Shown: piece by piece, positions 1 through 64,000 of the stretch
How positions within the stretch are numbered: the first letter of the stretch is position 1
Layout: every line of letters begins with the position of its first letter
From: Motilimonas eburnea
GTDB taxonomy: Bacteria; Pseudomonadota; Gammaproteobacteria; Enterobacterales; CBDFNC01
Reading direction: 5' to 3'
Length of the DNA stretch: 64,000 bases
Assembly: GCF_021295345.1 (NCBI RefSeq)
Contig: NZ_JAIMJB010000006.1
Coordinates: forward strand, 25,892 to 89,891
Notes under the pieces: generated by a model
Seen by the model: only the letters and a program-made list of their open reading frames with translations
Databases searched by the model: none
Told to the model about the DNA's origin: nothing
Translations under genes and position numbers: made by a program

Positions 1-168
1 ACAATGAGGGTCTGAAATGTCTCTTCGGCCACCGTCGACTGAACAGGCTGTACCGAAATGCCTTCACCAGGCAATGATGCAGCCCAAGCCGAGGTGCTTA
101 ACGCTGCCCCCGCTAAGGTGCTGCACACGAGTTTTATCTGCCAAGCGCTAGGTTTATTGTGTTTCATG
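1..168 (-). CDS. proX: glycine betaine/proline ABC transporter periplasmic binding protein ProX, N-terminal part (gene continues beyond window start)
   Basis: Minus-strand translation from ATG at 168 gives [36 protein letters not shown]..., a signal peptide then binding-protein-like sequence, directly downstream of proW in the proVWX order. Confidence 0.55.
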
Positions 169-206
169 AAATACTCCTGTTTCGTTACGAAATATGTAGC
201 TTGAAG

Positions 207-1406
207 TTACGAGCGGCGTTTAACCAACAACGACACAGGGCCGCTGTGATACCAGCGGGCCTTGTTATCACGCGATTTAGCACCAACAGCCTGAGTGATC
301 CGATCCAGTAAGATCGCCAGAATCACTATGCCTAATCCCCCCACAGCAGCGAGCCCCATGTCTAATCGACCAATACCTCGAAGCACCATCTGCCCTAAGC
401 CACCCACGGCAATCATGGAGGCGATCACCACCATAGATAATGACAACATGAGGGTTTGGTTGACGCCCGCCATAATGGTAGGCATGGCGAGTGGCAATTG
501 AATGCGATACAGCATCTGCTTTGAGTCCGCACCAAAAGAATGCCCCGCTTCGATCAACTCTTCGGGGACTTGGTGAATACCTAAGATGGTCAAACGCACC
601 ACTGGAGGGAGAGCAAATATGATAGTGACAACGACCCCAGGTACATTACCGATACCAAACAACATCACAATGGGCACCAAATAGACAAAAGCGGGAGTAG
701 TTTGCATCGCATCTAATATGGGTCTGACCAATCGCGCCGCTGTCGCACTTCGCGCAAGCCAAATACCAAGAGGTAAGCCTATCACTAAACAGAAAAACAC
801 CGATGTCATCACCAGAGATAGGGTCGTCATGGCTTCGGACCAAACCCCTATCAAGCCAATCAAAATAAGAGAAACCAGTGCACTCACGCCCAACTTCAAA
901 CCGGCAAATTGCCAAGCGAGTAAGAATAGCAGCAGTAACATGACTGGCGCTGGCGTCGCCACCAATAAGGCTTCAAAGGTGGTTAACATAAAATCGATGG
1001 GGATACGGATAGCTTGAAACAACGGACGACCATGCTCAACGAGCCAGTTCAACCCCGTTTCTACCCATAGATCAAAAGGAATCAGTGCGTGTGCAAAAGG
1101 ATCGAGCCAAGAAAATTCGACCACGGATTCTGGCGAAGCATTAAGCCAATCATTGTTAGTGGTTGGCGTCGACCCGCCCCAAGGATCATCAGCGGTATTG
1201 GTTGCTGAGGCTCCCGCACTCCCCCAAGGATCAGATGCAGAGCTATCTTGAGTCACTGTCGTGCTTGACCAAGGGTCACTGTTATCGAGTGCACTATTAT
1301 CAGGCGTACTCTCTTGTTGAGTATCGGGCGCCTGCGAGGGCGCGGTGACCACGGAATTAGCCTGTTGATTTTCACTTTGGCTTTGCGTAATTGCTTGAGA
1401 CATCAT
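207..1406 (-). CDS. proW: glycine betaine/proline ABC transporter permease ProW, with a low-complexity Q/S/T/D-rich N-terminal extension
   Basis: 399-aa ORF with multiple TM helices and an ABC permease signature region (...[30 protein letters not shown]...). Its stop/start overlaps proV. Confidence 0.9.
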
Positions 1407-2593
1407 TATTCCCTATCTAAGGTTTTCAACAAGCGCGACTTGGTAATCACTCCTAGGTAATTGTTGTGCTCATCCACAACGGGTACGGCGTAAGGCACAC
1501 TGGCCACTTGACCAATGAGCTCACCCACAGGCATCTCCGGCGGCAAACTTAAGGTGTCATTGATGATCGCACTGGTCAGTGAGCTGCGCTGTTGATAGGC
1601 TTGCTTTAAGGAGTCGAGGGACACGATACCTAAGTATTGATTGCCCTTGTCCACGACCACACCATAATCTCTGTCGTGGTCGATTAAATACTGCATCGCC
1701 GATGCTGGCCCTTCATGCTCCGATTTTTTAAATACCGCGGCCGGTTTCTTCAATGCGATATCTTTAGCCGTGAATACGGTGGCAACATTCACACCACGGA
1801 AAAAAGAGCTCACATACTCATTAGCAGGGTTATGCAAGATATCATCGGGTGTGCCGACTTGTATTACCTCACCATTTTGCATAATGGCAATGCGGTCGCC
1901 AATACGCATGGCTTCGTCTAAGTCATGAGAAATAAATACGATGGTACGGCGATCGTCATTTTGCAGGCGAATTAACTCGTCTTGCATTTCGGTTCGGATT
2001 AATGGATCCAATGCGGAAAACGCTTCATCCATCAGCAAGATGTCGGGGTCGCACGCCAAGGCTCTAGCTAGTCCAACCCGTTGTTTCATGCCACCGGATA
2101 ATTCGTCGGGATAAGAGTCGCAATAGCTGTCTAGGCCAACCCGCTCAAGCGCAGCCATCGCCTGCTGCTGCCTGGTGGCTAATGCTATTCCCGCCAGCTC
2201 TAAACCAAATGCGGTGTTTTCGACCACTGTCATATGAGGCATCAAAGCAAAATTCTGAAACACCATGGAAATGTTATTTCGTCTAACGTCAATGAGTTCT
2301 TCTTTGGGGATTTGTGCGATGTCTTTACCATTGAGCAGGACGTGGCCGCGGGTTGGCTCGATGAGACGATTAAGTAAACGCACTAAGGTTGACTTACCCG
2401 AGCCTGAAAGCCCCATAATGACAAAAATTTCGCCCTTTTCGATGGACAAAGACACGTCATGAACGCCCACTGTCATGCCTGTTTTAGCAAAGATTTGCTC
2501 TTTGTCTAGGCCTTCCTCAATGAGGGGAAACGCGAGATCAGGTTTGTCGCCAAACACTTTGAACAAATTTTTAACTTCTAATATTGTTGACAT
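1406..2593 (-). CDS. proV: glycine betaine/proline ABC transporter ATP-binding protein ProV with tandem C-terminal CBS domains
   Basis: Walker [13 protein letters not shown] signature [15 protein letters not shown] and Walker [13 protein letters not shown]. The ~120-aa C-terminus is CBS-like and the length matches ProV (395 aa). Confidence 0.92.
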
Positions 2594-2773
2594 TACCCTT
2601 CCCTACCAAACACTCAAATATATTAGAGCTATAACTATTTTTTTGACCCCGCCGTTAACAACCTTGACCAAGAAAATGCAATAAAGCTAATACCATTAGC
2701 ACAAATCTAACGATTTAAGCATAGCTGTGTTTTAATAATCAGCTAAATATATTTAGATGACTAACAATTAATC

Positions 2774-3553
2774 TTAACTTCTTGATTGATTTAAGCTGCC
2801 ATAAAACTCAGGCTGCTCCAATAAAGCCGTTAACGCCGGGTCATGCTTCAACTCTTCGCGATAACTGTCACGACGTTGCACCGCTTCTGATAAATACTTC
2901 ATCGCTTTATCAAACTGCTCCATGGCGGTGTAAGCACAAGCCAGTTGATAAAAAGCATGGCTGTTTTCTTTATCTATTTTAAGAGCTTGATGACACAGAT
3001 TGGCTGCCCACTGTGGCTCATCCAACTCTAAAACGGCATCGGCTTTATAGGTTAAGGCTTCGCAGTCGGTTGGCCTGATTTTTAATAACTCATCATAAAT
3101 AAGAATTTTATTGGCCGATGAGCTTTCCTGTTGTGCCCGTAACCAAAGTGATTGCACCTCTTGGGTTCGCTCAATTTCTTCGCGGTTTTCTTCAATATGC
3201 AGCGTTTTTTGCTGCAATTGCGCTTCAATGGCGGCAAGGCGCTTTTCATATTCATTAATCAGCTTACTTATCTCTTCATCGGCCAAGGTATGTACCCTGT
3301 CTTTGATCTCTCGAATGGATGACCAACCAACTATCACCAAAACGGACGTCGCTGCTGCGATAAGGTAAAAGAAATAAGTGACGGTGTCGGTGGCATAAGC
3401 CACAGCGCGGTCGACCGATTTATGTTCGCGATCAACTATCTGTTGGATCAACTCCTGCTTAGCTTGAGCTTGTTCAATACGCAACTGTTTTAACTCATCA
3501 AGCACATAACGCTCTACGAAAGGGTTGTACAGAGGGGCTTCAAGGGCTTCCAC
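2774..3553 (-). CDS. hypothetical membrane-anchored coiled-coil/TPR-like protein
   Basis: 259-aa ORF with one central TM segment (FFYLIAAATSVLVIVGW), flanking heptad-rich helices and a C-terminal TPR-like region. I recognise no family. Confidence 0.45.
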   Translation of the reverse strand: MEALEAPLYNPFVERYVLDELKQLRIEQAQAKQELIQQIVDREHKSVDRAVAYATDTVTYFFYLIAAATSVLVIVGWSSIREIKDRVHTLADEEISKLINEYEKRLAAIEAQLQQKTLHIEENREEIERTQEVQSLWLRAQQESSSANKILIYDELLKIRPTDCEALTYKADAVLELDEPQWAANLCHQALKIDKENSHAFYQLACAYTAMEQFDKAMKYLSEAVQRRDSYREELKHDPALTALLEQPEFYGSLNQSRS

Positions 3554-3674
3554 TGTTTGTTCAACTTGTTCGCTTTGATCTTGGCTGGGTGTTGCTGCTT
3601 GGCTATTAATGGGGGGAGCAAGCCGCCCCCCATTAACATCAAGGCAATAACGAGGCCTAGGTTAACCTTGCGCA

Positions 3675-5174
3675 TTAACTGGCCAAGCATATGGCTTGTC
3701 CATGATTATGCACTTCAACTAAAGCGGCATGCAGACTCTTCACCGCCACATCATAGTCGGCTTCATTCACCACAAACTGCATATCCACCTCACGCATGGA
3801 TTGATGCATGGCTAACACGCTAATGTTGCGTGTCGCAATAGCTTGTACCGTGCGCGCGAGAATACCCGGAATTTTCAAGTCACTGCCAATCGCTGAAACA
3901 ATGGCCACCCGCTGCTGATTGATTTCAGCCTCTGGAAAACGGGCTTCCATGGCCGCACGAATTCGCTTCACGGTTTTTAGGTTGGCGGATAAATAATGGG
4001 TTAAGGTGTTCGCATTCATATCTTTAGAAACGATATGCCCTTTAAATCTGGCAATCACCTCTAATACTTCGCGCTCGTACTGATAGAGGTTACCCGCCAT
4101 ATCTTGATCAAACAGTTCAAGGGCATAAATGCCCTTACAACCTGCGATGATCTCAACACAGGGCGATTCACTGACGTAATCCCCCGTGATCAAGGTCCCG
4201 GCATGATCCGGCTCGAAGGTATTTTTAACCCTAAGGGGGATATTTTGCTGGCGCAGTCCTTTGGCGGCTTTCGGATGGATCGCTTCCATCCCTAAGTTAG
4301 CAAGTTGATCGGCGACATCATAATTTGTACGACCAATAGGCACCGCATTTTGCTCACCCACAAGGCGCGGGTCGGCGCTGCTTAAGTGAAACTCTTTATG
4401 GATAATGGCTTCTTTAGCCCCCGTTAGCACCGCGATACGGCTGAAGGTCATTTCACTGTAACCGCGGTCAAAGGTTGACATTAGCCCCTGCTCGCTATGG
4501 GCATAGCCTGTTACTATGGGTAATTCACTGCTTAAATCTAGCTTAGCAAATGCTTGCTGGACTCTTTGGTCTAGCGATATATGCTGTTCACTTTTCCAAC
4601 CCGTTAAATCGACAAACTTGGCATTCACCCCATCACGTTGTAATAAGGTTGCCGTATTCCACGCGCTGTGCGCTTCACCAATACTGGCCAACATTTCACG
4701 CACTGTGCTTAAGTGCGAGGCCAATTCAAAGTGGCCATGCTGACACAGGCTTTTCAGGTCCAGTAAGCATTGCTCAGCATCATCAAGCTTAGTCAGTATA
4801 AATTGATTAGCCTGCTCAAGCAGTTCCCCTTCAACGAACAAGGCGGTGTTAATATCCAGTAATTGCTGCTTTAATTCAGCTAATTTCTGCTGCCAGCCGG
4901 TGTCCACCATGCTGTTAGCGAAAAGAGCATAAACTCCGGCTTGCCCGGTTTTTTTGTATTCAAGTAATTGGTCGGTAATACCGCCATAGGCCGATACCAC
5001 AAAAACGCGCTGATAAAACTGGCTAGCGCCGGGGTTTAAAATAATGTTATCGCGCACCGATTCATAATCACTCATCGATGTGCCACCAATTTTTTCTACG
5101 GTATGCATGCTACTCCTTATCATCCTTAAAACATGATCGTGACGCGGTGACCTTGGGGTTTTAATTAAGGTCAC
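3675..5174 (-). CDS. ask: aspartate kinase, ectoine-pathway-associated (Ask_Ect type)
   Basis: 499-aa ORF with aspartokinase motifs (VVSAYGGITDQLL; C-terminal ACT-like region with ...AIVSAIGSDL...). It sits immediately downstream of ectC, as in ectABC-ask operons. Confidence 0.85.
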   Translation of the reverse strand: MTLIKTPRSPRHDHVLRMIRSSMHTVEKIGGTSMSDYESVRDNIILNPGASQFYQRVFVVSAYGGITDQLLEYKKTGQAGVYALFANSMVDTGWQQKLAELKQQLLDINTALFVEGELLEQANQFILTKLDDAEQCLLDLKSLCQHGHFELASHLSTVREMLASIGEAHSAWNTATLLQRDGVNAKFVDLTGWKSEQHISLDQRVQQAFAKLDLSSELPIVTGYAHSEQGLMSTFDRGYSEMTFSRIAVLTGAKEAIIHKEFHLSSADPRLVGEQNAVPIGRTNYDVADQLANLGMEAIHPKAAKGLRQQNIPLRVKNTFEPDHAGTLITGDYVSESPCVEIIAGCKGIYALELFDQDMAGNLYQYEREVLEVIARFKGHIVSKDMNANTLTHYLSANLKTVKRIRAAMEARFPEAEINQQRVAIVSAIGSDLKIPGILARTVQAIATRNISVLAMHQSMREVDMQFVVNEADYDVAVKSLHAALVEVHNHGQAICLAS

Positions 5175-5187
5175 ATCACGTGACTGG

Positions 5188-5586
5188 CTAGATAACGTCG
5201 GCCTCTAGCTCATAAGCGCCTTGGGCGTTATGCACTTCTTTACCGTTTAACGGAGGATTAAATACACAGGCTAGCTGCATTTCTTCACTGCAACGCAATA
5301 TGTGTTTGTCGTGCTTGTCAAGAATATAGATAGTCCCCGGCGCAATGCTGTGCTTGCTGCCATCTTCTAAACTTTCGATTTCACCTTTACCTGAAATGCA
5401 GTACACCGATTCCAAATGGTTTTGGTAGTGCATTTGGAAATCAGCCCCTTTGTAAATAGTGGTGATATGGAATGAAAAGCCCATTTGATCTTGCTTAAGT
5501 AATAAGCGCGTGCTTTCCCAATTGCCGTCTGGCGATACAATTCGACGATTTGACTGATTAGCTGTGGTTAGATCTCTTACTATCAT
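5188..5586 (-). CDS. ectC: L-ectoine synthase EctC (cupin)
   Basis: 132 aa beginning MIVRDL..., with a cupin core (...[33 protein letters not shown]...) typical of EctC. Confidence 0.92.
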
Positions 5587-5839
5587 GATGTTTTTCTTCT
5601 GATTCTGTGATTAAAAGGGTCATTGGCGTATGCGCTGATACGGTAGCAATGTCTGCTGCTGCAATGTTGATTTGCGCACCATTTGATATCGCCATGATCT
5701 GACTTCGAGACATGACGCGCAGGGCGCCTTGACCTCGTAGACAGGTAAGCAGGTATGAGCCCGAGTGAGAACGGCAACTTGGTAACAAGCGCCGTTCGCC
5801 AGACCCAACTTGTATGGTTTGGCTGGGCATCATAAGTTG

Positions 5840-7657
5840 TTATGAAGCTTTAAAGTAAGCCACCGTGGCTGGAATATCGTCGACCTTTGCGCAAACTTCA
5901 GCGATGGCTGATTCAACAATATCGATGCCTTTACGTAAGTTATCGTCGCTGATAGTCAGTGGACAGAAGAACTTAACAATGTGATCGTCTGCACCACTGG
6001 TTTCGATGATAACGCCTTTGGCAAAAGCGGCCTTGGTGATCTTGCCAGCGAGTTCACCACTGACACAGTTAATACCTTGGAATAAGCCACGGCCCTTAAT
6101 AGTAAAGTTACCCGTGCCATATTGCTTAACTATGTCGGTTAATCGCTCGGTGATGTAGCGGCCTTTTCGCTTAACATCATTGGCAAATTTGTTGTCGCTC
6201 CAGTAATGGTCGATGGCGGCTTTGGCTGCCACAAAGGCTAAGTTGTTACCTCTAAAGGTACCGTTATGCTCACCCGGCTTCCATTGGTCTAGCTCAGGCT
6301 TCATTAACACTACCGCCATCGGCAAGCCGTAACCACCAAGGGATTTTGAAAGGGTAATAATATCAGGCTCAATGCCTGCTTCTTCAAAACTAAAGAAGTC
6401 ACCAGTACGACCACAACCGGCTTGAATGTCGTCAACGATCATCAGGATTTTGTGTTTACGACAAACGGTTTGTAGGTTACGTAACCATTCAATGCTCGCG
6501 GCGTTAATGCCACCCTCGCCTTGTACGGTTTCAACCAATACCGCAGCGGGCGAGTTAATACCACTACTTGAATCACTGAGTACCTTGTCGAGGTATTCTG
6601 TGGTGTCAATATTGTCGCCAAGGTAACCATCAAATGGCATTCTATGCACACCGCTTAAGCTTACGCCAGCCGCATTACGGTGATGCGAGTTACCCGTTGC
6701 AGCCAATGCGCCTAAACTCACGCCATGGAAGCCATTGGTAAACGTAACAATATTTTGTTGGCCAGTCACATTACGCGCGATCTTCATGGCCGCTTCCACC
6801 GCATTGGTCCCCGTCGGACCGGTGAACTGCATTACGTATTCCATGCCACGAGGCTTTAAGATCTTATCGTTAAAGGTTTGTAGAAATTCACCCTTGGCTT
6901 TGGTGTGCATATCTAAACCATGAGTAATGCCATCTTCTGAAATGTAGTCGAGTAAAGCTTGCTTAAATAGGTCATTATTGTGACCGTAGTTTAAGGTACC
7001 GGCTCCAGCAAGAAAGTCGAGGTATCGATTACCGAACTCATCCCACATAAATTCGCCTTTGGCACGATTAAACACGCGAGGGAATGAACGGGCATAGCTT
7101 TGCACTTCCGATTCCATTTCCTTGAATATTTCCATCACCTGTACGGCGTGGTTAACAGGCTGATTGTTAAATGGGCCGATGCGCACTAAAGACTCTGAAG
7201 CGTGTTCGCCTTCAAAGTGCTCCTGCTCTTTTAGCCACACTTTTGAATTCATTTCAGCACTTAACTTGCTAGCAAAACTTTCAAATAATGACCAAGAAGC
7301 TAAATTGTCTTGCGTAATAGTGGTTTCAATATAGTGCACCCCTTTGCAATCAGTGCGATCCAAAATGTGCTGCAGCATATCCGATGCAAGGCCTTGACCA
7401 CGAACAGAAGTCGAAACGGCCACTTGCCAAATAAACAAAGTATCAGGACGCTCAGGCACTAAATAACCAGAAATAAAGCCAACTAACTCGTCATCAAGCT
7501 TAGCTGCGACGGAAGTACTTAGGAAATGGCCACATTGTAGAAAATTACAGTAACCAGAGTTGGTATCTAAAGGGGGGCAAGATGCAACAAGTCGAGAAAC
7601 AGCCATACCATCTGTTAATTCCGGTTGGCTTAACACTATCTTTTGCATGGAAGACAA
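5840..7657 (-). CDS. ectAB: bifunctional fusion: L-2,4-diaminobutyrate acetyltransferase (EctA, aa ~1-165) joined in frame to diaminobutyrate-2-oxoglutarate transaminase (EctB, aa ~176-605)
   Basis: The N-terminal GNAT is EctA-like (...PLDTNSGYCNFLQCGHF...LFIWQVAVSTSVRGQGLA...VRIGPF). A ~10-aa linker (NNQPVNHAVQV) leads into a class-III aminotransferase that starts MEIFKEMESEVQSYARSFPRVF, as EctB does. One continuous 605-aa ORF. Confidence 0.85.
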   Translation of the reverse strand: MSSMQKIVLSQPELTDGMAVSRLVASCPPLDTNSGYCNFLQCGHFLSTSVAAKLDDELVGFISGYLVPERPDTLFIWQVAVSTSVRGQGLASDMLQHILDRTDCKGVHYIETTITQDNLASWSLFESFASKLSAEMNSKVWLKEQEHFEGEHASESLVRIGPFNNQPVNHAVQVMEIFKEMESEVQSYARSFPRVFNRAKGEFMWDEFGNRYLDFLAGAGTLNYGHNNDLFKQALLDYISEDGITHGLDMHTKAKGEFLQTFNDKILKPRGMEYVMQFTGPTGTNAVEAAMKIARNVTGQQNIVTFTNGFHGVSLGALAATGNSHHRNAAGVSLSGVHRMPFDGYLGDNIDTTEYLDKVLSDSSSGINSPAAVLVETVQGEGGINAASIEWLRNLQTVCRKHKILMIVDDIQAGCGRTGDFFSFEEAGIEPDIITLSKSLGGYGLPMAVVLMKPELDQWKPGEHNGTFRGNNLAFVAAKAAIDHYWSDNKFANDVKRKGRYITERLTDIVKQYGTGNFTIKGRGLFQGINCVSGELAGKITKAAFAKGVIIETSGADDHIVKFFCPLTISDDNLRKGIDIVESAIAEVCAKVDDIPATVAYFKAS

Positions 7658-8106
7658 AATAACTCCTTATTTAGAACTAAAATAGATTCGACTAAATAAT
7701 CTTTATAGATGTAAAAGATATTTCCAAAAAGCTGTCACCACAGCCTTATGCAAATCCCAGTAAAATAGACAAAACCCTAGTAAAACCGGGAAAAGCGATC
7801 TTAGAAATCCATAAAAATCACTTACAACACTAAATATAGTACACTAAGTATTTTTTTATCTCTACCCTCGCACAGAAAGCATGAGTCGTGAAACTCAATA
7901 TTAAGACAGCATTTTGCCTCTAAGATGATTGCGTAACACGGCAGAAAATAACAACATAAAGCAAATAAAAATCAACCACTTAAGTTACGCCTCGCAAGTG
8001 CAATGTTTTACCTACTACCCAGCCCGTTAGTTAATGATTAAATTTTTACTACTAGATCAATTTATTGATGTAACAAAGCCGCAACAATTTATTTAGACTT
8101 GAAAGT

Positions 8107-8122
8107 AATTATCGATATAATT
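8107..8122. promoter_or_regulatory. imperfect 16-bp palindrome AATTATCGATATAATT in the divergent ect/ectR promoter region; candidate MarR(EctR)-type operator
   Basis: Palindrome seen in the sequence (core TATCGATA) about 37 bp upstream of the MarR start and inside the AT-rich 500-bp divergent intergenic region. Operator role is inferred. Confidence 0.3.
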
Positions 8123-8158
8123 GCCGCACCTTGAGCACGACAGCTTGATTACTAAAGT

Positions 8159-8686
8159 TTGACTGGAGTCGATATGAATAACATAGAAGAAGTACTTGTG
8201 GCCCTGCGCAGGGTGATACGCGCCACTGACTTACATTCAAAGCACCTAGCTAAAACGACAGGCCTTACTTCGCCACAAATTTTACTGCTGCAAACCATCC
8301 GCGATAAGGGTCAGGTGACCATAGGTGAAATTGCTAATGATATGAGTTTAAGTCAAGCCACGGTAACAACCATTATAGATAGGTTAGAAAAGCGCGGCCT
8401 AGTGGTACGAGAGCGCTCAACCACGGATAAGCGAAAAGTGCATGCCTTACTCACCGAGCAGGCAGTGGAAGTATTAAAAGAAGCCCCGTTACCATTACAG
8501 GATCACTTTGCGAAACAGTTCCATGATTTAAATGATTGGGAGCAAACCATGATCATTTCATCATTACAACGTGTTGCTCAAATGATGAATGCCCAACATA
8601 TTGATGCTTCACCCGTGTTAGACGTAGGTGTATTAGATCGCCACAGTACAGACCTAGAAAAGCCCGATGCCTTTAACAATAACTAG
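8159..8686 (+). CDS. ectR: MarR-family transcriptional regulator, EctR-like, divergent from the ect operon
   Basis: 175 aa with a winged-HTH MarR core (...TSPQILLLQTIRDKGQVTIGEIANDMSLSQATVTTIIDRLEKRGLVVRERS..DKRKV...). Position and orientation match EctR-type repressors. An alternative start is at 8174. Confidence 0.75.
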   Translation: MTGVDMNNIEEVLVALRRVIRATDLHSKHLAKTTGLTSPQILLLQTIRDKGQVTIGEIANDMSLSQATVTTIIDRLEKRGLVVRERSTTDKRKVHALLTEQAVEVLKEAPLPLQDHFAKQFHDLNDWEQTMIISSLQRVAQMMNAQHIDASPVLDVGVLDRHSTDLEKPDAFNNN

Positions 8687-8721
8687 GGACTAATCAGTCG
8701 GGGTCACCTGTGCGTAAGAAT

Positions 8722-8760
8722 AAAAAAAGCCGAAGTCACCACTTCGGCTTTTTGGGTTTT
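8722..8760. terminator. bidirectional rho-independent terminator between ectR(+) and the protease gene(-)
   Basis: Stem AGCCGAAGT/ACTTCGGCT with loop CACC, preceded by an A-run and followed by TTTTTGGGTTTT. Confidence 0.75.
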
Positions 8761-8819
8761 CAAACAAATGAAGGCCTAACCTACTGGCAGATGCATGTTT
8801 CAGTGCATCGCTAAGTTAT

Positions 8820-10499
8820 TTATTGTTTGATCCAAGCATCTTTCCAAGCTGTGCCTTCCCCTGGTGCGTAAGCTGAGCCACTACACCATAGGCCAAATGG
8901 CCAACCTTTACACTGGTAGACACTGCCTAGATTGCTAACAACATCACCCGGACCATAGCTGTTACCTGCAACATAAGGCTCAACACCGGTTGGTGGCTCA
9001 GTAGGTGCTACTGTTGGCGCTACCGTAGGCGCTACTGTTGGTTCAACCGTTGGCTCTGCCGTAGGAACAGGCGTTGGTGCTACCGTTGGCTCTGGCGTAG
9101 GTTGTGGGGTTGGTTGTGGCGTAGGCTCGGTGCCACATGAAGCTGCGCCGATTGCTTTCCATACACCCCAAGGTCCTGACTCAGAAGGGTTATCACCTTG
9201 TGTCCACCATTGTGCTTGCCATAATTGACCCGCCCAAATAACTTGCTCTTTGCCTTGATAAACCGAATTCGCATTCCACTCATTTGAGCAATTGCCAGTA
9301 GGCGGAGGCGTCGGCTCAACTTGCTGTTTTGCCGTCGCAGTGACCGATGCCGTGTAAGCCGTGGTGTTTTTGTCGATACCAAAGTTTAACGCAACGCCTG
9401 CTGTACCTGGATTCGCCGCACCAAATTGAACCCCAACCGAACAAGTGGCATTTGGCTGTAAGGTTTTTGCACTACAGTAGTCAAAGGTAACCACTAAATC
9501 AGACGCAACGCCCGTCGCTTGGGTGTTCACTGAGTCTAGGGTAAATTCAACATTACCCGCATTAGTAAGCTTAAAGGTGTGCTGTTTAGTTTCACCAATA
9601 ATGAATGAGCTGAGTGTTTGTGCCTTGGTATATCCCACGCTAACAAGATCGGCAGGGCCATTATCAATAATGCCATCCACCCAAGAGCGCAACGCTGCGA
9701 TATCACTGTAAACACCATATTTGCCAGGGCGAGCACAGCCAATACCCCAGCTTACGATACCCAGTTGTACCACTTGGCCACCTTGGTTGATCACAATCGG
9801 GCCACCGCTGTCGCCTTGACAAGAATCTTTTCCGCCTTGTGAGTAACCCGCACAGAAAGCGACATCACCGATATTTTGGTAACTACCACCCGCTTGACGA
9901 CATACTGCATCAGACACCAGTGGTACATCCACTTCTTGTAATACAGTTGGTGATAAACCACCTTCTTGAGTACGTCCTAGACCGGCCACTGTCAGTAGGT
10001 CACCCTCACGAACATATTGGCTTAGGGTTCCCTCAGCGATTTGCACCGTGACCGCACCTGGTAATTGACGGTCTAGTTTTAGCAGCGCGATATCATTGGC
10101 TAGGGTTCTCGTATTGTATTGCGGGTGAATAAAAATTTGTTCTACATTGGCGCGTTGTCCATCAGCTGCGCCGTAGCGGTAACCACCCACCTTCACAGCC
10201 ACTTGGCTAGGGGAGTCACCTACCACACAGTGTGCCGCGGTCAATACGTAGCCGTTACCTAAGTAACTTGCACCACAGTAAGAACGATTACCACTGCGGC
10301 TAACAAGCTGAGTATAAAACTCCCAGTCAGCTTGATTGGCATTGCCCCCACCGACAATTCGCGGAGTAACGATCTGATCATCTTCCAATGCCATTGCTTG
10401 GCTAGGCAATAATACTGACGAGATCATCGCTGCTAAAGCAGCTTGCTTAAACATCCTTGTTGAACTCATTGCTATCTTCCTTGTTATTTGGATTGCCAA
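8820..10499 (-). CDS. secreted trypsin-like (S1) serine protease with two C-terminal chitin/carbohydrate-binding (CBM5/12-like) domains separated by a Pro/Thr-rich linker
   Basis: Signal peptide, then IVGG... with catalytic-triad motifs TAAHC and GDSGGP. The C-terminal region has two W/Y-rich ~45-aa modules (AGQLWQAQWWTQG...; YVAGNSYGPGDVV..YQCKGWPFGLWC) flanking PTPQPTPQPTPEPTVAPT... repeats. Confidence 0.85.
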   Translation of the reverse strand: MAIQITRKIAMSSTRMFKQAALAAMISSVLLPSQAMALEDDQIVTPRIVGGGNANQADWEFYTQLVSRSGNRSYCGASYLGNGYVLTAAHCVVGDSPSQVAVKVGGYRYGAADGQRANVEQIFIHPQYNTRTLANDIALLKLDRQLPGAVTVQIAEGTLSQYVREGDLLTVAGLGRTQEGGLSPTVLQEVDVPLVSDAVCRQAGGSYQNIGDVAFCAGYSQGGKDSCQGDSGGPIVINQGGQVVQLGIVSWGIGCARPGKYGVYSDIAALRSWVDGIIDNGPADLVSVGYTKAQTLSSFIIGETKQHTFKLTNAGNVEFTLDSVNTQATGVASDLVVTFDYCSAKTLQPNATCSVGVQFGAANPGTAGVALNFGIDKNTTAYTASVTATAKQQVEPTPPPTGNCSNEWNANSVYQGKEQVIWAGQLWQAQWWTQGDNPSESGPWGVWKAIGAASCGTEPTPQPTPQPTPEPTVAPTPVPTAEPTVEPTVAPTVAPTVAPTEPPTGVEPYVAGNSYGPGDVVSNLGSVYQCKGWPFGLWCSGSAYAPGEGTAWKDAWIKQ

Positions 10500-10732
10500 T
10501 AATTAACAACCACTAAATGAAGCAAAAATGATAGTTTTCAACACCAAGAACAACAAGTTCAAAAAGCATGAGTTTGCCTTTACCAAATGTAACAAGCGTC
10601 ACAAAATTGTAAAAAACTTCAAACTAGCGTTTAATCCCTTAGGCATCACATATATCAAATGCGTTAATCCGATTAGGCATTAATGCTGATACAATTAAAA
10701 ATAGCAGCTAAATATTCACCTACATAATAAGG

Positions 10733-11743
10733 CTAGTTACTGCAACACTTGGTTAGCATACTGTAAACATCCGTTGCAATGGTTTGCTTGTCTCCGGCTT
10801 GGCGGGGAAAAATAAACTCTATTTGACTGCATGCCTGTTTATCAATCACCTCGATATGGATTTCGTTATCTATTTGATTCACTTTAATGGCGCCAATTTC
10901 GGTATTGAGTACACCTTTCACTCTCAAGGCATTGAATTGGGCCAACCCCTTCTCTAAACAGCTGCGTTCAAAACACACCGTCTCTGCAAACTGCCAACCT
11001 AGGCTAAAAAAATCATCTGTTGCGGCGGGCGCAGATAATGACAACGGGCCTTCTTTTATTAAGTGAGCCATCCCGCCAACCTGTGGTTCAAAACTGCGGA
11101 TCTGAGTTATCCCTTTGACTTGTTTCAAATTAGCCAAAGGCAGCCAAGCAAGGGGAAGCTGAGCGTGATGAAGAGGGCGAATGGCGGGTGAGTTTACTAA
11201 CTTGAGTTCAGATACTAATACTTCTAAATCAGCCACTTCTTGGTTTAGGTATAAGTCCGCTTTGCTGGCTAAGATAAGATCGGCAATCTCAATTTGCTGT
11301 CGAAAGATGTCATGTTCACGATAGCGCGGCTGACTTAATACTCTGGCATCAACTAAAGTGGTTACCCCCTGTACATCAAGGACTCCTTTGTACTCAGGCT
11401 GTTGTAAAGCAGCAAGGACTTGTTTTGGGTGCCCCAACCCAGTTGGCTCAATAAATAGGCGGTCGGGTTTCATTTTAGTGAGTAATTGATTGAGCGCAAC
11501 CACCATAGGTACACCCGCCGTACAACACATGCAACCACCGGGAACCTGCTGAATGTGAATACTTGTGGTATTACTTTGCTGCGTTTCCAGCAACGCCTTA
11601 TCCAAGCCTATTTCACCAAATTCGTTGACCAATACCGCCCAACGCTCAGTGGCAGGACACTGAGATAGCAAGTGCGCTATCGCACTGGTTTTCCCTGCCC
11701 CTAAAAAGCCACAGATCAAATGGGTTTTTACATTTTTAATCAT
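10733..11743 (-). CDS. COG0523-family (CobW/ZigA/YjiA-like) metal-chaperone GTPase
   Basis: P-loop GFLGAGKTS, CxCC motif GGCMCCTAG and a CobW C-terminal domain. 336 aa. Confidence 0.85.
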   Translation of the reverse strand: MIKNVKTHLICGFLGAGKTSAIAHLLSQCPATERWAVLVNEFGEIGLDKALLETQQSNTTSIHIQQVPGGCMCCTAGVPMVVALNQLLTKMKPDRLFIEPTGLGHPKQVLAALQQPEYKGVLDVQGVTTLVDARVLSQPRYREHDIFRQQIEIADLILASKADLYLNQEVADLEVLVSELKLVNSPAIRPLHHAQLPLAWLPLANLKQVKGITQIRSFEPQVGGMAHLIKEGPLSLSAPAATDDFFSLGWQFAETVCFERSCLEKGLAQFNALRVKGVLNTEIGAIKVNQIDNEIHIEVIDKQACSQIEFIFPRQAGDKQTIATDVYSMLTKCCSN

Positions 11744-11873
11744 GATTTTACGCTCTTGGATTTCAATGGGTTGATTTTACTAAAGAGAAAATCGGTATAT
11801 TTATTTGACTTCAAATCAAGGTGTTTAATAATAGCGCCTAGCCATTTCAATCGTTCAACGACAGGGACAGTTT

Positions 11874-12413
11874 ATGCTGCGAATAATACCCGCTGCTATC
11901 GCTTTGGCCATCATAGATGTGGCTTTATTAAGCGGTAGCTTCTACTTCCAAGGTGCCAGCTTAGCACAAGAGCTTACACTGCAATTTAATCAGACCATGG
12001 AGTCATCGCTGACGGCATTGGGACTGATTTTACAAAATACCTTGCTCGGTGGCGACGAAGTGATGGCTGAAACCATCATTAATGCCATGTTTGATGGCAG
12101 TATGTTGCAAAGTGTGACGCTCAAAGATCTGGACGGTTTAATTGCCTTTAACCGCATGTTTGGTGAGCCGACCGCCAATTATCCTCATTGGTTGGCACAA
12201 CTTTATCCCATTGGCGATCTCAGCCGAGATATGGAAATGACCGATGGCTGGAACATCTTAGGCGATTTATATGTGGCCAGTCACCCGCACCACTTTTATC
12301 AAGCGATGTGGAACGTACTCAGCGATCGCCTTGCGACCCAAGGGACAATAGCGCTCGGCGCTTGGCTATGCCAAGTGATCACTCTTATCTGGCTAGCAAC
12401 AAGGAAACGTTAA
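11874..12413 (+). CDS. LapD/MoxY N-terminal periplasmic domain protein; looks like a LapD truncated right after TM2 (no HAMP-GGDEF-EAL)
   Basis: 179 aa: TM1, a periplasmic domain, TM2, then stop. Closely parallels the LapD N-terminus (LSGSFYF...; ...YPHWLAQLYPIGDLSRDMEMTDGWNILGDLYVASHP...), with the GW of the LapG-binding hairpin conserved. Confidence 0.65.
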   Translation: MLRIIPAAIALAIIDVALLSGSFYFQGASLAQELTLQFNQTMESSLTALGLILQNTLLGGDEVMAETIINAMFDGSMLQSVTLKDLDGLIAFNRMFGEPTANYPHWLAQLYPIGDLSRDMEMTDGWNILGDLYVASHPHHFYQAMWNVLSDRLATQGTIALGAWLCQVITLIWLATRKR

Positions 12414-12415
12414 TC

Positions 12416-13378
12416 ATGCGTAAATCGTTATTTACCTCTTTATACTTTGCAGCTTGTGCGCTTTTAACTAGCCATGTATACGCAGAGCAGATCAAACCTA
12501 AACTGGTGACCATCGCATCAGGCTCGACACAAGGGATCTATTTTCAGGTGGCTTCTGAAATATGTCGCCTCACCAGTGCCAGCAAGGCAGAGCACGGTTA
12601 TCGCTGCGGCGCTATCCCCACCGAAGGTTCGGAAGAAAACTTAACGCTACTACTCGCCGGCGAAGTTGACTTTGCTATCGTCCAATCTGATACCTTGTAT
12701 TTTGCTGCTCAGCAGTACCCAAGCCAATTACAAGCCGTATTGGCAACCCATGCCGAGCCACTGACGATTGTGACGACGCCAGACGCAGAGATCCAGCGTG
12801 CAATGGACTTAAACGGTAAGATACTCAATATCGGCGGCCAAGGCTCCGGCACAAACACCTCATTAAAACGTTTATTAGCCGTCCCAAAATGGGATCAGCA
12901 GCCACAAGTCACCGAAGATAACAATTGGGAAGCCTTTGAAAACCTTTGCTTAGGTGAAATAGACGCGTATGCCGCGATTATCGGCCACCCTAATCGCTTG
13001 GTTAATCGCACCAGTAAACGTTGTGATATCCAGTTTGTGAGTGTGAATAGTCAGGCCTTAGCGGATAGTGAAGGTAACTTGCCTCCTTATCTTATGCCTG
13101 GGCATATTCCTGGCCGGTTGTATCGAGGCAATAAAGAGAAAACCCCAACCATCTCTTTTTCGGCTAACTTAGTCACTCGAAAAGATGTCGACCCTGCTTA
13201 TGTCAAAGCCGTGGCCAAGGCCATCTTTGGTCAAGAAAAGTCATTTGGCAAAAACATCACGGCTTATGCCAATGTATTTAGATCAATTGAAACCATGACA
13301 GGTGATGCGGTGGTGATCCCGCTGCACCCTCAAGTCGAGCAGCTCAAAGCAACAGCCCAAGCGGCTAAAGCAGACTAA
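12416..13378 (+). CDS. TAXI-family (TRAP-associated) periplasmic solute-binding protein, orphan
   Basis: Signal peptide, then ...VTIASGSTQGIYFQVASEICRL....EENLTLLLAGEVDFAIVQSDTLYFAA, typical of TAXI/Imp receptors. The start was chosen at MRKSLFTS rather than the ORF-track start at 12188. Confidence 0.7.
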   Translation: MRKSLFTSLYFAACALLTSHVYAEQIKPKLVTIASGSTQGIYFQVASEICRLTSASKAEHGYRCGAIPTEGSEENLTLLLAGEVDFAIVQSDTLYFAAQQYPSQLQAVLATHAEPLTIVTTPDAEIQRAMDLNGKILNIGGQGSGTNTSLKRLLAVPKWDQQPQVTEDNNWEAFENLCLGEIDAYAAIIGHPNRLVNRTSKRCDIQFVSVNSQALADSEGNLPPYLMPGHIPGRLYRGNKEKTPTISFSANLVTRKDVDPAYVKAVAKAIFGQEKSFGKNITAYANVFRSIETMTGDAVVIPLHPQVEQLKATAQAAKAD

Positions 13379-13410
13379 AAAATAAGGAGGCTTAGCCTCC
13401 TTATTTCATC
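13379..13410. terminator. bidirectional rho-independent terminator between the TAXI gene (+) and the BTLCP gene (-)
   Basis: AAGGAGGCT-TAGCCTCCTT hairpin with A/T runs on both sides. Confidence 0.6.
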
Positions 13411-13478
13411 TAACCACTCATCAAACCAGTTATCAAACCGCTCATAAAACCAAGGGATAGCAAACCTTTGAGAGGGGA

Positions 13479-14177
13479 TTATAAAACGGTACGAGGCGAT
13501 TTTAATTTTTGGCTAGAAAAGCGCGATTTAACACTTTTCCATTCAGAGAGTTTATCTGCGTTACCCACTGGCTCCCCTTTTTTGGCCTTGCCCATTACCC
13601 AAAGGTGCTTGGCATTAAAGCTATAGACAGGGATCAGATCTTTACGCCTTGAAGCGGGTTTAATATCGTACTCTAAGTTATCTAAAATTAATGGGTTGGC
13701 TCTACGGCTAGGGTAATAAGCCAGCACCATATGGAATTGATCATATTTAACGGCCTTAACATACACCAAGCGCAGTTGGTCTTCGCCAACACCTAACTCC
13801 ATTAAGCTGTAATATTTAGCAATAGAATAATCTTCACAGTCACCGCCTTTGGCTCCGACAAATTCTAGCGGCGATGCCCAGTAATCATTTTGCCCCCACA
13901 ACTTTTTATCTTGGGCATAAACCAGCATATTAAAGAAATTATTAATCTCGGTTAGCTTTTGTTTATCGGACATAGATTTAGCATCACGCAAGGTGTTCAC
14001 TAACGCATCTATGCGTTTAATGGCTTTGTCACCATAGGTATCCGCCATTCGTTGTCTAATCGACTGCTGGCTTAAAAACGCTTCTAAATCCGAGGCTTGC
14101 ACAAGGCAAGGGAGTATTAAGCTGACACAAAGGGTCGCTGTGAATAGTAAATTAGTGAGAGGTTTTAACATGGCCAT
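13479..14177 (-). CDS. periplasmic bacterial transglutaminase-like cysteine proteinase (BTLCP), LapG-like
   Basis: Signal peptide plus a ...GGDCEDYSIAKYYSL... Cys motif with downstream His/Asp. 232 aa, matching the LapG/DUF920 size. Confidence 0.8.
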   Translation of the reverse strand: MAMLKPLTNLLFTATLCVSLILPCLVQASDLEAFLSQQSIRQRMADTYGDKAIKRIDALVNTLRDAKSMSDKQKLTEINNFFNMLVYAQDKKLWGQNDYWASPLEFVGAKGGDCEDYSIAKYYSLMELGVGEDQLRLVYVKAVKYDQFHMVLAYYPSRRANPLILDNLEYDIKPASRRKDLIPVYSFNAKHLWVMGKAKKGEPVGNADKLSEWKSVKSRFSSQKLKSPRTVL

Positions 14178-14313
14178 CCTAGCTTAACGGTACGATTAAT
14201 GAGCATTCATCCTTGCTTTACCCCAGCAGCACAGCCTTAACTGCAATCAGCTCAGCACAAAAATCATAGCGTAGAAAGCGTCAACTTTGAATCAAATGTT
14301 TGACCAATGGCAT

Positions 14314-14338
14314 GAAAAAAGCGCCATTTGGCGCTTTC
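14314..14338 (-). terminator. rho-independent terminator downstream of deoD (minus strand)
   Basis: On the minus strand: AAGCGCC-AAA-TGGCGCTT followed by TTTTTTCAT. Confidence 0.6.
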
Positions 14339-14358
14339 AAATTAATCAGATAATAAGC

Positions 14359-15063
14359 TTAGATCAGTGAGTCTAAGGTCATCACTATCATATCGTTAAA
14401 GGTGGTTTGACGCTCATCTGACGTGGTTTGCTCACCGGTGCGGATATGATCCGATACCGTTACCACACACAGGGCATTGGCGCCGTATTCCGCTGCCACG
14501 CCATATAAGCCGGCGGCTTCCATTTCGACCCCTAAAACACCCATTTTTTCCATGTAATCAAACATCTCAGGATCTGGGGTATAGAACAAATCAGCAGAAA
14601 ATACGTTACCGACTTGGACTGGAATATTGGCTTGCTCAGCGGCGTTAACCACCTTGCGTAATAGGCCAAAATCAGCAATCGCGGCAAAGTCATGATCTTT
14701 AAAGCGCATGCGGTTAACTTTAGAGTCGGTACAAGCGCCCATGGCCACGATCACATCGCGCACCTTGATTTTTTCACTCACCGCACCACAACTGCCAACA
14801 CGAATCAGGTTTTTCACCCCGTATTCGGTGATCAGCTCTTTTGCATAAATTGAACAAGAAGGTATGCCCATGCCTGAGCCCATCACAGAAACGCGTTTAC
14901 CTTTGTAAGTCCCAGTAAAACCTAACATGTTGCGCACATCGGTCACTTGAACTGGGTTTTCTAGAAAGGTTTCGGCAATGTATTTGGCGCGCAGTGGATC
15001 GCCTGGAAATAATACCGTTTCGGCAAAGTCGCCTGCTTTTGCATTGATATGTGGAGTAGCCAA
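14359..15063 (-). CDS. deoD: purine nucleoside phosphorylase DeoD-type
   Basis: 234 aa, [34 protein letters not shown]..., a near-canonical DeoD. Confidence 0.92.
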
Positions 15064-15094
15064 TTTAAATATCCTCGAATTCGTTAAGCAAAAA

Positions 15095-15865
15095 TTAATA
15101 ACCGCTGCTGCTAAGATCGTGCTGCACTTCTAAGGTGGTCAGCAAATCTGCCAGTAGGCTAGACGCGCCAAATCTAAAGTGGGCTGGACTGATCCAGTCT
15201 TGACCCAGAATATCTGTGACTAGGCTTAAGTATTGCTCGGCTTGTGCTGCGGTTTTCACGCCGCCCGCAGGTTTAAAGCCGATATTGATATTGGTATCAC
15301 GGATCACTTCAAGCATCACTTTAGCCGAGGCTAAGGTGGCATTTTCGGCAACCTTGCCGGTGCTGGTTTTAATAAAGTCCGCACCTGCCGCGATGGCAAT
15401 TTCACTGGCTTGCTTAATTAACTCAGGCGACTTGATTTCACCCGTTTCTAAAATCACTTTCAGTAACACGCCCTCGCCGCACGCTTGCTTACACGCTTTC
15501 ACTAGCTCAAAGCCGATGTCTTTATTACCTGCTAAGAATGCACGGTATGGGAACACCACATCCACTTCATCGGCGCCATAAGCCACGGCGGCTTTGGTTT
15601 CGGCGAGTGCAATTTCAATATCATCATTACCGTGGGGAAAGTTAGTCACGGTGGCAATTTTGATGTCGCTCGCCCCAATTTGCTTTAGGGTTTTACGCGC
15701 AATGGGAATAAAACGAGGGTAAATACAAATCGCTGCTGTATTGCCCGCTGGGCTTTTCGCTTGATGACACACCTTGATCACATCGGCATCGGTGTCATTA
15801 TCGTTTAGGGTAGTAAGATCCATTAGTCCCAGCGCGGTGCGCGCGACTGATTTAAGATCTGTCAT
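15095..15865 (-). CDS. deoC: deoxyribose-phosphate aldolase
   Basis: Aligns with E. coli DeoC from MTDLKS... through ...RFGASSLLA. Start chosen at MTDLK; the ORF track extends 9 codons upstream. Confidence 0.92.
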
Positions 15866-16227
15866 GTCTCTTCTCCATTCAAAAAAATGCACCTAAGGTG
15901 CAACGCTGACGGACTTGGTTCCTTGAAGACAGTTATCATCAACTGTTGACGTAACTATGCTAGTTTTAAAGCATGTTGTTGAATACGTTGTTAAATCCAT
16001 TTAACCGATCATGATTGATTTGTAAGCCCAATTTGGCTAATACATCTCACTTGTGACAACATAATTAACTCAATACCGGTGATTTCGAAGTTGAAATAAC
16101 TCGACATGAGCCAATAAAAAACACAAGACGCTTACAATAACGCCAGTTGTGAACCGATACAAGGGCGATATTTATGGGATTGATGAACTCTTAATCAAAA
16201 GTGTTCAGGTTTGAATATAGCTCAAAT

Positions 16228-16986
16228 TTAGCGCTGAAATAGGCTTTGACTGGTTTGCCAAATCACCTGTTTGATCTGCTCGGCAGGCTCAGGGCGCAAC
16301 TGGCATAGCGCATCAAATATAAGCGGGATATTTTGCGGGGTATTCACACCACCAGTCTGATTGGCCAATGGCATGTCTGGCGCATCGGTTTCTAGCACTA
16401 AGGCTTCAAGGGGCACGCGTGCTAGCGTGGCACGGGTTTTAGCGGCGCGCTCATAGGTAATGACGCCGCCTATACCTAATTTAAACCCTTTATCAATAAA
16501 GGCCATCGCCATTTCATAGCTGCCGGAAAAAGCATGTAGCACACCGCCATAAGGAAATGACTTTAGCTCGGCCAATAAATTAGAAGCGGTTTTGCGCTGA
16601 TGCAAGATCAAGGGCAGTTGATGTTTTCGCGCTAATGCGATTTGCGCGCGAAACACAAAAAGCTGTAATGCCATAGGAATATCAACGCAGGCATCAAGGC
16701 CGATTTCACCCAAGGCGGCGGGACGTTCCTCGGTTAATCGCCTATCCAGTTGCCCTAAATGGGCTTGTTGAAAGTCAGCCAAAAAATACGGATGTAAACC
16801 TAGAGCATAATCCAGCTGAGGCTGCTGTTTGCATAAGGTTATTAGAGCTGGCCAAGTCGCCGCCTTGACGCCTGGCACCATGATTTTTTGCACACCTAAT
16901 GCAAGTGCCTTGGCTATTTCCTGCTCTCGGCAAGTATCAAATTGGGCAAAATCGAGGTGACAATGGCTGTCCATAAAAGCTGACAT
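16228..16986 (-). CDS. TatD-family metal-dependent hydrolase (YjjV-like)
   Basis: N-terminal DSHCHLD metal-binding motif and TIM-barrel TatD length (252 aa). Confidence 0.8.
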   Translation of the reverse strand: MSAFMDSHCHLDFAQFDTCREQEIAKALALGVQKIMVPGVKAATWPALITLCKQQPQLDYALGLHPYFLADFQQAHLGQLDRRLTEERPAALGEIGLDACVDIPMALQLFVFRAQIALARKHQLPLILHQRKTASNLLAELKSFPYGGVLHAFSGSYEMAMAFIDKGFKLGIGGVITYERAAKTRATLARVPLEALVLETDAPDMPLANQTGGVNTPQNIPLIFDALCQLRPEPAEQIKQVIWQTSQSLFQR

Positions 16987-17093
16987 AAGCTAGCTCGCGA
17001 TTGGGTACTTGGTAACAATAGTACAGACCAAACAACAACGGCGCCATGGGCGCCGCTGTACCTAAACTAAAATACGTAATTAATGGTAAGCCA

Positions 17094-18683
17094 TTAATGC
17101 TCGCGCGTTTTTCTGAAGTTGATATCAGGGTAGCGCTCCATGGCAAGATTTAGGTTCACCATGGTTGGCGCGATATAAGTTAAATTATCGCCGCCATCCA
17201 GAGCAAGGTTGTCATAGGCTTTTTTCTCAAACTCATTCATCTTGGTTTGATTATCGCTTTCAACCCAGCGCGCCGTTGCCACACTGATGCTTTCGTAAAT
17301 GGCCTCTACCTTGTATTCTGCTTTTAAACGGGCAGTCACCACTTCAAACTGCAGCACACCGACCGCACCCACGATCAAGTCGTTGTTACGCAGTGGCCTA
17401 AACACTTGCACCGCACCTTCTTCCGATAACTGAACTAGGCCCTTGAGCAATTGTTTTTGCTTGAGTGGATCTTTTAGGCGAATACGGCGGAACATTTCAG
17501 GCGCAAAGTTAGGAATGCCGCTGAATTTAAGATCTTCACCTTGGGTAAAGGTGTCACCGATTTGGATAGTACCGTGGTTGTGTAAACCGATAATGTCACC
17601 GGCGTAGGCTTCTTCAGCGGCACTGCGATCGCCGGCCATAAAGGTAACCGCATCAGAAATGGTGATGTCTTTACCAATGCGTACATGGCGCATCTTCATG
17701 CTCTTTTCGTATTTGCCTGATACCACACGCATAAAAGCAATACGGTCACGGTGTTTAGGATCCATGTTGGCTTGGATCTTAAATACGAAACCACTGAACT
17801 TCTCTTCTGTCGCCTCGACGTCACGCTCTTGCGTCGCACGTGGCATGGGTGCGGGAGCCCAGTCGGTCAGACCTTCTAGCATATGATCAACACCAAAGTT
17901 GCCTAAAGCGGTACCGAAATAGACAGGCGTTAGCTCACCCGCTAGGAATAATTCTTGGTCGAATTCATGAGCCGCACCTAATACCAGTTCGATCTCTTCG
18001 CGTACCGACTCAGCCAGCACATCACCGATGGCCGCGGTCACTTCATCATTATCGATGCCCTTAATAACACGGCGCTCTTGAATGGTGTGACCTTGACCAG
18101 TTTGATACAAGATCACTTCATCGCGATGAATGTGATACACCCCTTTAAACTCTTTACCACAACCAATCGGCCAAGTGACAGGAGCACACGCCATTTTCAG
18201 CTCGTTTTCAACTTCGTCAAGTAGCTCCATTGGATCACGGGTATCGCGGTCCAACTTGTTCATAAAGGTCACGATAGGTGTGTCGCGTAAACGGGTCACT
18301 TCCATTAACTTACGAGTACGATCCTCAACACCTTTAGCGGCGTCGATGACCATCAAACACGAGTCCACCGCCGTTAACGTACGGTAAGTATCTTCCGAAA
18401 AGTCTTCGTGTCCTGGGGTATCGAGCAGGTTAACCAGACAATCGTTAAACGGAAATTGCATCACAGAGGTGGTGACCGAGATCCCCCGCTCTTTTTCCAT
18501 TTCCATCCAGTCAGATTTAGCGTGCTGGGCACTGCCCTTACCTTTTACACTGCCCGCCGTTTGAATTGCGCGTCCGTGTAACAGGACTTTTTCGGTGATG
18601 GTGGTTTTACCCGCATCCGGGTGCGAGATGATGGCGAAGGTTCTTCGCTTGTTTATTTCACTCAGAAATTGCTTGTCGGCCAT
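17094..18683 (-). CDS. prfC: peptide chain release factor 3 (GTPase)
   Basis: Near-identical conserved blocks to E. coli RF3 ([21 protein letters not shown]..., [16 protein letters not shown], ...[12 protein letters not shown]). Start chosen at MADKQ. Confidence 0.95.
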
Positions 18684-18853
18684 GGAATTGTTCTTTTTTT
18701 GCAACAGATTGAGCCAACGCTAAATGACAACAACAAGCATTTATGGGCTTCAAATCTGTTTTGTTAATCGAAATTGTCGGCTATTTTCGCTTATCTAGCC
18801 TGTATAAACAATCTTACGTTGCAGCAGCCCGCCTTAGGCTCACTGCTTTGGGT

Positions 18854-19897
18854 TTAACTTGTCGCGCGCGAGAGTCGATCGTTAATGGCACGCCACGGGT
18901 CACCTTGAGGCGGTTGCTCAACGATAATTTGCGCAGCACCTTGTTGGTCTACTTGATATAAGGTGACATAAAGCTGCTGACCATATTGCGCGGCCGTTGC
19001 CGGCATCACACGCCATTGCGCGCGCTCGTTGCTCTCTTGTAAATGGCGCTGCGCTTGCTCTGACCAGACTAAAAAGAAACTATTAGCCGCATTCAAGCGC
19101 TCGGCTTGGGCCATGATTTGCTCCGTACTGAGGAGTTTAGCGGGCGTGGTCGGCTGATAATGGGCTTTAACATTGCCCGGCACCACTTCAACATGTTGCG
19201 CTGGTAATAGCACTTCACAACCTAGGGCATCCGTTAATTGCTGTTGGCTGATAGGACCTGCGCGCAATATGCGTGGTTGCTCACTGACTAAATCTAAAAT
19301 GGTGGACTCTAAGCCGTGATCGCAAGCTCCGCCTTCTAACACACCAGCAATACGCCCAGCTAAACCACGCGTGACTTGCTCGGCGATGGTAGGACTAAGC
19401 TGCTTGTAGCGATTAGCCGAGGGCGCGGCCAAACCGCTATCCAGTTTAGTTAACACGGATAAAAATAAGGGATGCGCAGGCACTCGCAAGGCGATGGTGT
19501 CTAAGCCGCCAGTGACACAAGTATCGACATCAGGTGCTTTTTTTAACAGTAAGGTTAATGGTCCCGGCCAAAACTGTTCCGCTAAGGCATAAGCTGACTC
19601 TGGGATATCCATTGCCCAACGAGATAAATGTGATACATCTGGAATGTGCACAATAAGGGGATGGTTTTTGGGTCTGCCTTTAGCGGTGAAGATTTTATCT
19701 ACCGCAGCAGGGTTCGCCGCATCCGCCGCGAGACCATATACCGTTTCTGTAGGTAGTGCGACGCATTCTCCTTGCTGCAACAAACTAACAGCTTGATTTA
19801 CTGCGTCTTCTCCCGTTAATAGGACGGTATTATAGCCTTGGCTCATGTTGGTTTTCTCACGGATAACAAAATTGACAACAGAGATGGCTGAGGGCAT
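18854..19897 (-). CDS. L-threonylcarbamoyladenylate synthase, long Sua5/YwlC type (YrdC domain plus Sua5 C-terminal domain)
   Basis: YrdC-like N-domain (...ECVALPTETVYGLAADAANPAAVDKIFTAKGRPKNHPLIVH...) plus a ~130-aa C-terminal extension. The true start is possibly MSQGYN at 19846. Confidence 0.8.
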   Translation of the reverse strand: MPSAISVVNFVIREKTNMSQGYNTVLLTGEDAVNQAVSLLQQGECVALPTETVYGLAADAANPAAVDKIFTAKGRPKNHPLIVHIPDVSHLSRWAMDIPESAYALAEQFWPGPLTLLLKKAPDVDTCVTGGLDTIALRVPAHPLFLSVLTKLDSGLAAPSANRYKQLSPTIAEQVTRGLAGRIAGVLEGGACDHGLESTILDLVSEQPRILRAGPISQQQLTDALGCEVLLPAQHVEVVPGNVKAHYQPTTPAKLLSTEQIMAQAERLNAANSFFLVWSEQAQRHLQESNERAQWRVMPATAAQYGQQLYVTLYQVDQQGAAQIIVEQPPQGDPWRAINDRLSRATS

Positions 19898-20144
19898 TTA
19901 ATGCGCTAAGCACAATGACACCAACCTCCATCGCAGATTCAAGGGGCGGATTTTACCTGATGTGTGATCAAACTGCACATAGAATGAGCGAGGTCGATAT
20001 AATAAACTCAATCAACCTAGAGGCGTCCAAATTCTTTCATTAGCGAGCCTAGTATTGAAAACTCGGTGTCGCTCTGAAACATACATCTATAAATGGATTG
20101 AGTATAGGTGTGGCCGCAGTGTAAACAGCCACATCATTTGGCAT

Positions 20145-20810
20145 TTACTCGACTAAATAATCTTCGATATCAAAGGCGTGATTCAGTAAGACATTCAGCT
20201 GTTTTTGCTCAGCTGCAAATTGAGGGTGGCGCAACATAGTAATGTAGTTAGGTAATGACTCAGGCGAAGGCACGGTATCTTCGTCATCATCATAGGCAAT
20301 ATCCGCTTTTAAGGTATCAATGCGATCGGGTACCCAGTAATAAGCTGTTTCAACGGTCTCACTATACCCATCAGCCAAGGTTCTTAGGCCTTCCGATAAC
20401 TCAATTAATAACTCTGCATCGATATCTTTTTGTTCGGCAATATCATCGAGCAAATCCGCGCTGATGCAGGCCATGTTGGTGACGCCAAATTCCAGCATTT
20501 GAATAAATTCGGTTGCCGCGATCACCAATAAATTGTACTCACGCTTGGCGGCGAGGCTGTCTGGCATGCCGATATTTCGGGTCACATCATTTAAAATGCG
20601 GGTGCGGATCTGACACAACAGCGTATTCAGCGGCGACACTTGCGCATTATTGCCCCTCAGACTCGCTAAATGCTGTGATAGGGTGAGCGTGCGCTCATCA
20701 ATACGCTTTGTTAGGTTAGCCACTTTGGCCTCAAGCAATTTAATTTGCTCGTCCTTGGCTTTGAGTTGCTCAGCCACTTCATTGGGGTTGGCTAAAGATG
20801 ATGGTTCCAT
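20145..20810 (-). CDS. hypothetical coiled-coil protein
   Basis: 221-aa ORF with an N-terminal heptad-rich segment. No recognised motifs. Confidence 0.45.
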   Translation of the reverse strand: MEPSSLANPNEVAEQLKAKDEQIKLLEAKVANLTKRIDERTLTLSQHLASLRGNNAQVSPLNTLLCQIRTRILNDVTRNIGMPDSLAAKREYNLLVIAATEFIQMLEFGVTNMACISADLLDDIAEQKDIDAELLIELSEGLRTLADGYSETVETAYYWVPDRIDTLKADIAYDDDEDTVPSPESLPNYITMLRHPQFAAEQKQLNVLLNHAFDIEDYLVE

Positions 20811-21162
20811 GCTGTCACTACCTCAACCGCTATGTATCAATTTAAAAATTCAATATATTAAAAGCCTGTGGCGAAAGGCGCCAGCATTATATTACTGTGA
20901 GCAAGGGACTAACGCTCACCCAACGACACACGTTTGATGGTAACTTTGGCAAATAATGGTCGTTTTGGATAGATTGAATGTGAGTTTTTTATGACTGCAT
21001 CATCAAATTAGCAATCCTCAACATACAGCAGCATTAAAAAACATTAAGATGCGCTTTAATGAGGCCCATTAAGCTAAGGTTTAGGCAAGCTCATATAGCC
21101 TAGCCCCCATGATAAAGCCAAACAACCAAGCAATCGGGCCGCAAGATGTACATGAGGCAATT

Positions 21163-21837
21163 ATGAAAATTTTGTTAGTGGAAGATGACCAGATTCTTCG
21201 TCACCATTTAAAAACCCAGTTAGAAGCCATAGGCAATCAGGTTTATGATGCTGAAAACGCCGAAATGGGCGACTATTACGCGCACCAATACCCGATTGAT
21301 GTCGCCATTGTCGACTTAGGGTTACCGGATATGGACGGATTAGAGCTGGTCAAAAAACTACGTCAACAAGAATTAAGCTTTCCTATTCTAATCTTAACGG
21401 CACGTGGCAACTGGCAAGAAAAGGTAGCTGGTTTAGAAGCTGGCGCGGACGACTATGTGGTTAAACCCTTCCAACAAGATGAGCTATGGGCGCGCCTTAA
21501 TGCCTTGGTCAGACGCAGTGCGGGTTTTATCAAGCCACAAATCGAAGCCGGTCCATACCTTCTTGATTTAGCCAAAAAGAGCTTGCAAATTGAACAACAA
21601 GATGTGGAATTGACCGCATTTGAGTATCAAATTCTGGAATACTTAATGCGCAATCATGGTCAGGTGATTTCCAAACAGCAATTACTGGATCAACTCTACA
21701 GCGATAGCGAAGGGGATCCTAACGTGGTAGAAGTCATGGTCAGCCGTCTGCGTAAGAAAATGGACAAGGATGGCAACCTTAAGCCCATTAATACCATTCG
21801 TGGCCAAGGATATATTTTTACTCTGTCATGCAAATAA
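21163..21837 (+). CDS. phoP: OmpR-family response regulator PhoP
   Basis: Receiver domain (MKILLVEDDQ...DVAIVDLGLPDMDG...) plus a winged-helix output domain. Overlaps the phoQ start by 10 bp. Confidence 0.8.
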   Translation: MKILLVEDDQILRHHLKTQLEAIGNQVYDAENAEMGDYYAHQYPIDVAIVDLGLPDMDGLELVKKLRQQELSFPILILTARGNWQEKVAGLEAGADDYVVKPFQQDELWARLNALVRRSAGFIKPQIEAGPYLLDLAKKSLQIEQQDVELTAFEYQILEYLMRNHGQVISKQQLLDQLYSDSEGDPNVVEVMVSRLRKKMDKDGNLKPINTIRGQGYIFTLSCK

Positions 21838-23231
21838 AATTATCTCTAAAGTTCAAGCTATTATCTACCAGCCTGTTAGTACTGCTGATAGGCTTATATA
21901 CCTTTAGCTATTATCAAATTCTCAATCACAGGGAACAATTATTACAACAACAGCAAAACCTGCTGCAAAACATCATGACAGGGTTATTTTCGGAAGGGCT
22001 GATGCAGGAAGAAACCATCAATATGCCCAAGCGAGTCTCCTACGGCACACTCAATATTCCCAATGCCAACCTCGTCGCTATCGTTTGCGATCAGGGTAGC
22101 CAGCAAATCATCTGGAGCTCTATCTCCGGCGCTCACATCCCCAGAGATGGTCAGGCTTGCCCCTTGCTAAGTAGCTTAGTCGGTGATGAATTTTCACAAA
22201 TGTTAACCTTTAATATCAATGGGGTAGAAAGTCGCTATGGGGAGCTTGAAATTAACCAAGAACCCATGATTATTCAATTAGCGCAGTTGCAGCAACATCG
22301 CGCAGAAATGAATAAAAACTACGTGATTGCCGTTGCCAAGGATGCCGATGACCTTGAACAAGCCATGACCGCCTTCACCCGCAAGGTGTATCGTCGTAGT
22401 ATTTTCCTATTCTGTTTCTTCACTGCCCTTTTTTACTTAACCATAAAATGGAGCTTATCCAGCTTGACTCGGTTGACGCGCGAGCTAAACAGCATCAAGG
22501 CCGGTGAACGCGAAGCCCTATCACGCCATTACGAGCCAGAGTTGCAATCACTGACTTCGGCCTTGAATCAGTTACTCCATAGTGAGCGCGAACAAAAAAC
22601 CCGTTATCAACACTCGATGAATGATCTGGCGCATAGTTTAAAAACCCGATTAGCCTTGCTCAAGGCGGTCAGTGAAGAGCAAAACACCACCAGCAAAGCG
22701 TTTAACCACACTCTCAATGATCAAATAAGTCAAATGGATCAAATTGTTCATTATCAATTACGCCGCGCGGTTTCGGGCCGACAAAACATCATTGGCAAGC
22801 CCATTGCCATTGCGCCGGAAGTAACTAAACTAATGAATACATTGGACAAGGTTTATCGACACAAGCGCATTCAATTTGAATTATCCGATCCCGATAACGC
22901 GATATTTTTTGGTCAACAAGACGACTTAATGGAGCTAATGGGGAATTTACTTGATAATGCCTGTAAATTTACCTTAAGCCAGATACATATCAGTGCAAAG
23001 TTTGAAAAAAATAAAGGCCTAAGCCTGATCATCGAAGATGATGGATTAGGCATAGATACGGCCATTAGAAACCAGATCCTCAAACGCGGTGTGCGCGCCG
23101 ATAGCTCTGGAGGCCAAGGCATAGGCCTAGCGGTCACCAGTGAAATCGTTCATTCATACGGTGGTGATATAGAGATCTTTGATAGCGAATTGGGAGGCGC
23201 GGGATTTAAACTCTTTTTCCCTGTCGCCTAA
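21828..23231 (+). CDS. phoQ: sensor histidine kinase PhoQ
   Basis: Two TM segments flank a periplasmic domain. The HAMP/H-box region (...RYQHSMNDLAHSLKTRLALL...) and the ATPase region (LLDNACKF...EDDGLGI..GQGIGLAV...) align block for block with E. coli PhoQ. Confidence 0.8.
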   Translation: MQIKLSLKFKLLSTSLLVLLIGLYTFSYYQILNHREQLLQQQQNLLQNIMTGLFSEGLMQEETINMPKRVSYGTLNIPNANLVAIVCDQGSQQIIWSSISGAHIPRDGQACPLLSSLVGDEFSQMLTFNINGVESRYGELEINQEPMIIQLAQLQQHRAEMNKNYVIAVAKDADDLEQAMTAFTRKVYRRSIFLFCFFTALFYLTIKWSLSSLTRLTRELNSIKAGEREALSRHYEPELQSLTSALNQLLHSEREQKTRYQHSMNDLAHSLKTRLALLKAVSEEQNTTSKAFNHTLNDQISQMDQIVHYQLRRAVSGRQNIIGKPIAIAPEVTKLMNTLDKVYRHKRIQFELSDPDNAIFFGQQDDLMELMGNLLDNACKFTLSQIHISAKFEKNKGLSLIIEDDGLGIDTAIRNQILKRGVRADSSGGQGIGLAVTSEIVHSYGGDIEIFDSELGGAGFKLFFPVA

Positions 23232-23259
23232 TCGGCTTTTGAGCGAATAAGGAACATGT

Positions 23260-23823
23260 ATGAATAAACGGCAATTAGTGACTCGCTTAGTTATCTTGCT
23301 TGCGCTTGCGATTATAGCCAGCCTTTACTTGCTGTTTTTTCATGTAAAACCCCAACACCATGTATCGGCAAAAGACGGCTGGTTAATTGGCTTTGACCAG
23401 CTGCCTTATGCCAAGCAACTCTCTGCCCAGCAAAACAACCCCTTGTTTATCTATTTTACCCGCTCCCCTTGTAAAGACTGTGATACTTTTGAAAACGACT
23501 ATTTAACCTTAGGGAGCGTTCGTTCCCAAATCGCTGCTGCGGTCAAGTTAAAAATCAAGGTAGATAACGACAACAGTCAAATCCAAGCTTTATTAAAGCG
23601 CTATCAAATCATTCGCTTACCTGCAATGGTCATCAAACACAGCCCAGCAACTGAAGCAATCCGAGTACATGTGTTGATGGATTTACAACAAGTCTGGCTA
23701 CCTATACCTGATTATAAAAGAGGGAACTATACCCCACTTTCCGAAACGACCCTCAATGTCGCCCTAGAGCGCACCTTTGCCATTGCAAAAGATTTAGCCA
23801 TACAGCAAACGGAGCCGAAATAA
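23260..23823 (+). CDS. hypothetical membrane-anchored protein with a thioredoxin-like CxxC region
   Basis: N-terminal TM, then ...YFTRSPCKDCDTFEND... Confidence 0.45.
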   Translation: MNKRQLVTRLVILLALAIIASLYLLFFHVKPQHHVSAKDGWLIGFDQLPYAKQLSAQQNNPLFIYFTRSPCKDCDTFENDYLTLGSVRSQIAAAVKLKIKVDNDNSQIQALLKRYQIIRLPAMVIKHSPATEAIRVHVLMDLQQVWLPIPDYKRGNYTPLSETTLNVALERTFAIAKDLAIQQTEPK

Positions 23824-23988
23824 GGCTTGGATAAAAGTATCAAATGAGCAGGCAGGATAAAGCGCAGAGTGAAGGTTTAACGCTGGATGAGCTTAGGGTT
23901 AACACAAAGAACAGCGTGTTTGAGCCTCAATGGGCGACAAGGTGAAGACAATCCACAGCACCATACCCAGTGGCAAGGTATCGCTCGA

Positions 23989-24213
23989 TTACTTCTTCAA
24001 TTCAATGTGTAATGGGGCGATATTAACTTGAGCCTGAGCGTGGTTCATCTCATTTTGCACGGGGGTAGTTTCTGCTTGGGTCATAAAAGTGTATAGCAAA
24101 AACAAGCTTACAAAGATAATCCCACCTACATTTTTCAAAAAGTGCAATAAAGACATGAGCCACCTCCCTTGATGAATTGTTACTCGGTTATTGATATAAC
24201 TAAGTGTAAACAA
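23989..24213 (-). CDS. small hypothetical membrane protein (probable start at MSLLHF, ~55 aa)
   Basis: Short ORF with one hydrophobic helix. Weak. Confidence 0.25.
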   Translation of the reverse strand: MFTLSYINNRVTIHQGRWLMSLLHFLKNVGGIIFVSLFLLYTFMTQAETTPVQNEMNHAQAQVNIAPLHIELKK

Positions 24214-24243
24214 AAAAACATCAAGGGTGGTTACATTGGTCGC

Positions 24244-25056
24244 TTAATGCTGCCATTCATCGGGTTGTACGTGATAATAAGCCGCCAATATTTGGTATAG
24301 CTCTGGATGCTTGTGCTTGAGCTGCGCTGGTTTTTCGAAAAATGTCTCCGTCACCACCGCAAAAAACTCCGCAGGCTCACTAGCACCATAATCATCCATC
24401 ACGCTCTTTAGGCCAAGCATATGATTATGCTGCAATTGTGCAAACTCTTTGGACATCACTTTAGCCCAAGATTGATATGCATTTGGTGAGTCTAAATAGG
24501 GTGCACCATTGGTCGAGCCATCTTCAGAATCCAATTGATGAGCAAACTCATGGAGCACCACATTGTGCCCATCATGGATATTCCTTGCGCCTTTTTTCAC
24601 GTCATCCCAAGATAAGACAATCCGGCCATTGCCCCATGATTCACCCGCTAAGCCTATTTGTTCAACACTGACTAAGCCATTTTCATCAACCTGCGTATGC
24701 GCAGCAATAAATGCCGCCGGATAAACCAAAATGGATTTTAACTTAGCATACTCACTGGTTTTACGGTTAAGCAGCAACAAACAGGCCTGTCCAGCAATGG
24801 TCACCTTGATCTCATCTGTCATCTCGAGATCTTGGCAAGGATAGAAGTTTTTACGGTGGATAAAACTGTTGACCAATAAGTGCAACTGCATTTTCAGTTC
24901 ATCGGGCAACACGAGATATAACGGCATATTGCGCTCTAAGATTTCCCGCCATGGCGCGGGAAACGGTGCAAAACGTGCTTTTCTATCTTTGTAGACAGGC
25001 AAAAACAGTAAGATACTTAAAATGATGACACCAAAGGTGATAAACACGGCATTCAT
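24244..25056 (-). CDS. mtfA: MtfA-family (M90) zinc-dependent peptidase
   Basis: HEFAHQLD zinc motif, N-terminal TM, 270 aa, general similarity to E. coli MtfA. Confidence 0.75.
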   Translation of the reverse strand: MNAVFITFGVIILSILLFLPVYKDRKARFAPFPAPWREILERNMPLYLVLPDELKMQLHLLVNSFIHRKNFYPCQDLEMTDEIKVTIAGQACLLLLNRKTSEYAKLKSILVYPAAFIAAHTQVDENGLVSVEQIGLAGESWGNGRIVLSWDDVKKGARNIHDGHNVVLHEFAHQLDSEDGSTNGAPYLDSPNAYQSWAKVMSKEFAQLQHNHMLGLKSVMDDYGASEPAEFFAVVTETFFEKPAQLKHKHPELYQILAAYYHVQPDEWQH

Positions 25057-25081
25057 GATTGGCTTAGTTCCTGTCGCTGGT

Positions 25082-26317
25082 TTAACACTGTTCTAATGCG
25101 GCACTAAAGTCATCTAGCAAGTCTTGCGTATCTTCAATCCCTATCGAACAACGGATCATGTTTTCGCTGATGCCCATGGCTTGGCGCGCGGCTAAACCCA
25201 TTTCAAAGTAGATAGTAGACGCAACGGGTAAGGCTAAGGTGCGATTATCGCCTAAATGGGTCGCGCTGATCACCCATTGCAATTGGTTTAAAAAGGCACA
25301 ACAGTCAATGCCATCGACCAAATCAAAGCTCAAAATAGCACCAAAGTCATTAAATAAGGTTTTTGCCCTTTGATGCTCTGGGTGATCCGCCAAGCCCGGA
25401 TAGTACACCTTAGCCACTTTAGGATGCGCATCTAACAACTTGGCTAAACTCATAGCATTGTGACACTGGCGCTGCATTCGCAGAGCTAAGGTATCTGAGC
25501 CAACAGACAACATATGCGCCGCCTCTGAACTTAAGCTGCCGCCCATATCACGCAGACCCTTTTTCTTAATTTGGTTAATGCCCCACATTTTCTCATCACC
25601 TTTACGGTAACCAGCAAAAATGTTGTCGTATTGGCGCCAATCAAACAGGCCCGTATCGGTAACACTGCCGCCTAAGGCATTACCATGGCCACCGAAGTAT
25701 TTCGACAATGAGCTAATAATTAAGCTGGCATGAACGGATTTTGGTTGGAATAAATAAGCCGAGGTCATGGTGTTATCAACGGCATAAATCAATTTTTCAG
25801 CTAAACAAAACTCACCGATTTCTGCTAGGGCAGCAATTTGTGTCACTGGGTTAGCGATGGTTTCGACAAACACCATTTTGGTATTGTCTTGCTTAGCCCC
25901 TCTCACCTCGTCAATATTGGTGGCATCAACAAGGCTCACTTCAATGCCGTAGCCTTGTAACGTCGCCATCACACTCGAGGTATTACCAAACACAAAGCGG
26001 CTACAAATTAGGTGATCGCCTTTTTTTAATAAGGTTAAAAAAGCGGCGCAGATAGCGGCCATCCCAGTGCCAAACACTAAGGTCGCCACGCCTTGCTCTA
26101 ACTGACAAATTTTATGGCTTAAGGCATCCATGGTCGGAGTGGATTGACGTGCATAAGCGTGACCCGCTTGTTTACCCTGAAACACATCGACTAAGTCATT
26201 GACGTCTTGATAACCATAGGGCACCGATGGATGAATCGGTGCATGAATGGCACCGTGCTCTAGCCCAGATAATCGATCACAGTGGATCAGTTGTGTGGTA
26301 AACCCTTTTCTTGACAT
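25082..26317 (-). CDS. Cys/Met-metabolism PLP-dependent enzyme (cystathionine gamma-synthase / O-succinylhomoserine sulfhydrylase family)
   Basis: Trans-sulfuration fold with PLP-lysine motif SLSKYFGGHGNALGG. Start chosen at MSRKGFTTQLIH. Confidence 0.8.
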   Translation of the reverse strand: MSRKGFTTQLIHCDRLSGLEHGAIHAPIHPSVPYGYQDVNDLVDVFQGKQAGHAYARQSTPTMDALSHKICQLEQGVATLVFGTGMAAICAAFLTLLKKGDHLICSRFVFGNTSSVMATLQGYGIEVSLVDATNIDEVRGAKQDNTKMVFVETIANPVTQIAALAEIGEFCLAEKLIYAVDNTMTSAYLFQPKSVHASLIISSLSKYFGGHGNALGGSVTDTGLFDWRQYDNIFAGYRKGDEKMWGINQIKKKGLRDMGGSLSSEAAHMLSVGSDTLALRMQRQCHNAMSLAKLLDAHPKVAKVYYPGLADHPEHQRAKTLFNDFGAILSFDLVDGIDCCAFLNQLQWVISATHLGDNRTLALPVASTIYFEMGLAARQAMGISENMIRCSIGIEDTQDLLDDFSAALEQC

Positions 26318-26531
26318 AATTTTTATCCTTGACCGTGTGTTCATGTTAATGGAATGATAAACTGACCAACAAGCTCTCATATGGGTAGATAATGTACTTC
26401 ATTCTCAGCGGTAAAAACATAAACCCAATCAAATCGCTGCGTTTTTTAAGATTACTGCCCAACACGACTGCATCAATCTAAGCATGGGGCCAGAGAGCCT
26501 CAATTGATGCCGCTAGATCAAGGATGACAAG

Positions 26532-28115
26532 GTGAAGTACCAAATTATTGCTGGGATTATTTTATTTCTTGGCGCCACTCTCTCAATTGGTTCATGGCAC
26601 TACCTGAAATGCTACGAAACCCAATTTATTCAATCGGAAGTGGCAAGCCAAAGCCATAACATCGCCAAGGTCATCAAGGTTCAACTGACCGAACAAGTAC
26701 AATCGTTGAAGCGCATGGCAAAGCGCTGGGAATACAACAATGGCACCCCATTTGATCAATGGCTATTTGATGCCATGAACTTCATGACCTACGAACAGGC
26801 TTACCACAGCCTGGCCTGGGTAGATAAATACAATGAAATCCAATGGGTTGCACCAATAAAACAGGTCGGTGAAGTCAACAAGCTACTCAATGAAGTAAAC
26901 CAGTACCATAACAACGCGCTCTCACAAGCGAAGCAAAGCCAAACCGTCGCGATTTCGCAAAGTTTAGAGCTAGCCCAAGACGGCAAAGGCTTTGTGGTGA
27001 TCATCCCCCTATTCCCCAAAGGCCAATTTGATGGGTATCTGATCGGCATTTTTAGCTTCAATCAATTGATGAGCGTGATCCTAGAAACCGGCCACTTTGA
27101 TACGCCCATCACCATGATGGAGTCTGGCCAAATTGTCTATCAGCAAGTGCCAGAAGACACCCGTGTCGATCAAAATATGCTACAGACAAAACTGCCCGTG
27201 TTTGGTCGCCATTGGGAGATCTACAACTGGCCTTCACAATCTTTACTCACCAAAAGTAAAAGTTTATTACCGGCCATGGTGCTCACTTTTGGTTTATGTA
27301 TTTCATTCTTACTGTCATTTTCATTTTACTTTGCCCGCCAAGTTGAGCGCAAAAAACACGAACTAGAAATGAAGAATGAAGAGTTACGTTTGAAAAACAA
27401 GGAGATTGCCAACACCCAATCGCAGCTTGTCCATTCCACAAAACTGGCCTCACTGGGAGAAATGGCAACGGGGATCGCCCATGAGCTCAATCAACCCTTA
27501 CAAGTGATCAGCATGAATGCTGAAATGGGACCCGAATACCTTGCTCAAGGTAAAACCAACCGTGTGGTCAAGGCATTCACCGATATTATGCAGCAAGTCG
27601 ACCGAGCACAAAGTATCATTAAACAACTGCGCTGCTTTGGTCGTGATTCGGCTCACGATGAACATCAAAGCATTAGTTCAGAAGAGCTAATAAAAAGCAG
27701 CTTAATGTTTTTAAAGCGCCAATTTACCAGTAAAAACATCGAAGTCAGAGAAAACATCGCGCCAGCCCTGCCGCAAATAAAGTGCAATAAAGTGCAAATC
27801 GAACAGGTATTGCTGAACTTACTGGTGAATGCCCGTGATGCGGTAGAAAATTGCGAAGAAAAAGTGGTGGGTATTAAAGCCTTTCAAAAAGATCGTCGAC
27901 TCTATATCGAAGTCTATGACAACGGCACGGGGATCCCGCAAGCCGCTCTCGATAAAATATTTGATCCTTTCTTCACCACTAAAGAAGTCGGTAAAGGCAC
28001 TGGATTAGGTTTGTCCATCAGCCATGCCATTATCGAACAACACGGCGGTGAAATTTCCGTAGAAAGTCAGCCCGCTAAAGGCACTCAGTTTCTGGTGCAA
28101 TTACCTTTGAACTAA
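26532..28115 (+). CDS. orphan sensor histidine kinase with a large periplasmic sensing domain
   Basis: TM1 (aa 5-22), a ~220-aa periplasmic domain, TM2, a coiled-coil, a HisKA H-box (GIAHELNQPLQ) and a HATPase_c (N, G1, G2 boxes). No adjacent response regulator. Confidence 0.8.
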   Translation: MKYQIIAGIILFLGATLSIGSWHYLKCYETQFIQSEVASQSHNIAKVIKVQLTEQVQSLKRMAKRWEYNNGTPFDQWLFDAMNFMTYEQAYHSLAWVDKYNEIQWVAPIKQVGEVNKLLNEVNQYHNNALSQAKQSQTVAISQSLELAQDGKGFVVIIPLFPKGQFDGYLIGIFSFNQLMSVILETGHFDTPITMMESGQIVYQQVPEDTRVDQNMLQTKLPVFGRHWEIYNWPSQSLLTKSKSLLPAMVLTFGLCISFLLSFSFYFARQVERKKHELEMKNEELRLKNKEIANTQSQLVHSTKLASLGEMATGIAHELNQPLQVISMNAEMGPEYLAQGKTNRVVKAFTDIMQQVDRAQSIIKQLRCFGRDSAHDEHQSISSEELIKSSLMFLKRQFTSKNIEVRENIAPALPQIKCNKVQIEQVLLNLLVNARDAVENCEEKVVGIKAFQKDRRLYIEVYDNGTGIPQAALDKIFDPFFTTKEVGKGTGLGLSISHAIIEQHGGEISVESQPAKGTQFLVQLPLN

Positions 28116-28141
28116 ACCGATCCAAAAAGAGAGCGTTCCTT

Positions 28142-29185
28142 ATGTTAATTTACGTTGGCGGCTACAACTTGCCTCATCAGCCAAGTATCCATGCACTGAA
28201 AATAACGAAGCAAGATCAACAATGGCAGTGCCAACCACAAGCAACATTAAGTGCATTAGACAGTGCGAGCTTTTTAACCTTTGATCATGACAACAAACAA
28301 CTTTATGCCGTCAGTGAAATTGACTCTGGAGCAGACCAAGCCAGTGGTTGGGTTGGCCAGTTTGACTTAACCGCTCCCCTAGAGCCTCAATTCGTTAGCA
28401 AACAATTAAGTCAAGGCAGTCACCCATGCCACCTAGCCTTATCAAAGCACGGGTTAATTTGTTCTAACTATAGCGGTGGCAATGTAGCCTTATTTCAACT
28501 CTCGGGTCATAAGCAGCTAAGCGCAGCCGAGCAAGTGTTTCAGCACACAGGCTCAAGCATCATTGAGGCGCGTCAGCGCCAAGCCCATATTCACAGTGCT
28601 AAGGTGTCACCAAATGGTCAATGGGTTGTCGTCGCTGATTTAGGCAGTGATACTTTAACCACTTATGGCTTTGACCAGACAAACCAATTACAACAAACAG
28701 CGAGTTTTAGCATGCCTGCAGGCAGTGGCCCACGCCATTGTGCATTTCACCCTGATGGCACTAGCCTGTACGTGGCTAATGAATTAAACAATACTATTAG
28801 CCAGCTGACTATCTCTGGCTCGGGCGAGCTAGCCTTAATAGAAACCCTAGCCGCCACCGACAATGACACCCTCAGCTACCCGGGTGAAATCACCTTAGAT
28901 AGCACTGGGCAATTTTTATACGTGAGTAACCGTGGGGACGATTCCATTAGCTGGTTTGAAATTGACCCTCTGCAACATAAACTTAAGTACGTATCTAGTT
29001 GTGCTAGCGGCGGTCAATTCCCACGCCATTTTGCCTTAAGTCCAGATGAACAGTTTCTAGTAGTAGCGAATCAACAAAGTAACCGCATCAACCTACTCAG
29101 CCGCGACGCAACCACAGGCCAGCTCACCCTAACCGATTTTTCTGTGGCGCTTAACGCCCCTGCTTGTGTTTGCTTTGTTGATTAA
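28142..29185 (+). CDS. lactonase-family 7-bladed beta-propeller protein (6-phosphogluconolactonase / 3-carboxymuconate cyclase-like)
   Basis: 347 aa with the repeated blade pattern typical of the Pgl-type lactonase family (...HPDGTSLYVANELNNTIS..., ...SPDEQFLVVANQQSNRI...). Confidence 0.7.
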   Translation: MLIYVGGYNLPHQPSIHALKITKQDQQWQCQPQATLSALDSASFLTFDHDNKQLYAVSEIDSGADQASGWVGQFDLTAPLEPQFVSKQLSQGSHPCHLALSKHGLICSNYSGGNVALFQLSGHKQLSAAEQVFQHTGSSIIEARQRQAHIHSAKVSPNGQWVVVADLGSDTLTTYGFDQTNQLQQTASFSMPAGSGPRHCAFHPDGTSLYVANELNNTISQLTISGSGELALIETLAATDNDTLSYPGEITLDSTGQFLYVSNRGDDSISWFEIDPLQHKLKYVSSCASGGQFPRHFALSPDEQFLVVANQQSNRINLLSRDATTGQLTLTDFSVALNAPACVCFVD

Positions 29186-29272
29186 AATTGATTCGTGGCG
29201 GTGGGAGCTGGGCTTGGGTTACCCTTGCTCGGCGAATAAAACCATTCCCGGAGCAAGCTCCGGTCCCACAAC

Positions 29273-29360
29273 CACATAATCACATAATCACATAATCACA
29301 TAATCACATAATCACATAATCACATAATCACATAATCACATAATCACATAATCACATAAC
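29273..29360. repeat. 11 tandem copies of the octamer CACATAAT (last copy CACATAAC); microsatellite-like array
   Basis: Counted directly in the sequence. Flanked by near-identical 12-13-bp direct repeats (t/g)CTCGGCGAATAA at 29228-29240 and 29392-29404. Confidence 0.95.
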
Positions 29361-29426
29361 CAGACAATACACACCTTTGGCAGGCGTGCTTTCTCGGCGA
29401 ATAATATTAACGTGAATGGATTAGAT

Positions 29427-29454
29427 AAAAAAATGCCCAACGCTGGGGTTGGGC
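29427..29454 (-). terminator. rho-independent terminator (minus strand), copy 1 of a duplicated ~40-bp element
   Basis: Minus strand: GCCCAAC-CCCAGC-GTTGGGC followed by ATTTTTTT. Confidence 0.6.
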
Positions 29455-29512
29455 TAAGGGTATTGCAACTGACAAGCACCTTGCTTGATAACTTAATCCA
29501 CATATTTCAGGC

Positions 29513-29540
29513 AAAAAAATGCCCAACGCTGAGGTTGGGC
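29513..29540 (-). terminator. rho-independent terminator (minus strand), copy 2 of the duplicated element, ~100 bp downstream of the small ORF at 29644
   Basis: Minus strand: GCCCAAC-CTCAGC-GTTGGGC followed by ATTTTTTT. Copy 2 sits 86 bp from copy 1 and includes the flanking TAAGGG. Confidence 0.6.
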
Positions 29541-29549
29541 TAAGGGGAT

Positions 29550-29594
29550 GGTGACAAGCACAATAGAAACTTTGGTGACAAGCACAATAGAAAC
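29550..29594. repeat. tandem duplication of 21-bp GGTGACAAGCACAATAGAAAC (period 24 bp including a TTT spacer; a third partial copy GACAAGCACC at 29471)
   Basis: Seen directly in the sequence. Confidence 0.85.
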
Positions 29595-29643
29595 TGGAAA
29601 CAAACACAAATTAGAAAAAAACAAACACACAACAAGCTAATGA

Positions 29644-29907
29644 TTACATAGGGTTAATGACCTTCTCACCATTACTCCAAACGGTTTTAGCCTTGGCCTT
29701 AGTTGCAAAGGGTCCCTTGGCATTGCGCACCGCAGCAACCAATAGTAGCGTCATGCCCGCCAATAACTGCATACCCAGCAATAGAACTAAAAGCGGCAGT
29801 GCTAAGAAAAAGAAAGTCACTAAAAGAAGGCTTCTTAGCACGGCCTGAAAACCACTACGTGATTGATTCTGAAGTAATACTTGCATATAAGACGAATAAG
29901 CTTTCAT
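29644..29907 (-). CDS. small hypothetical membrane protein (87 aa)
   Basis: One or two hydrophobic helices and a basic C-terminus. Followed on its strand by the two terminators above. No recognised family. Confidence 0.35.
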   Translation of the reverse strand: MKAYSSYMQVLLQNQSRSGFQAVLRSLLLVTFFFLALPLLVLLLGMQLLAGMTLLLVAAVRNAKGPFATKAKAKTVWSNGEKVINPM

Positions 29908-30256
29908 AAGGCTCCTCTATGGGTTGCTGCGGCCATTGACAGTCTCGTCAATCGTTGGTACTTGATTTGGTCAACAAAACAGCAACCTTGTTAAGTTGAC
30001 GACATCTTATAACCCCATTAGTAAATATCCGGTGTTTACAGGATTAACTTTCGTTAATTAGCGCAAGGAATAATCAAGCAATAAAACAACTGGTTGTACA
30101 GATTGTGATGGTAGCGTTATAGATAGAAAAAACGACAACAAATAGTCAAAACCACAATTGCGCCAACTATGTATAGCTGATATAAACAGGCATTTATTTT
30201 TGATTAGTTGATCATCTTCAGCAGAATAATTCTTGATATAAGGTAAGGGTTACATA

Positions 30257-30859
30257 ATGAGCATGTTTTATAGTCTTGCATTTGCCTTTCCAACTGCCCT
30301 TTTTACTGCTTTTGTACTGCTCATTTCTCTTTATTGGGCCGTGACTGTGATTGGTATGACGGAAATTGAGATGCTCGATGTTGATGACTCCTTGCTCGAT
30401 TTTTCCGGTTTAATGGCCAAGCTCAAACTCGATGGCGTGCCCGTCACCATTGCTTTGTCATTACTGTTTTATTTCTCTTGGGTTGTCAGCCTCATTATTC
30501 AAAATCAACTTAACCAAATGTTAGCGCCAGGGATCACCTACTATGGTTTTGGCCTGCTCGCGATGCTCGTCAGTTTATTACTCGGCGATCTCATCGCTAG
30601 CCAATGTGTTAAACCATTGCGCAAGATCTTTCGTGACCAAGAGGTACTCAGTAAACAAGACCTTGTCGGTAAAACGGCCATCGTCAGAACAACCAGCGTG
30701 ACCGATAGTTTTGGTGAAGCCAACTTTAATGATGGCGGCGCCGGAATCATTATAAAAATAAGAGCACATCAACCTAACCAACTTAATCGTGGCGACTCAG
30801 TGTTACTGGTGGAATATTTGCAAGAGCAAGATTCCTATATTGTCACCGCCCATTTGTAA
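30257..30859 (+). CDS. yqiJ: NfeD/YqiJ-like inner-membrane protein (membrane domain plus C-terminal OB-fold), partner of the flotillin
   Basis: 200 aa: multiple N-terminal TM helices then a soluble ~70-aa beta-rich C-terminus. Only 22 bp upstream of the SPFH gene, which is the YqiJ-YqiK arrangement. Confidence 0.65.
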   Translation: MSMFYSLAFAFPTALFTAFVLLISLYWAVTVIGMTEIEMLDVDDSLLDFSGLMAKLKLDGVPVTIALSLLFYFSWVVSLIIQNQLNQMLAPGITYYGFGLLAMLVSLLLGDLIASQCVKPLRKIFRDQEVLSKQDLVGKTAIVRTTSVTDSFGEANFNDGGAGIIIKIRAHQPNQLNRGDSVLLVEYLQEQDSYIVTAHL

Positions 30860-30880
30860 TCATCGTTTTAGGGAAAAACT

Positions 30881-33121
30881 ATGTTAGATATCACTACCAT
30901 ATTGATCATTGTCGGCATCGGCTTTGGCATCTTGTTGGGCTTTGCTTTATTGGTTAAAGCCTTTTATATCAAGGTACCTCAGGGCACGGCCTTGATCGTT
31001 AACACCACTCAAACCACACCTAAGGTTCGCTTCACGGGTGCCCTTGTTATCCCCGTGATCCACAAGATGGAAAAAATGCGTATATCCTTGATCACGCTAG
31101 AGATAGATCGCCGAGGTAAAGATGGCCTTATCTGTTTAGATAACATGCGCGCCGACATTACCGTTGCCTTCTATTTACGTGTAAACGAAACAGCTGAAGA
31201 CGTACTTAAAGTCGCCAAATCCATCGGTGCCGATCGCGCTTCCGATAAAGATGCAGTGAACGAGTTATTTAATGCCAAATTCTCTGAGGCATTAAAAACC
31301 GTGGGTAAAAAAATGGAGTTCTTACAACTGTTTGAAGAGCGAGCATTTTTCCGCGATGAGATTGTTAAAACCATAGGTAATGACTTAAACGGTTATGCCC
31401 TTGAAGACGTGGCGATCGATTACTTAGAGCAAACGCCAAAATCCGCTCTAGATCCTAACAACATCATGGACTCGGAAGGTATTCGTAAAATCACCGAAGT
31501 CACCTCCAAAGAGAACGTTAAAACCAACGAATACATTCGTGATGAAGAGCGTGCCATCAAAAAGAAAAACGTTGAAACCATTGAGCATTTACTCGTGCTT
31601 GATCGCCAAGAGAAAGAAGCACGAGCGAAACAAGAGCGTGAAGTGGCCAACATTAAAGCGCGCGAGAAGTCTGAACAGCTTAAGGTGGAAGAAGAAGAGC
31701 GCCTCAAGGCCGAATCAGCACGTATTCAAACCGAGCAAAATATTGCCATCCAAGAAGAAAACAAACTTCGTGAAATTGAAGTGTCGCAGCAAAACCGCGA
31801 ACGTGCGATTGGCGTTGAGCAAGAGCGGGTACAACGTGCCAAAGATCTTGAAGTGGTATCACGCGAACGTGAAGTCGCGCTGCAAACCATAGAGAAAGAG
31901 CGTGCCCTCGAAGTTGAGAAGAAAGAAATCGCCAACGTGGTACGTGAGCGTATCGCCGTTGAGAAAACCGTGGCTGAAGAAGAAGAGCGCATTAAAGAAG
32001 TACGTGAAGTCTCTGAAGCCGATCGTAACCGCCAAGTGGTGATCCTACAGGCCGAAGCACAAGCCCAAGAAGAGCTAGTTAAACAGGTTAAACAAGCCGA
32101 AGCCGATGAAATTAAAGCGCGCCACGAAGCGCAAAAAATCATCACTATGTCCCAAGCCGATCTCGAAGCTGCAGCGAAAAATGCCGACGCCATGAAGAAA
32201 ATGGCCGAAGGTATCGAAGCTGAAAACTCAGCACCGGGTCTGGCCGAAGCCCGCGTGAAAGAAGCCCTAGCCGATGCCCTAGAGAAAGAAGGCCTAGCCA
32301 AAGCTAAGGTAGAGCAAGAAACCTTAGTGGCTCGCGCCCAAGGTGATGAGCAAGTGGGTCTGGCTAAAGCGCGCGTACTCGAAGCGAACGCCAGCGCCAA
32401 AGAAAAAGATGGCCTTGCCGAAGCCAAAGTATTGGCTGAAAAACTCACAGCACAAGCTCAAGGTGATAAAGATATCGGTCTTACTGAGGCCATGGTATTG
32501 GCTGAGAAATTGAGCGCTCAAGCCAAAGGCGATAAAGACATTGGCTTGGCTAAAGCCTTGGCTTCTCGCGAGCTAGGTACTGCCGAAGCGGACGTGTTAG
32601 CGCTGAAACTGTCTGCCCAAGCTAAGGGTGATAAAGAGCAAGGCATGGCAGAAGCGGAAGTACTCAGTGCCAAATTCCACGCCGAAGCCCAAGGTCTGGT
32701 TGAGAAATTCAGCGCCATGGCAACCATGTCAAAAGAAGCTCGCGAGCACGAAGAGTTCCGTATGCAGCTTGAGAAAGACTTTGAGCAAGCCATGCAAGCC
32801 ATTAGCGTTAATAAGGACGTTGCTGTCCAGCAAGCGCAAGTGCTGTCTTCTGCCCTTGAAAAAGCCAACATCGACATCGTGGGAGGCCAAGGCGATTACT
32901 TCAACTCGTTAAGTAAAGCCCTGACCGTCGGTAAGTCCATCAATGGTCTGGTTGGTAAAACACCTTCGGTTGCGGCATTGCTGAATAAATTCATTGGCGG
33001 TGAAGAGTCAAAGCTATCGCCAGAGCAAACCGCAAAACAAAACTCATCTGATGTATTAGGTGGCTTATTAAACGAAAAAGCCAATGCAAACCAAGCAACT
33101 TCCGAGTCTAAAGACGCTTAA
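30881..33121 (+). CDS. yqiK: flotillin-like SPFH/band-7 protein (YqiK/FloT family), unusually long (746 aa) with an extended E/A/K-rich coiled-coil and imperfect ~21-aa repeats
   Basis: N-terminal TM, then SPFH core (...KVPQGTALIVNTTQ...ISLITLEIDRRGKDGLICLDNMRADITVAFYLRV...). Long EA-repeat region AQGD(K/E)(D/Q)(I/V)GL(A/T)(E/K)A(K/M)VLA(E)KLSAQ repeated about 5 times. Confidence 0.85.
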   Translation: MLDITTILIIVGIGFGILLGFALLVKAFYIKVPQGTALIVNTTQTTPKVRFTGALVIPVIHKMEKMRISLITLEIDRRGKDGLICLDNMRADITVAFYLRVNETAEDVLKVAKSIGADRASDKDAVNELFNAKFSEALKTVGKKMEFLQLFEERAFFRDEIVKTIGNDLNGYALEDVAIDYLEQTPKSALDPNNIMDSEGIRKITEVTSKENVKTNEYIRDEERAIKKKNVETIEHLLVLDRQEKEARAKQEREVANIKAREKSEQLKVEEEERLKAESARIQTEQNIAIQEENKLREIEVSQQNRERAIGVEQERVQRAKDLEVVSREREVALQTIEKERALEVEKKEIANVVRERIAVEKTVAEEEERIKEVREVSEADRNRQVVILQAEAQAQEELVKQVKQAEADEIKARHEAQKIITMSQADLEAAAKNADAMKKMAEGIEAENSAPGLAEARVKEALADALEKEGLAKAKVEQETLVARAQGDEQVGLAKARVLEANASAKEKDGLAEAKVLAEKLTAQAQGDKDIGLTEAMVLAEKLSAQAKGDKDIGLAKALASRELGTAEADVLALKLSAQAKGDKEQGMAEAEVLSAKFHAEAQGLVEKFSAMATMSKEAREHEEFRMQLEKDFEQAMQAISVNKDVAVQQAQVLSSALEKANIDIVGGQGDYFNSLSKALTVGKSINGLVGKTPSVAALLNKFIGGEESKLSPEQTAKQNSSDVLGGLLNEKANANQATSESKDA

Positions 33122-33139
33122 TGTTGCCATTGTTTATCT

Positions 33140-33205
33140 GCCGACTTGAGCCTTCAAGTCGGCACTAAAGTAAAGGCGCTAAAGTAAAAAGCACTAAAGT
33201 AAAGG
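33140..33205 (+). promoter_or_regulatory. 10-bp-stem hairpin (GCCGACTTGA-GCCT-TCAAGTCGGC, no U-tract) immediately followed by three tandem 14-15-bp direct repeats (GCACTAAAGTAAAGG / CGCTAAAGTAAAAA / GCACTAAAGTAAAGG) ending 4 bp before the giant ORF start codon
   Basis: Seen directly in the sequence. Sits in the 88-bp gap between the floT stop and the 1673-aa ORF start. Function (attenuator, processing site, operator or translational element) is inferred. Confidence 0.4.
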
Positions 33206-33209
33206 ATGC

Positions 33210-36200
33210 ATGATGTCGGATCACACTGTTGCAGAGAATGAACAAGATCTTGCCGCCGTTGCCGAAGGCGGCGCCTACCAAGTTATTCGCGCTCGCCTTA
33301 ACCAGCAAGGCAACGAGCTAGAGCAAAAAACCCAAAAACTCAATCAAGCCAGACTGAAAGAGTTTGGCCGCGAAGACATGCACGTACTTGGCCGAGTTCG
33401 CGTGCGCACTGAAAACAACTGCCAAGCCCGCGACATCGTCTGCGCGGGAGATTATTTACTGTTTGGCTACAATGTTTTTATCGGTCTCAAACAAGAAATT
33501 AAAATATCCGACGTCTTTGGTCTCTATAAGCTCAACCACACCGACGCCGGCTATGAAATGCACCATGAGCCGATCGCTGGAAGCTTTTTAGACAACCCCA
33601 GATTTGACCAAGACTTCACCGAGCTTTACACCTATTACAAAGAAGCTCGCCTACTTAGACTCACCATTCGCGATGGTAAGCTGCTGGCCAGTTTTCAGAT
33701 TGGCCTAAAAATGTCGGATGTCAGGGTGTTTCGCTGGAGCATCAGTAGCGATGGTAAAACCCTAGAATACATAGACAACCGCGGCGAGCGCGACCTCGTG
33801 CCGCCGGCCCAATACGATTTTGAATGGCAAGAATGTAGCCGTGAAAACGAAGTGGCGGGACGTTTCCCCCACATGAATATTTTAGACACCTTGTTTGTAG
33901 AAACCACCCAAGGTGATCTGACCGTCAAGATAGAAAACAATACCGACTCAGGCCTAGGCATCTACGCCGAAGACGTTGAAGACGACAACCAATCCCTTGA
34001 TGATGCGCGCTTTTTATATGCCGAAGTGGGCTCGCTGATCCTATTAAAGATACTGCCTTATCGCGAAGAAAAGTGGCGCTACTTGGTCTTTAACCGCAAC
34101 ACTGAAACCGTGGTGCGCATTGACCATATTGGCCACGCCTGTCGCCAGTTGCCTGAAAATCACGGCATCATCTTCCCCGGCGGTTATTACCTGCAAAATG
34201 GCGATTACAAAACCTTTGATGATGATATTACCGGCCTTGAATATCGCCAAACCATCAAGAGCCCTAATGGCGAAGACGTGTTGTATGTGTTTTATGAGCC
34301 AATCGAAGGCAAAGTCGGCCTTTATGCCTATAACCTGATCAACAAAAGCTTAGAAAACCCCTTGTTTGGTCACGGCTACGCCGCCCTAAATGATGGCCGC
34401 GTGGTGCTGTTTTATGCCGAAGGTGAGCCGACTCGCGTACACCCCATGCAAATTTGGCAAACGCCATTTTGCTCCGACGAGTACGCCAGCGCCCAGCCAA
34501 CTAAACAGAGCTTTTACGGCAAAATCGGCAACGCCGAACTCGTACGCGGCATCTCGGAATTATTTAGCACAGTTAAAGCCATCAACAACCAAACCGTTTC
34601 CACTAAGCTCTACAGCGAGTTGATTAAAAACGTCAACCGCATGTTTGATAGCTATCATTGGATGGCGGCACAACAAGTCGATGGTATCGAAAGCCTGCTG
34701 CGTCAAATTGCGGCCACGGCAGAGCTCGTGCTTGATGAGTTTGAAAAAGTTGAAACCATTCGCCAGCAAGCGCGCCAAGCCTTGCAACAAGCGCAGCAGC
34801 AACAAAGCAAGATATTATCTGAGATCACCCCTGATTCGTGGCAGACACCGGAAAAGTTTGTTGGCGGCCTTGATGCCATACGCAAACAAAAAGGCCACTT
34901 GCTGACCATCAAAACCATGCGTTACATGGAAGCCGAGCCATTAGCGCAAATGGGGCAAAAGCTGGAGCAAGCCGAGGCTAGCCTGAGCCAAAAAACCGTG
35001 GAGTTTTTGGCCAAAGAATCTTCATTAGCGCCCTATAACGATAAGCTAGCCAGCTTAAATACCGAGCTTGAAAAAGTGGTGTCGGTGGCCGAACTAGAGC
35101 CCGTTGCCGAGCAGCTTGAGCAAATGGCGGCCGGACTGGATTTACTGTCCGAGCTGATGGCAACCTTAAAGGTCAATGATGCCACGGTACGCACCCGCAT
35201 CATCGATACCATTTCGGAGATTTATGGCCGCTTAAACCAAACCAAGGCCAATGCGAAACATAAAAAGCAAAGCCTTGGCAGCGCCGAATCCCTAGCGCAG
35301 TTTTCTGCGCAATTTAAGCTGTTCAGCCAAAGTATTACCAATGCCTTGGGTCTGGCCAATACACCCGAAAAAGCCGATGAACAACTATCGCGCCTGTTGG
35401 TGCAGCTTGAAGAGTTAGAGAGTCAATTTAGCGAGCAGGAAGAATTTCTCACGGATATTCTGACCAAACGTGAAGAAGTCATAGAAAGCTTTGAAAGCCA
35501 TCGCCAACGTATGGTCGAAGCGCGCCAACGCAAGGCTAGCACGTTAAAAGACGCGGCCGAGCGGATCTTAGCCAGCATTGCCCGCCGGGTGCAAAAGTTC
35601 ACAGAACTAGAGCAGCTCAATACCTTTTTCGCTTCCGATGCCCTCGCCCTTAAAATTTACGATCTAGTGGCGCAGCTGCGCGAGATTGACGATTCGGTCA
35701 AAGCCGATGACATCGAAGCCAAATTTAAAAACAGCAAAGACCAAGCCATTCGCTCGCTGCGTGATAAAAGCGAAATCTTTGAAGACGGCGGCAACGTTAT
35801 CAAACTGGGGCCACGCCATAAGTTTACCGTGAACACCCAAGAGCTGGATCTCACCTTACTGCCTAAAGGTGATGAGCTAGTGTTCCACTTAACCGGTACC
35901 GACTACTTTGATGTTGCCAGTGACGCCGAGCTAAATCGTCTGCAAGATTACTGGACCCAAGAAATTGAATCAGAAACCAAGCAGGTTTATCGCGCCGAGT
36001 ACTTGGTTAAACAAATACTGGATAGCGCCGAACGAAATGAAGCAGGTTTAAGCACAGAGCAGCTAAGATTAGCACAAACGGATCCAGCCCAATTAAACCA
36101 ATTGGTCCGCGATTTTGCCGCGCCGCGCTACAAAGAAGGCTACGAACGCGGTATTCATGATCACGATGCCAGCTTGATTTTAAGTCAGCTGTTACCGGCT

Positions 36201-38231
36201 CTAAGTCAAGCCGATGTGCTCAGGTTTCCGCCATTAAGCCGTGGATTTAGCGCCATTTTTTGGGCTAACTGCCAACAAGATACGCCGATGCAAACTTGGC
36301 CAGAGCGGGCCAAATCGGCATTGCGTATGGAAGCCATCTTTAACTCAAGTGACGCGAAGCATTTACTTGAGCAAGAAATTAAACAAGCGCAGCAAGCCTT
36401 TGCCAAAGCCAATGAACTGCCCTTGGATAACACCGCCATTGATCTTAGCGCCCGCTATTTAGTGCAAGAGCTAGCCAAGGAGCCAGTGGTATTTGCCACC
36501 AGTAAATACGCCGACCATCTGGCGCAAGAGCTCAGACGCGCCATGGACACAGAGTCTTGGAATTCCTACCAGCATAGTTTAGAAAAACTCAAAGGTAAGA
36601 TAGGTCAGCGCTGGGCCCTAACTCAAGCTTGGCTGCAAGCCTTAGTCAGTAATAAAGCCATGGCAAAATGGCAAGCCTACATTCCAGAAGCCGTGGCCTT
36701 GATTAACGGTGAAGGCCGCCTTAGCCGCCGCGTCCATGAAGTCGAGCTAGAGTTTCAGGTAGAGGGCTTAATGGGCCAGCATAGCCGGATAAAAGATCGT
36801 AAGCTTGATCTTTCTTTAGATGACTTTTTGCAGCGCCTTGAACATCACCAACAAGCCGTATTACCCGGCTACAACGAGTTCTTAAGTGTTCGTAATCAGG
36901 TCACTCAAAAGCAAAAAACACAGCTGCGCTTAAGCGAGTTTAAGCCTAGGCCGCTGTCGTCTTTTGTACGAAATAAGTTAATCAATGATGCGTATTTGCC
37001 CATCATAGGTGATAACTTGGCCAAACAAATGGGTACAGTGGGCGAAAGTAAGCGAACCGATTTGATGGGCTTGCTCATGCTTATCTCCCCACCGGGCTAT
37101 GGTAAAACCACCTTGATGGAATACATCGCCAGCCGGTTGGGCTTGATTTTTATGAAAATCAACTGTCCCTCTATCGGTCATGTGGTGGACTCGCTCGATC
37201 CCGCGCAGGCGCCCAACGCCACCGCCAAAGCCGAGTTAATTAAACTCAACCTAGGCTTAGAAATGGGTAACAACGTGATGCTGTATCTCGATGATATTCA
37301 GCACACTAACCCTGAATTTTTACAAAAATTCATTTCTTTGTGTGATGGCACGAGGCGCATCGAAGGTATCTGGCAAGGCCAGCCAAAAACCTATGATCTG
37401 CGCGGTAAAAAGTTCTGCGTGATCATGGCGGGTAACCCTTACACCGAATCCGGTGAAGCATTTCAAATCCCCGACATGCTGGCCAACCGCGCCGACATAT
37501 ACAACCTAGGTGATATTTTAGGTGGCATGGATGAGGCCTTTGCCTTGAGTTACCTTGAAAATGGCATGACCTCCAACCCCGTACTGGCGCCACTGGCGAC
37601 GCGTTCACAGCAAGATTTCTATAAGCTGGTTGAGCTGGCCAAAGGCAATCAAGTGGATAGCAGCGAATTAGAGCACGGCTACAGCGGCGCCGAGCTGAAT
37701 GAAATCACTGGCGTGTTGGCCAAGTTACTGCAAATTCAACAAGTGGTACTGGCCGTCAACCAAAGCTATATTGCCTCGGCGGCCCAAGCCGATAAGTATC
37801 GCACCGAGCCGCCCTTTAAGCTGCAAGGCAGTTATCGCAACATGAACAAGATGGCCGAAAAAGTCTCTTCGGTCATGAATGATGACGAGCTGATGCAACT
37901 CATTGAAGATCATTACCTAGGTGAAGCGCAAATGTTGGCCGCGAGCGCCGAGGAAAACTTACTCAAATTGGCCGAGCTGCGCGGTAACATGACACCAGAG
38001 CAAGCTCAGCGCTGGCAACAAATCAAAGATGATTATGTTAAGCATCAGACATTGGGTGGCGACAGTGATGTTACCCTCAAGGCCGTGTCGCAATTGTTAG
38101 ATATGAATGCCAACCTGAACAGTATTAACGATACCTTAAGCCAAACCCGTTATCGCTTTAAACGTTCCACCACAGAAACGGGTAAAACTCAGGTCAGCAT
38201 CAGCAAAAAGCCAAAGCATGTGAAGGAATAA
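33210..38231 (+). CDS. giant (1673-aa) multidomain cytoplasmic protein: N-terminal ~430-aa beta-rich domain, ~800 aa of Q/E/L/A-rich coiled-coil/helical repeats, C-terminal MoxR/AAA_5-like P-loop ATPase module plus a ~300-aa helical tail
   Basis: Continuous ORF. Walker A LISPPGYGKTTLMEY at aa ~1290-1300 (nt ~37086-37112). Walker B-like VMLYLDDIQH (DD rather than DE) at aa ~1356-1363. Sensor-1-like CVIMAGNP. No TM or signal peptide. Family not recognised. Confidence 0.8.
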   Translation: MMSDHTVAENEQDLAAVAEGGAYQVIRARLNQQGNELEQKTQKLNQARLKEFGREDMHVLGRVRVRTENNCQARDIVCAGDYLLFGYNVFIGLKQEIKISDVFGLYKLNHTDAGYEMHHEPIAGSFLDNPRFDQDFTELYTYYKEARLLRLTIRDGKLLASFQIGLKMSDVRVFRWSISSDGKTLEYIDNRGERDLVPPAQYDFEWQECSRENEVAGRFPHMNILDTLFVETTQGDLTVKIENNTDSGLGIYAEDVEDDNQSLDDARFLYAEVGSLILLKILPYREEKWRYLVFNRNTETVVRIDHIGHACRQLPENHGIIFPGGYYLQNGDYKTFDDDITGLEYRQTIKSPNGEDVLYVFYEPIEGKVGLYAYNLINKSLENPLFGHGYAALNDGRVVLFYAEGEPTRVHPMQIWQTPFCSDEYASAQPTKQSFYGKIGNAELVRGISELFSTVKAINNQTVSTKLYSELIKNVNRMFDSYHWMAAQQVDGIESLLRQIAATAELVLDEFEKVETIRQQARQALQQAQQQQSKILSEITPDSWQTPEKFVGGLDAIRKQKGHLLTIKTMRYMEAEPLAQMGQKLEQAEASLSQKTVEFLAKESSLAPYNDKLASLNTELEKVVSVAELEPVAEQLEQMAAGLDLLSELMATLKVNDATVRTRIIDTISEIYGRLNQTKANAKHKKQSLGSAESLAQFSAQFKLFSQSITNALGLANTPEKADEQLSRLLVQLEELESQFSEQEEFLTDILTKREEVIESFESHRQRMVEARQRKASTLKDAAERILASIARRVQKFTELEQLNTFFASDALALKIYDLVAQLREIDDSVKADDIEAKFKNSKDQAIRSLRDKSEIFEDGGNVIKLGPRHKFTVNTQELDLTLLPKGDELVFHLTGTDYFDVASDAELNRLQDYWTQEIESETKQVYRAEYLVKQILDSAERNEAGLSTEQLRLAQTDPAQLNQLVRDFAAPRYKEGYERGIHDHDASLILSQLLPALSQADVLRFPPLSRGFSAIFWANCQQDTPMQTWPERAKSALRMEAIFNSSDAKHLLEQEIKQAQQAFAKANELPLDNTAIDLSARYLVQELAKEPVVFATSKYADHLAQELRRAMDTESWNSYQHSLEKLKGKIGQRWALTQAWLQALVSNKAMAKWQAYIPEAVALINGEGRLSRRVHEVELEFQVEGLMGQHSRIKDRKLDLSLDDFLQRLEHHQQAVLPGYNEFLSVRNQVTQKQKTQLRLSEFKPRPLSSFVRNKLINDAYLPIIGDNLAKQMGTVGESKRTDLMGLLMLISPPGYGKTTLMEYIASRLGLIFMKINCPSIGHVVDSLDPAQAPNATAKAELIKLNLGLEMGNNVMLYLDDIQHTNPEFLQKFISLCDGTRRIEGIWQGQPKTYDLRGKKFCVIMAGNPYTESGEAFQIPDMLANRADIYNLGDILGGMDEAFALSYLENGMTSNPVLAPLATRSQQDFYKLVELAKGNQVDSSELEHGYSGAELNEITGVLAKLLQIQQVVLAVNQSYIASAAQADKYRTEPPFKLQGSYRNMNKMAEKVSSVMNDDELMQLIEDHYLGEAQMLAASAEENLLKLAELRGNMTPEQAQRWQQIKDDYVKHQTLGGDSDVTLKAVSQLLDMNANLNSINDTLSQTRYRFKRSTTETGKTQVSISKKPKHVKE

Positions 38232-38234
38232 ATC

Positions 38235-38921
38235 ATGGACCAACAACATATAGAGCAAGTATTGCTGGCTAGTCTTGAAGACAACAAGCTCGATCGGGAT
38301 GAAAAACATGCCCTTGCCGAGTTAACTCAAAGCTTGCAAACCCAACCCGATAACATCAGCTTTATTCGCAATAAAGCCTTTGCTTTGCTATTGGCCAGCC
38401 ATGACTTTAATGAGGAGCAGTTTCGTGCCATTAAATGGCTGGAAAACGTGGTCAAAACCTTAGATAAAAACAGCCAGCAACCTAGCATCGTCGCCGATGC
38501 GTGCTTTAGCCCGGGCACAGATTGTTTAAATCGGATCGAGAGTTTGTGCCAACAAGCTAGGCGCAGTATCGATATCTGTGTGTTTACGATTTCGTGTAAC
38601 GAAATCACCGATGCGATATTGCAAGCCCACCAGCGCGGCATCACGGTGCGCATTATTTCTGATAATGATAAGCGTAATGACAAGGGCTCTGACGTCTATC
38701 GCTTAAGCGACGCAGGCATTCCTGTGGTGGTGGATAAGACCGACCATCATATGCACCACAAGTTTGCCCTGTTTGACCAAAAAGTGTTGCTCAACGGCAG
38801 CTTTAACTGGACCCGTAGCGCGTCTAAATACAATCAAGAGAACATCGCGACCACCGACAATCCTAAATTGGTTGCCGCCTTTAGCCGAGAGTTTGACCGC
38901 CTTTGGCATAAATTAGGTTAG
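38235..38921 (+). CDS. Nuc-like phospholipase-D-family nuclease (single HKD motif) with a ~90-aa N-terminal helical extension
   Basis: HxK(x4)D(x6)GSxN motif HHKFALFDQKVLLNGSFNWTRSA at nt ~38752-38820. Start is 4 bp after the giant ORF stop, with an AGGA RBS overlapping that stop (translational coupling). Confidence 0.8.
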   Translation: MDQQHIEQVLLASLEDNKLDRDEKHALAELTQSLQTQPDNISFIRNKAFALLLASHDFNEEQFRAIKWLENVVKTLDKNSQQPSIVADACFSPGTDCLNRIESLCQQARRSIDICVFTISCNEITDAILQAHQRGITVRIISDNDKRNDKGSDVYRLSDAGIPVVVDKTDHHMHHKFALFDQKVLLNGSFNWTRSASKYNQENIATTDNPKLVAAFSREFDRLWHKLG

Positions 38922-39111
38922 TTCCCGTCTAGGCCAGTTGCTCTGCACTGGCCTAATCAAACCTGCCCCACAAACATAAACAATAATTAAGTATGCCCTG
39001 TCGCGATAAGTTGCTATGTTAACCCGCTTACTCAAGCGTACATTCAGTTGGACTTCACTGAGTTCAAACTTTAATCGTTAGCCACTTTACTTTTAGCGCA
39101 CGCATTGCAGA

Positions 39112-41955
39112 ATGAGCAAGGTGCTTGCTTGGCAAAAAGCTGTTTCAGGGAAATTTATGCTAGACCGGAGTTGTCGAAATCTCATCCGCTATTATCGAGC
39201 TTGTTACCAAGCCGACAATCGAGATTTAACTCTATTTAATGTTTATCACCGTGATTGTGAGTACACTCGCTTTATGCAAGGGCGAGAAACCCTGATCAGC
39301 AATGATATTCCTCGCCTGCCCTTAGCAAAAAGCTATGGCGAAACCCTGTATCAAGCGCAAAACACCTACCAAAGAGAAAAGACCTTACTTTATTGCAGCT
39401 TTTTTTTGCTCGGTAAGTTACCTTCGAGTTACCCCGGAAAACGCAAGGTGTGCGCACCGCTACTCTATTATCATGCTCAAGTCAGCATAGATAACAATGA
39501 GTACTATCTCAGCATAGATAAAAGTAAGCCCATCGTTAACTGGCCCTTATTGCGCTGGGCGTTAGCGGAAGGCAAACAGCCAAATGAGCCGGAGTTTATC
39601 ACTCAGGGCATCACCGAACTTGATGTGGCTAAACTGAGCCACTGGCTGAGTTCAATGAGCGATAAGATAAATTGCCTTGAATTATATCATTACCCCAATT
39701 TGACCAGTGAAGATGACATTGAGGCTAAACAGCATCAGGAAGGCGAATTTAACCTCGTCTCGGCTTCTGCGATCACCTTAGTCAAATACTCACTGGCTTC
39801 GCGGGGGATCTTACACGATCTCAAGGCGATGGCGGTCTCTTCCTACCTGCCACAATCGGTCAATATGCTACTCACGGGAGCACAACAAGCCACATCATAC
39901 CCTCGCCAATCATCAACCAGCGCACCCTCAACAGGGCGAGAATACCTCAGTGGTTTAACCGCAGCCGATCCCGATAATATTCCCGCATTACTCAGCCATG
40001 CCCAACGCCAAGCCTTGATCAATGCAGCACGTTTTCCTGTTAGCCAAATTGTTGGGCCACCGGGCACGGGCAAATCCTATACCATTGCCTGTTTAGCCCT
40101 AGAGCGCTATCTACAAGGTGAGTCGGTATTGGTGGTGGGACAAAACAATGAAAGCGTAAACATTGTTGGCGACAAAATAGAGGCCATGCTGGGCCAACAA
40201 GATTTTGTCGTACGAGTGGGTGATGCCAGTTATCACAAAAAATTAAAGCGCTATTTAAAAGACCTGCTCAGTGGCTACCTGACCCAACAAGAAAACCGAG
40301 CTAAGCAACATGGCAGTGAAAGCCTACTCAAGCAAAAACAAAAGATGCAGCGCCTCGAGAAGCAATTTGCCAAACGCTGTCAAAAAGCCATTCGTTACGG
40401 CATGCACACCTGGAAAGCGCAGCAACATGACTCGCTATGGAACCGCTTTAATGCATGGCGTGCAAAACGAGCCACCCTCAAACAAGATATTTTGTTTGAC
40501 GTATTTGCCGAGATAACCAAACAACAGCGTATTCGACACCTGGCCCTAGGCCATTATATTAGCCAAAGCCGTCGGCGACGCTTGCACCATGTGCTCAATC
40601 ACCACCGCGCGCAATTGAATCGATTTCGCGAAGCAATCAACGCCACCAATTCAAGTGAGCAAGCCAGCCGATTTGACACCATTGATTACCCCATTCTACT
40701 CAAGGCGATGCCGGTGTGGCTGGGCACCTTAGGTGACTTGCATCGAAGCTTGCCATTAAAAGCGGAATTGTTTGATTTGGTCATCATCGACGAAGCCAGC
40801 CAATGTGATATTGCCAGTACCTTGCCGGCCGTGTTTAGAGCTAAGCATGTCGTCATCGTAGGCGATGATAAGCAACTTAGGTTTATTTCGTTTTTATCTA
40901 AGGACAAGCAAGGGAAATTGCAATCGCGCTATGATTTATCAAACCAAACGGGTGAGTTCGATTATCGTAATGTCAGTGTGTTAGACCTAGCTAACCGTCA
41001 TATCAAGCAGCAACAGGCGATTGTTGTATTAGATGAACACTTTCGCAGCAAAAGTGCATTGATTGATTTTAGTAACCGTAAGTTTTACCACCAGCAGCTC
41101 AAAGTGATGCGCCATAAACCGGGCAATAACACGGACTATCCTTTATCGATAGTGCCTTGCCAAGGACAATATAAAAATGGCAAAAACCAACAAGAAGCGC
41201 TAGATGTCATGGCGTTTTTGCAGACCAAGCTACATCAACAGAGCGCCATGGGTTTACACTCCAGTATCGGCATTCTATCGCCTTTTCGTGAACAGACCAT
41301 GCTGTTGCAAAAGCTATTACCTCGGTATGCCACGCCCGACCAAATCAATCATCATCGCATAAAAATTGAAACCCCTTATGGTTTCCAAGGCGAAGAGCGC
41401 GACATCATACTACTGAGTATGTGTGTGGATGAACAAAGCAGCGGCCATCAATTTCGATATATCAATCGCCCTGATGTGTTTAACGTTGCGGTGACGCGCG
41501 CACGCGACGAACAATATGTTTTTTTATCAAGTCGGCCGCACCGTTTACCTTCACAATCGCTGTTATTTGAATACATCCACAGTATCGAACGGAATCATCA
41601 ATACGCGTTAGATGAAAACAACGATTTTGATGCCTTTCAGGCCGAAGTATCCCGATTGTTGACCTTAAATGGCATTAACACATGGAAAAACTACCCCATA
41701 GCAGGGGCAGAGCTTGATTTAATGTGCGAGTATGGAGATAAAACCTTAGCCATCGACTTGATTGGCTACCCAGGCGAATCTCAGGACTACTACCACCTCA
41801 GCCGCTACCAAATTTTTCAACGTGCTGGCCTAACCTTATATCCCCTGACCTATACTCGCTGGGTTAACCAAAAACACCGAGTATTAAAACAAATAATCCA
41901 ACTATTGGGGGCCAGCGAAACGGGCTTGACCAGTCAGGAAAACAGCATTTACTGA
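39112..41955 (+). CDS. Upf1/DNA2-like superfamily-1 helicase (DUF4011-like N-region, AAA_11/AAA_12 core) with a C-terminal DUF559/PD-(D/E)xK-like nuclease-fold domain
   Basis: Motif I GPPGTGKS (nt ~40054). Motif II VIIDEASQ (nt ~40780). Motif III VVIVGDDKQL. Motif V ILSPFREQ. Motif VI VAVTRAR. The C-terminal ~130 aa (...ELDLMCEYGDKTLAIDLIGYPGE...RYQIFQRAGLTLYPLTYTRW) resembles DUF559. Confidence 0.85.
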   Translation: MSKVLAWQKAVSGKFMLDRSCRNLIRYYRACYQADNRDLTLFNVYHRDCEYTRFMQGRETLISNDIPRLPLAKSYGETLYQAQNTYQREKTLLYCSFFLLGKLPSSYPGKRKVCAPLLYYHAQVSIDNNEYYLSIDKSKPIVNWPLLRWALAEGKQPNEPEFITQGITELDVAKLSHWLSSMSDKINCLELYHYPNLTSEDDIEAKQHQEGEFNLVSASAITLVKYSLASRGILHDLKAMAVSSYLPQSVNMLLTGAQQATSYPRQSSTSAPSTGREYLSGLTAADPDNIPALLSHAQRQALINAARFPVSQIVGPPGTGKSYTIACLALERYLQGESVLVVGQNNESVNIVGDKIEAMLGQQDFVVRVGDASYHKKLKRYLKDLLSGYLTQQENRAKQHGSESLLKQKQKMQRLEKQFAKRCQKAIRYGMHTWKAQQHDSLWNRFNAWRAKRATLKQDILFDVFAEITKQQRIRHLALGHYISQSRRRRLHHVLNHHRAQLNRFREAINATNSSEQASRFDTIDYPILLKAMPVWLGTLGDLHRSLPLKAELFDLVIIDEASQCDIASTLPAVFRAKHVVIVGDDKQLRFISFLSKDKQGKLQSRYDLSNQTGEFDYRNVSVLDLANRHIKQQQAIVVLDEHFRSKSALIDFSNRKFYHQQLKVMRHKPGNNTDYPLSIVPCQGQYKNGKNQQEALDVMAFLQTKLHQQSAMGLHSSIGILSPFREQTMLLQKLLPRYATPDQINHHRIKIETPYGFQGEERDIILLSMCVDEQSSGHQFRYINRPDVFNVAVTRARDEQYVFLSSRPHRLPSQSLLFEYIHSIERNHQYALDENNDFDAFQAEVSRLLTLNGINTWKNYPIAGAELDLMCEYGDKTLAIDLIGYPGESQDYYHLSRYQIFQRAGLTLYPLTYTRWVNQKHRVLKQIIQLLGASETGLTSQENSIY

Positions 41956-42494
41956 TCGCCTTGTAATAAATCGGGTGATAAAGACACCGAGCCTGACTCC
42001 GTGCTCACTAGCACTTCCCCATCTTGAACGGACACTTGCACATCCATGGTTTTTTGAAACAACTGGGCTAGCGCTTGCGTTTGCTCATAGGCAAGGTTGT
42101 ATACCGTCAGCTTAGGCAATTTAGCGAGTTGCTTTTGGTTTTGTTGCCACCAAATATCTGCACTGCCGCCGCCATAACTGTAAAGCACGACTTGTTTAGA
42201 TCTGGCGCAAGCTTTTTTCAAACGCTTCTCTTCTGGTGTGCCCAGTTCCACCCATAATTCAATGTCATCCGTTAAAGATTTAGCCCATAACTCAGGCTCA
42301 TCATCGGCACATAGGCCTTTAGTAAACGTGAGGTTATCCCTTGCCTGCAGGGCAAAGGCTAACAATCTAACCATCAAACGCTGGGCATTTTCCGAAGGAT
42401 GCTGAGCCAAGGTTAAATTGTAATCTTGGTATAAATGCGTGTCCATGTTGGCAAGTTGTAACCTTGCCTTGATAATCGTTGCGCCTATTGCCAT
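41949..42494 (-). CDS. yaeQ: YaeQ-family protein
   Basis: 181 aa, colinear with E. coli YaeQ (...QHPSE..R.M.R.LAF...PELW.KSL.D.I.LW.E.G.P...Q.K..V.Y.Y....W...). Convergent with the helicase gene, overlapping it by 7 bp. Confidence 0.85.
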   Translation of the reverse strand: MAIGATIIKARLQLANMDTHLYQDYNLTLAQHPSENAQRLMVRLLAFALQARDNLTFTKGLCADDEPELWAKSLTDDIELWVELGTPEEKRLKKACARSKQVVLYSYGGGSADIWWQQNQKQLAKLPKLTVYNLAYEQTQALAQLFQKTMDVQVSVQDGEVLVSTESGSVSLSPDLLQGDQ

Positions 42495-42564
42495 TTATCA
42501 TTCCTTTTCGCCACGTCCAATGCGGCGTTCTGTTTAAGCTAAGCCAGACTAAGTTAAGCTGACA

Positions 42565-43665
42565 CTAACTTCCTAAAATTTTTAACGGTAGACCTAGCAT
42601 GGCATCGCCAGTGCCAGCTAAGTGCCAAATAATCGCGACAAAGCTTGCCACTGTGGCCACATACCAGATTAAAGAAACCCATTGAGCGTAACGGTTAAGG
42701 GGTAATAAATGGCTTTGATGGCGCATTTTCCATTCCATTAATATCTCAATCGATCCGATTAAGAGTAAAAAGCCTAACAAGGCGAGGCCAAAATGATAGC
42801 TGACCCAAACACCTAGCCCAGCGCCTACCACACAAGCGATCAAGCCAGTTACGCTATTCATTGAGAAACTGATGCTTTTTAAAATATGACCGCCATCTAA
42901 GGGCAACACAGGCAGCAAATTAAATAAATTTAGCAGCGCATTAAAGGCTGCTAATCCAGCAAAAAAGAGGTTGCCCGTTAACCAATAAGCCAGGAGGCAA
43001 GCCAGCGACATGAGCAAGCCAAAAAACGGTCCCATAATCGAGATCACCACATCTTGCCATCGCGTGTTGATTTTTTCATCGCTGAGAGCCAAACCACCCA
43101 AAAAAGGAATTAAATATATGCCTTTGGTTTTCATGCCAAAATACTTCATCGCGCGAATGTGGCCGTATTCGTGAAACACTAAACAGGCTAGCAAAGCCAA
43201 TGCAAACTGAAAGGAAAATAACCAAGAATAAGCAGCAAGGCTAGCGCCAGCAAATGCCACTTTGATCATCTTGGCGCTTTTGAACAGTTTAAACCCTAAG
43301 GACAATAAGCCTAGGGTACTCCATTTCTTTTCTGCGACGATCGGCTGGCTCGGCTGCTGCTTTTCTATGTCCTTTTCATTGCGTTCACCTTGGGCTTTGA
43401 TCATGCCATTACTGGTTAAGCAATAAATTAACTTAAATGGCTGCCAACTTAAGTTAACTTCTAGCTCTACGACTAAGGCGTTGTCGTCTTGGTCGTTAAG
43501 TTCAAATCGATGAGTTTGTAAGGCTCTTTCATTTACCTGCTGTTGTAATGAAGACACCAGCTGCCCTTGCCAATACAGTTTTTGCTCACCATTGGTCGAT
43601 GCTTCTAACCGCAAAGGTTGCTCAAAAAGGGTTAAATTCAGTAATTCCAAAACGGGCGTTCTCAT
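42565..43665 (-). CDS. site-2-protease (M50) family membrane metalloprotease with a ~130-aa N-terminal soluble domain
   Basis: HEYGH zinc motif inside a TM helix and an LPVLPLDGG (LDG) motif. Multi-TM. Confidence 0.7.
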   Translation of the reverse strand: MRTPVLELLNLTLFEQPLRLEASTNGEQKLYWQGQLVSSLQQQVNERALQTHRFELNDQDDNALVVELEVNLSWQPFKLIYCLTSNGMIKAQGERNEKDIEKQQPSQPIVAEKKWSTLGLLSLGFKLFKSAKMIKVAFAGASLAAYSWLFSFQFALALLACLVFHEYGHIRAMKYFGMKTKGIYLIPFLGGLALSDEKINTRWQDVVISIMGPFFGLLMSLACLLAYWLTGNLFFAGLAAFNALLNLFNLLPVLPLDGGHILKSISFSMNSVTGLIACVVGAGLGVWVSYHFGLALLGFLLLIGSIEILMEWKMRHQSHLLPLNRYAQWVSLIWYVATVASFVAIIWHLAGTGDAMLGLPLKILGS

Positions 43666-43838
43666 TGTGACTTAAGATAATTGGCCAGCATTATGCCTAG
43701 TGAGTAAGGAATCGCAATGATTTGCCTGTCGATTAGTCAATTTATCTCACCCTTTAGCAATCGGGGCAAAAAAATATTTAGCTCACAGTGATGTGTTTTT
43801 GACTAAACTAGCAATAAGGTTTTTATCAACAACGCGAA

Positions 43839-46805
43839 ATGGAGTATCCATTGCTAGCAGCGCTATTTTATACCAGTGCAGGGATTTGTTTATTTGCTGC
43901 TATATTCAGTGGCTTTGTCGCACTCTTGAAAGACAAGTCAAACATATTTCTCAACTTCTCATGCATTTGCTTATGTATTGCTGGCTACCAAATCTTTTCA
44001 CTGCACTATTTTCAAGCCGATCAACTCTCCCCAGCCATTGAGCTGTTGCGTTGGCAAGTGTTCTGCGTCTTGTTCATGACCCCTTCCTTTTATGCTTTTA
44101 TTGCTGCCTACACAGGCGCTAAAAAGCAGCGCGCTTTGTTGCTGGCAATCGGCATTATTTGCTGCTTTTTCGCCTACTTAAACTTTACCCAGCCACTTAC
44201 TATTCGCTTCAGTCAGGTCACGGAATTAATCCAAGTTCCCCTGCCTTGGCCTGGGCATATATCCATTATTAAAGGAGAGCTGGCCCTGTGGGGCAAGTTC
44301 ATACACGGCTTATATTGGTTGTTACTTTGCTGGGTGGGCTATCGCAGCTGGCGCCTTTATCAAAAAAAGGAACTCAGGGTCGCCATTTTTTTTAGTGTCT
44401 ACCTAGCGATTCAAATCGTCACTGTGATGGTGGGATTAATGATTGACATTGGCATGGTGCATTTTTTCTATGTGACCGGTTTTTCCTTTGTCATTTTGAT
44501 CATGTTAATGTGTTTTAGCCTAGCCATTGACTTTAAGAACACCAATCACCGCATTTTAGCGCAAACCATTAAGCTGACGACGGAACGACGCCAGCGCCTA
44601 ATGGCACAGAAAAATCTCAATATGATGGCCCAAGTGGTGGATCAGTCCCCCTCTGCCATGATGATCTTAGATCTCAGCGGCCGAGTGATAGAAACTAATC
44701 AAGCGTGCGATGACTTTTGGCAACGCTCCTTGGTATTAGAAAAAGTCAATTTTCTTGATTTCTTATGCCTACTCTACCCCACTAAAAGTCATCTGATCAA
44801 AGAGATCAGTCAACAAGAAAAAATACAATTACCCCCGATTTACATGAATGAAGTGTCGACCCCCTATTTTGCCGCCAGTCGAAAAAAATCCATTCTAACG
44901 TTTAGGCTATTTATTACTCGGGAATACAATCAGGCTAAGCAAATCGTGGTGTCATGCTCCGATGTCACCTCTTCGCAACAGCAAATGCAGGCGATACGTC
45001 ATATTGCCAGTGGGGTGACGACTGGCGAAGGAGGCCATGTTTACCATGATTTGATCACTAACCTAGTGAAGCTGTTTAAAGCCAAGTATGGTTTCATTGG
45101 GTTTATTCAGCCTCAGGATCCACAAGTGATTCGTACCTGCTCCGTTGTGGGGGCGGGCAAAATCATGGGGAACTTCACTTATTCTCTGGTGCATTCGCCT
45201 TGTACTCACTTAACTAAAACGAACATCTGCCACTTTCCACAGCATGCAAAAAAACTATTCCCGCAAGATGACTTAATCAGCAAGATGGACGTTGAGAGTT
45301 ATATCTGCACAAAAATTGTTGATGAAGAGGGACAAACCAAAGGCTACATTGTGCTGATGCACACCGAGCCACTCCATGATGATGCTCAATTACGAGATAT
45401 TTTAGATATCTTCTCCACGCGTGCAGGTACGGAGATGCAACGTAATGAAGCACAAAATAAAATCAGAAAAATGGCGTATGAAGACTACCTTACTCACTTA
45501 CCTAATCGCGCCCTGCTTCTTGAGCATTTAACAGAACAAATCACTCAACATAAATCAAATCAAACTCTGGGATTGATGGTGGTGATGGATCTTGACCACT
45601 TTAAATCCATTAATGATGTGCTGGGGCATGATATCGGTGACAACATTTTACGTTGCATCGCTAAGTTGCTATCCGAACACTGCCTTCACGACTTTTTCAT
45701 CGCGCGACAAGGTGGCGACGAATTTGCGTTAATCAGCCGTAAACCTTGTTTGCATCTAGCCCAATTGACCGAAGCCATGTTCAAGTTAGAAAAGCTCCTC
45801 AATCAGCCGTTACAAGTGGGCGAGCACAAAATAGATTTGGGCGCCAGCTTTGGTGTGTGCCAGTTTCCTACTACCAATGAAAGTGCGCTGGATGTCATCC
45901 GGCATGCAGAGCTGGCCTTATACAAAGCCAAAAGCAGCGGCAGGGGAAGATATAAGATCTATGAACACAGCCTAGAGACGATTGCTCAAGAACGCATGGA
46001 AATGCAACAGGCACTGAAACACGCGATTGCCAATGAGGAGCTCTCACTTTACTTTCAGCCACAACTCGACAGCCAAGGCCAACTATTTGGCACAGAAGTG
46101 TTATTACGCTGGTTTTCACCTCGGTTTGGTTTTGTTTCACCAGCAAAATTTATCCCATTGGCGGAAGAAACGGGTTTGATACACAAAATCGGCGAATGGG
46201 TATTTACGAGTGCATTGAGTAGTTTGCGCCAGTGGCAAACCAACTCGATTCCGTTTCAGGGGCATTTATCTGTTAATGTGTCTGCTTGGCAATTTGCCCT
46301 GCCCCATTTTGCCGAAGACGTCATAAACAAGGTAAAAGCACAAGAAATCTCACCTCATAACTTAATGCTAGAAGTGACAGAAACCGGGCTGCTTGTCGAT
46401 ATCCCTGACACCATACAAAAGCTCTCATTAATCCGTCAATTTGGTATTGAAATCGCCCTCGACGACTTTGGCACGGGCTACTCTTCCATGGCTTACTTAA
46501 AAGAGCTCCCCTTGGATCTCCTTAAAATAGATAAGACATTTATTGACGAACTGGCCCAACACGATCACTCCCCCATCACGGAGTCCATTATTTCTATCGG
46601 TAAGAATATGCAATTAAAAGTCATTGCAGAAGGCGTAGAAACCCTTGATCAAGCCAAGCGCCTCGCTGATTTGGGCTGTCACATATATCAAGGTTATTAT
46701 TTTGCTAAGCCTATGCCAGAACAAGACTTCATTGCTTGGCTGTTTAAACACGGCGAGAAACAGTTACAAGCCAACTCAACGCCTCAGCACCTCAATCGAG
46801 CTTAG
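43839..46805 (+). CDS. multi-TM sensor with PAS-GAF-GGDEF-EAL domains (bifunctional diguanylate cyclase/phosphodiesterase candidate)
   Basis: About 8 N-terminal TM helices, PAS/GAF-like middle, intact GGDEF (RQGGDEFALI), and EAL-domain residues (EVTETG..., DDFGTGYSS, KIDKTFI, EGVET). Confidence 0.85.
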   Translation: MEYPLLAALFYTSAGICLFAAIFSGFVALLKDKSNIFLNFSCICLCIAGYQIFSLHYFQADQLSPAIELLRWQVFCVLFMTPSFYAFIAAYTGAKKQRALLLAIGIICCFFAYLNFTQPLTIRFSQVTELIQVPLPWPGHISIIKGELALWGKFIHGLYWLLLCWVGYRSWRLYQKKELRVAIFFSVYLAIQIVTVMVGLMIDIGMVHFFYVTGFSFVILIMLMCFSLAIDFKNTNHRILAQTIKLTTERRQRLMAQKNLNMMAQVVDQSPSAMMILDLSGRVIETNQACDDFWQRSLVLEKVNFLDFLCLLYPTKSHLIKEISQQEKIQLPPIYMNEVSTPYFAASRKKSILTFRLFITREYNQAKQIVVSCSDVTSSQQQMQAIRHIASGVTTGEGGHVYHDLITNLVKLFKAKYGFIGFIQPQDPQVIRTCSVVGAGKIMGNFTYSLVHSPCTHLTKTNICHFPQHAKKLFPQDDLISKMDVESYICTKIVDEEGQTKGYIVLMHTEPLHDDAQLRDILDIFSTRAGTEMQRNEAQNKIRKMAYEDYLTHLPNRALLLEHLTEQITQHKSNQTLGLMVVMDLDHFKSINDVLGHDIGDNILRCIAKLLSEHCLHDFFIARQGGDEFALISRKPCLHLAQLTEAMFKLEKLLNQPLQVGEHKIDLGASFGVCQFPTTNESALDVIRHAELALYKAKSSGRGRYKIYEHSLETIAQERMEMQQALKHAIANEELSLYFQPQLDSQGQLFGTEVLLRWFSPRFGFVSPAKFIPLAEETGLIHKIGEWVFTSALSSLRQWQTNSIPFQGHLSVNVSAWQFALPHFAEDVINKVKAQEISPHNLMLEVTETGLLVDIPDTIQKLSLIRQFGIEIALDDFGTGYSSMAYLKELPLDLLKIDKTFIDELAQHDHSPITESIISIGKNMQLKVIAEGVETLDQAKRLADLGCHIYQGYYFAKPMPEQDFIAWLFKHGEKQLQANSTPQHLNRA

Positions 46806-46816
46806 TAAGATACAAG

Positions 46817-46849
46817 TGTTGACATCAACATGGATTAACGGCTAAATTT
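46817..46849 (+). promoter_or_regulatory. candidate sigma-70 promoter (-35 TTGACA, -10 CTAAAT) for the cus cluster, with the perfect inverted repeat TGTTGA-CA-TCAACA overlapping the -35
   Basis: Sequence pattern only. Located ~45 bp upstream of the 142-aa ORF that precedes cusC. Confidence 0.3.
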
Positions 46850-46875
46850 ATGATTCTTTCATCAAGGATTGTGTC

Positions 46876-47304
46876 ATGCTGTTATCGCGTTTACACAAAA
46901 TTTGGATTTCATGCTTAGTCATCGCCAGCTTGGCCATGTCTGGCGTGGTTTCTGCCTCGATGATGTCCATGCCAACCATGATGATGGCATCTGCCACCAT
47001 GACAACAAACGATTCTCACCATAGCAATGCTGCAAGTGGCTATGCTGAGAGTAAAGTGGATTGTCATAGTTCAGCCTCAGCTCAAGATCACGTAACACAG
47101 TCCCCAAGCAAAAATAAGAGTCAATCACATTGTGACAAGCTGATGGCCAGTGATTGCTGTCCAGCGGTTTGCGTCAGTCTTGGCCTGCTATCGCCAACCA
47201 CACAACTAATGGCTCGCCAGCCACATCGCAGTAAATTACCAAGCGAAGCCAGCGTAACTGTTATTGCCCGCGCTTCATCTTTATATCGCCCTCCGATTAG
47301 CTAA
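46876..47304 (+). CDS. hypothetical secreted Met/His/Cys-rich protein (candidate periplasmic metal-binding protein) leading the cus cluster
   Basis: Signal peptide, then SMMSMPTMMMASATMTTNDSHH... and a Cys cluster HCDKLMASDCCPAVCVS. No family recognised. Confidence 0.45.
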   Translation: MLLSRLHKIWISCLVIASLAMSGVVSASMMSMPTMMMASATMTTNDSHHSNAASGYAESKVDCHSSASAQDHVTQSPSKNKSQSHCDKLMASDCCPAVCVSLGLLSPTTQLMARQPHRSKLPSEASVTVIARASSLYRPPIS

Positions 47305-47423
47305 TTCCAATACTCCTTTTTCCGCGGCGATAAGCTGCGCGTAAATCGAGTCAAAAATCTATACCCCTGTTGAGCTTGGTTATTTTAAGAATTCCAGCTT
47401 GATTTAACGTATGTTTTTAATGA

Positions 47424-48818
47424 TTGGAAAATACCGTGAAAACAAAACTATCCCTTATAGCGCTCGCGATTTTTGCTAGCTCAGGGTTGCTATCGCCTAC
47501 ATGGGCAAATTCAGCGGCCAAGACGCAAACAAGTGAGAGTCGCAGCGAGGCTAATATTAGCCTTAACCAGCTGATTGAGTTTGCCCTTAACCGCGATGCC
47601 ACACGTGAGCAATTACTCACTCAATCCATGGCCCTTAGAGAAACCGGCGTGGCCAGCGCCAGTTTGATGGATCCCAAGATGAAAGTTGGCATTGGTGGCT
47701 TACCTACCGACAGCTTTCGCTTTGATGATGATCCCATGACGAATGTCTCGATTGGCTTTATGCAGCAATTTAGTCGCGGTGATACCTTGGCATTGCAACA
47801 GCAAAAATTTAATCAACAAGCCGATGGTGTCGAACGTCAACTTGGCGCGCGTGAATTAGAAGTCGCCAATAGCATCACTAAGTTATGGCTTGAGCTAGGC
47901 TATCAACAACAAGCCGCCGAGATCCTCAACCAAAATCGCAGCCTAATGCTAGAAATGGTTGGTTTTATCAACACCAACTACGCCATCGGCAAAGGCGAAA
48001 GCCAAGACCTATTACAAGCACAATTACAAGTCAGCCAACTAGATGAGAAATTACAAGCGAACCACCAAATGCAGCGCCGTATTATGGCGCAGTTATCACA
48101 GTGGTTAGGGCTTGAATGGCTTAAAGATGAACGCCCATTTGTCGCCAGCCATTCATTAAGCTGGCAACAACTAGAGCGCCAACTCAAGCAAGTAGGTCAA
48201 GGCGATGACTTCTACCCCTTGTTACAACATCATCCATTGGTGCAAATGAGCAATAGCAATATTGCCGGCAACGAAACCCAAGTCGCCATTGCCAATGAAG
48301 CCTATAAACCGGAATTTGGCGTTGAGGTGATGTATGCCAATCGCCAAGCCAATGGCATGGGTGGCAAGCCGGCTTCAGACTTAGTGAGTGCTTACCTAAC
48401 CATCGACATTCCACTGTTTACCGGTAACCGCCAAGACCGCAATTACGCTGCGGCGCAATATCAACTTGGCGCCGCCAAATTGCAGCGCGATCAACTATTG
48501 CGACAAATGAACGCTGAGGTCCACGCCCTATTGGTTGACAAACACAACCTCACTGAGCGCATAGCCTTATACCAAGACACCTTAATCAAGCAAGCCAAAG
48601 CCACAACTAAAGCGGTAGAGCGCGGCTATGAAAACAACACCGCACAATTTAACGACGTTATCGCCGCCCTGCGCGCTGAGTTGACCCTAAGCCTAGAGCA
48701 AACCCGTTTGATCACCGATCTCAATATCAGTCAGAGCAATTTAGCCGCCTTATTACAGGGTTTTGAATACCAAGTAGCGCTACCAGAAATAGCAAAACCT
48801 AACGCCAGAATGAAGTGA
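47424..48818 (+). CDS. cusC: outer-membrane efflux factor (TolC/CusC family) of the heavy-metal RND system
   Basis: Signal peptide and two OEP-type repeats. 464 aa. Overlaps the cusB start. Confidence 0.8.
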   Translation: MENTVKTKLSLIALAIFASSGLLSPTWANSAAKTQTSESRSEANISLNQLIEFALNRDATREQLLTQSMALRETGVASASLMDPKMKVGIGGLPTDSFRFDDDPMTNVSIGFMQQFSRGDTLALQQQKFNQQADGVERQLGARELEVANSITKLWLELGYQQQAAEILNQNRSLMLEMVGFINTNYAIGKGESQDLLQAQLQVSQLDEKLQANHQMQRRIMAQLSQWLGLEWLKDERPFVASHSLSWQQLERQLKQVGQGDDFYPLLQHHPLVQMSNSNIAGNETQVAIANEAYKPEFGVEVMYANRQANGMGGKPASDLVSAYLTIDIPLFTGNRQDRNYAAAQYQLGAAKLQRDQLLRQMNAEVHALLVDKHNLTERIALYQDTLIKQAKATTKAVERGYENNTAQFNDVIAALRAELTLSLEQTRLITDLNISQSNLAALLQGFEYQVALPEIAKPNARMK

Positions 48819-50557
48819 GAGTAGATAGAATGAAGACCTTCAGTATTGCCACCATCACCTTACTTGTCGGCGCAGCCCTTGGCTATGTCGCCAGCGATGT
48901 GGGCCAGCCTTTGATGAATCAATTACTCGGTGCACCAGCGCATCAAGACCACCAGCAGGCTGGGGCCGCTGCTAACGAGCCACTTTATTGGGTGGCGCCA
49001 ATGGATCCCAATTACAAACGCGACAAACCGGGCAAATCCCCCATGGGCATGGATTTAGTTCCCGTTTATGCTGAAGATCTCGCGGGAAGTAATGATGCCC
49101 CTGGCACAGTCACCATCAGCCCTGCGGTTGAAAATAACCTAGGCGTGAAAACCGCCGCCGCAAAAATGGTGCCCCTTAGTCCACAAATTGAAACCGTAGG
49201 CTACATCGCCTTTGATGAAAGTCGTTTGTGGCAGACCAATGTGCGCGTCAGTGGCTGGGTTGAAAAGCTCTATATCAATGCCATTGGTGAGCGAGTACAG
49301 CGCGGTGATGTGCTCTTTACCTTGTACTCACCCGAGCTAGTCAAAGCGCAAGAAGAGCTACTCAACGCTTATCGCACCCAGCGCAGTGGTTTAATTAAGG
49401 GCGCCACCGAGCGTTTAGTGACCTTAGGTGTTGATAGAGCGCAAATCAAACAAATCGTACGCAGCGGGAAAGCGCTGCAAAATATCCAAGTTAAAGCCTT
49501 AGATAGCGGTATTATCGCCAGCCTTAACATTCGCGAAGGCGGCTATTTATCGCCCGCGCAAGCCGTGATCAGCGGCGGCCCCATTGATGAAGTTTGGGTC
49601 GATGCCGAAGTTTTTGAGCGCCAAGCCCATTGGGTGAGTGCTGGCAGCCAAGCCGTGATGACCCTAGATGCTATTCCCGGCCAAACTTGGCAAGGTGAAG
49701 TGGACTATGTTTACCCGATTTTAGATGCTAAAACCCGCACCTTAAGAATGCGTTTAAAGTTCGACAATCCAGATTTTGCCTTAAAACCAAATATGTTTGC
49801 CAACATCACCTTGCAGCCAAAAACCCAGCAAGCCGTGTTGACCATCCCTCGCTCTGCGGTGATCCGCTCCGGTGATATGACCCGCGTGGTGCTGGCCTTA
49901 GGACAAGGAAAATTTCGCTCGGCGCGCATTGAAGTCGGCCGCGAGGCAGGCGAACAAATCGAAGTGTTAGCCGGCCTAAACGAGCAGGATCTGGTTGTTA
50001 CCTCGGCGCACTTCTTACTGGACTCAGAATCCAGCCAAAGTGCGGACTTGTCACGCATTAATGGTGTCGACGCCGCAGCCAAACGGGTATGGGCCAAAGG
50101 CGAAATTACTCAGGTGATGGCAGGCCACAACATGCTCACCATCAATCACCAACCCGTTAAGGAGTGGGATTGGCCGGGCATGATCATGGATTTTAGCGTG
50201 ATAGAATCCCTTGATTTAGCTGATGCCCAAATCGGTCAAGGAATCGAATTTGAAATGCAAAAAACCGCCGCGGGCGGCTATGAAATTACCGACTTTAAAC
50301 TCAGCGAAAGCAGTGCACCAAGCCAAGTTTGGGTAGAAGGCAAGATCACCATGCTGATGGCAGACTTTGGCATGATCACCCTAGCACACCAAGCTGTCTC
50401 AGAGCTTGGCTGGGAAGCCGGTGAAATGAATTTCAGTGTAGATGACAAGGTTGACTTAACTCAGCTCAGTGAAGGTCAAGCCGTGCGATTTTTACTGCAA
50501 AAAGAGGGTAGCGAATTTCGCTTAATCCAGGTCGTGGATAACGGGAGCGAGTCATGA
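48815..50557 (+). CDS. cusB: CusB-type membrane fusion protein carrying two tandem C-terminal CusF-like metallochaperone domains
   Basis: N-terminal Met-rich metal site (YWVAPMDPNY...SPMGMDL), MFP core to ~aa 400, then two CusF-like modules (...TINHQPVKEWDWPGMIMDFSV... and ...TLAHQAVSELGWEAGEMNFSV...). 580 aa versus ~410 for E. coli CusB. Confidence 0.85.
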   Translation: MRVDRMKTFSIATITLLVGAALGYVASDVGQPLMNQLLGAPAHQDHQQAGAAANEPLYWVAPMDPNYKRDKPGKSPMGMDLVPVYAEDLAGSNDAPGTVTISPAVENNLGVKTAAAKMVPLSPQIETVGYIAFDESRLWQTNVRVSGWVEKLYINAIGERVQRGDVLFTLYSPELVKAQEELLNAYRTQRSGLIKGATERLVTLGVDRAQIKQIVRSGKALQNIQVKALDSGIIASLNIREGGYLSPAQAVISGGPIDEVWVDAEVFERQAHWVSAGSQAVMTLDAIPGQTWQGEVDYVYPILDAKTRTLRMRLKFDNPDFALKPNMFANITLQPKTQQAVLTIPRSAVIRSGDMTRVVLALGQGKFRSARIEVGREAGEQIEVLAGLNEQDLVVTSAHFLLDSESSQSADLSRINGVDAAAKRVWAKGEITQVMAGHNMLTINHQPVKEWDWPGMIMDFSVIESLDLADAQIGQGIEFEMQKTAAGGYEITDFKLSESSAPSQVWVEGKITMLMADFGMITLAHQAVSELGWEAGEMNFSVDDKVDLTQLSEGQAVRFLLQKEGSEFRLIQVVDNGSES

Positions 50558-53500
50558 TCCCAAGTATTATTCGCTGGTCTATTCATAATCGTTTTTTAGT
50601 CTTGGTTGCCACCGTCTTTTTGGTGTTAGGTGGTTTGTATAGCGTTAAAAATACCCCGGTTGATGCCCTGCCCGATCTTTCCGATGTGCAGGTCATCATC
50701 AAAACCAGCTATCCGGGACAAGCGCCGCAAGTCGTTGAGGACCAAGTGACTTATCCCCTCACCACCGCCATGTTGGCAGTGCCGGGCGCAGAAACGGTAC
50801 GCGGCTATTCGTTTTTTGGTGATTCCTATGTTTACATCATTTTTAACGATGACACCGACATGTACTGGGCGCGTTCACGTGTGCTGGAATATTTAAGCCA
50901 AGTTGCGCCAAAATTGCCGGCCAGTGCCAAGCCCACGCTGGGCCCTGACGCGACCGGTGTGGGTTGGATTTTTAGCTATGTATTGCAGGATAAAACCGGC
51001 CAACACGATCTGGCTGAGCTGCGCAGCTTGCAGGATTGGTTTTTAAAGTACGAACTGCAAACCGTTGATGGCGTATCGGAAATCGCCACCGTGGGCGGCA
51101 TGGTCAAGCAGTACCAAGTGCAAATCGACCCTGCTAAGTTACGCGCCTACAACTTGACCTTACAACAGGTCAATATGGCGATTCAAAACGGCAACCAAGA
51201 AAGCGGGGCTTCGGTGATTGAAGTGGCCGAAGCCGAGCATATGGTGCGCACCACGGGATACTTATCGAGTATTAAAGATATCCAATCGCTCCCGCTTAAG
51301 GTTACCGATAAAGGTACGCCGTTATTACTGGGCGATATTGCCGATATTAGCTTAGGGCCACAAATGCGCCGCGGTATTTCCGAGCTAAACGGTGAAGGCG
51401 AAGCGGTTGGCGGCGTGGTGGTGATGCGCTTTGGCGAGAATGCCAGCGAGGTCATTGCTAAGGTCAAAACCAAACTCAGTGAGTTGCAACTAGGCTTACC
51501 GGAAGGGGTCGAGATAGTGACCACTTACGATCGCTCAACCTTGATCAACGCCGCAGTCGATAACCTTTGGACCAAACTCGCCGAAGAATTTATCGTGGTG
51601 GCCATCGTTTGTGCGCTATTTTTATTCCATATTCGCTCATCCTTAGTGATCGCATTAAGTTTGCCTGTGGGCATCTTATCGGCTTTTATCATCATGCATT
51701 GGCAAGGTATTAACGCCAATATCATGTCGCTGGGGGGGATCGCCATTGCTATCGGCGCCATGGTTGATGGCGCAATTGTGATGATAGAAAACGTGCACAA
51801 ACACATAGAGCGCACGCCGCTGACCGATAAAAACCGCTGGCAAGTGATTTCTAAAGCCGCCGAGGAAGTGGGCGCGCCGCTGTTTTTCTCATTGCTGATC
51901 ATTACCTTAAGCTTTTTACCTGTGTTTGCCTTAGAAGGCCAAGAGGGCAAGATGTTCTCGCCACTGGCCTTTACCAAAACCTATGCCATGGCGGCGGCGG
52001 CCGGTTTAGCCATCACCTTAGTGCCTGTGCTAATGGGCTACTTTATTCGCGGTAAAATTTTGCCTGAGCACAAAAACCCAGTGAACAAAGGCTTAGTCGG
52101 CATGTATCGCCCTTTGCTAAAACTCAGCCTGCGTTTTCCTAAATCCATGATCTTACTTGCTCTTATCCTGATGGGCTCGGCTTACTACCCGATGTCTAAA
52201 CTAGGCGGCGAGTTTATTCCGCCCCTTGATGAAGGCGACTTAATGTACATGCCGACCACCTTTCCCGGTGTGTCCATCGGTAAGGCCCGCGAGCTATTAC
52301 AACAGACCAATAAGCTGATCAAAACACTGCCCGAGGTAGAAACGGTTTGGGGCAAGGTGGGGCGCGCGGAATCGGCTACCGACCCTGCGCCTTTGACCAT
52401 GATAGAAACCGTGATCCAATTGAAACCCAAGGATCAATGGCGTGAAGGCATGACATCGGAAAAACTGCGTAAGGAGTTAGATCAGCTGATCCAATTTCCA
52501 GGTTTAACCAATGCTTGGGTGATGCCAATCAAAACCCGCATCGACATGCTGGCCACGGGGATAAAAACCCCTATCGGCATTAAGGTTGCGGGCCCCGATC
52601 TAAAACAAATCGAGCGCATTGGCGCCGCCCTTGAGCCCATCTTAAATCAACTGGATGGCACCGCATCGGTTTATGCCGAGCGGGTGGCAGGCGGGCGCTA
52701 CGTGACCATAGATATTAAACGCCACCACGCGGCGCGTTATGGCCTTAATATCAATGAAGTTCAGCAAGTTATCTCCACGGCGGTGGGCGGTATGAACGTC
52801 AGCGAAACCGTTGAGGGTCTGCAGCGCTACCCTATCAATGTACGTTATCCGCAAGATTACCGTGACTCTGTGGTCAAATTGCAGAACTTACCCTTGGTAA
52901 CCCCCAATGGCGCCCGTATCGCTCTGGCCGATGTGGCCGATATTCGCTACGAAGACGGCCCTCCTATGATTAAGACCGAAAATGCACGCCCTAATGGCTG
53001 GGTATTTGTCGATATCGAAGGACGCGATCTTGGCTCTTACGTGGCCGAGGCAAAACAAGCCGTGGCCGAGCAGCTGGATTTGCCAGCGGGCTACTCCTTG
53101 GCTTGGTCTGGGCAATATGAGTACATGGAGCGCGCCAAGGCACGTCTGAGTATCGTCACGCCGATCACCCTAGCCATTATTATGCTGCTGCTTTACTTAA
53201 GTTTTCGCCGCGTGGGTGAAGTGTTGATCATCATGGCAACCCTGCCACTGGCGATGGTGGGAGGTCTGTGGTTAATGCACTACTTAGGTTACAACTTCTC
53301 TATTGCGGTTGGGGTTGGCTTTATTGCCTTAGCCGGGGTCGCCGTTGAAATTGGTGTGATCATGCTGGTGTATTTAAACCAAGCTTGGCACTACAAAAAG
53401 CTGGATGCCAAAGAGCGCGAACAAGCACTGAACGCCGCTGATTTGGCCAGCGCTATCGAACAAGGTGCCGGCCTGCGGGTGCGCCCCGTGATGATGACGG

Positions 53501-53694
53501 TGCTCACGGTGATCATTGGCCTGATCCCGATTATGTACGGCACAGGAACCGGCTCGGAAGTGATGCAACGCATCGCCGCGCCGATGATTGGCGGTATGGC
53601 CTCGGCATTAATGCTGACCTTATTGGTTTTACCCGCCATTTTCCAGCTTTGGAAAAGCAGAGAAATACAGCTAAACCCACTGACAGATAAATAA
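50554..53694 (+). CDS. cusA: heavy-metal efflux RND transporter (CusA/CzcA family; CusA-like by context)
   Basis: 1046 aa, 12-TM RND architecture with a conserved HME N-terminus (MIPSIIRWSIHNRFLVL...). Confidence 0.85.
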   Translation: MIPSIIRWSIHNRFLVLVATVFLVLGGLYSVKNTPVDALPDLSDVQVIIKTSYPGQAPQVVEDQVTYPLTTAMLAVPGAETVRGYSFFGDSYVYIIFNDDTDMYWARSRVLEYLSQVAPKLPASAKPTLGPDATGVGWIFSYVLQDKTGQHDLAELRSLQDWFLKYELQTVDGVSEIATVGGMVKQYQVQIDPAKLRAYNLTLQQVNMAIQNGNQESGASVIEVAEAEHMVRTTGYLSSIKDIQSLPLKVTDKGTPLLLGDIADISLGPQMRRGISELNGEGEAVGGVVVMRFGENASEVIAKVKTKLSELQLGLPEGVEIVTTYDRSTLINAAVDNLWTKLAEEFIVVAIVCALFLFHIRSSLVIALSLPVGILSAFIIMHWQGINANIMSLGGIAIAIGAMVDGAIVMIENVHKHIERTPLTDKNRWQVISKAAEEVGAPLFFSLLIITLSFLPVFALEGQEGKMFSPLAFTKTYAMAAAAGLAITLVPVLMGYFIRGKILPEHKNPVNKGLVGMYRPLLKLSLRFPKSMILLALILMGSAYYPMSKLGGEFIPPLDEGDLMYMPTTFPGVSIGKARELLQQTNKLIKTLPEVETVWGKVGRAESATDPAPLTMIETVIQLKPKDQWREGMTSEKLRKELDQLIQFPGLTNAWVMPIKTRIDMLATGIKTPIGIKVAGPDLKQIERIGAALEPILNQLDGTASVYAERVAGGRYVTIDIKRHHAARYGLNINEVQQVISTAVGGMNVSETVEGLQRYPINVRYPQDYRDSVVKLQNLPLVTPNGARIALADVADIRYEDGPPMIKTENARPNGWVFVDIEGRDLGSYVAEAKQAVAEQLDLPAGYSLAWSGQYEYMERAKARLSIVTPITLAIIMLLLYLSFRRVGEVLIIMATLPLAMVGGLWLMHYLGYNFSIAVGVGFIALAGVAVEIGVIMLVYLNQAWHYKKLDAKEREQALNAADLASAIEQGAGLRVRPVMMTVLTVIIGLIPIMYGTGTGSEVMQRIAAPMIGGMASALMLTLLVLPAIFQLWKSREIQLNPLTDK

Positions 53695-53717
53695 AGTAAC
53701 TGATTTAACAAGAGGAA

Positions 53718-54305
53718 ATGAATATGAAAAAGTCACTAATAGCCCTAAGCCTAGCCCTAGTTGTTAACGCCAGTTGGGCTGCTGAAAAAATGGATCATAG
53801 CAACATGGATCACGGCGACATGGACCACAGCAGCATGAATCATGGTGAAATGGACCACGGCGATATGGACCATAGCAAGATGGATCATTCAAACATGGAT
53901 GCCGATACCATGGCAGCCATGCCGGGGATGACAGATGTGGGCATGCCTGCACCAGGCGCTAAGCCCGATAAGGTCGTTCATGTGATCTTAAGTGATGATA
54001 TGAAAATCACCTTTAAACAAGAAGGCACCATCAAGCCCAATGACGTCGTACAATTTGTGGTGATGAATACAGGAAAAATCGACCATGAATTTGCCATTGG
54101 CTCTGCCAAAGAAATGCAAGAACATCGCGAAATGATGAAAACCATGCCGCATCATGCTCACGATGCGACTAACTTGGTTAAGGTTGAACCCGGTAAAGCT
54201 AAACAGTTACTTTGGCATTTTCATGGCGAACCAAATGTAGAGTTTGCCTGCAATATCGATGGCCATAGTGAAGCGGGCATGGTGAAAAAGGTCACCTTAC
54301 AATAA
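53718..54305 (+). CDS. CopI-like periplasmic cupredoxin with an N-terminal His/Met-rich repeat region
   Basis: Signal peptide, about 8 MDH-type pentapeptide repeats, then a ~100-aa cupredoxin-like C-terminal domain (...KITFKQEGTIKPNDVVQFVVMNTGKIDHEFAIGS...HGEPNVEFACNIDGHSEAGM...). Confidence 0.6.
   Translation: MNMKKSLIALSLALVVNASWAAEKMDHSNMDHGDMDHSSMNHGEMDHGDMDHSKMDHSNMDADTMAAMPGMTDVGMPAPGAKPDKVVHVILSDDMKITFKQEGTIKPNDVVQFVVMNTGKIDHEFAIGSAKEMQEHREMMKTMPHHAHDATNLVKVEPGKAKQLLWHFHGEPNVEFACNIDGHSEAGMVKKVTLQ
53790..53909 (+). repeat. eight in-frame 15-bp tandem repeats (ATGGAYCAYRGCRAC-like) encoding the MDHxx metal-binding repeats of the CopI-like protein
   Basis: Counted directly in the sequence. 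Confidence 0.9.
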
Positions 54306-54377
54306 GCCAAGATGGCAGAGCGCCATTATTTAACGACAAATTAAAGTGCGCTCTGCATTAGCCAACAAGGAATCAAG

Positions 54378-54905
54378 ATGAAACAGCTGCTTGTGTTAGC
54401 CATGCTATTACTGCTTAGCAATCCCAGTTATGCCGATAAAGATTTATACCTTAAGGCGGGCGGTTATGGCTGCGCCGCTTGCCACGGTAAATATGCTCAT
54501 GGGGGGAACAATGTGGGCGGTAATATCCGCGGCGCAGATTTAGCCAAGCTAAATGATGCCCTTGCTAATGAGCCAACCATGCAGCTACTTGGCCCGACAC
54601 TGGATGAGCAGCAACGCGCATCCTTGGTGCAATACTTGGCCGAGCTAGATCAATACCAATTGATCGAATGGCAACTCAAAGATGGCTCAAACACAGTCAC
54701 GGCCACATTTACTCAAGACCGGCCGCTGCAATTGGTTATCTTTAATAGTACCTTACAAGCCGTCAGCTTAGATTTAACGCCCATAGGGCAAAGCGCAAGC
54801 CTAACTATTACCCCTTACGACACCCAAAGTGTTGAGTTACAAGCCAATCAGCCCAGCTATACTTTGACCATTAATCAGCAAAAACTTGTTTTAAAAAAGC
54901 AATAA
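54378..54905 (+). CDS. secreted protein with a single CxxCH heme-binding motif (c-type cytochrome-like) in the copper cluster
   Basis: Signal peptide plus GYGCAACHGKYAHGG. 175 aa. Confidence 0.45.
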   Translation: MKQLLVLAMLLLLSNPSYADKDLYLKAGGYGCAACHGKYAHGGNNVGGNIRGADLAKLNDALANEPTMQLLGPTLDEQQRASLVQYLAELDQYQLIEWQLKDGSNTVTATFTQDRPLQLVIFNSTLQAVSLDLTPIGQSASLTITPYDTQSVELQANQPSYTLTINQQKLVLKKQ

Positions 54906-54916
54906 GAGAGAAGTCA

Positions 54917-55354
54917 ATGAAACTAATCAAACCGTTATTTAACCTTACCTTACTATTATGGAGTGGTTGGGTATTTGCTGACCCTATTATTGAGCTCTAT
55001 AAGTCCCCCACCTGCGGCTGCTGCACCGAGTGGGCCCAAATCATGGAGCAAAAGGGTTATGAGGTGAAGGTTCATCACCAGTCAGATTGGAGCGAGCTGA
55101 AACAGGCTCACGGCATGCCGCCACAATTACAGTCTTGCCATAGCGCCATCATTGATGGCTATTTAATCGAAGGCCATGTACCAGAGGCCGACATAGCACG
55201 CCTGTTAAAAGAGCGTCCAGCAAATATTAAAGGATTGGCGGCGCCTGGCATGCCAATGCATTCACCCGGTATGGCCAAACCAGGTGAAGCCTATAAAGAT
55301 TTTGATGTGATCGCTTTTTCTGAAGACGGTCTAAGCATTTATAAAAAATACTAA
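54917..55354 (+). CDS. DUF411 (CopG-like) periplasmic metal-binding protein
   Basis: Signal peptide plus a CGCC motif (KSPTCGCCTEWAQ) and size (145 aa) typical of DUF411 proteins in copper-resistance islands. Confidence 0.7.
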   Translation: MKLIKPLFNLTLLLWSGWVFADPIIELYKSPTCGCCTEWAQIMEQKGYEVKVHHQSDWSELKQAHGMPPQLQSCHSAIIDGYLIEGHVPEADIARLLKERPANIKGLAAPGMPMHSPGMAKPGEAYKDFDVIAFSEDGLSIYKKY

Positions 55355-55406
55355 ACCTTTGGGGAGAGTAAGATCTCCCCCTTTCACCCAAACCAAGGAG
55401 TCGGTT

Positions 55407-55754
55407 TTGCGTCTAACTTATTTATGCTCGCTGATGATTATCAGCCTTATGACCATTAATGTCAGCTTTGCTCATACTCAATTACAGTCTTCACAGCCCA
55501 GCGCTGGGGCAAGCCTGTCACAAGCGCCCAGCTCACTGCAGTTGACCTTTACTAACCCCATTCAATTGATTGCCGTGAGCTTATATAGCGCTCAGCAAGA
55601 AATTGAGATTGATTTCTCACCCCAAACGAACGCGCAACAGGCGTTGCAAATCCCCCTGCCAAACTTAGCGCCTAGCCAGTATCAGGTTAAATGGCGTGGC
55701 TTAGGCGAAGATGGCCACCTGATGAAAGGCGATTTCGGCTTTGAGCTGAAATAA
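55407..55754 (+). CDS. copC: copper resistance protein CopC
   Basis: Predicted mature N-terminus HTQLQSSQPSAGASL (CopC-type His1 copper site) after a 22-aa signal peptide. A TTG start at 55407 with an AAGGAG RBS is preferred over the upstream ATG at 55359. Confidence 0.7.
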   Translation: MRLTYLCSLMIISLMTINVSFAHTQLQSSQPSAGASLSQAPSSLQLTFTNPIQLIAVSLYSAQQEIEIDFSPQTNAQQALQIPLPNLAPSQYQVKWRGLGEDGHLMKGDFGFELK

Positions 55755-55768
55755 CCCTGGACGCCGTT

Positions 55769-56632
55769 ATGACCCATTGGGAAATCGCGATACTTATATG
55801 CAGAGTCGCTATCTATGCCAGCATCGCGGGCGCGATTGGTGGCGGCATTAGCTGCTTAATCGCTCGACCTGATTTTAGCCTTTATCCTAAGTTACGCCGT
55901 TACTGTTACCTCAGTTGTACGATGGGATTAATTGCAAGTGGCGCCATGCTCCTTTTGCGCAACGGCGAAATGTTAGATGTTGGCTGGCGGGGCTTATTCA
56001 ATACTGACATGTTAGCTATCACCTGGCAAAGTGCGCTGGGTAATGCGCTGCGCCCGCGTTGGCTTGGCTTTGCACTCATATTACTGTGCTTAATCCTCAT
56101 AAAGCGGCTGCCCAAAGCACTCTGTGGTTGCATCATCATCTTTGCGAGTTTGATGCTGTGTGGTGCATTTACTCAAGCTGGACACGCCATTGGTCAACCT
56201 TTTTGGCACAGCATCGCCTTAGTCGTCCATAGCCTAACGGCTGGGCTATGGCTTGGGTCCTTTTACCCCCTATGGCTGGTATGTCGTCATTTGCCTTACC
56301 ACCAAAGCCATAAAATATTAACGACTTATGGACAATGGGCCAGACTGCCCATGCTGCTTCTGTTAAGCTGTGGGCTGCTGATGAGTTATCAACTAACTCA
56401 TTGGCAAGGGCTAAGTGATAACTTATATGGCAATACCTTGATAGCCAAAATCACACTCGTTGGCCTGATGCTCGCTATCGCTGCGTGGCATAAATTTTAT
56501 GCCACCAGCCAAATCTTACAACATCAACATTGCCGTATTTGGCTGCGCAGTTTTTATCTCGAAGTGGCCTTAGCCGTTACCATTTTAGCTATCACAAGCG
56601 CCCTCACCAGCATAATGGGGCCATCCCACTAA
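55769..56632 (+). CDS. copD: copper resistance protein CopD (8-TM inner-membrane protein)
   Basis: Multi-TM 287-aa protein directly after copC. Confidence 0.8.
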   Translation: MTHWEIAILICRVAIYASIAGAIGGGISCLIARPDFSLYPKLRRYCYLSCTMGLIASGAMLLLRNGEMLDVGWRGLFNTDMLAITWQSALGNALRPRWLGFALILLCLILIKRLPKALCGCIIIFASLMLCGAFTQAGHAIGQPFWHSIALVVHSLTAGLWLGSFYPLWLVCRHLPYHQSHKILTTYGQWARLPMLLLLSCGLLMSYQLTHWQGLSDNLYGNTLIAKITLVGLMLAIAAWHKFYATSQILQHQHCRIWLRSFYLEVALAVTILAITSALTSIMGPSH

Positions 56633-56734
56633 CCAACAAGGATTTTCATAGTCAACGCTAGCTGCTAGAAACCAAGCAGCCACCAACATTCGCCACACAT
56701 CATCTATACTGAGACTAGATCTCAGCTTGGCTAA

Positions 56735-57580
56735 ATGAATCTGCGGGAGGCGATGATGAGATGGCTGTTACTATTGTTAGTGCTACTGAGTGGTTCAGCT
56801 TGGGCTTGCGAGTTAATAATGGGCTATCGCACCACCCAGCGTCCTCCTTTTATCGCTGGTGCGCCAGACAATACAGGTTTATATAAAGAACTTTATGAGA
56901 CGGCAGCCGCTAAAATGGGCTGCCAGTTAACCATTATTCGCAGCAGTAAAAGCCGAATATTGGCAAAACTTGAATCGGGCGATATCGACTTCTACCCCGG
57001 CCTGACACCCACATCAGAACGAGCCCAATACGTGCACTTTTTCCCTAATGGCTTAGTCGATGGCTATATGGGCATATCCCATCTCGACTTAGCTGATATC
57101 ACCCATCATGCCCAGTTATCCGGTAAAACTTTACTTATCGCTAAAGGCGGTCCCAAGCTCGTTAGTGACGACCTCGACGTTATCATCAAACAGCCACCTG
57201 AACTGTCCGTTGCCATGGCGGCTGAAATGATTGACCAACAAAAGGCCGATTTTTACATGTATAACTTCACCTCGCTTATCGAGTTTATGAAGCACAATAA
57301 GCACCTTAACATTAAATTACATCGGCAATGTTGCGGTGAGTTCCAGCCGATGCAACTTGGCTTTTCACTGAAATCTGAGCTGATAAAAACCACGCCAAAT
57401 AATCAGTTAAGAGTCCGTTACCCCTATAACAATCAACAGCTAGAGGGAGAATCAAAAGCGCTGCAATTAAAAAAAGCATTAGCAGAAATGAAGCAGGATG
57501 GCACCACGGCAGGCATTTTTTATAAGCACTTTAATTACCCCATGCCACGGTTAACGCCCAATAACCAGCAAGTTGACTAG
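56735..57580 (+). CDS. periplasmic solute-binding protein, family 3 (amino-acid-binding-like), orphan
   Basis: Signal peptide and an SBP_bac_3-like sequence. No adjacent permease or ATPase. Confidence 0.55.
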   Translation: MNLREAMMRWLLLLLVLLSGSAWACELIMGYRTTQRPPFIAGAPDNTGLYKELYETAAAKMGCQLTIIRSSKSRILAKLESGDIDFYPGLTPTSERAQYVHFFPNGLVDGYMGISHLDLADITHHAQLSGKTLLIAKGGPKLVSDDLDVIIKQPPELSVAMAAEMIDQQKADFYMYNFTSLIEFMKHNKHLNIKLHRQCCGEFQPMQLGFSLKSELIKTTPNNQLRVRYPYNNQQLEGESKALQLKKALAEMKQDGTTAGIFYKHFNYPMPRLTPNNQQVD

Positions 57581-57685
57581 GCTGCCATGTAACATTATGT
57601 AACACTCGTTCTCTTTCTTTGCCAAGTTTAAAAGGATAAACTACTAACTTAAGACTTAATTACCCTATTCCCTTCTGGAGGTGCC

Positions 57686-58498
57686 ATGCCTGTGCTTTTT
57701 GTTAGTGATCTAGACGGAACCCTATTACAAGAGGATCACTCTTTAGCGGCAGAAACGATAACCGCTATTCGTAATTTACATGATGCAGGACGCACCTTTG
57801 CTATCGCTACCGGACGCCACCATACCGATGTTGCCGATTTAGCTAAAAAAATTGACCGGCCCATCGGTATGATCAGTTGTAACGGTGGCATGGCTATCGC
57901 CCCCAATGGCGATATCATCGCCAGTGCTTATATCCCAGATGCGATAACGCAAGATCTCGTGCATCATCCGATGCCAGAAGGTGTCTTTTTAAATATGTAC
58001 ACCGACTATAATTGGTACGCAACCGAGACCAATCCTAAGTTGGAAGCGTACAGTGAAAAGGCCGGCTTTAAGTGTGAACTGGTTACTCCCCAGTTTATCC
58101 AAGATAAGCGTGCGGTTAAATTTTTCTTGTGGGGCGACAGAACGGGTCTGCTAGCGCTGCAAGCTGAGCTAACAACTAAGTATAAAGGCCAGCTGGATTG
58201 CTTGTTCTCCTTACCTCATTGTTTAGAGTTAATGCCTAAAGGCATATCAAAGGCGACTGCCGTTGATGCACTTTGTCGGCATTTAAACCTTGATGCGACC
58301 CATGTGATGGCCTTTGGCGACGGTGAGAATGACATTGAGATGCTAAAATACGCAGCACACCCTAAAGTGATGCTAAATGCGGCAGAATCCGTTAAAGCAG
58401 CCGTGCCTCATGCCGAGATCATCGGCCATGCTCACCAGCTTGGCGTAGCTAACTATCTCTCTAGCGCTATATTGGCACACTTAGAGCAAGCATCATAA
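57686..58498 (+). CDS. Cof-type HAD-IIB family sugar-phosphate phosphatase
   Basis: N-terminal motif FVSDLDGTLL and C-terminal FGDGENDIEML. Confidence 0.8.
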   Translation: MPVLFVSDLDGTLLQEDHSLAAETITAIRNLHDAGRTFAIATGRHHTDVADLAKKIDRPIGMISCNGGMAIAPNGDIIASAYIPDAITQDLVHHPMPEGVFLNMYTDYNWYATETNPKLEAYSEKAGFKCELVTPQFIQDKRAVKFFLWGDRTGLLALQAELTTKYKGQLDCLFSLPHCLELMPKGISKATAVDALCRHLNLDATHVMAFGDGENDIEMLKYAAHPKVMLNAAESVKAAVPHAEIIGHAHQLGVANYLSSAILAHLEQAS

Positions 58499-58605
58499 AG
58501 TCACCTTGGCATATTGGCTGATCAACCACATAAAAATGCATCTTATTTACTCAGTTTGCCGCCTGTTAGGTATAATGACGCGCCAAACAAAAGAGGGTAG
58601 CAAGC

Positions 58606-59298
58606 ATGAAGTGGTTACTAAAAATATGCCTCAGTTTGATCTTAACGTTACTGATAGGTAGCGTTCTCATCACTCTGCCCTTAAAATTCGTGAACCCTAT
58701 TTTTTGGAGCTGGCAACTGCAGCGAGAGTTTAATCCTCCCGCCACTTACCCAGAGCAAGCCAGTTATGCTTGGGTAGAAATAACTGAAATATCTAAGCAC
58801 TTACAGCTCGCCGTGATTGCGGCAGAAGACCAACAGTTTAATAACCATCGGGGGATAGATGTCGCGGCGACCGAGCAGGCATTTCATGACATGCTGGCAG
58901 GAAAATCCATGCGAGGAGCCAGCACCTTAAGTCAGCAAACCGTGAAAAATCTGTACCTCTGGCCGGGCAAAAGTATGATTCGAAAGGGAATCGAAGCTTG
59001 GCTTGCCCTCTTAATTGAATGGCAATGGGATAAGCCGAGGATCCTTGAGATATACCTTAATATTGTCGAATTTGGTCCGGGTATTTATGGCGCGCAGGCC
59101 GCAAGCCAACACTTTTTTGGCGTGTCCGCCGCACAGTTAACGCCTGCACAAAGTGCGCGCTTGGCCGCGGTGTTGCCCAATCCCTATCGATTTAATGCAG
59201 CTCGGCCCTCCGCTTACCAAATAAAGCGCGAGGGCTGGATACGAAAACAAATGAGCCAGTTAGGATACGCTTATCTCACCACATTAGAAGATAAATAG
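58606..59298 (+). CDS. mtgA: monofunctional biosynthetic peptidoglycan transglycosylase
   Basis: Colinear with E. coli MtgA (VIAAEDQQF..., RGASTLSQQTVKNLYLW, ...LAAVLPNPYRF...). Confidence 0.88.
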   Translation: MKWLLKICLSLILTLLIGSVLITLPLKFVNPIFWSWQLQREFNPPATYPEQASYAWVEITEISKHLQLAVIAAEDQQFNNHRGIDVAATEQAFHDMLAGKSMRGASTLSQQTVKNLYLWPGKSMIRKGIEAWLALLIEWQWDKPRILEIYLNIVEFGPGIYGAQAASQHFFGVSAAQLTPAQSARLAAVLPNPYRFNAARPSAYQIKREGWIRKQMSQLGYAYLTTLEDK

Positions 59299-59325
59299 TC
59301 AGGGGCCTCCCCTGAGCTATCAAGC

Positions 59326-60228
59326 CTAGAAGTGGCCTTCAAAGGCCAACCCCATCATGGCAATACCCACCAAGCCAAACGTTAAAAACAGGCTTAAATA
59401 GCCCATGATTAATCCCGCTAATGCCATGCCATCTCCGGCCAGCTTACCTTGACTTTGACGAATATTACTGCGGGCAATGTGGCCACAGATCACGGCAATT
59501 AATGAACCAAAAAAGAACAAACCAAGGATACCAAAGATAAGACTGACGATGGCTAGGGAAGAAGTATCTGGTGACCTTACTGCATTCGCGGCCACATTTT
59601 TCCCTGCTTGATTGATGGTTTCACTAAGCTGTCCTTCAGGCGGTGTTGAGCTCGCAACTTGCGTTCCCATTAATATCACGTGTCGCACTTCACCTTGCTC
59701 CAGCACGATATCCACTTTATCCAACGCCCTTGGTGGCTTAGCGCCTTGCCACAGGGACAAAGGGAACTCATAGCGCTGATCGTCTTCACCTTTTAGCAGG
59801 CCGATTTGCTCTGCTTCGTTTATATCCAAAATGGTGGCAGGGACAGTTTGCGACGCTGTCGCTGAGTCGGTTAGCGGGGGTGAACTCGGCTGCGCTTGTT
59901 CGGCGCCCTCTTCAGGCAACACAGATTCAACGGACGCGATTTCATCAACTTCAGGCGGCGAGGTTGGCGTCTCTTGTGGCGCAGTGGTTTCTGCTTCGTC
60001 AATATGACTAAAGGTTAGCTTCTTAGCAGCAACAAACTTGACTACCCCTTGTTCAACAAAAAACTCGACCTTGTCCATCACTCGAAGGGGCGAGCGCTCC
60101 TGCCACAACACCAAAGGAAAGGGATAACGCTCACCCTCTTCACAGCGTATGACGCCCTCTTGGGTGACAGAGTTAACATCTATAACGGTACCAAACATGA
60201 AATCACTACTTCTTCTAAAAACAATCAA
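59326..60228 (-). CDS. hypothetical membrane protein: two tandem ~60-aa N-terminal repeats, a Pro/Glu/Ser-rich linker, and a C-terminal DUF4190-like TM region
   Basis: Internal repeat (...RYPFPLVLWQERSPLRVMDKVEFFVEQGVVKFV and ...RYEFPLSLWQGAKPPRALDKVDIVLEQGEVRHVIL). C-terminal helices IVSLIFGILGLFFFGSLIAVICGHIA... Confidence 0.5.
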   Translation of the reverse strand: MIVFRRSSDFMFGTVIDVNSVTQEGVIRCEEGERYPFPLVLWQERSPLRVMDKVEFFVEQGVVKFVAAKKLTFSHIDEAETTAPQETPTSPPEVDEIASVESVLPEEGAEQAQPSSPPLTDSATASQTVPATILDINEAEQIGLLKGEDDQRYEFPLSLWQGAKPPRALDKVDIVLEQGEVRHVILMGTQVASSTPPEGQLSETINQAGKNVAANAVRSPDTSSLAIVSLIFGILGLFFFGSLIAVICGHIARSNIRQSQGKLAGDGMALAGLIMGYLSLFLTFGLVGIAMMGLAFEGHF

Positions 60229-60381
60229 TTTAATATATTAAAGCGAGAATGGGAGTGCGAGAACAATCGTTCACTTCAACCAAAAAATTACTGCTAGCTC
60301 ACTTTTCATCTATGACTCAAGCAATGAGCTCATTGACCCACGCAGCATTAGCCATAATAATGTCCGCTTTTAGGAACTCTC

Positions 60382-61119
60382 TTGAGCAATAAAATACTCT
60401 TTCAAGGGCAAGACGATTGGGGTCCCTTACTGGTGATCGAGGAAGACGGCATACGCAAGCTGTCTTTTGGCCCAGGGGATGAACAAAGTCGTCAAAACAG
60501 CCAATCTCCCACCATGCCAGAGCATGAATACATTCAGGCAATGCTACTTTCTTTGCTATTTATCGAGCCCAAACGGGCCTTAGTATTGGGACTCGGTGGC
60601 GGGTGCCTAGTCAATGCATTGCATCACAGCGTAGCCGGCATAAACATTACCGCCGTTGAGCTAAGAAGCACCGTCATTGATCTTGCCTTGCGCTTTTTTC
60701 GCCTGCCTCATGGAAAAAAAATCACCTTAGTGAATGATGATGCCAATCACTACCTAACCCAACCTAATAAGAAGGTAGATCTGCTCTATGCCGATATTTA
60801 TCAAGCAACGGGCGTCGACGAAACCCAACTGAGCGATGCATTTCTGCAAGCTTGTTGCGCACAGTTAAAACAACAAGGCTACCTTATTCTAAATTGTTGG
60901 CACGAACACAGTGAAAGCCAATTATTTGCACACAACCTGCGCCGACATTTTTGTCATTTATACGGCTGTCATGTCAGTTCGGGTAACTGGATAGTCTTTG
61001 CCAGCAACCAGACACAAGCACTGGAGTTAGCACACCTTAAGTCTCAAGCCTTGCACTTAAAAAAATCAAAAAACATTGATTTAACTCGCTTTTTAAGTCA
61101 GTTTAAAAAAATATATTAA
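60382..61119 (+). CDS. spermidine-synthase-like (PABS-fold) methyltransferase-family protein
   Basis: ...RALVLGLGGGCLVNALHH...ITAVELRSTVIDLA..., a Rossmann/PABS-like motif arrangement. Confidence 0.55.
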   Translation: MSNKILFQGQDDWGPLLVIEEDGIRKLSFGPGDEQSRQNSQSPTMPEHEYIQAMLLSLLFIEPKRALVLGLGGGCLVNALHHSVAGINITAVELRSTVIDLALRFFRLPHGKKITLVNDDANHYLTQPNKKVDLLYADIYQATGVDETQLSDAFLQACCAQLKQQGYLILNCWHEHSESQLFAHNLRRHFCHLYGCHVSSGNWIVFASNQTQALELAHLKSQALHLKKSKNIDLTRFLSQFKKIY

Positions 61120-61297
61120 AAAAATTCAATAAACAAACAAAAAACGTTGAACCTTTGGTATTTGCCATGGTCATACTTAGTACAATTGCTCCAAAGACTC
61201 AGCACCTTTTCAGCAATCATTAGCTAGCAAGATTAGCTCTCTCGAAGTAATTTAACGTTTTACAAACGGTACCTAAGTCCCCTTACTGGTACCCTTC

Positions 61298-61330
61298 AGG
61301 CCTCAAAATGAGGCCTTTTTATTATCTTTT
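61298..61330 (+). terminator. rho-independent terminator (AGGCCTC-AAAAT-GAGGCCT then TTTTATTATCTTTTTTG)
   Basis: Seen in the sequence, 180 bp downstream of the preceding CDS. Confidence 0.65.
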
Positions 61331-61424
61331 TTGCGTCGTATCACGCACCAAGTACGACAACCCAATATATAATAAACAGATATGCTAAATTCAGCAGATA
61401 ACTCAACACAATAAAGAAGTCGAA

Positions 61425-62006
61425 ATGCAGTTATTCAGTTTACGTGTCTGGTTTGTTCTTTCCTGCTTGCTTATCTCTCAGGCCTCACTGGCTGCGCCAG
61501 AGATTACCATTCGTTACAAACACATAGGTTTTTATGGTCAAAGCACCGAAGCCGTACTAGAGCAGCTGAGTAAGCAAAACGCCCACTTTGCACAAACTCG
61601 CACCTTTCATAACAGCAACGAGTGGCAAAAAGATTGGGTTTTTATTACCGAGCAATCTAACAAAGGCTGTCGCATTTCCCATGTAAATACTTGGCTAAAA
61701 GCAGATTACAATTTACCTCGGTGGTTGGATCAAGCCAGTGCCCCCGATACAGTACAAGCCCCCTGGCACGATTTTTACCAAGGGGTGCAAGATCACCTAA
61801 ATGGCCACAAAACCATTGCAATAGAAACCCTTGCTGATATTGAAAAAGCCGTTTTGAAATTGCCTGCCCAGTCAAGCTGCGATATCGTCAAAGCGCAAGC
61901 ACAAGCCTTGGCACAGCAAATGTTAGACACGCAGCTGCCCGCTAAAGAAGCTCAGTATGACAATGATACGCAATTTGGTTTAACCCAAGGCGCTTACTGG
62001 CCTTGA
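61425..62006 (+). CDS. hypothetical secreted protein
   Basis: Signal peptide (MQLFSLRVWFVLSCLLISQASLA). 193 aa. Family not recognised. Confidence 0.45.
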   Translation: MQLFSLRVWFVLSCLLISQASLAAPEITIRYKHIGFYGQSTEAVLEQLSKQNAHFAQTRTFHNSNEWQKDWVFITEQSNKGCRISHVNTWLKADYNLPRWLDQASAPDTVQAPWHDFYQGVQDHLNGHKTIAIETLADIEKAVLKLPAQSSCDIVKAQAQALAQQMLDTQLPAKEAQYDNDTQFGLTQGAYWP

Positions 62007-62053
62007 TCTGAATAATATCCCAGTTAGTTTAACTTCAGGGCTAATTGGCCTGA

Positions 62054-62794
62054 TTAGTTACGCTTAAAATTATCTAAGATGATGGCCCCAGCCATTGCCA
62101 CATTAAGTGACTCGGCTTGACCAAAATTCGGGATCGTTATTTTATGATTGATGGAGTCGGCAACGGCCCCACGGATACCATGAGACTCACTGCCTAACAC
62201 TATGATGCCAGATTGGGCTAGTTTAGCTTGGTGTATATTCTCCCCTTCCAAAAAAGCACCATAAATAGGGCAAGTTTGCTGATTAAGAAACGCGGCCAAG
62301 TCTAGACGATGTAAACGCACCCGACAAAAAGACCCCATGGTCGCGCTGATCACTTTAGGATTATAAAAATCGGCACTGTCTTGGCTAACAACGATGTCGG
62401 TAATGCCATACCAGTCAGCCAAACGGATCAAGGTGCCCAAGTTACCAGGATCGGAAACCCCATCTAATGCAAGCAGTAACTTATTAGCCGTATCGACATC
62501 AATATCAGACTGGCTAGGTACCTTGACCAAGGCAAGAGCACTATTATTGGAACTGAATGTGCCGGCTTTAGCAAGGGCGTCAGGGGTGGTGATCACGACA
62601 TGCTTAGCCCTTAGTTCACCTTGGTGTTGGCTAACAAACGCCTCAGTTGCAAACACTTGGTGCAACTCGTAGTCGGAGCGAAACAGCTCAACCACATTTT
62701 TTTCGCCTTGCACTAAAAAAAGCCCGTGTTGCTTACGGTACTTTTTTTGAGCAAGGGAATTGATTAATTTAAGTTGGTTTTTCGTGATCATCAC
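62054..62794 (-). CDS. SpoU/TrmH-family RNA 2'-O-methyltransferase (RlmB/YfiF-like)
   Basis: N-terminal substrate-binding domain plus the SPOUT catalytic region (...LLALDGVSDPGNLGTLIRLADWYG...GSESHGI...). Confidence 0.8.
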   Translation of the reverse strand: MMITKNQLKLINSLAQKKYRKQHGLFLVQGEKNVVELFRSDYELHQVFATEAFVSQHQGELRAKHVVITTPDALAKAGTFSSNNSALALVKVPSQSDIDVDTANKLLLALDGVSDPGNLGTLIRLADWYGITDIVVSQDSADFYNPKVISATMGSFCRVRLHRLDLAAFLNQQTCPIYGAFLEGENIHQAKLAQSGIIVLGSESHGIRGAVADSINHKITIPNFGQAESLNVAMAGAIILDNFKRN

Positions 62795-62909
62795 AAGGCT
62801 CCTTGGCTATCGGCGAGATTATTCCACTAAACGCTTCATTAAGCAAAAACCTCAACGTTTAGCTCAAACTCAACCCCATTGGCTAGGCGGCCTGATGACA
62901 GTGAGTCGC

Positions 62910-63869
62910 TCAAGGCGAGCCTGCGGAAAACCTCATCGACTTACTCGGCGCTACCGCTTGGCCTTCTATGTCCAATAAAAAAGGCACCGCAACCAGCTCG
63001 CCAGCTTGATTGATTTGGACCGCAAAATGAAGATGGGGGCCTGTACTAAACCCTGTATTTCCAGAGAGCGCTAAGGTTTGGCCTTTATTAACCCGCTGCC
63101 CGACCCTCACCTTGGATGAAAACGTTTTTAAATGTGCGTAAACCGTCATGCTGCCGTCATCATGGGCCAAACGCACCACGTTTGCTTTAGTTTTGGCAAA
63201 GTCCGCCGTGGCCGCTCCGGTATTGTTTTCCACCACTTCAACCACCACACCCGCCCGAGCGGCCAATACCGGCGTTCCCTCGGGTAAAGGAATGTCAATG
63301 GCATAACGACTATGGGGTTCACTATGAGTAAAGGCGCCATTAAAGCCCTGCGACACTTGAGTTGTTTGAGTAAGAGAAAACGGAACCTGATAAGCGTAAT
63401 TAGCGTCGTAATTGGGATTAAACGAGCCAGGTGTAAAGCTATATTGATACTGAAAACGCCATTGGCCAGGGGCTGCTGGCATCACGTCTAATATGGCTTG
63501 GCGCGAGTTGGCATCAAGGTGAAATAATTCAGTTAACGGTTTAGACAGCTTCGCATTATCCAGTTGAGTAAACGACAAACTTAGGGTCACCGGCATGGCG
63601 TAATTATTCACGGCGATAATTTGGGCCGATTGATTTCCTTCGCTGACCTTATGTAGCACACGAACCGGCGAAATGTCTGGCTCGGCAACTTGCTGATGAG
63701 AGACGTCAAATTCCACTTTTGGACGGATATCACTGAATACCCAATTGCCCTCGTCATCTTGATATTTATAAATATCACGCGCAGCGTGCACCCCAGTTGT
63801 CATCAATAACAAAGCGAGGATGACGAGAGAAGAATAAGGTTTACAGGTAACAGCACATAATAATGGCAT
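62910..63869 (-). CDS. M23-family (LytM-type) metallopeptidase with signal peptide
   Basis: HxxxD...HLHFAV motifs (...TGFSTGPHLHFAVQ...). Start chosen at MPLLCAVTC to avoid a long overlap with rimI. Confidence 0.75.
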   Translation of the reverse strand: MPLLCAVTCKPYSSLVILALLLMTTGVHAARDIYKYQDDEGNWVFSDIRPKVEFDVSHQQVAEPDISPVRVLHKVSEGNQSAQIIAVNNYAMPVTLSLSFTQLDNAKLSKPLTELFHLDANSRQAILDVMPAAPGQWRFQYQYSFTPGSFNPNYDANYAYQVPFSLTQTTQVSQGFNGAFTHSEPHSRYAIDIPLPEGTPVLAARAGVVVEVVENNTGAATADFAKTKANVVRLAHDDGSMTVYAHLKTFSSKVRVGQRVNKGQTLALSGNTGFSTGPHLHFAVQINQAGELVAVPFLLDIEGQAVAPSKSMRFSAGSP

Positions 63870-64000
63870 CTTCGCGTCCCTCCTGTGCGGGGTAATATCC
63901 CTTTCTACGATCGACTTCAACAAACCCGAGCTGTTGATATAACTGGTAAGCCGCGACATTAGAGACCCGCACTTCTAGCCAAATTTCTTCCAACTGCTTT
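63841..64000 (-). CDS. rimI: ribosomal-protein-alanine N-acetyltransferase RimI, C-terminal part (gene continues beyond window end)
   Basis: Minus-strand frame gives ...KQLEEIWLEVRVSNVAAYQLYQQLGFVEVDRRKGYYPAQEGREDAIIMCCYL*, matching the RimI C-terminus. Confidence 0.6.
   Translation of the reverse strand, partial: KQLEEIWLEVRVSNVAAYQLYQQLGFVEVDRRKGYYPAQEGREDAIIMCCYL

Follow-up and report, generated by a model that had tools for sequence, protein, structure and literature searches.

A single gene at positions 33210 to 38231 (+) of a 64,000-nucleotide stretch of the Motilimonas eburnea genome, which we call the window, encodes a giant ATPase that is 100% identical to the NCBI entry 'DNA repair ATPase [Motilimonas eburnea]'. 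The genes directly upstream of it encode a flotillin-like protein and a short membrane protein. This raises the question of whether the enzyme acts on DNA, as its product name states, or whether it serves the membrane proteins beside which it is encoded. An earlier interpretation made from the letters of the DNA alone (the sequence-only reading) implied a third possibility, that the locus takes part in defence.

The ATPase belongs to a named and widespread family

The reading frame of 1,673 residues is uninterrupted and opens with two consecutive start codons (ATG-ATG), with AAGGA lying 6 to 7 nucleotides 5' of them. The NCBI gene model begins at the second ATG, so that its otherwise identical product has 1,672 residues. 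We found no transmembrane segment, the 19-residue Kyte-Doolittle mean peaking at 1.35. The frame and the hydropathy together bear out the sequence-only reading, which had described one cytoplasmic protein of this length.

That reading recognised no protein family, whereas Pfam and NCBI both name one. The Pfam profiles DUF3686, DUF7902, AAA and AAA_5 match the protein, AAA_5 above its cut-off, and together with the NCBI identity and an alignment that is collinear with 75 homologues they make it a member of the DUF3686-DUF7902-AAA+ family, which is already named and widespread; its operon, too, appears in PMC11237479. Defining the family and its taxonomic spread, which had been suggested as a check, gave more than 5,491 homologues of the ATPase, 720 clusters at 50% identity that carry the N-terminal domain, and relatives in at least 591 species genomes from the Pseudomonadota, Myxococcota, Actinomycetota, Planctomycetota and Acidobacteriota and from a Clostridia MAG. 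Of 72,556 plasmid records, 13 gave a match, and most of these are megaplasmids or chromids; phage records held zero matches to the family. The copy on pQBR103 is accompanied by PspA, a rhomboid and a glutathionylspermidine synthase. A mobile-element origin for the locus was considered and set aside on these record counts and on the flanking genes of the window, which encode a lactonase, a histidine kinase, a PLP enzyme, an M50 peptidase, a GGDEF-EAL protein and Cus efflux components. Searching the PDB with the ATPase sequence returned only insignificant P-loop matches, and the PHROGs collection returned a clamp-loader P-loop match (E=6e-4) and nothing else.

Domain order and catalytic motifs

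The domain order proposed by the sequence-only reading is supported, as is the beta-rich nature of the N-terminal domain. This domain is DUF3686 (PF12458; aa 36-483; 33315..34658, +), which matches at E=4.1e-196 over profile positions 1-448 of 448. In the AF2 model (pLDDT 90.7) it consists of a long helix (aa 22-52), beta strands (58-417) and helices (423-499), with an atypical propeller-like core clasped by its N- and C-terminal helices. A charged helical stalk follows (aa ~484-859; 34659..35786, +), recognised from Pfam and composition. It includes DUF7902 (PF25472; aa 605-687; 35022-35270, +; E=8e-29), has zero Pro or Gly residues between aa 721 and 840, and is kept without gaps across the family alignment. 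About 800 residues of low-complexity coiled coil had been expected here, but charged helix is confined to the stalk, and the stalk itself is not of low complexity because its 40-residue entropy is 3.25-3.8 bits. Beyond it lies a confidently folded middle domain (aa 860-1235; 35787..36914, +; AF2, pLDDT about 90), in which a small beta subdomain precedes helical bundles; structural comparison of this domain gave no match, and we could recognise no relative of it. The AAA+ module, with an extended helical lid and tail (aa ~1236-1650; 36915..38159, +; Pfam AAA/AAA_5 and alignment), is the best-conserved part of the protein. The whole ATPase aligns collinearly and nearly gap-free with the 75 diverse homologues, at 32-88% identity.

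A motif scan bore out the presence of a single P-loop. Its Walker A motif, SPPGYGKTT (aa 1293-1301; 37086..37112, +), has Ser in place of the first Gly of the canonical GxxxxGK[ST], and both K1299 and S1293 are kept in 69 of 71 diverse homologues. The Walker B motif, MLYLDD (aa 1357-1362; 37278..37295, +), is followed by IQH and ends in Asp-Asp rather than Asp-Glu (D1361, D1362, Q1364 and H1365 each in 69/71). Sensor 1 is MAGNP (aa 1406-1410; 37425..37439, +), with N1409 kept in 69/71 and P1410 in 70/71. The sequence-only reading had found all three motifs and had rightly described the Walker B as hhhhDD and not DE; its residue numbers, however, are two too low, PPGYGKTT lying at aa 1294-1301 (the lysine being K1299, not K1297). 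LYLDDI lies at aa 1358-1363.

Between Walker B and sensor 1, two DSSP strands of the AF2 model (model residues 524-529 and 532-537) form a beta-hairpin (aa 1383-1396; 37356..37397, +), which we infer to be the pre-sensor-1 (PS1) hairpin. R1427 (37488..37490, +; 70/71), the last residue of PDMLANR, ends the modelled helix that follows sensor 1 and is a putative arginine finger, a role that we infer from AAA+ topology. A putative sensor-2 motif, GSYR (aa 1540-1543; 37827..37838, +), lies in the lid within L-Q-G-S-Y-R, which is invariant in the family alignment, and we take it to resemble the sensor 2 of MoxR and RuvB, G-x-[ST]-x-R. As a set, SPPGYGKT, DDIQH, MAGNPY and LQGSYR are kept in 69-70 of the 71 homologues.

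Since the Asp-Asp Walker B is conserved in 69 of 71 diverse members, it is a hallmark of the lineage and not a local mutation. MoxR, dynein and midasin have DE at this position. DnaA and the STAND NTPases, which are slow, regulated switches, likewise have Asp as the second acidic residue of their Walker B, and LYLDDIQH presumably resembles the DnaA motif LLIDDIQF. By analogy with these precedents the family may consist of switch-like ATPases; the remaining catalytic residues are invariant, and an active enzyme therefore fits equally well.

In fold comparisons the ATPase module most resembles MoxR proteins (CbbQ/NorQ), dynein and midasin, and all of its fold neighbours are AAA+ proteins, which together with the AAA_5 match supports the MoxR/AAA_5-like module of the sequence-only reading. 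The likeness to MoxR lies in the putative pre-sensor-1 hairpin and in MAGNP and LANR, which resemble the MoxR sensor-1 and Arg regions; the likeness to midasin and dynein lies in the giant size and the long helical linker. Identity to these proteins is, however, only 12-16%, and the ATPase differs from them in joining a single AAA+ module to unrelated N-terminal domains that span about 1,230 residues. The AF2 model, which is a prediction, shows no clear helix-2 beta-insert of the MoxR type; between strand 2 and helix 2 the chain is coil apart from one short helix (model residues 460-477). MoxR-type ATPases are normally partnered with a VWA protein. We saw no VWA/MIDAS partner among the window neighbours or in the Pfam tables of three loci (L001-L003), a point that counts against the role proposed below.

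A flotillin and an NfeD-like protein are encoded upstream

The ATPase gene is the third of a conserved triad. The first gene (30257..30859, +) encodes a short NfeD / YqiJ-YuaF-like membrane protein of 200 residues, with N-terminal transmembrane helices and a C-terminal soluble beta domain. Its assignment comes from synteny, its homologues lying directly 5' of the flotillin gene in 71 loci, and from its P. aeruginosa counterpart PA14_16160, which PMC13086221 terms a 'short NfeD'; the window protein had zero Pfam matches, the NfeD model included, and Pfam YqiJ_N was matched by 2 of 31 members of the NfeD-like family. The second gene (30881..33121, +) encodes a flotillin-like SPFH/Band-7 protein of 746 residues, which comprises an N-terminal transmembrane segment or hairpin, an SPFH domain, a long Ala/Glu/Lys-rich helical region and a conserved C-terminal tail. 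Residues 1-260 scanned alone matched Pfam Band_7 (E=2.6e-9), while the whole protein had no Pfam match, probably because of its composition bias. PDB searches with the flotillin, as single sequence and as profile, and with the NfeD-like profile found nothing. The flotillin homologue on pQBR103 is annotated 'SPFH domain-containing protein'.

Flotillin homologues lie directly 5' of the ATPase gene in 75 loci, with a median gap of 103 nt and an overlap in some loci, and the order NfeD-like, flotillin, ATPase holds in every locus with upstream DNA (about 72 of 83). This invariance points to work in membrane stress rather than in DNA repair or phage defence. A gene pair for a CesT/Tir-like DUF2170 protein and PspA lies 5' of the triad in about 36 loci, or about half; neither protein has a homologue within the 64-kb window. 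The Motilimonas locus is thus an abbreviated operon without PspA, to which genes for a phospholipase D (PLD) family enzyme, an SF1 helicase and YaeQ are added. Scanning the window for sigma-54 promoters gave 88 matches against 86 expected, with nothing convincing at 29900-30257. In some lineages the ATPase gene is followed by one for a rhomboid, a TelA-like protein or a MitoPLD/Zucchini-like PLD. The first two of these accessory proteins are membrane proteins, which counts for a membrane reading of the family.

Facultative genes are encoded downstream

In the window, the fourth and facultative gene of the operon (38235..38921, +) encodes a MitoPLD/Zucchini-like PLD-family enzyme of 228 residues with a single HKD motif (Pfam PLDc_2, E=7.5e-31). 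A 3-nt spacer separates the ATPase stop codon (TAA, 38229-38231) from its ATG at 38235, and AAGGA lies inside the last ATPase codons, in agreement with the coupling of the two genes that had been read from the sequence. In the PDB its matches are MitoPLD/Zucchini (E=3.8e-28, aa 93-226), Nuc (9e-12) and NucT (4e-9). The catalytic motif HxKxxxxD + GSxN is present in a single copy, and because there is one HKD motif the enzyme is presumably dimeric. Among 15 operon-linked homologues HMHHKFAxFD...NGSFNWTR is invariant, the window copy reading HHKFALFD...NGSFNWT. Unlike MitoPLD/Zucchini, the enzyme has no membrane anchor, and the operon-linked PLDs carry a specific conserved N-terminal extension of about 90 residues. 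Structures of MitoPLD/Zucchini are deposited as 'cardiolipin hydrolase', and the protein is also known as a piRNA nuclease; the conversion of cardiolipin to phosphatidic acid was the activity first reported for MitoPLD.

Of the 83 loci, 17 have a PLD gene 3' of the ATPase and 3 have a helicase gene. The helicase (39112..41955, +), which Pfam identifies as an SF1 enzyme (AAA_11/AAA_12) and whose C-terminus weakly matches the REase-like MTES_1575, is a rare add-on; apart from the window, only two Pseudomonas loci (L016 and L020) have it 3' of the PLD. A YaeQ-family protein (41949..42494, -; Pfam YaeQ, E=7.6e-73) is encoded convergently with the helicase and overlaps its end by 7 nt; in L016, too, a YaeQ gene (16724-17263; E=1.8e-63) adjoins the helicase. 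Whether the helicase belongs to the operon is uncertain, and the same is true of YaeQ. The PLD, the helicase with its weak REase-like match and YaeQ are enzymes of a nucleic-acid type, an observation that counts against a purely membrane role.

The locus corresponds to a published operon and probably to the bac operon

Ravi et al. (2024, PMC11237479) described a CesT/Tir-PspA-flotillin operon computationally, and their passages on it mention a phospholipase D (HKD) hydrolase 'in some Proteobacteria' and 'abbreviated operons' without PspA. The partners named in those passages match ours, the window holding the abbreviated form plus a PLD. The work they report there is comparative genomics only, and term searches of the article text returned no DD Walker B, no MitoPLD/Zucchini affinity and no rhomboid, TelA or helicase-YaeQ add-ons. 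Our analysis adds the domain order of the ATPase: propeller-like domain, helical stalk, middle domain and AAA+ module.

In P. aeruginosa, bacABCDEF (PA3732-PA3727) is one sigma-54 operon, and in a bacA mutant its products increase by a factor of 6 to 13 (PMC10948618). Phage infection induces PA3728-PA3732 (PMC12041424), PA3728 is entered as 'ATPase' (PMC8190622), and PA14_16180 is the SPFH protein PaFlo3 (BacD), paired with the short NfeD PA14_16160 (PMC13086221). Phenotypes of this system may be subtle, since deletion of paFlo3 lowered biofilm by only about 20% (PMC13086221).

Our Pseudomonas loci share the six-gene order of the bac operon: DUF2170, PspA, short NfeD, SPFH protein (PaFlo3), giant ATPase, and rhomboid and/or PLD. 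The PA14 RT-PCR primers fall on the orthologues in these loci, and in one locus (L032) a PA14_16180 primer is an exact match to the 3' end of the orthologue. Over its C-terminal 790 residues, the Motilimonas ATPase is 57-61% identical to its Pseudomonas homologues. Judged by the primers, the gene order and the 'ATPase' label, it is a probable orthologue of P. aeruginosa BacE (PA3728 / PA14_16190). The Motilimonas locus differs from the bac operon in that it lacks bacA/bacB and has no evident sigma-54 promoter.

A possible remodeller of flotillin scaffolds

From gene order and analogy, we propose, with a probability of roughly one half, that the ATPase uses ATP to remodel flotillin/PspA scaffolds at the membrane when the envelope is under stress. 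Its single MoxR/dynein/midasin-like AAA+ module would let it form a ring on the cytoplasmic side of the membrane, and its propeller-like N-terminal domain, carried on a helical stalk of roughly 380 residues, would dock onto the flotillin assembly and, where present, onto PspA. Nucleotide-dependent motion could then build, reshape or take apart the scaffold during envelope stress, much as Vps4 acts on ESCRT-III and midasin on pre-ribosomes. Hydrolysis might be slow or partner-stimulated owing to the Asp-Asp Walker B found across the family, so that the enzyme would serve as a timer or switch. Where the HKD enzyme is present, its substrate could be either a membrane lipid, with cardiolipin converted to phosphatidic acid, or nucleic acid.

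The systems on which this proposal draws are HflK/C-FtsH, Vps4-Snf7 and PspA-PspF, functional analogues in which an SPFH or PspA/ESCRT-III scaffold is genetically coupled to an AAA+ machine; such pairing is among the topics discussed in PMC11237479. The sequence link from the ATPase to FtsH, Vps4 and PspF is the AAA+ fold only, and the ATPase has no protease, MIT or sigma-54-interaction domain.

A more specific version of the proposal is tentative. By the same analogy, the DUF3686 protein could be a dedicated assembly and disassembly machine of the flotillin cage, a 'Vps4 for flotillin', whose propeller-like domain would read the flotillin/PspA polymer, whose Asp-Asp pair would act as a slow, partner-triggered switch and which, in lineages with the Zucchini-like HKD enzyme, might couple remodelling to local cardiolipin/phosphatidic-acid conversion. 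We know of no dedicated ATPase for any flotillin, bacterial or eukaryotic. The ATPase is a large conserved protein with a family-wide non-canonical catalytic motif, and it is inherited together with one flotillin subfamily in hundreds of species. P. aeruginosa is among them, and there the operon is phage-induced and affects biofilm, rhamnolipid and virulence traits. This co-inheritance and these traits make it an obvious candidate for the energy-consuming component.

Alternative roles

It is also conceivable, though in our judgment unlikely, that the ring works in client-directed quality control, extracting or unfolding membrane proteins of the flotillin/NfeD compartment for cleavage by a rhomboid or another protease. 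It is established that an SPFH cage can enclose an AAA+ protease (HflK/C-FtsH), and the arrangement would parallel FtsH caged by HflK/C and stomatin paired with an NfeD protease. A rhomboid gene does lie immediately 3' of the ATPase in 15 loci and beside PspA on pQBR103; the ATPase itself, however, lacks a protease domain, and no rhomboid is encoded in the window. In addition, the position predicted to be equivalent to pore loop 1 reads G-P-[AS]-[LI]-G-x-x-V-[TS]-S-L-D-P, with no aromatic residue of the kind found in threading unfoldases, and the best-matching folds, MoxR, dynein and midasin, belong to proteins that remodel rather than thread.

An anti-phage role, in which the scaffold would sense envelope damage and the ATPase would license the PLD, with the SF1 helicase/REase and YaeQ, against nucleic acid, seems to us quite improbable. 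The close spacing of the PLD start behind the ATPase stop, the recurrence of the PLD-helicase-YaeQ trio beside the operon in two Pseudomonas loci, weak DrmC/DpdK/MkoC-type matches of the PLD and partial MkoA/MkoC, Hhe and ProA-type matches of the helicase are consistent with it. The phage induction of the P. aeruginosa genes is consistent with it as well, although a PspA-type envelope-stress operon would show such induction anyway. Against this, the ATPase, flotillin and NfeD-like protein have zero matches in PADLOC-DB v2, the NCBIfam scores are far below their cut-offs, and 66 of 83 loci lack the PLD and 80 of 83 the helicase, whereas the membrane partners are invariant. The window neighbours are housekeeping genes, with no defence island or mobile element, the family is rare on plasmids and absent from the phage records as counted above, and the nearest solved relative of the PLD is MitoPLD/Zucchini. 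The sequence-only reading had itself held that conserved non-defence neighbourhoods would speak against its view, and the neighbourhood conserved here, NfeD-flotillin with or without DUF2170-PspA, is one of membrane stress. On this evidence the locus is not a new system and is unlikely to be a defence system.

That the protein is a true DNA-repair or SMC/Rad50-like ATPase, its long helical region being an SMC-type arm on DNA, is highly improbable: the Pfam one-line description of DUF3686 ('ATPase involved in DNA repair'), the NCBI product name and the adjoining helicase, PLD and YaeQ genes speak for it, but the protein has a single contiguous C-terminal AAA+ module and not an ABC/SMC head, zero SMC, Rad50 or ABC profile matches, RuvB-type matches limited to the P-loop region (16 bits against a cut-off of 282), no detected DNA-binding domain, and membrane proteins as its invariant partners. 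In the literature searched, no paper tied DUF3686 or PF12458 to repair or a 'DNA repair ATPase' to flotillin, and the way into the literature led through the neighbours DUF2170 and PspA. Both the defence and the DNA-repair readings are poorly supported, and the product name 'DNA repair ATPase', which is spreading through annotation, is probably misleading.

A giant AAA+ ATPase of a named and widespread family

The ORF listing and translation bear out a giant protein of 1673 aa encoded by a single ORF, as the sequence-only reading had claimed, with positions 33210-38231 of the forward strand translated without interruption. The ORF opens with two consecutive start codons (ATG-ATG) preceded by AAGGA, and the NCBI model of the identical protein (1672 aa) begins at the second of these. 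The gene is thus real and well-described, and its product is 100% identical to the NCBI entry "DNA repair ATPase [Motilimonas eburnea]," the organism being an Alteromonadales gammaproteobacterium. That reading had recognized no protein family, and this does not stand: both Pfam and NCBI place the ATPase in a named family. DUF3686 matches end to end at aa 36-483 (E=4e-196), DUF7902 matches aa 605-687 (E=8e-29), and AAA/AAA_5 matches aa 1289-1412. The ATPase is a member of a known, computationally described family and not an orphan.

Homologues number more than 5,491 proteins (threshold E<1e-5), the N-domain alone yields 720 clusters at 50% identity, and at least 591 genomes carry the family when each species is represented by one genome. 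Among the matches listed, carriers include Pseudomonas, Xanthomonadales, Providencia/Xenorhabdus, Comamonas, and Myxococcota, as well as Micromonospora, Planctomycetota, Acidobacteriota, and one Clostridia MAG. The family was not found in phages and is nearly missing from plasmids: it occurs in 13 of 72,556 records, most of them megaplasmids or chromids.

The ATPase aligns over its full length and nearly without gaps with 75 homologues (32-88% identity), and conservation is highest in the AAA+ module (65-78% column identity). By sequence, the protein has no relative among solved structures. After the DUF3686 domain, the supposed ~800 aa of low-complexity coiled-coil proved to be a charged helical stretch of ~380 residues (aa 484-859; entropy, 3.25-3.8 bits) that includes DUF7902. 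The following middle domain (aa 860-1235), a small beta subdomain with helical bundles, is confidently predicted (AF2 pLDDT ~90), and a fold search of the model detected no relative for it. The protein has one P-loop only and no transmembrane helix, its maximum 19-residue hydrophobicity mean of 1.35 being too low.

A conserved DD Walker B motif

The Walker A, Walker B, and sensor-1 motifs are present as had been proposed, although each lies two residues further on: Walker A PPGYGKTT at aa 1294-1301 (lysine K1299), Walker B LYLDDI at aa 1358-1363, and sensor 1 MAGNP at aa 1406-1410. We scored motif conservation over 71 diverse family members. Walker A (SPPGYGKTT), both Asp residues of Walker B (hhhhDDIQH), and the sensor-1 Asn (MAGNPY) were each conserved in 69/71, the Arg in PDMLANR in 70/71, and LQGSYR in the lid was invariant in one family alignment. 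The hhhhDD motif noted earlier is therefore no peculiarity of one protein; judged from alignment, the DD Walker B is a hallmark of the family, amid otherwise complete AAA+ catalytic equipment. DD might slow hydrolysis; DnaA and the STAND NTPases are switch-like enzymes in which DD has precedents. The nucleotide site has one more small change specific to the family: at S1293 (37086-37088), Ser replaces the first Gly of the canonical Walker A GxxxxGK[ST] (SPPGYGKT) in 69/71 members.

In an AF2 model of aa 860-1650 (pLDDT, 88.3; pTM, 0.74), a hairpin separates Walker B from sensor 1; the model's best PDB matches in Foldseek were CbbQ, RuvB, and NorQ (E ~1e-5). The earlier MoxR/AAA_5-like assignment is therefore supported by the modeled fold, which is predicted to be AAA_5-like. 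Of the MoxR features, a VWA partner, a Walker B with DE, and a discernible helix-2 insert are missing or unclear.

An invariant NfeD-flotillin-ATPase triad

Two genes precede the ATPase gene on the same strand. The first (30257-30859) encodes a 200-aa NfeD/YqiJ-like protein with transmembrane helices at the N terminus and a small soluble domain at the C terminus. The second (30881-33121) encodes a 746-aa protein that we regard as flotillin-like on domain evidence, since an N-terminal SPFH/Band_7 domain (E=2.6e-9, only when aa 1-260 were scanned alone) is followed by a long helical region. ORF calls from 83 loci were searched, with the proteins of the window as queries. The NfeD-like, flotillin, and ATPase genes occurred in that order in every locus with upstream DNA (~72), with a median flotillin-to-ATPase gap of 103 nt and occasional overlap of both genes. 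DUF2170-PspA preceded the triad in ~36 loci, PLD lay 3' of the ATPase in 17, and an SF1 helicase followed PLD in 3 (the window and two Pseudomonas loci). Neither PspA nor DUF2170 was found in the 64-kb window, where the operon is flanked by ordinary chromosomal genes.

The triad is thus invariant, whereas PspA, PLD, rhomboid, and helicase are facultative. We propose that the ATPase would form an AAA+ ring under the membrane, that it would contact the flotillin (and PspA) scaffold through its N-domain and stalk, and that it may remodel this scaffold during envelope stress. Alternatively, it might extract clients for rhomboid-type proteolysis. A membrane-triggered defence system with PLD and helicase as effectors, or literal DNA repair, are weak explanations because nucleic-acid enzymes accompany the operon only rarely and the core matches neither defence nor repair families; the operon is not a defence system, and the database name "DNA repair ATPase" is probably misleading. 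The ATPase, large and conserved and with an unusual conserved catalytic motif, is a candidate motor for flotillin/PspA scaffolds in bacteria.

Directly 3' of the flotillin stop lies a perfect 10-bp hairpin (33137-33160; GCCGACTTGA-gcct-TCAAGTCGGC), followed at 33161-33205 by three tandem copies of the 14-nt unit GGCACTAAAGTAAA that reach into the ATPase ribosome-binding site. Together, these elements (33137-33205) could set the flotillin:ATPase expression ratio.

Relation to published operons

Ravi et al. 2024 describe operons with CesT/Tir-PspA and a YqiJ/YuaF-type 3TM protein, to which a PLD (HKD) hydrolase is added in some Proteobacteria, and report that abbreviated operons lacking PspA are widespread (PMC11237479). 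The operon in the window is of this abbreviated type, with PLD in addition. In P. aeruginosa, the full six-gene order is that of bacABCDEF, which is sigma-54-dependent; BacA is a DUF2170 protein, BacB a PspA homologue, BacE PA14_16190, and BacF PA14_16200, and in a bacA mutant the level of every downstream product is raised 6- to 13-fold (PMC10948618). PA14_16160 is a "short NfeD," and deletion of PA14_16180, the SPFH protein PaFlo3, gives ~20% less biofilm (PMC13086221). Phage infection induces PA3728-PA3732 (PMC12041424), and PA3728, listed as "ATPase," has recurrent mutations among CF isolates (PMC8190622). Published PA14 RT-PCR primers map to the orthologous genes of the Pseudomonas loci compared here: the flotillin 3' end in locus L032 contains an exact match to the BacD/BacE forward primer, and 16/20 bases of the BacE/BacF forward primer match the ATPase 3' end of loci L016 and L017. 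Given this mapping, the "ATPase" listing, and the shared gene order, BacE is probably the DUF3686 ATPase.

Accessory genes and flanking features

The PLD gene (38235-38921) begins 3 nt past the ATPase stop, with AAGGA within the last ATPase codons. Its 228-aa product carries a single intact HKD motif that does not vary among 15 operon-linked homologues, together with a conserved extension of ~90 residues. The closest solved relatives are MitoPLD/Zucchini (E=3.8e-28, versus 9e-12 for Nuc and 4e-9 for NucT), a branch to which both cardiolipin hydrolysis and RNA cleavage are ascribed, so that, as far as homology goes, the label "nuclease" is an assumption.

A PLD-SF1 helicase-YaeQ trio adjoins the flotillin-ATPase operon in the window (38235-42494) and in the Pseudomonas loci L016 (13234-17263) and L020, and may be a separate module travelling with the operon. 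The helicase (39112-41955) is of the AAA_11/AAA_12 type with a weak C-terminal REase-like match, and the window's YaeQ gene (41949-42494) lies on the opposite strand with a 7-nt overlap at the helicase end.

A gene for a small intramembrane protease of the rhomboid family lies directly 3' of the ATPase in 15 loci (including L016, 12667-13233, and L003, 15353-15931), sometimes overlapping the ATPase stop. Since it sits between ATPase and PLD in several Pseudomonas, P. aeruginosa BacF could be either rhomboid or PLD. A zinc-ribbon protein gene is also recurrent downstream. L033 (12727-13491) and 8 other Xanthomonadales loci (Stenotrophomonas/Lysobacter-type) carry a gene that adjoins or overlaps the stop of the ATPase; it encodes a TelA-like protein, 212-258 aa long, whose Pfam TelA match (E=6e-6) falls below the cut-off. 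Megaplasmid pQBR103 of Pseudomonas fluorescens SBW25 (L084; NC_009444.1 85443-104335) has its own triad copy, fused to the other type of PspA operon: the triad comes after PspA, rhomboid, DUF2491, DUF350, DUF1190, and glutathionylspermidine synthase genes, and an MvaT/MvaU gene comes next.

The 1 kb of non-coding DNA 5' of the operon contains, on the reverse strand (29435-29454 and 29521-29540), a pair of terminator-like hairpins that are nearly identical (GCCCAACC[C/T]CAGCGTTGGGC plus a T-run) and spaced 86 nt apart; they may represent a REP-like repeat. A histidine kinase with a CHASE domain (AtoS/ZraS-like; 26532-28115), which has no adjoining cognate response regulator, is encoded 2 kb 5' of the operon, and the gene for a GGDEF-EAL protein (43839-46805) lies downstream.

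Follow-up and report, generated by a model that had tools for sequence, protein, structure and literature searches.

A putative PLD nuclease gene and a Upf1-like helicase gene lie side by side in Motilimonas eburnea, and the question is to which system they belong. The window analysed here, a 64,000-nucleotide stretch of DNA, carries the two ORFs on the + strand at 38235-38921 and 39112-41955, where the preliminary description had placed them. That description likened the pair to type I Mokosh. Mokosh systems consist of a Upf1-like SF1 helicase and a PLD, either as the separate MkoA and MkoB proteins of type I or as the MkoC fusion of type II (Millman et al. 2022, 10.1101/2022.05.11.491447). 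The analysis points to a different reading, to which we give a probability of about 0.5: the two genes make up a facultative nuclease-helicase sub-module within a membrane-scaffold operon, which shares the domain composition of Mokosh without being a member of it.

The PLD protein

The gene at 38235-38921 (+) encodes a 228 aa single-HKD, PLD6/Zucchini-like phosphodiesterase with a strong Pfam match to PLDc_2 (E = 7.5e-31). Exactly one HKD motif is present, as had been predicted. It reads HHKFALFDQKVLLNGSFN and spans residues 174-191 (nt 38754-38807, +). Its catalytic pattern, HxK(x)4D(x)6GSxN with H174, K176 and D181, is invariant among 74 homologues. One such motif on a Nuc-fold domain of ~140 aa is the signature of the Nuc/Zucchini class, and the protein has it. 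The catalytic domain is 39% identical to mammalian PLD6/Zucchini over 133 ungapped residues (136 bits), while identity to Nuc of the IncN plasmid and NucT of H. pylori is only 25-27%.

The N-terminal extension noted earlier, ~85-90 aa in length, is also conserved in the 74 sequences, with L10, D16, E23, F49 and W68 invariant. It was modelled by AF2 as a four-helix bundle (38235-38489, +; helices 3-14, 21-33, 38-53 and 60-79; pLDDT 89). The bundle is specific to this PLD family and has no consistent match in Pfam. Nuc and NucT, which are secreted or periplasmic, lack it. Neither the sequence nor the AF2 model contains a transmembrane segment, membrane anchor or amphipathic N-terminus. The PLD protein belongs to the Nuc/Zucchini clade as a cytoplasmic, single-HKD enzyme that is nearest to PLD6/Zucchini and has an N-terminal four-helix bundle of its own. 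To our knowledge, all characterised small single-HKD enzymes of the clade (Nuc, NucT, Zucchini/PLD6 and the BfiI N-domain) cleave nucleic acid. With family precedent as the guide, the protein would be expected to form a homodimer and to act as a nucleic-acid phosphodiesterase.

The flotillin/DUF3686 operon

The PLD gene comes last, and is translationally coupled, in a four-gene operon that encodes, in order, a YqiJ-like protein, an SPFH/flotillin-like protein, a DUF3686 AAA+ ATPase and the PLD. It was assigned to this operon because only 3 nt separate the stop of the DUF3686 gene from the PLD start, with an internal Shine-Dalgarno-like sequence, because the same order, PLD included and helicase absent, is found in Marilutibacter, Alkalimarinus and Vibrio, and because the same genes recur upstream elsewhere. 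Among 84 PLD loci, the upstream genes are DUF3686 (49, on the same strand), flotillin (35), YqiJ-like (33), PspA (31) and rhomboid (29). The PLD gene closes a YqiJ-like/SPFH-flotillin/DUF3686 operon in 49 of these 84 related loci.

The first gene (30257-30859, +) encodes a putative YqiJ/NfeD-like small membrane protein of 200 aa. Its hydrophobicity is strong, with a maximum KD19 of 2.28, and homologues hold the same position in 33 of the 84 loci. The name, taken from PMC11237479, reflects hydrophobicity and position, no match in Pfam, NCBIfam or PDB bearing it out. The second gene (30881-33121, +) encodes a 746 aa flotillin-like protein with an N-terminal hydrophobic segment, an SPFH/Band-7 domain and a long, charged, repetitive coiled-coil region. 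Band_7 was found at residues 31-179 when the first 240 aa were scanned alone (E = 4.5e-10; 40 bits against a cut-off of 23.6) and was missed by the full-length Pfam scan. The third (33210-38231, +) encodes a giant 1673 aa ATPase with Pfam matches to the beta-propeller DUF3686 (E = 4e-196), to DUF7902 (E = 8e-29) and to AAA/AAA_5 at residues 1289-1412.

A PspA-associated operon of band-7/flotillin, YqiJ/YuaF and a novel beta-propeller and coiled-coil AAA+ protein, to which some Proteobacteria add a PLD (HKD) hydrolase, was described by Ravi et al. (mSystems 2024, PMC11237479), and the P. aeruginosa 'bac' cluster PA3732-PA3729 is part of such an operon (PMC2587700). The operon in the window is an abbreviated, PspA-less form of it and fits the 'abbreviated operon' class of Ravi et al. 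The putative YqiJ-like, SPFH/flotillin, DUF3686 AAA+ and PLD genes agree in content and order, but the CesT/Tir(DUF2170)-PspA dyad, found upstream in the operons of relatives, and the rhomboid were not detected in the window by tblastn, and a helicase-REase gene is added. The word helicase does not occur in the paper by Ravi et al. (PMC11237479), and among the papers searched none joins a helicase-REase to the flotillin/DUF3686 operon.

This setting raises the possibility that the PLD is a lipid enzyme, a cardiolipin or phosphatidylglycerol hydrolase or transphosphatidylase that remodels membrane lipid in flotillin/PspA microdomains during envelope stress, the helicase being separate and sharing no substrate with it. 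A lipid substrate has to be taken seriously. The remaining members of these operons, SPFH, PspA/ESCRT-III-like, rhomboid and DUF2339 proteins, either belong to the membrane or remodel it, the helicase is missing from most operons with a PLD, and recruitment of flotillin to cardiolipin-rich domains has been proposed by Ravi et al. (PMC11237479). The best PDB match of the PLD is PLD6, deposited as 'mitochondrial cardiolipin hydrolase'. MitoPLD was indeed originally described as a cardiolipin hydrolase, but the accepted activity of Zucchini is cleavage of single-stranded RNA. The comparison named beforehand as decisive, Nuc-type against cardiolipin-synthase-type, came out on the nuclease side, with scores of 1e-17 to NucT, Nuc and Zucchini versus 2e-3 to cardiolipin synthases. 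The soluble character of the protein, free of any anchor, also argues against a lipid substrate. So does the company it keeps, since the PLD gene repeatedly adjoins genes for nucleic-acid enzymes, the helicase-REase being one and YaeQ another. YaeQ, a PD-(D/E)XK-fold protein (41949-42494, -; Pfam YaeQ E = 7.6e-73), is convergent with the helicase, whose 3' end it overlaps by 7 nt; in 26 of the 84 PLD loci, from at least three lineages, it is found downstream of the PLD or the helicase. On balance a lipid enzyme appears unlikely.

The helicase-REase protein

The helicase ORF of 947 aa (39112-41955, +) probably starts at the ATG at 39157, giving 932 aa, because the NCBI model and the starts of homologues agree on this position, which also follows an AGGGA Shine-Dalgarno-like sequence. 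The protein is 100% identical to the 932 aa NCBI protein of Motilimonas eburnea. It matches Pfam AAA_11 and AAA_12, and all the SF1B/Upf1 motifs read in the preliminary description were recovered. These are GPPGTGKS (Walker A, residues 315-322, nt 40054-40077), DEASQ (motif II, 560-564, nt 40789-40803), GDDKQL (motif III, 584-589, nt 40861-40878) and VAVTRAR (motif VI, 792-798, nt 41485-41505); motifs I, II, III and VI are invariant within the family and delimit an SF1B core at 40054-41505 (+). The nearest solved structures in PDB are Sen1 (7e-32), Upf1 (2e-24) and IGHMBP2 (6e-23), and the RecA domains are of the Upf1/Sen1 type. The protein does not cluster with housekeeping DNA2/RecD-like repair helicases, an outcome that had been named as refuting the earlier assignment.

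Two further domains flank the core. The N-terminal domain (39157-39981, +) is conserved across phyla and is DUF4011-like: 5 of 8 homologues have sub-threshold DUF4011 matches at this stretch (E 2e-4 to 0.04). The C-terminal domain (41635-41904, +) has a Vsr/DUF559 (MTES_1575-like) REase fold, whose alpha-beta-beta-beta-alpha-beta core can be superimposed on Vsr and DUF559. In Pfam its MTES_1575 match is below threshold (E = 9.6e-5; 22.8 bits, with the cut-off at 38.2); just 6 of 20 homologues match that model at all. The canonical DUF559 motif is 'ExDGxxH'. The domain reads 'DxIGxPG', with the second acidic residue and the His replaced, and only D869, D882 and R904 are invariant, so nuclease activity, as judged from sequence, is uncertain. 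The earlier suggestion of a second nuclease in the pair stands as to the fold; the catalytic motif is incomplete.

Nor is the domain an extra one, as it had been called, since fusion of a helicase to a Vsr-type REase is already known from Hhe-type proteins, in which DUF4011, an SF1 helicase, a Vsr/MTES_1575 REase and DUF3320 follow one another (PMC3710099). The order of DUF4011-like domain, Upf1-like core and Vsr-family REase fold is the same here, but the protein has 932 aa versus ~1800-1900 in Hhe, lacks a DUF3320/wHTH tail and has a partly degenerate REase motif. It scores 90 bits against an NCBIfam Hhe cut-off of 2000, and the PADLOC Hhe model gives 67 bits over the helicase core only, not full-length.

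The helicase belongs to an old and widespread family of ~900 aa proteins with this three-domain build that mostly stand alone. It is solo in ~70 of 80 genomes, without a conserved neighbour, and its tree roughly tracks phyla. Among close relatives it is variably present, with decayed remnants, and it has been lost again within lineages. A search of 2.9 million viral contigs found neither the helicase family nor the PLD family, and ordinary plasmids carry neither; plasmid Nuc genes match the PLD catalytic domain only.

Linkage of the pair and the Mokosh question

In the window the two genes are separated by 235 nt when the helicase starts at 39157 and by 190 nt when it starts at 39112. Of the 190-bp spacer with a hairpin described before, the hairpin holds, now at 38930-38955 (+), and the spacing gives way to 235 nt from the probable start. 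The hairpin is TAGGCCAGT-8 nt-ACTGGCCTA, with a 9-bp stem, an 8-nt loop, dG -20.1 kcal/mol (z = -3.1) and no T-run. At the equivalent position in the sister species there are 4-5 tandem 33-nt hairpin units. Rather than a conserved terminator, the hairpin is a REP-like element that evolves fast. Co-transcription of PLD and helicase in the window is not assured, because 190-235 nt with a stable hairpin part the two genes.

Helicase and PLD genes are linked in 10 of 80 helicase loci and in 19 of 84 PLD loci, and 3 more loci have helicase remnants. At least six lineages, on separate branches of the helicase tree and from two phyla, have the helicase joined to the operon, in four gene orders: DUF3686-(rhomboid)-PLD-helicase, DUF3686-(Zn-ribbon)-helicase-PLD, DUF3686-helicase-DUF2339-PLD, and helicase-PLD alone. 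In a Bacteroidota locus (L057) an HTH-PLD-helicase operon diverges from CesT/Tir-PspA-YqiJ-flotillin-DUF3686. The spacing in most linked loci is 0-40 nt. The pairing is not due to chance, since the adjacency recurs in several lineages. However, 3 of 21 evaluable PLD clusters carry the helicase, most PLD-operon lineages lack it and most helicases are solo; therefore neither partner needs the other nearby. As an addition to the flotillin/DUF3686 operon the helicase is optional and had not been described before.

These data bear on another explanation, in which the helicase works on its own in repair or defence, as a 'mini-Hhe'-type helicase-nuclease, and its closeness to the PLD operon reflects synteny that was inherited, not a functional link. 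Its Hhe-type domain series (PMC3710099), its solitary occurrence in most genomes and the REP-like spacer in the window fit this explanation. The recurrent linkage does not, since in a genome of 4-5 Mb two genes would fall within 10 kb of each other by chance in roughly 0.5% of cases per lineage, nor does the fact that helicase and PLD genes touch or overlap in most linked loci. We consider such autonomy improbable.

Could the pair instead be a stand-alone, type I Mokosh-like anti-phage system, the operon being irrelevant? The helicase would then act as a sensor of phage RNA or replication intermediates, while degradation of nucleic acid would fall to the PLD together with the Vsr-fold domain. 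In its favour, the domain composition, a Upf1-like (COG1112-type) SF1 helicase paired with an HKD PLD nuclease, equals that of Mokosh (10.1101/2022.05.11.491447), and PADLOC matches the helicase to MkoC (9e-47) and MkoA (2e-33) and the PLD to MkoC (2.6e-9) and MkoB (1e-6). In addition, one lineage (L095) has a helicase-PLD pair with no DUF3686 within 7 kb, and the patchiness of the helicase among close relatives is typical of accessory genes. The comparison with MkoA and MkoB profiles that had been proposed as a check confines the matches to shared domains. The helicase covers only positions 620-1068 of the 1112 in MkoA, a generic helicase core. MkoA carries an N-terminal region that includes a Ser/Thr-kinase domain (Millman 2022 preprint, 10.1101/2022.05.11.491447), whereas here MkoA positions 1-620 are unmatched, Pfam finds no kinase domain and the DUF4011-like domain takes their place. 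The 228 aa PLD covers positions 227-440 of the 610-position MkoB profile (~35%, 26 bits), and the DrmC and DpdK models score it as well as or better than MkoB, MkoC better. PLD6 itself reaches 18-23 bits with the Mokosh PLD models, against 136 bits with the PLD here. The helicase and then the PLD tile positions 669-1112 of MkoC with partial matches. Reversed gene order, pointed out earlier, is not diagnostic; both orders occur in the relatives and in nuclease-NTPase systems generally (bioRxiv 10.1101/2025.07.10.664194).

The context also differs from Mokosh. The pair sits in a membrane-scaffold operon, and the genes on its flanks serve housekeeping or signalling; neither a defence island nor defence genes occur there. 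Its GC content equals that of the window, and synteny at the locus extends to a second Motilimonas species. Both families have a vertical distribution, the helicase tree following phyla, and both are missing from the viral contigs and plasmids searched. Membership in Mokosh was rejected on the partial profile matches, the lack of a kinase, the coupling and co-inheritance of the PLD with the operon and the mostly solo helicase. What remains of the resemblance is domain composition, and a stand-alone anti-phage system of this type is very improbable.

For the favoured sub-module, the proposed mechanism is nucleic-acid processing at the inner membrane. The helicase would translocate 5'-to-3' on single-stranded RNA or DNA, its REase-fold domain may nick the strand, and the strand would be handed to the PLD homodimer for cleavage through a phosphohistidine intermediate. 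The flotillin/AAA+ scaffold would bring this activity to sites of envelope damage or of foreign nucleic acid, in a role that may be stress-linked nucleic-acid clearance or defence. Two features of the helicase count against the sub-module: it shows no particular kinship with MOV10L1, Sen1 and Upf1 being its best matches in PDB, and the canonical catalytic motif is incomplete in its REase-fold domain. A precedent would be MOV10L1/Armitage presenting the strand to PLD6/Zucchini; PLD6 partners the Upf1-like helicase MOV10L1 (10.1101/2022.12.12.520048). The piRNA biogenesis pair likewise joins a single-HKD enzyme to an SF1B helicase with a tie to a membrane surface, a tie suggested here by the operon partners only, and the bacterial PLD has a soluble four-helix domain in place of the transmembrane anchor of PLD6/Zucchini.

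The PLD protein and its operon

Both open reading frames of the preliminary description are present in the window: a 228-aa protein (PLD, 38235-38921, +) and a 947-aa helicase (39112-41955, +). The PLD gives a Pfam PLDc_2 match with E = 7.5e-31 and, as had been claimed, contains a single HKD motif, the only HxK(x)4D(x)6GSxN being at residues 174-191. Its N-terminal extension is also genuine. The first ~85 residues are conserved across 74 homologues, and modelling predicts that they form a four-helix bundle ahead of the PLD fold (pLDDT 89). A sequence scan found no transmembrane or signal segment in the protein.

Against the PDB, the PLD family profile matched mammalian PLD6 (MitoPLD/Zucchini) at 1e-38 with 136 bits, followed by fly Zucchini (~1e-25), Nuc (3.5e-19) and NucT (8e-14), and the PLD is 39% identical to PLD6 over 133 ungapped residues. 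Cardiolipin-synthase models reached only ~2e-3. These matches establish the clade of the PLD. The catalytic part of the protein (window 38490-38918) was also compared with PDB entries 9lkx and 4ggj. The PLD6 catalytic domain itself scored 33 bits with the PADLOC model DpdK, 32 with DrmC, 23 with MkoC and 18 with MkoB. Given these low scores on MkoC and MkoB, no other bacterial family among those tested comes nearly as close to PLD6 as the operon PLD, a nearness relevant to the Mokosh origin that has been proposed for PLD6. That the PLD is directed to lipid and the helicase is unrelated to it appears somewhat unlikely. The substrate of PLD6/Zucchini, lipid or RNA, was long disputed, and to our knowledge every characterised small single-HKD enzyme of the Nuc/Zucchini clade is a nuclease.

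The start codon of the PLD lies 3 nt past the stop of a gene for a 1673-aa protein, and a GAAGGA Shine-Dalgarno-like sequence sits within the end of that gene. The 1673-aa protein consists of DUF3686 (E = 4e-196), DUF7902 and an AAA+ domain, as matched in Pfam. Upstream of it is a 746-aa protein (30881-33121) with an SPFH/Band_7 match (E = 4.5e-10) in its first 240 residues. A full-length Pfam scan of this protein was empty although these residues exceed the Band_7 threshold; a likely reason is that its long repeat region, rich in Glu, Lys and Ala, pulls the full-length score down. Its homologues likewise have no Pfam match in public annotation. A 200-aa hydrophobic protein is encoded ahead of the 746-aa gene.

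A PspA-associated operon of this type, YqiJ-like, SPFH/flotillin, DUF3686 AAA+ and PLD, was described by Ravi et al. (mSystems 2024; PMC11237479) with a PLD (HKD) hydrolase "in some Proteobacteria", and abbreviated forms that lack PspA were described likewise. No PspA, DUF2170 or rhomboid gene was found in the window. The locus represents a form of this known operon that also carries a helicase. Ravi et al. (PMC11237479) nowhere use the word "helicase", and among the papers searched there was none on DUF3686 and none that brings together PspA, flotillin, phospholipase D, a helicase and an operon. Papers on Pseudomonas aeruginosa PA3728-PA3732 attach the phenotypes they describe, in biofilm and virulence, solely to genes on the PspA side.

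Helicase architecture and the comparison with Mokosh

All the SF1B motifs quoted earlier were found in the 947-aa ORF, which matches AAA_11 and AAA_12 in Pfam. Its closest solved structures are Sen1, Upf1 and IGHMBP2, with DNA2 matching more weakly. The ORF is 100% identical to an NCBI protein of Motilimonas eburnea. The NCBI model, the starts of homologues and a preceding AGGGA Shine-Dalgarno-like sequence indicate that the ATG at 39157 is most likely the start, giving 932 aa.

The C-terminal region shows a sub-threshold Pfam match to MTES_1575 (E = 9.6e-5). A sequence search of the PDB with a profile of this domain found no significant match, AF1548 appearing at E = 0.86, and the fold was therefore shown through a structure model, the C-terminal window fragment being aligned to full-length homologues. 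The model bears out the Vsr/DUF559-like fold predicted in the preliminary description. D869, D882, G885, R904 and W917 are invariant among 61 aligned sequences. The catalytic motif of the REase-fold domain is incomplete. Relative to the DUF559 motif, the histidine and the second acidic position are both substituted.

At the other end, sub-threshold DUF4011 matches fall on one stretch of the N-terminal 275 residues in five of eight homologues. The architecture thus established, a DUF4011-like N-part, an Upf1-type core and a Vsr-fold tail, is that of a half-length version of the Hhe-type proteins (DUF4011, SF1 helicase, Vsr/MTES_1575 REase, DUF3320), but the helicase scores 90 bits against a model cut-off of 2000. 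Fusion of an SF1 helicase to a Vsr-type REase has been known since 2013 (PMC3710099). A subset of the family (loci L002, L006, L033, L034, L047 and L051; proteins P0026, P0084 and others) is ~1090 aa long, with an extra ~180-aa C-terminal extension, helical by prediction, past the Vsr-fold domain.

Type I Mokosh consists of MkoA, a COG1112 helicase with an STK domain, together with the PLD protein MkoB (10.1101/2022.05.11.491447). The earlier reading of the pair as resembling this system holds for the domain logic common to both and fails in the specifics. The window helicase matches only positions 620-1068 of the 1112 in the MkoA profile and lacks the kinase of MkoA. The PLD covers positions 227-440 of the 610-position MkoB profile with 26 bits, and DrmC, MkoC and DpdK score higher. 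Lacking these two defining features, the pair is not assigned to Mokosh. The reversed gene order, which had been offered as a contrast with Mokosh, is not informative. Farther out, the genes are those for two-component systems, a sulfhydrylase, a lactonase-like protein, an M50 peptidase, a GGDEF-EAL protein and a Cus-type efflux pump; the surroundings of the pair are not a defence island. A stand-alone Mokosh-like defence pair, with the shared domain logic in its favour and these partial matches against it, is decidedly improbable.

Linkage of the PLD and the helicase and its possible meaning

Full-length PLD homologues that include the N-terminal extension are common (226-235 aa, ~50% identity). 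Three isolate genomes were looked at, each with an operon without the helicase: Marilutibacter (DUF2170-PspA-218 aa-665 aa-DUF3686-PLD), Alkalimarinus (PspA-...-DUF3686-rhomboid-Zn-ribbon-PLD) and Vibrio campbellii chromosome 2 (YqiJ-like-flotillin-DUF3686-PLD). Among 84 PLD loci, 49 have a DUF3686 gene upstream in the orientation of the PLD, and flotillin-like (35), YqiJ-like (33), PspA (31) and DUF2170 (22) genes also lie upstream; a rhomboid gene is immediately 5' of the PLD in 29. These counts establish the PLD as a member of the operon. A near-full-length helicase is found near the PLD in 19 of the 84 loci, and remnants only in three more. When the PLDs were clustered at 75% identity, 21 clusters had a fully evaluable locus, 11 of them with DUF3686 and three with the helicase. 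The large Pseudomonas-like cluster has the helicase in 13 loci, none in 16 and fragments in three. Short remnants, 3' of the PLD in Pseudomonas-like operons (L125:10708-11094, L132:11194-11424 and L133:11095-11280), suggest recent decay of the helicase gene in some strains.

A helicase profile scan using one genome per species gave full-length relatives at 80 loci, among them loci of Gammaproteobacteria, Planctomycetota, Bacteroidota, Verrucomicrobiota and Myxococcota. In a neighbour-joining tree the helicases group roughly by phylum. The PLD is directly upstream of the helicase in only eight of the 80 loci. Ten helicases are operon-linked, nine with DUF3686 within 10 kb and one (L015) with the PLD only; no conserved neighbour was found for the remaining ~70. 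Compared by taxon names, the helicase and DUF3686 overlap in Pseudoalteromonas, Colwellia, Oleispira, Thermoanaerobaculia and Myxococcota. In Litoribrevibacter euphylliae the helicase and the DUF3686 gene are on separate contigs.

Linkage of the helicase (HEL) to the PLD or operon is found in the helicase tree on a minimum of six distinct branches, and in four arrangements: DUF3686-(rhomboid)-PLD-HEL (for example in Motilimonas and in the Pseudomonas group), DUF3686-(Zn-ribbon)-HEL-PLD, DUF3686-HEL-DUF2339 membrane protein-PLD, and HEL-PLD in L095, where DUF3686 is absent within 7 kb. In a Schleiferiaceae MAG of the Bacteroidota (L057:1-12700), an operon made up of Xre-type HTH, PLD and HEL genes runs divergently from CesT/Tir-PspA-YqiJ-flotillin-DUF3686. 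The PLD and helicase genes abut or overlap in most linked loci. For a gene placed at random in a genome of 4-5 Mb, the probability of falling within 10 kb of a particular operon is roughly 0.5%, and the linkage is not due to chance. It is recurrent but facultative, the lineage counts being drawn from identity clusters and the neighbour-joining tree, with metagenomic loci without taxonomic labels. An autonomous Hhe-like helicase, for which proximity to the PLD operon is mere synteny, would suit the ~70 unlinked relatives and is, against this recurrence, quite unlikely.

Further variants of the gene set were seen. A Kangiellaceae MAG (L016:9983-22671) has the helicase upstream of the operon, in the order helicase, GGDEF protein, two ORFs, PspA, rhomboid, YqiJ-like, flotillin and DUF3686. 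At L097:6366-10004, L122:6315-10004 and L145:3341-7090, the gene for a ~1220-aa DUF2339 membrane protein (E = 1.7e-30) is inserted between helicase and PLD and overlaps the PLD start by 4 nt; this variant operon is followed by genes for a 286-aa protein, a CitMHS transporter and an AdoMet decarboxylase.

A mobile-element origin was considered and rejected. No family member with the N-domain was found in 2.9 million viral contigs, the only full-length copy among plasmid records is on an 859-kb Persicobacter replicon, and the GC content is even throughout (0.48 for the module, 0.462 for the helicase and 0.464 for the window).

PLD6 partners the Upf1-like helicase MOV10L1 (10.1101/2022.12.12.520048). 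From this partnership and the precedent of the single-HKD clade, we infer with a probability of about one half that the PLD and helicase would form a unit of nuclease and helicase that works on single-stranded nucleic acid and is positioned at the inner membrane by the flotillin/AAA+ scaffold. A further proposal, which we consider unlikely, is that this sub-module, tethered to a scaffold of flotillin and the ESCRT-III-like PspA and processing single-stranded nucleic acid at the membrane, might be a counterpart in bacteria of Zucchini/PLD6-Armitage/MOV10L1, and perhaps the source from which that partnership evolved. If so, the nearest bacterial relatives of PLD6 would be in a membrane-stress operon and not in Mokosh. 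Nucleic-acid enzymes would also join a widespread flotillin, giant AAA+ and often PspA scaffold operon that until now was interpreted purely as envelope-stress machinery, a link absent from the papers searched. Such loci, with a PLD beside membrane remodellers and, facultatively, an Upf1-like helicase, could give PLD6/Zucchini a tractable model in bacteria. Any descent of PLD6 and MOV10L1 from Mokosh, as has been proposed, is to be weighed against the much closer operon PLD family. Automated tools could wrongly call such loci "Mokosh type I" from domain-level HMM matches.

A neighbouring gene and hairpins at the locus

A convergent yaeQ gene (41949-42494, -), coding for a PD-(D/E)XK fold protein, overlaps the 3' end of the helicase by 7 nt. 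YaeQ is encoded downstream of the PLD or helicase at 26 of the 84 PLD loci, which span at least three lineages, and could be one more component with a loose linkage.

The hairpin reported between PLD and helicase is present and stable (dG -20.1 kcal/mol, z = -3.1); its extent, previously given as 38930-38953, is corrected to 38930-38955. In the sister species Motilimonas sp. KMU-193, the homologous region (L001:9660-9862, corresponding to window 38922-38990) contains 4-5 hairpin units (TTTAGGCTCGCAGCCTAAA plus TATAAACAATCC) in a 33-nt tandem array. The window spacer has one hairpin only, different from the KMU-193 unit, and the exact unit does not turn up elsewhere in the window. The spacer hairpin is a REP-like, fast-evolving element. 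A role as intrinsic terminator or regulator was rejected, since a T-run is absent, a terminator scan was silent and the array in the sister species is variable. Within the ~1-kb gap upstream of the operon, two near-identical terminator-like hairpins (29435-29454 and 29521-29540, -) stand 86 nt apart, each reading GCCCAACC[C/T]CAGCGTTGGGC with a T-run behind it.
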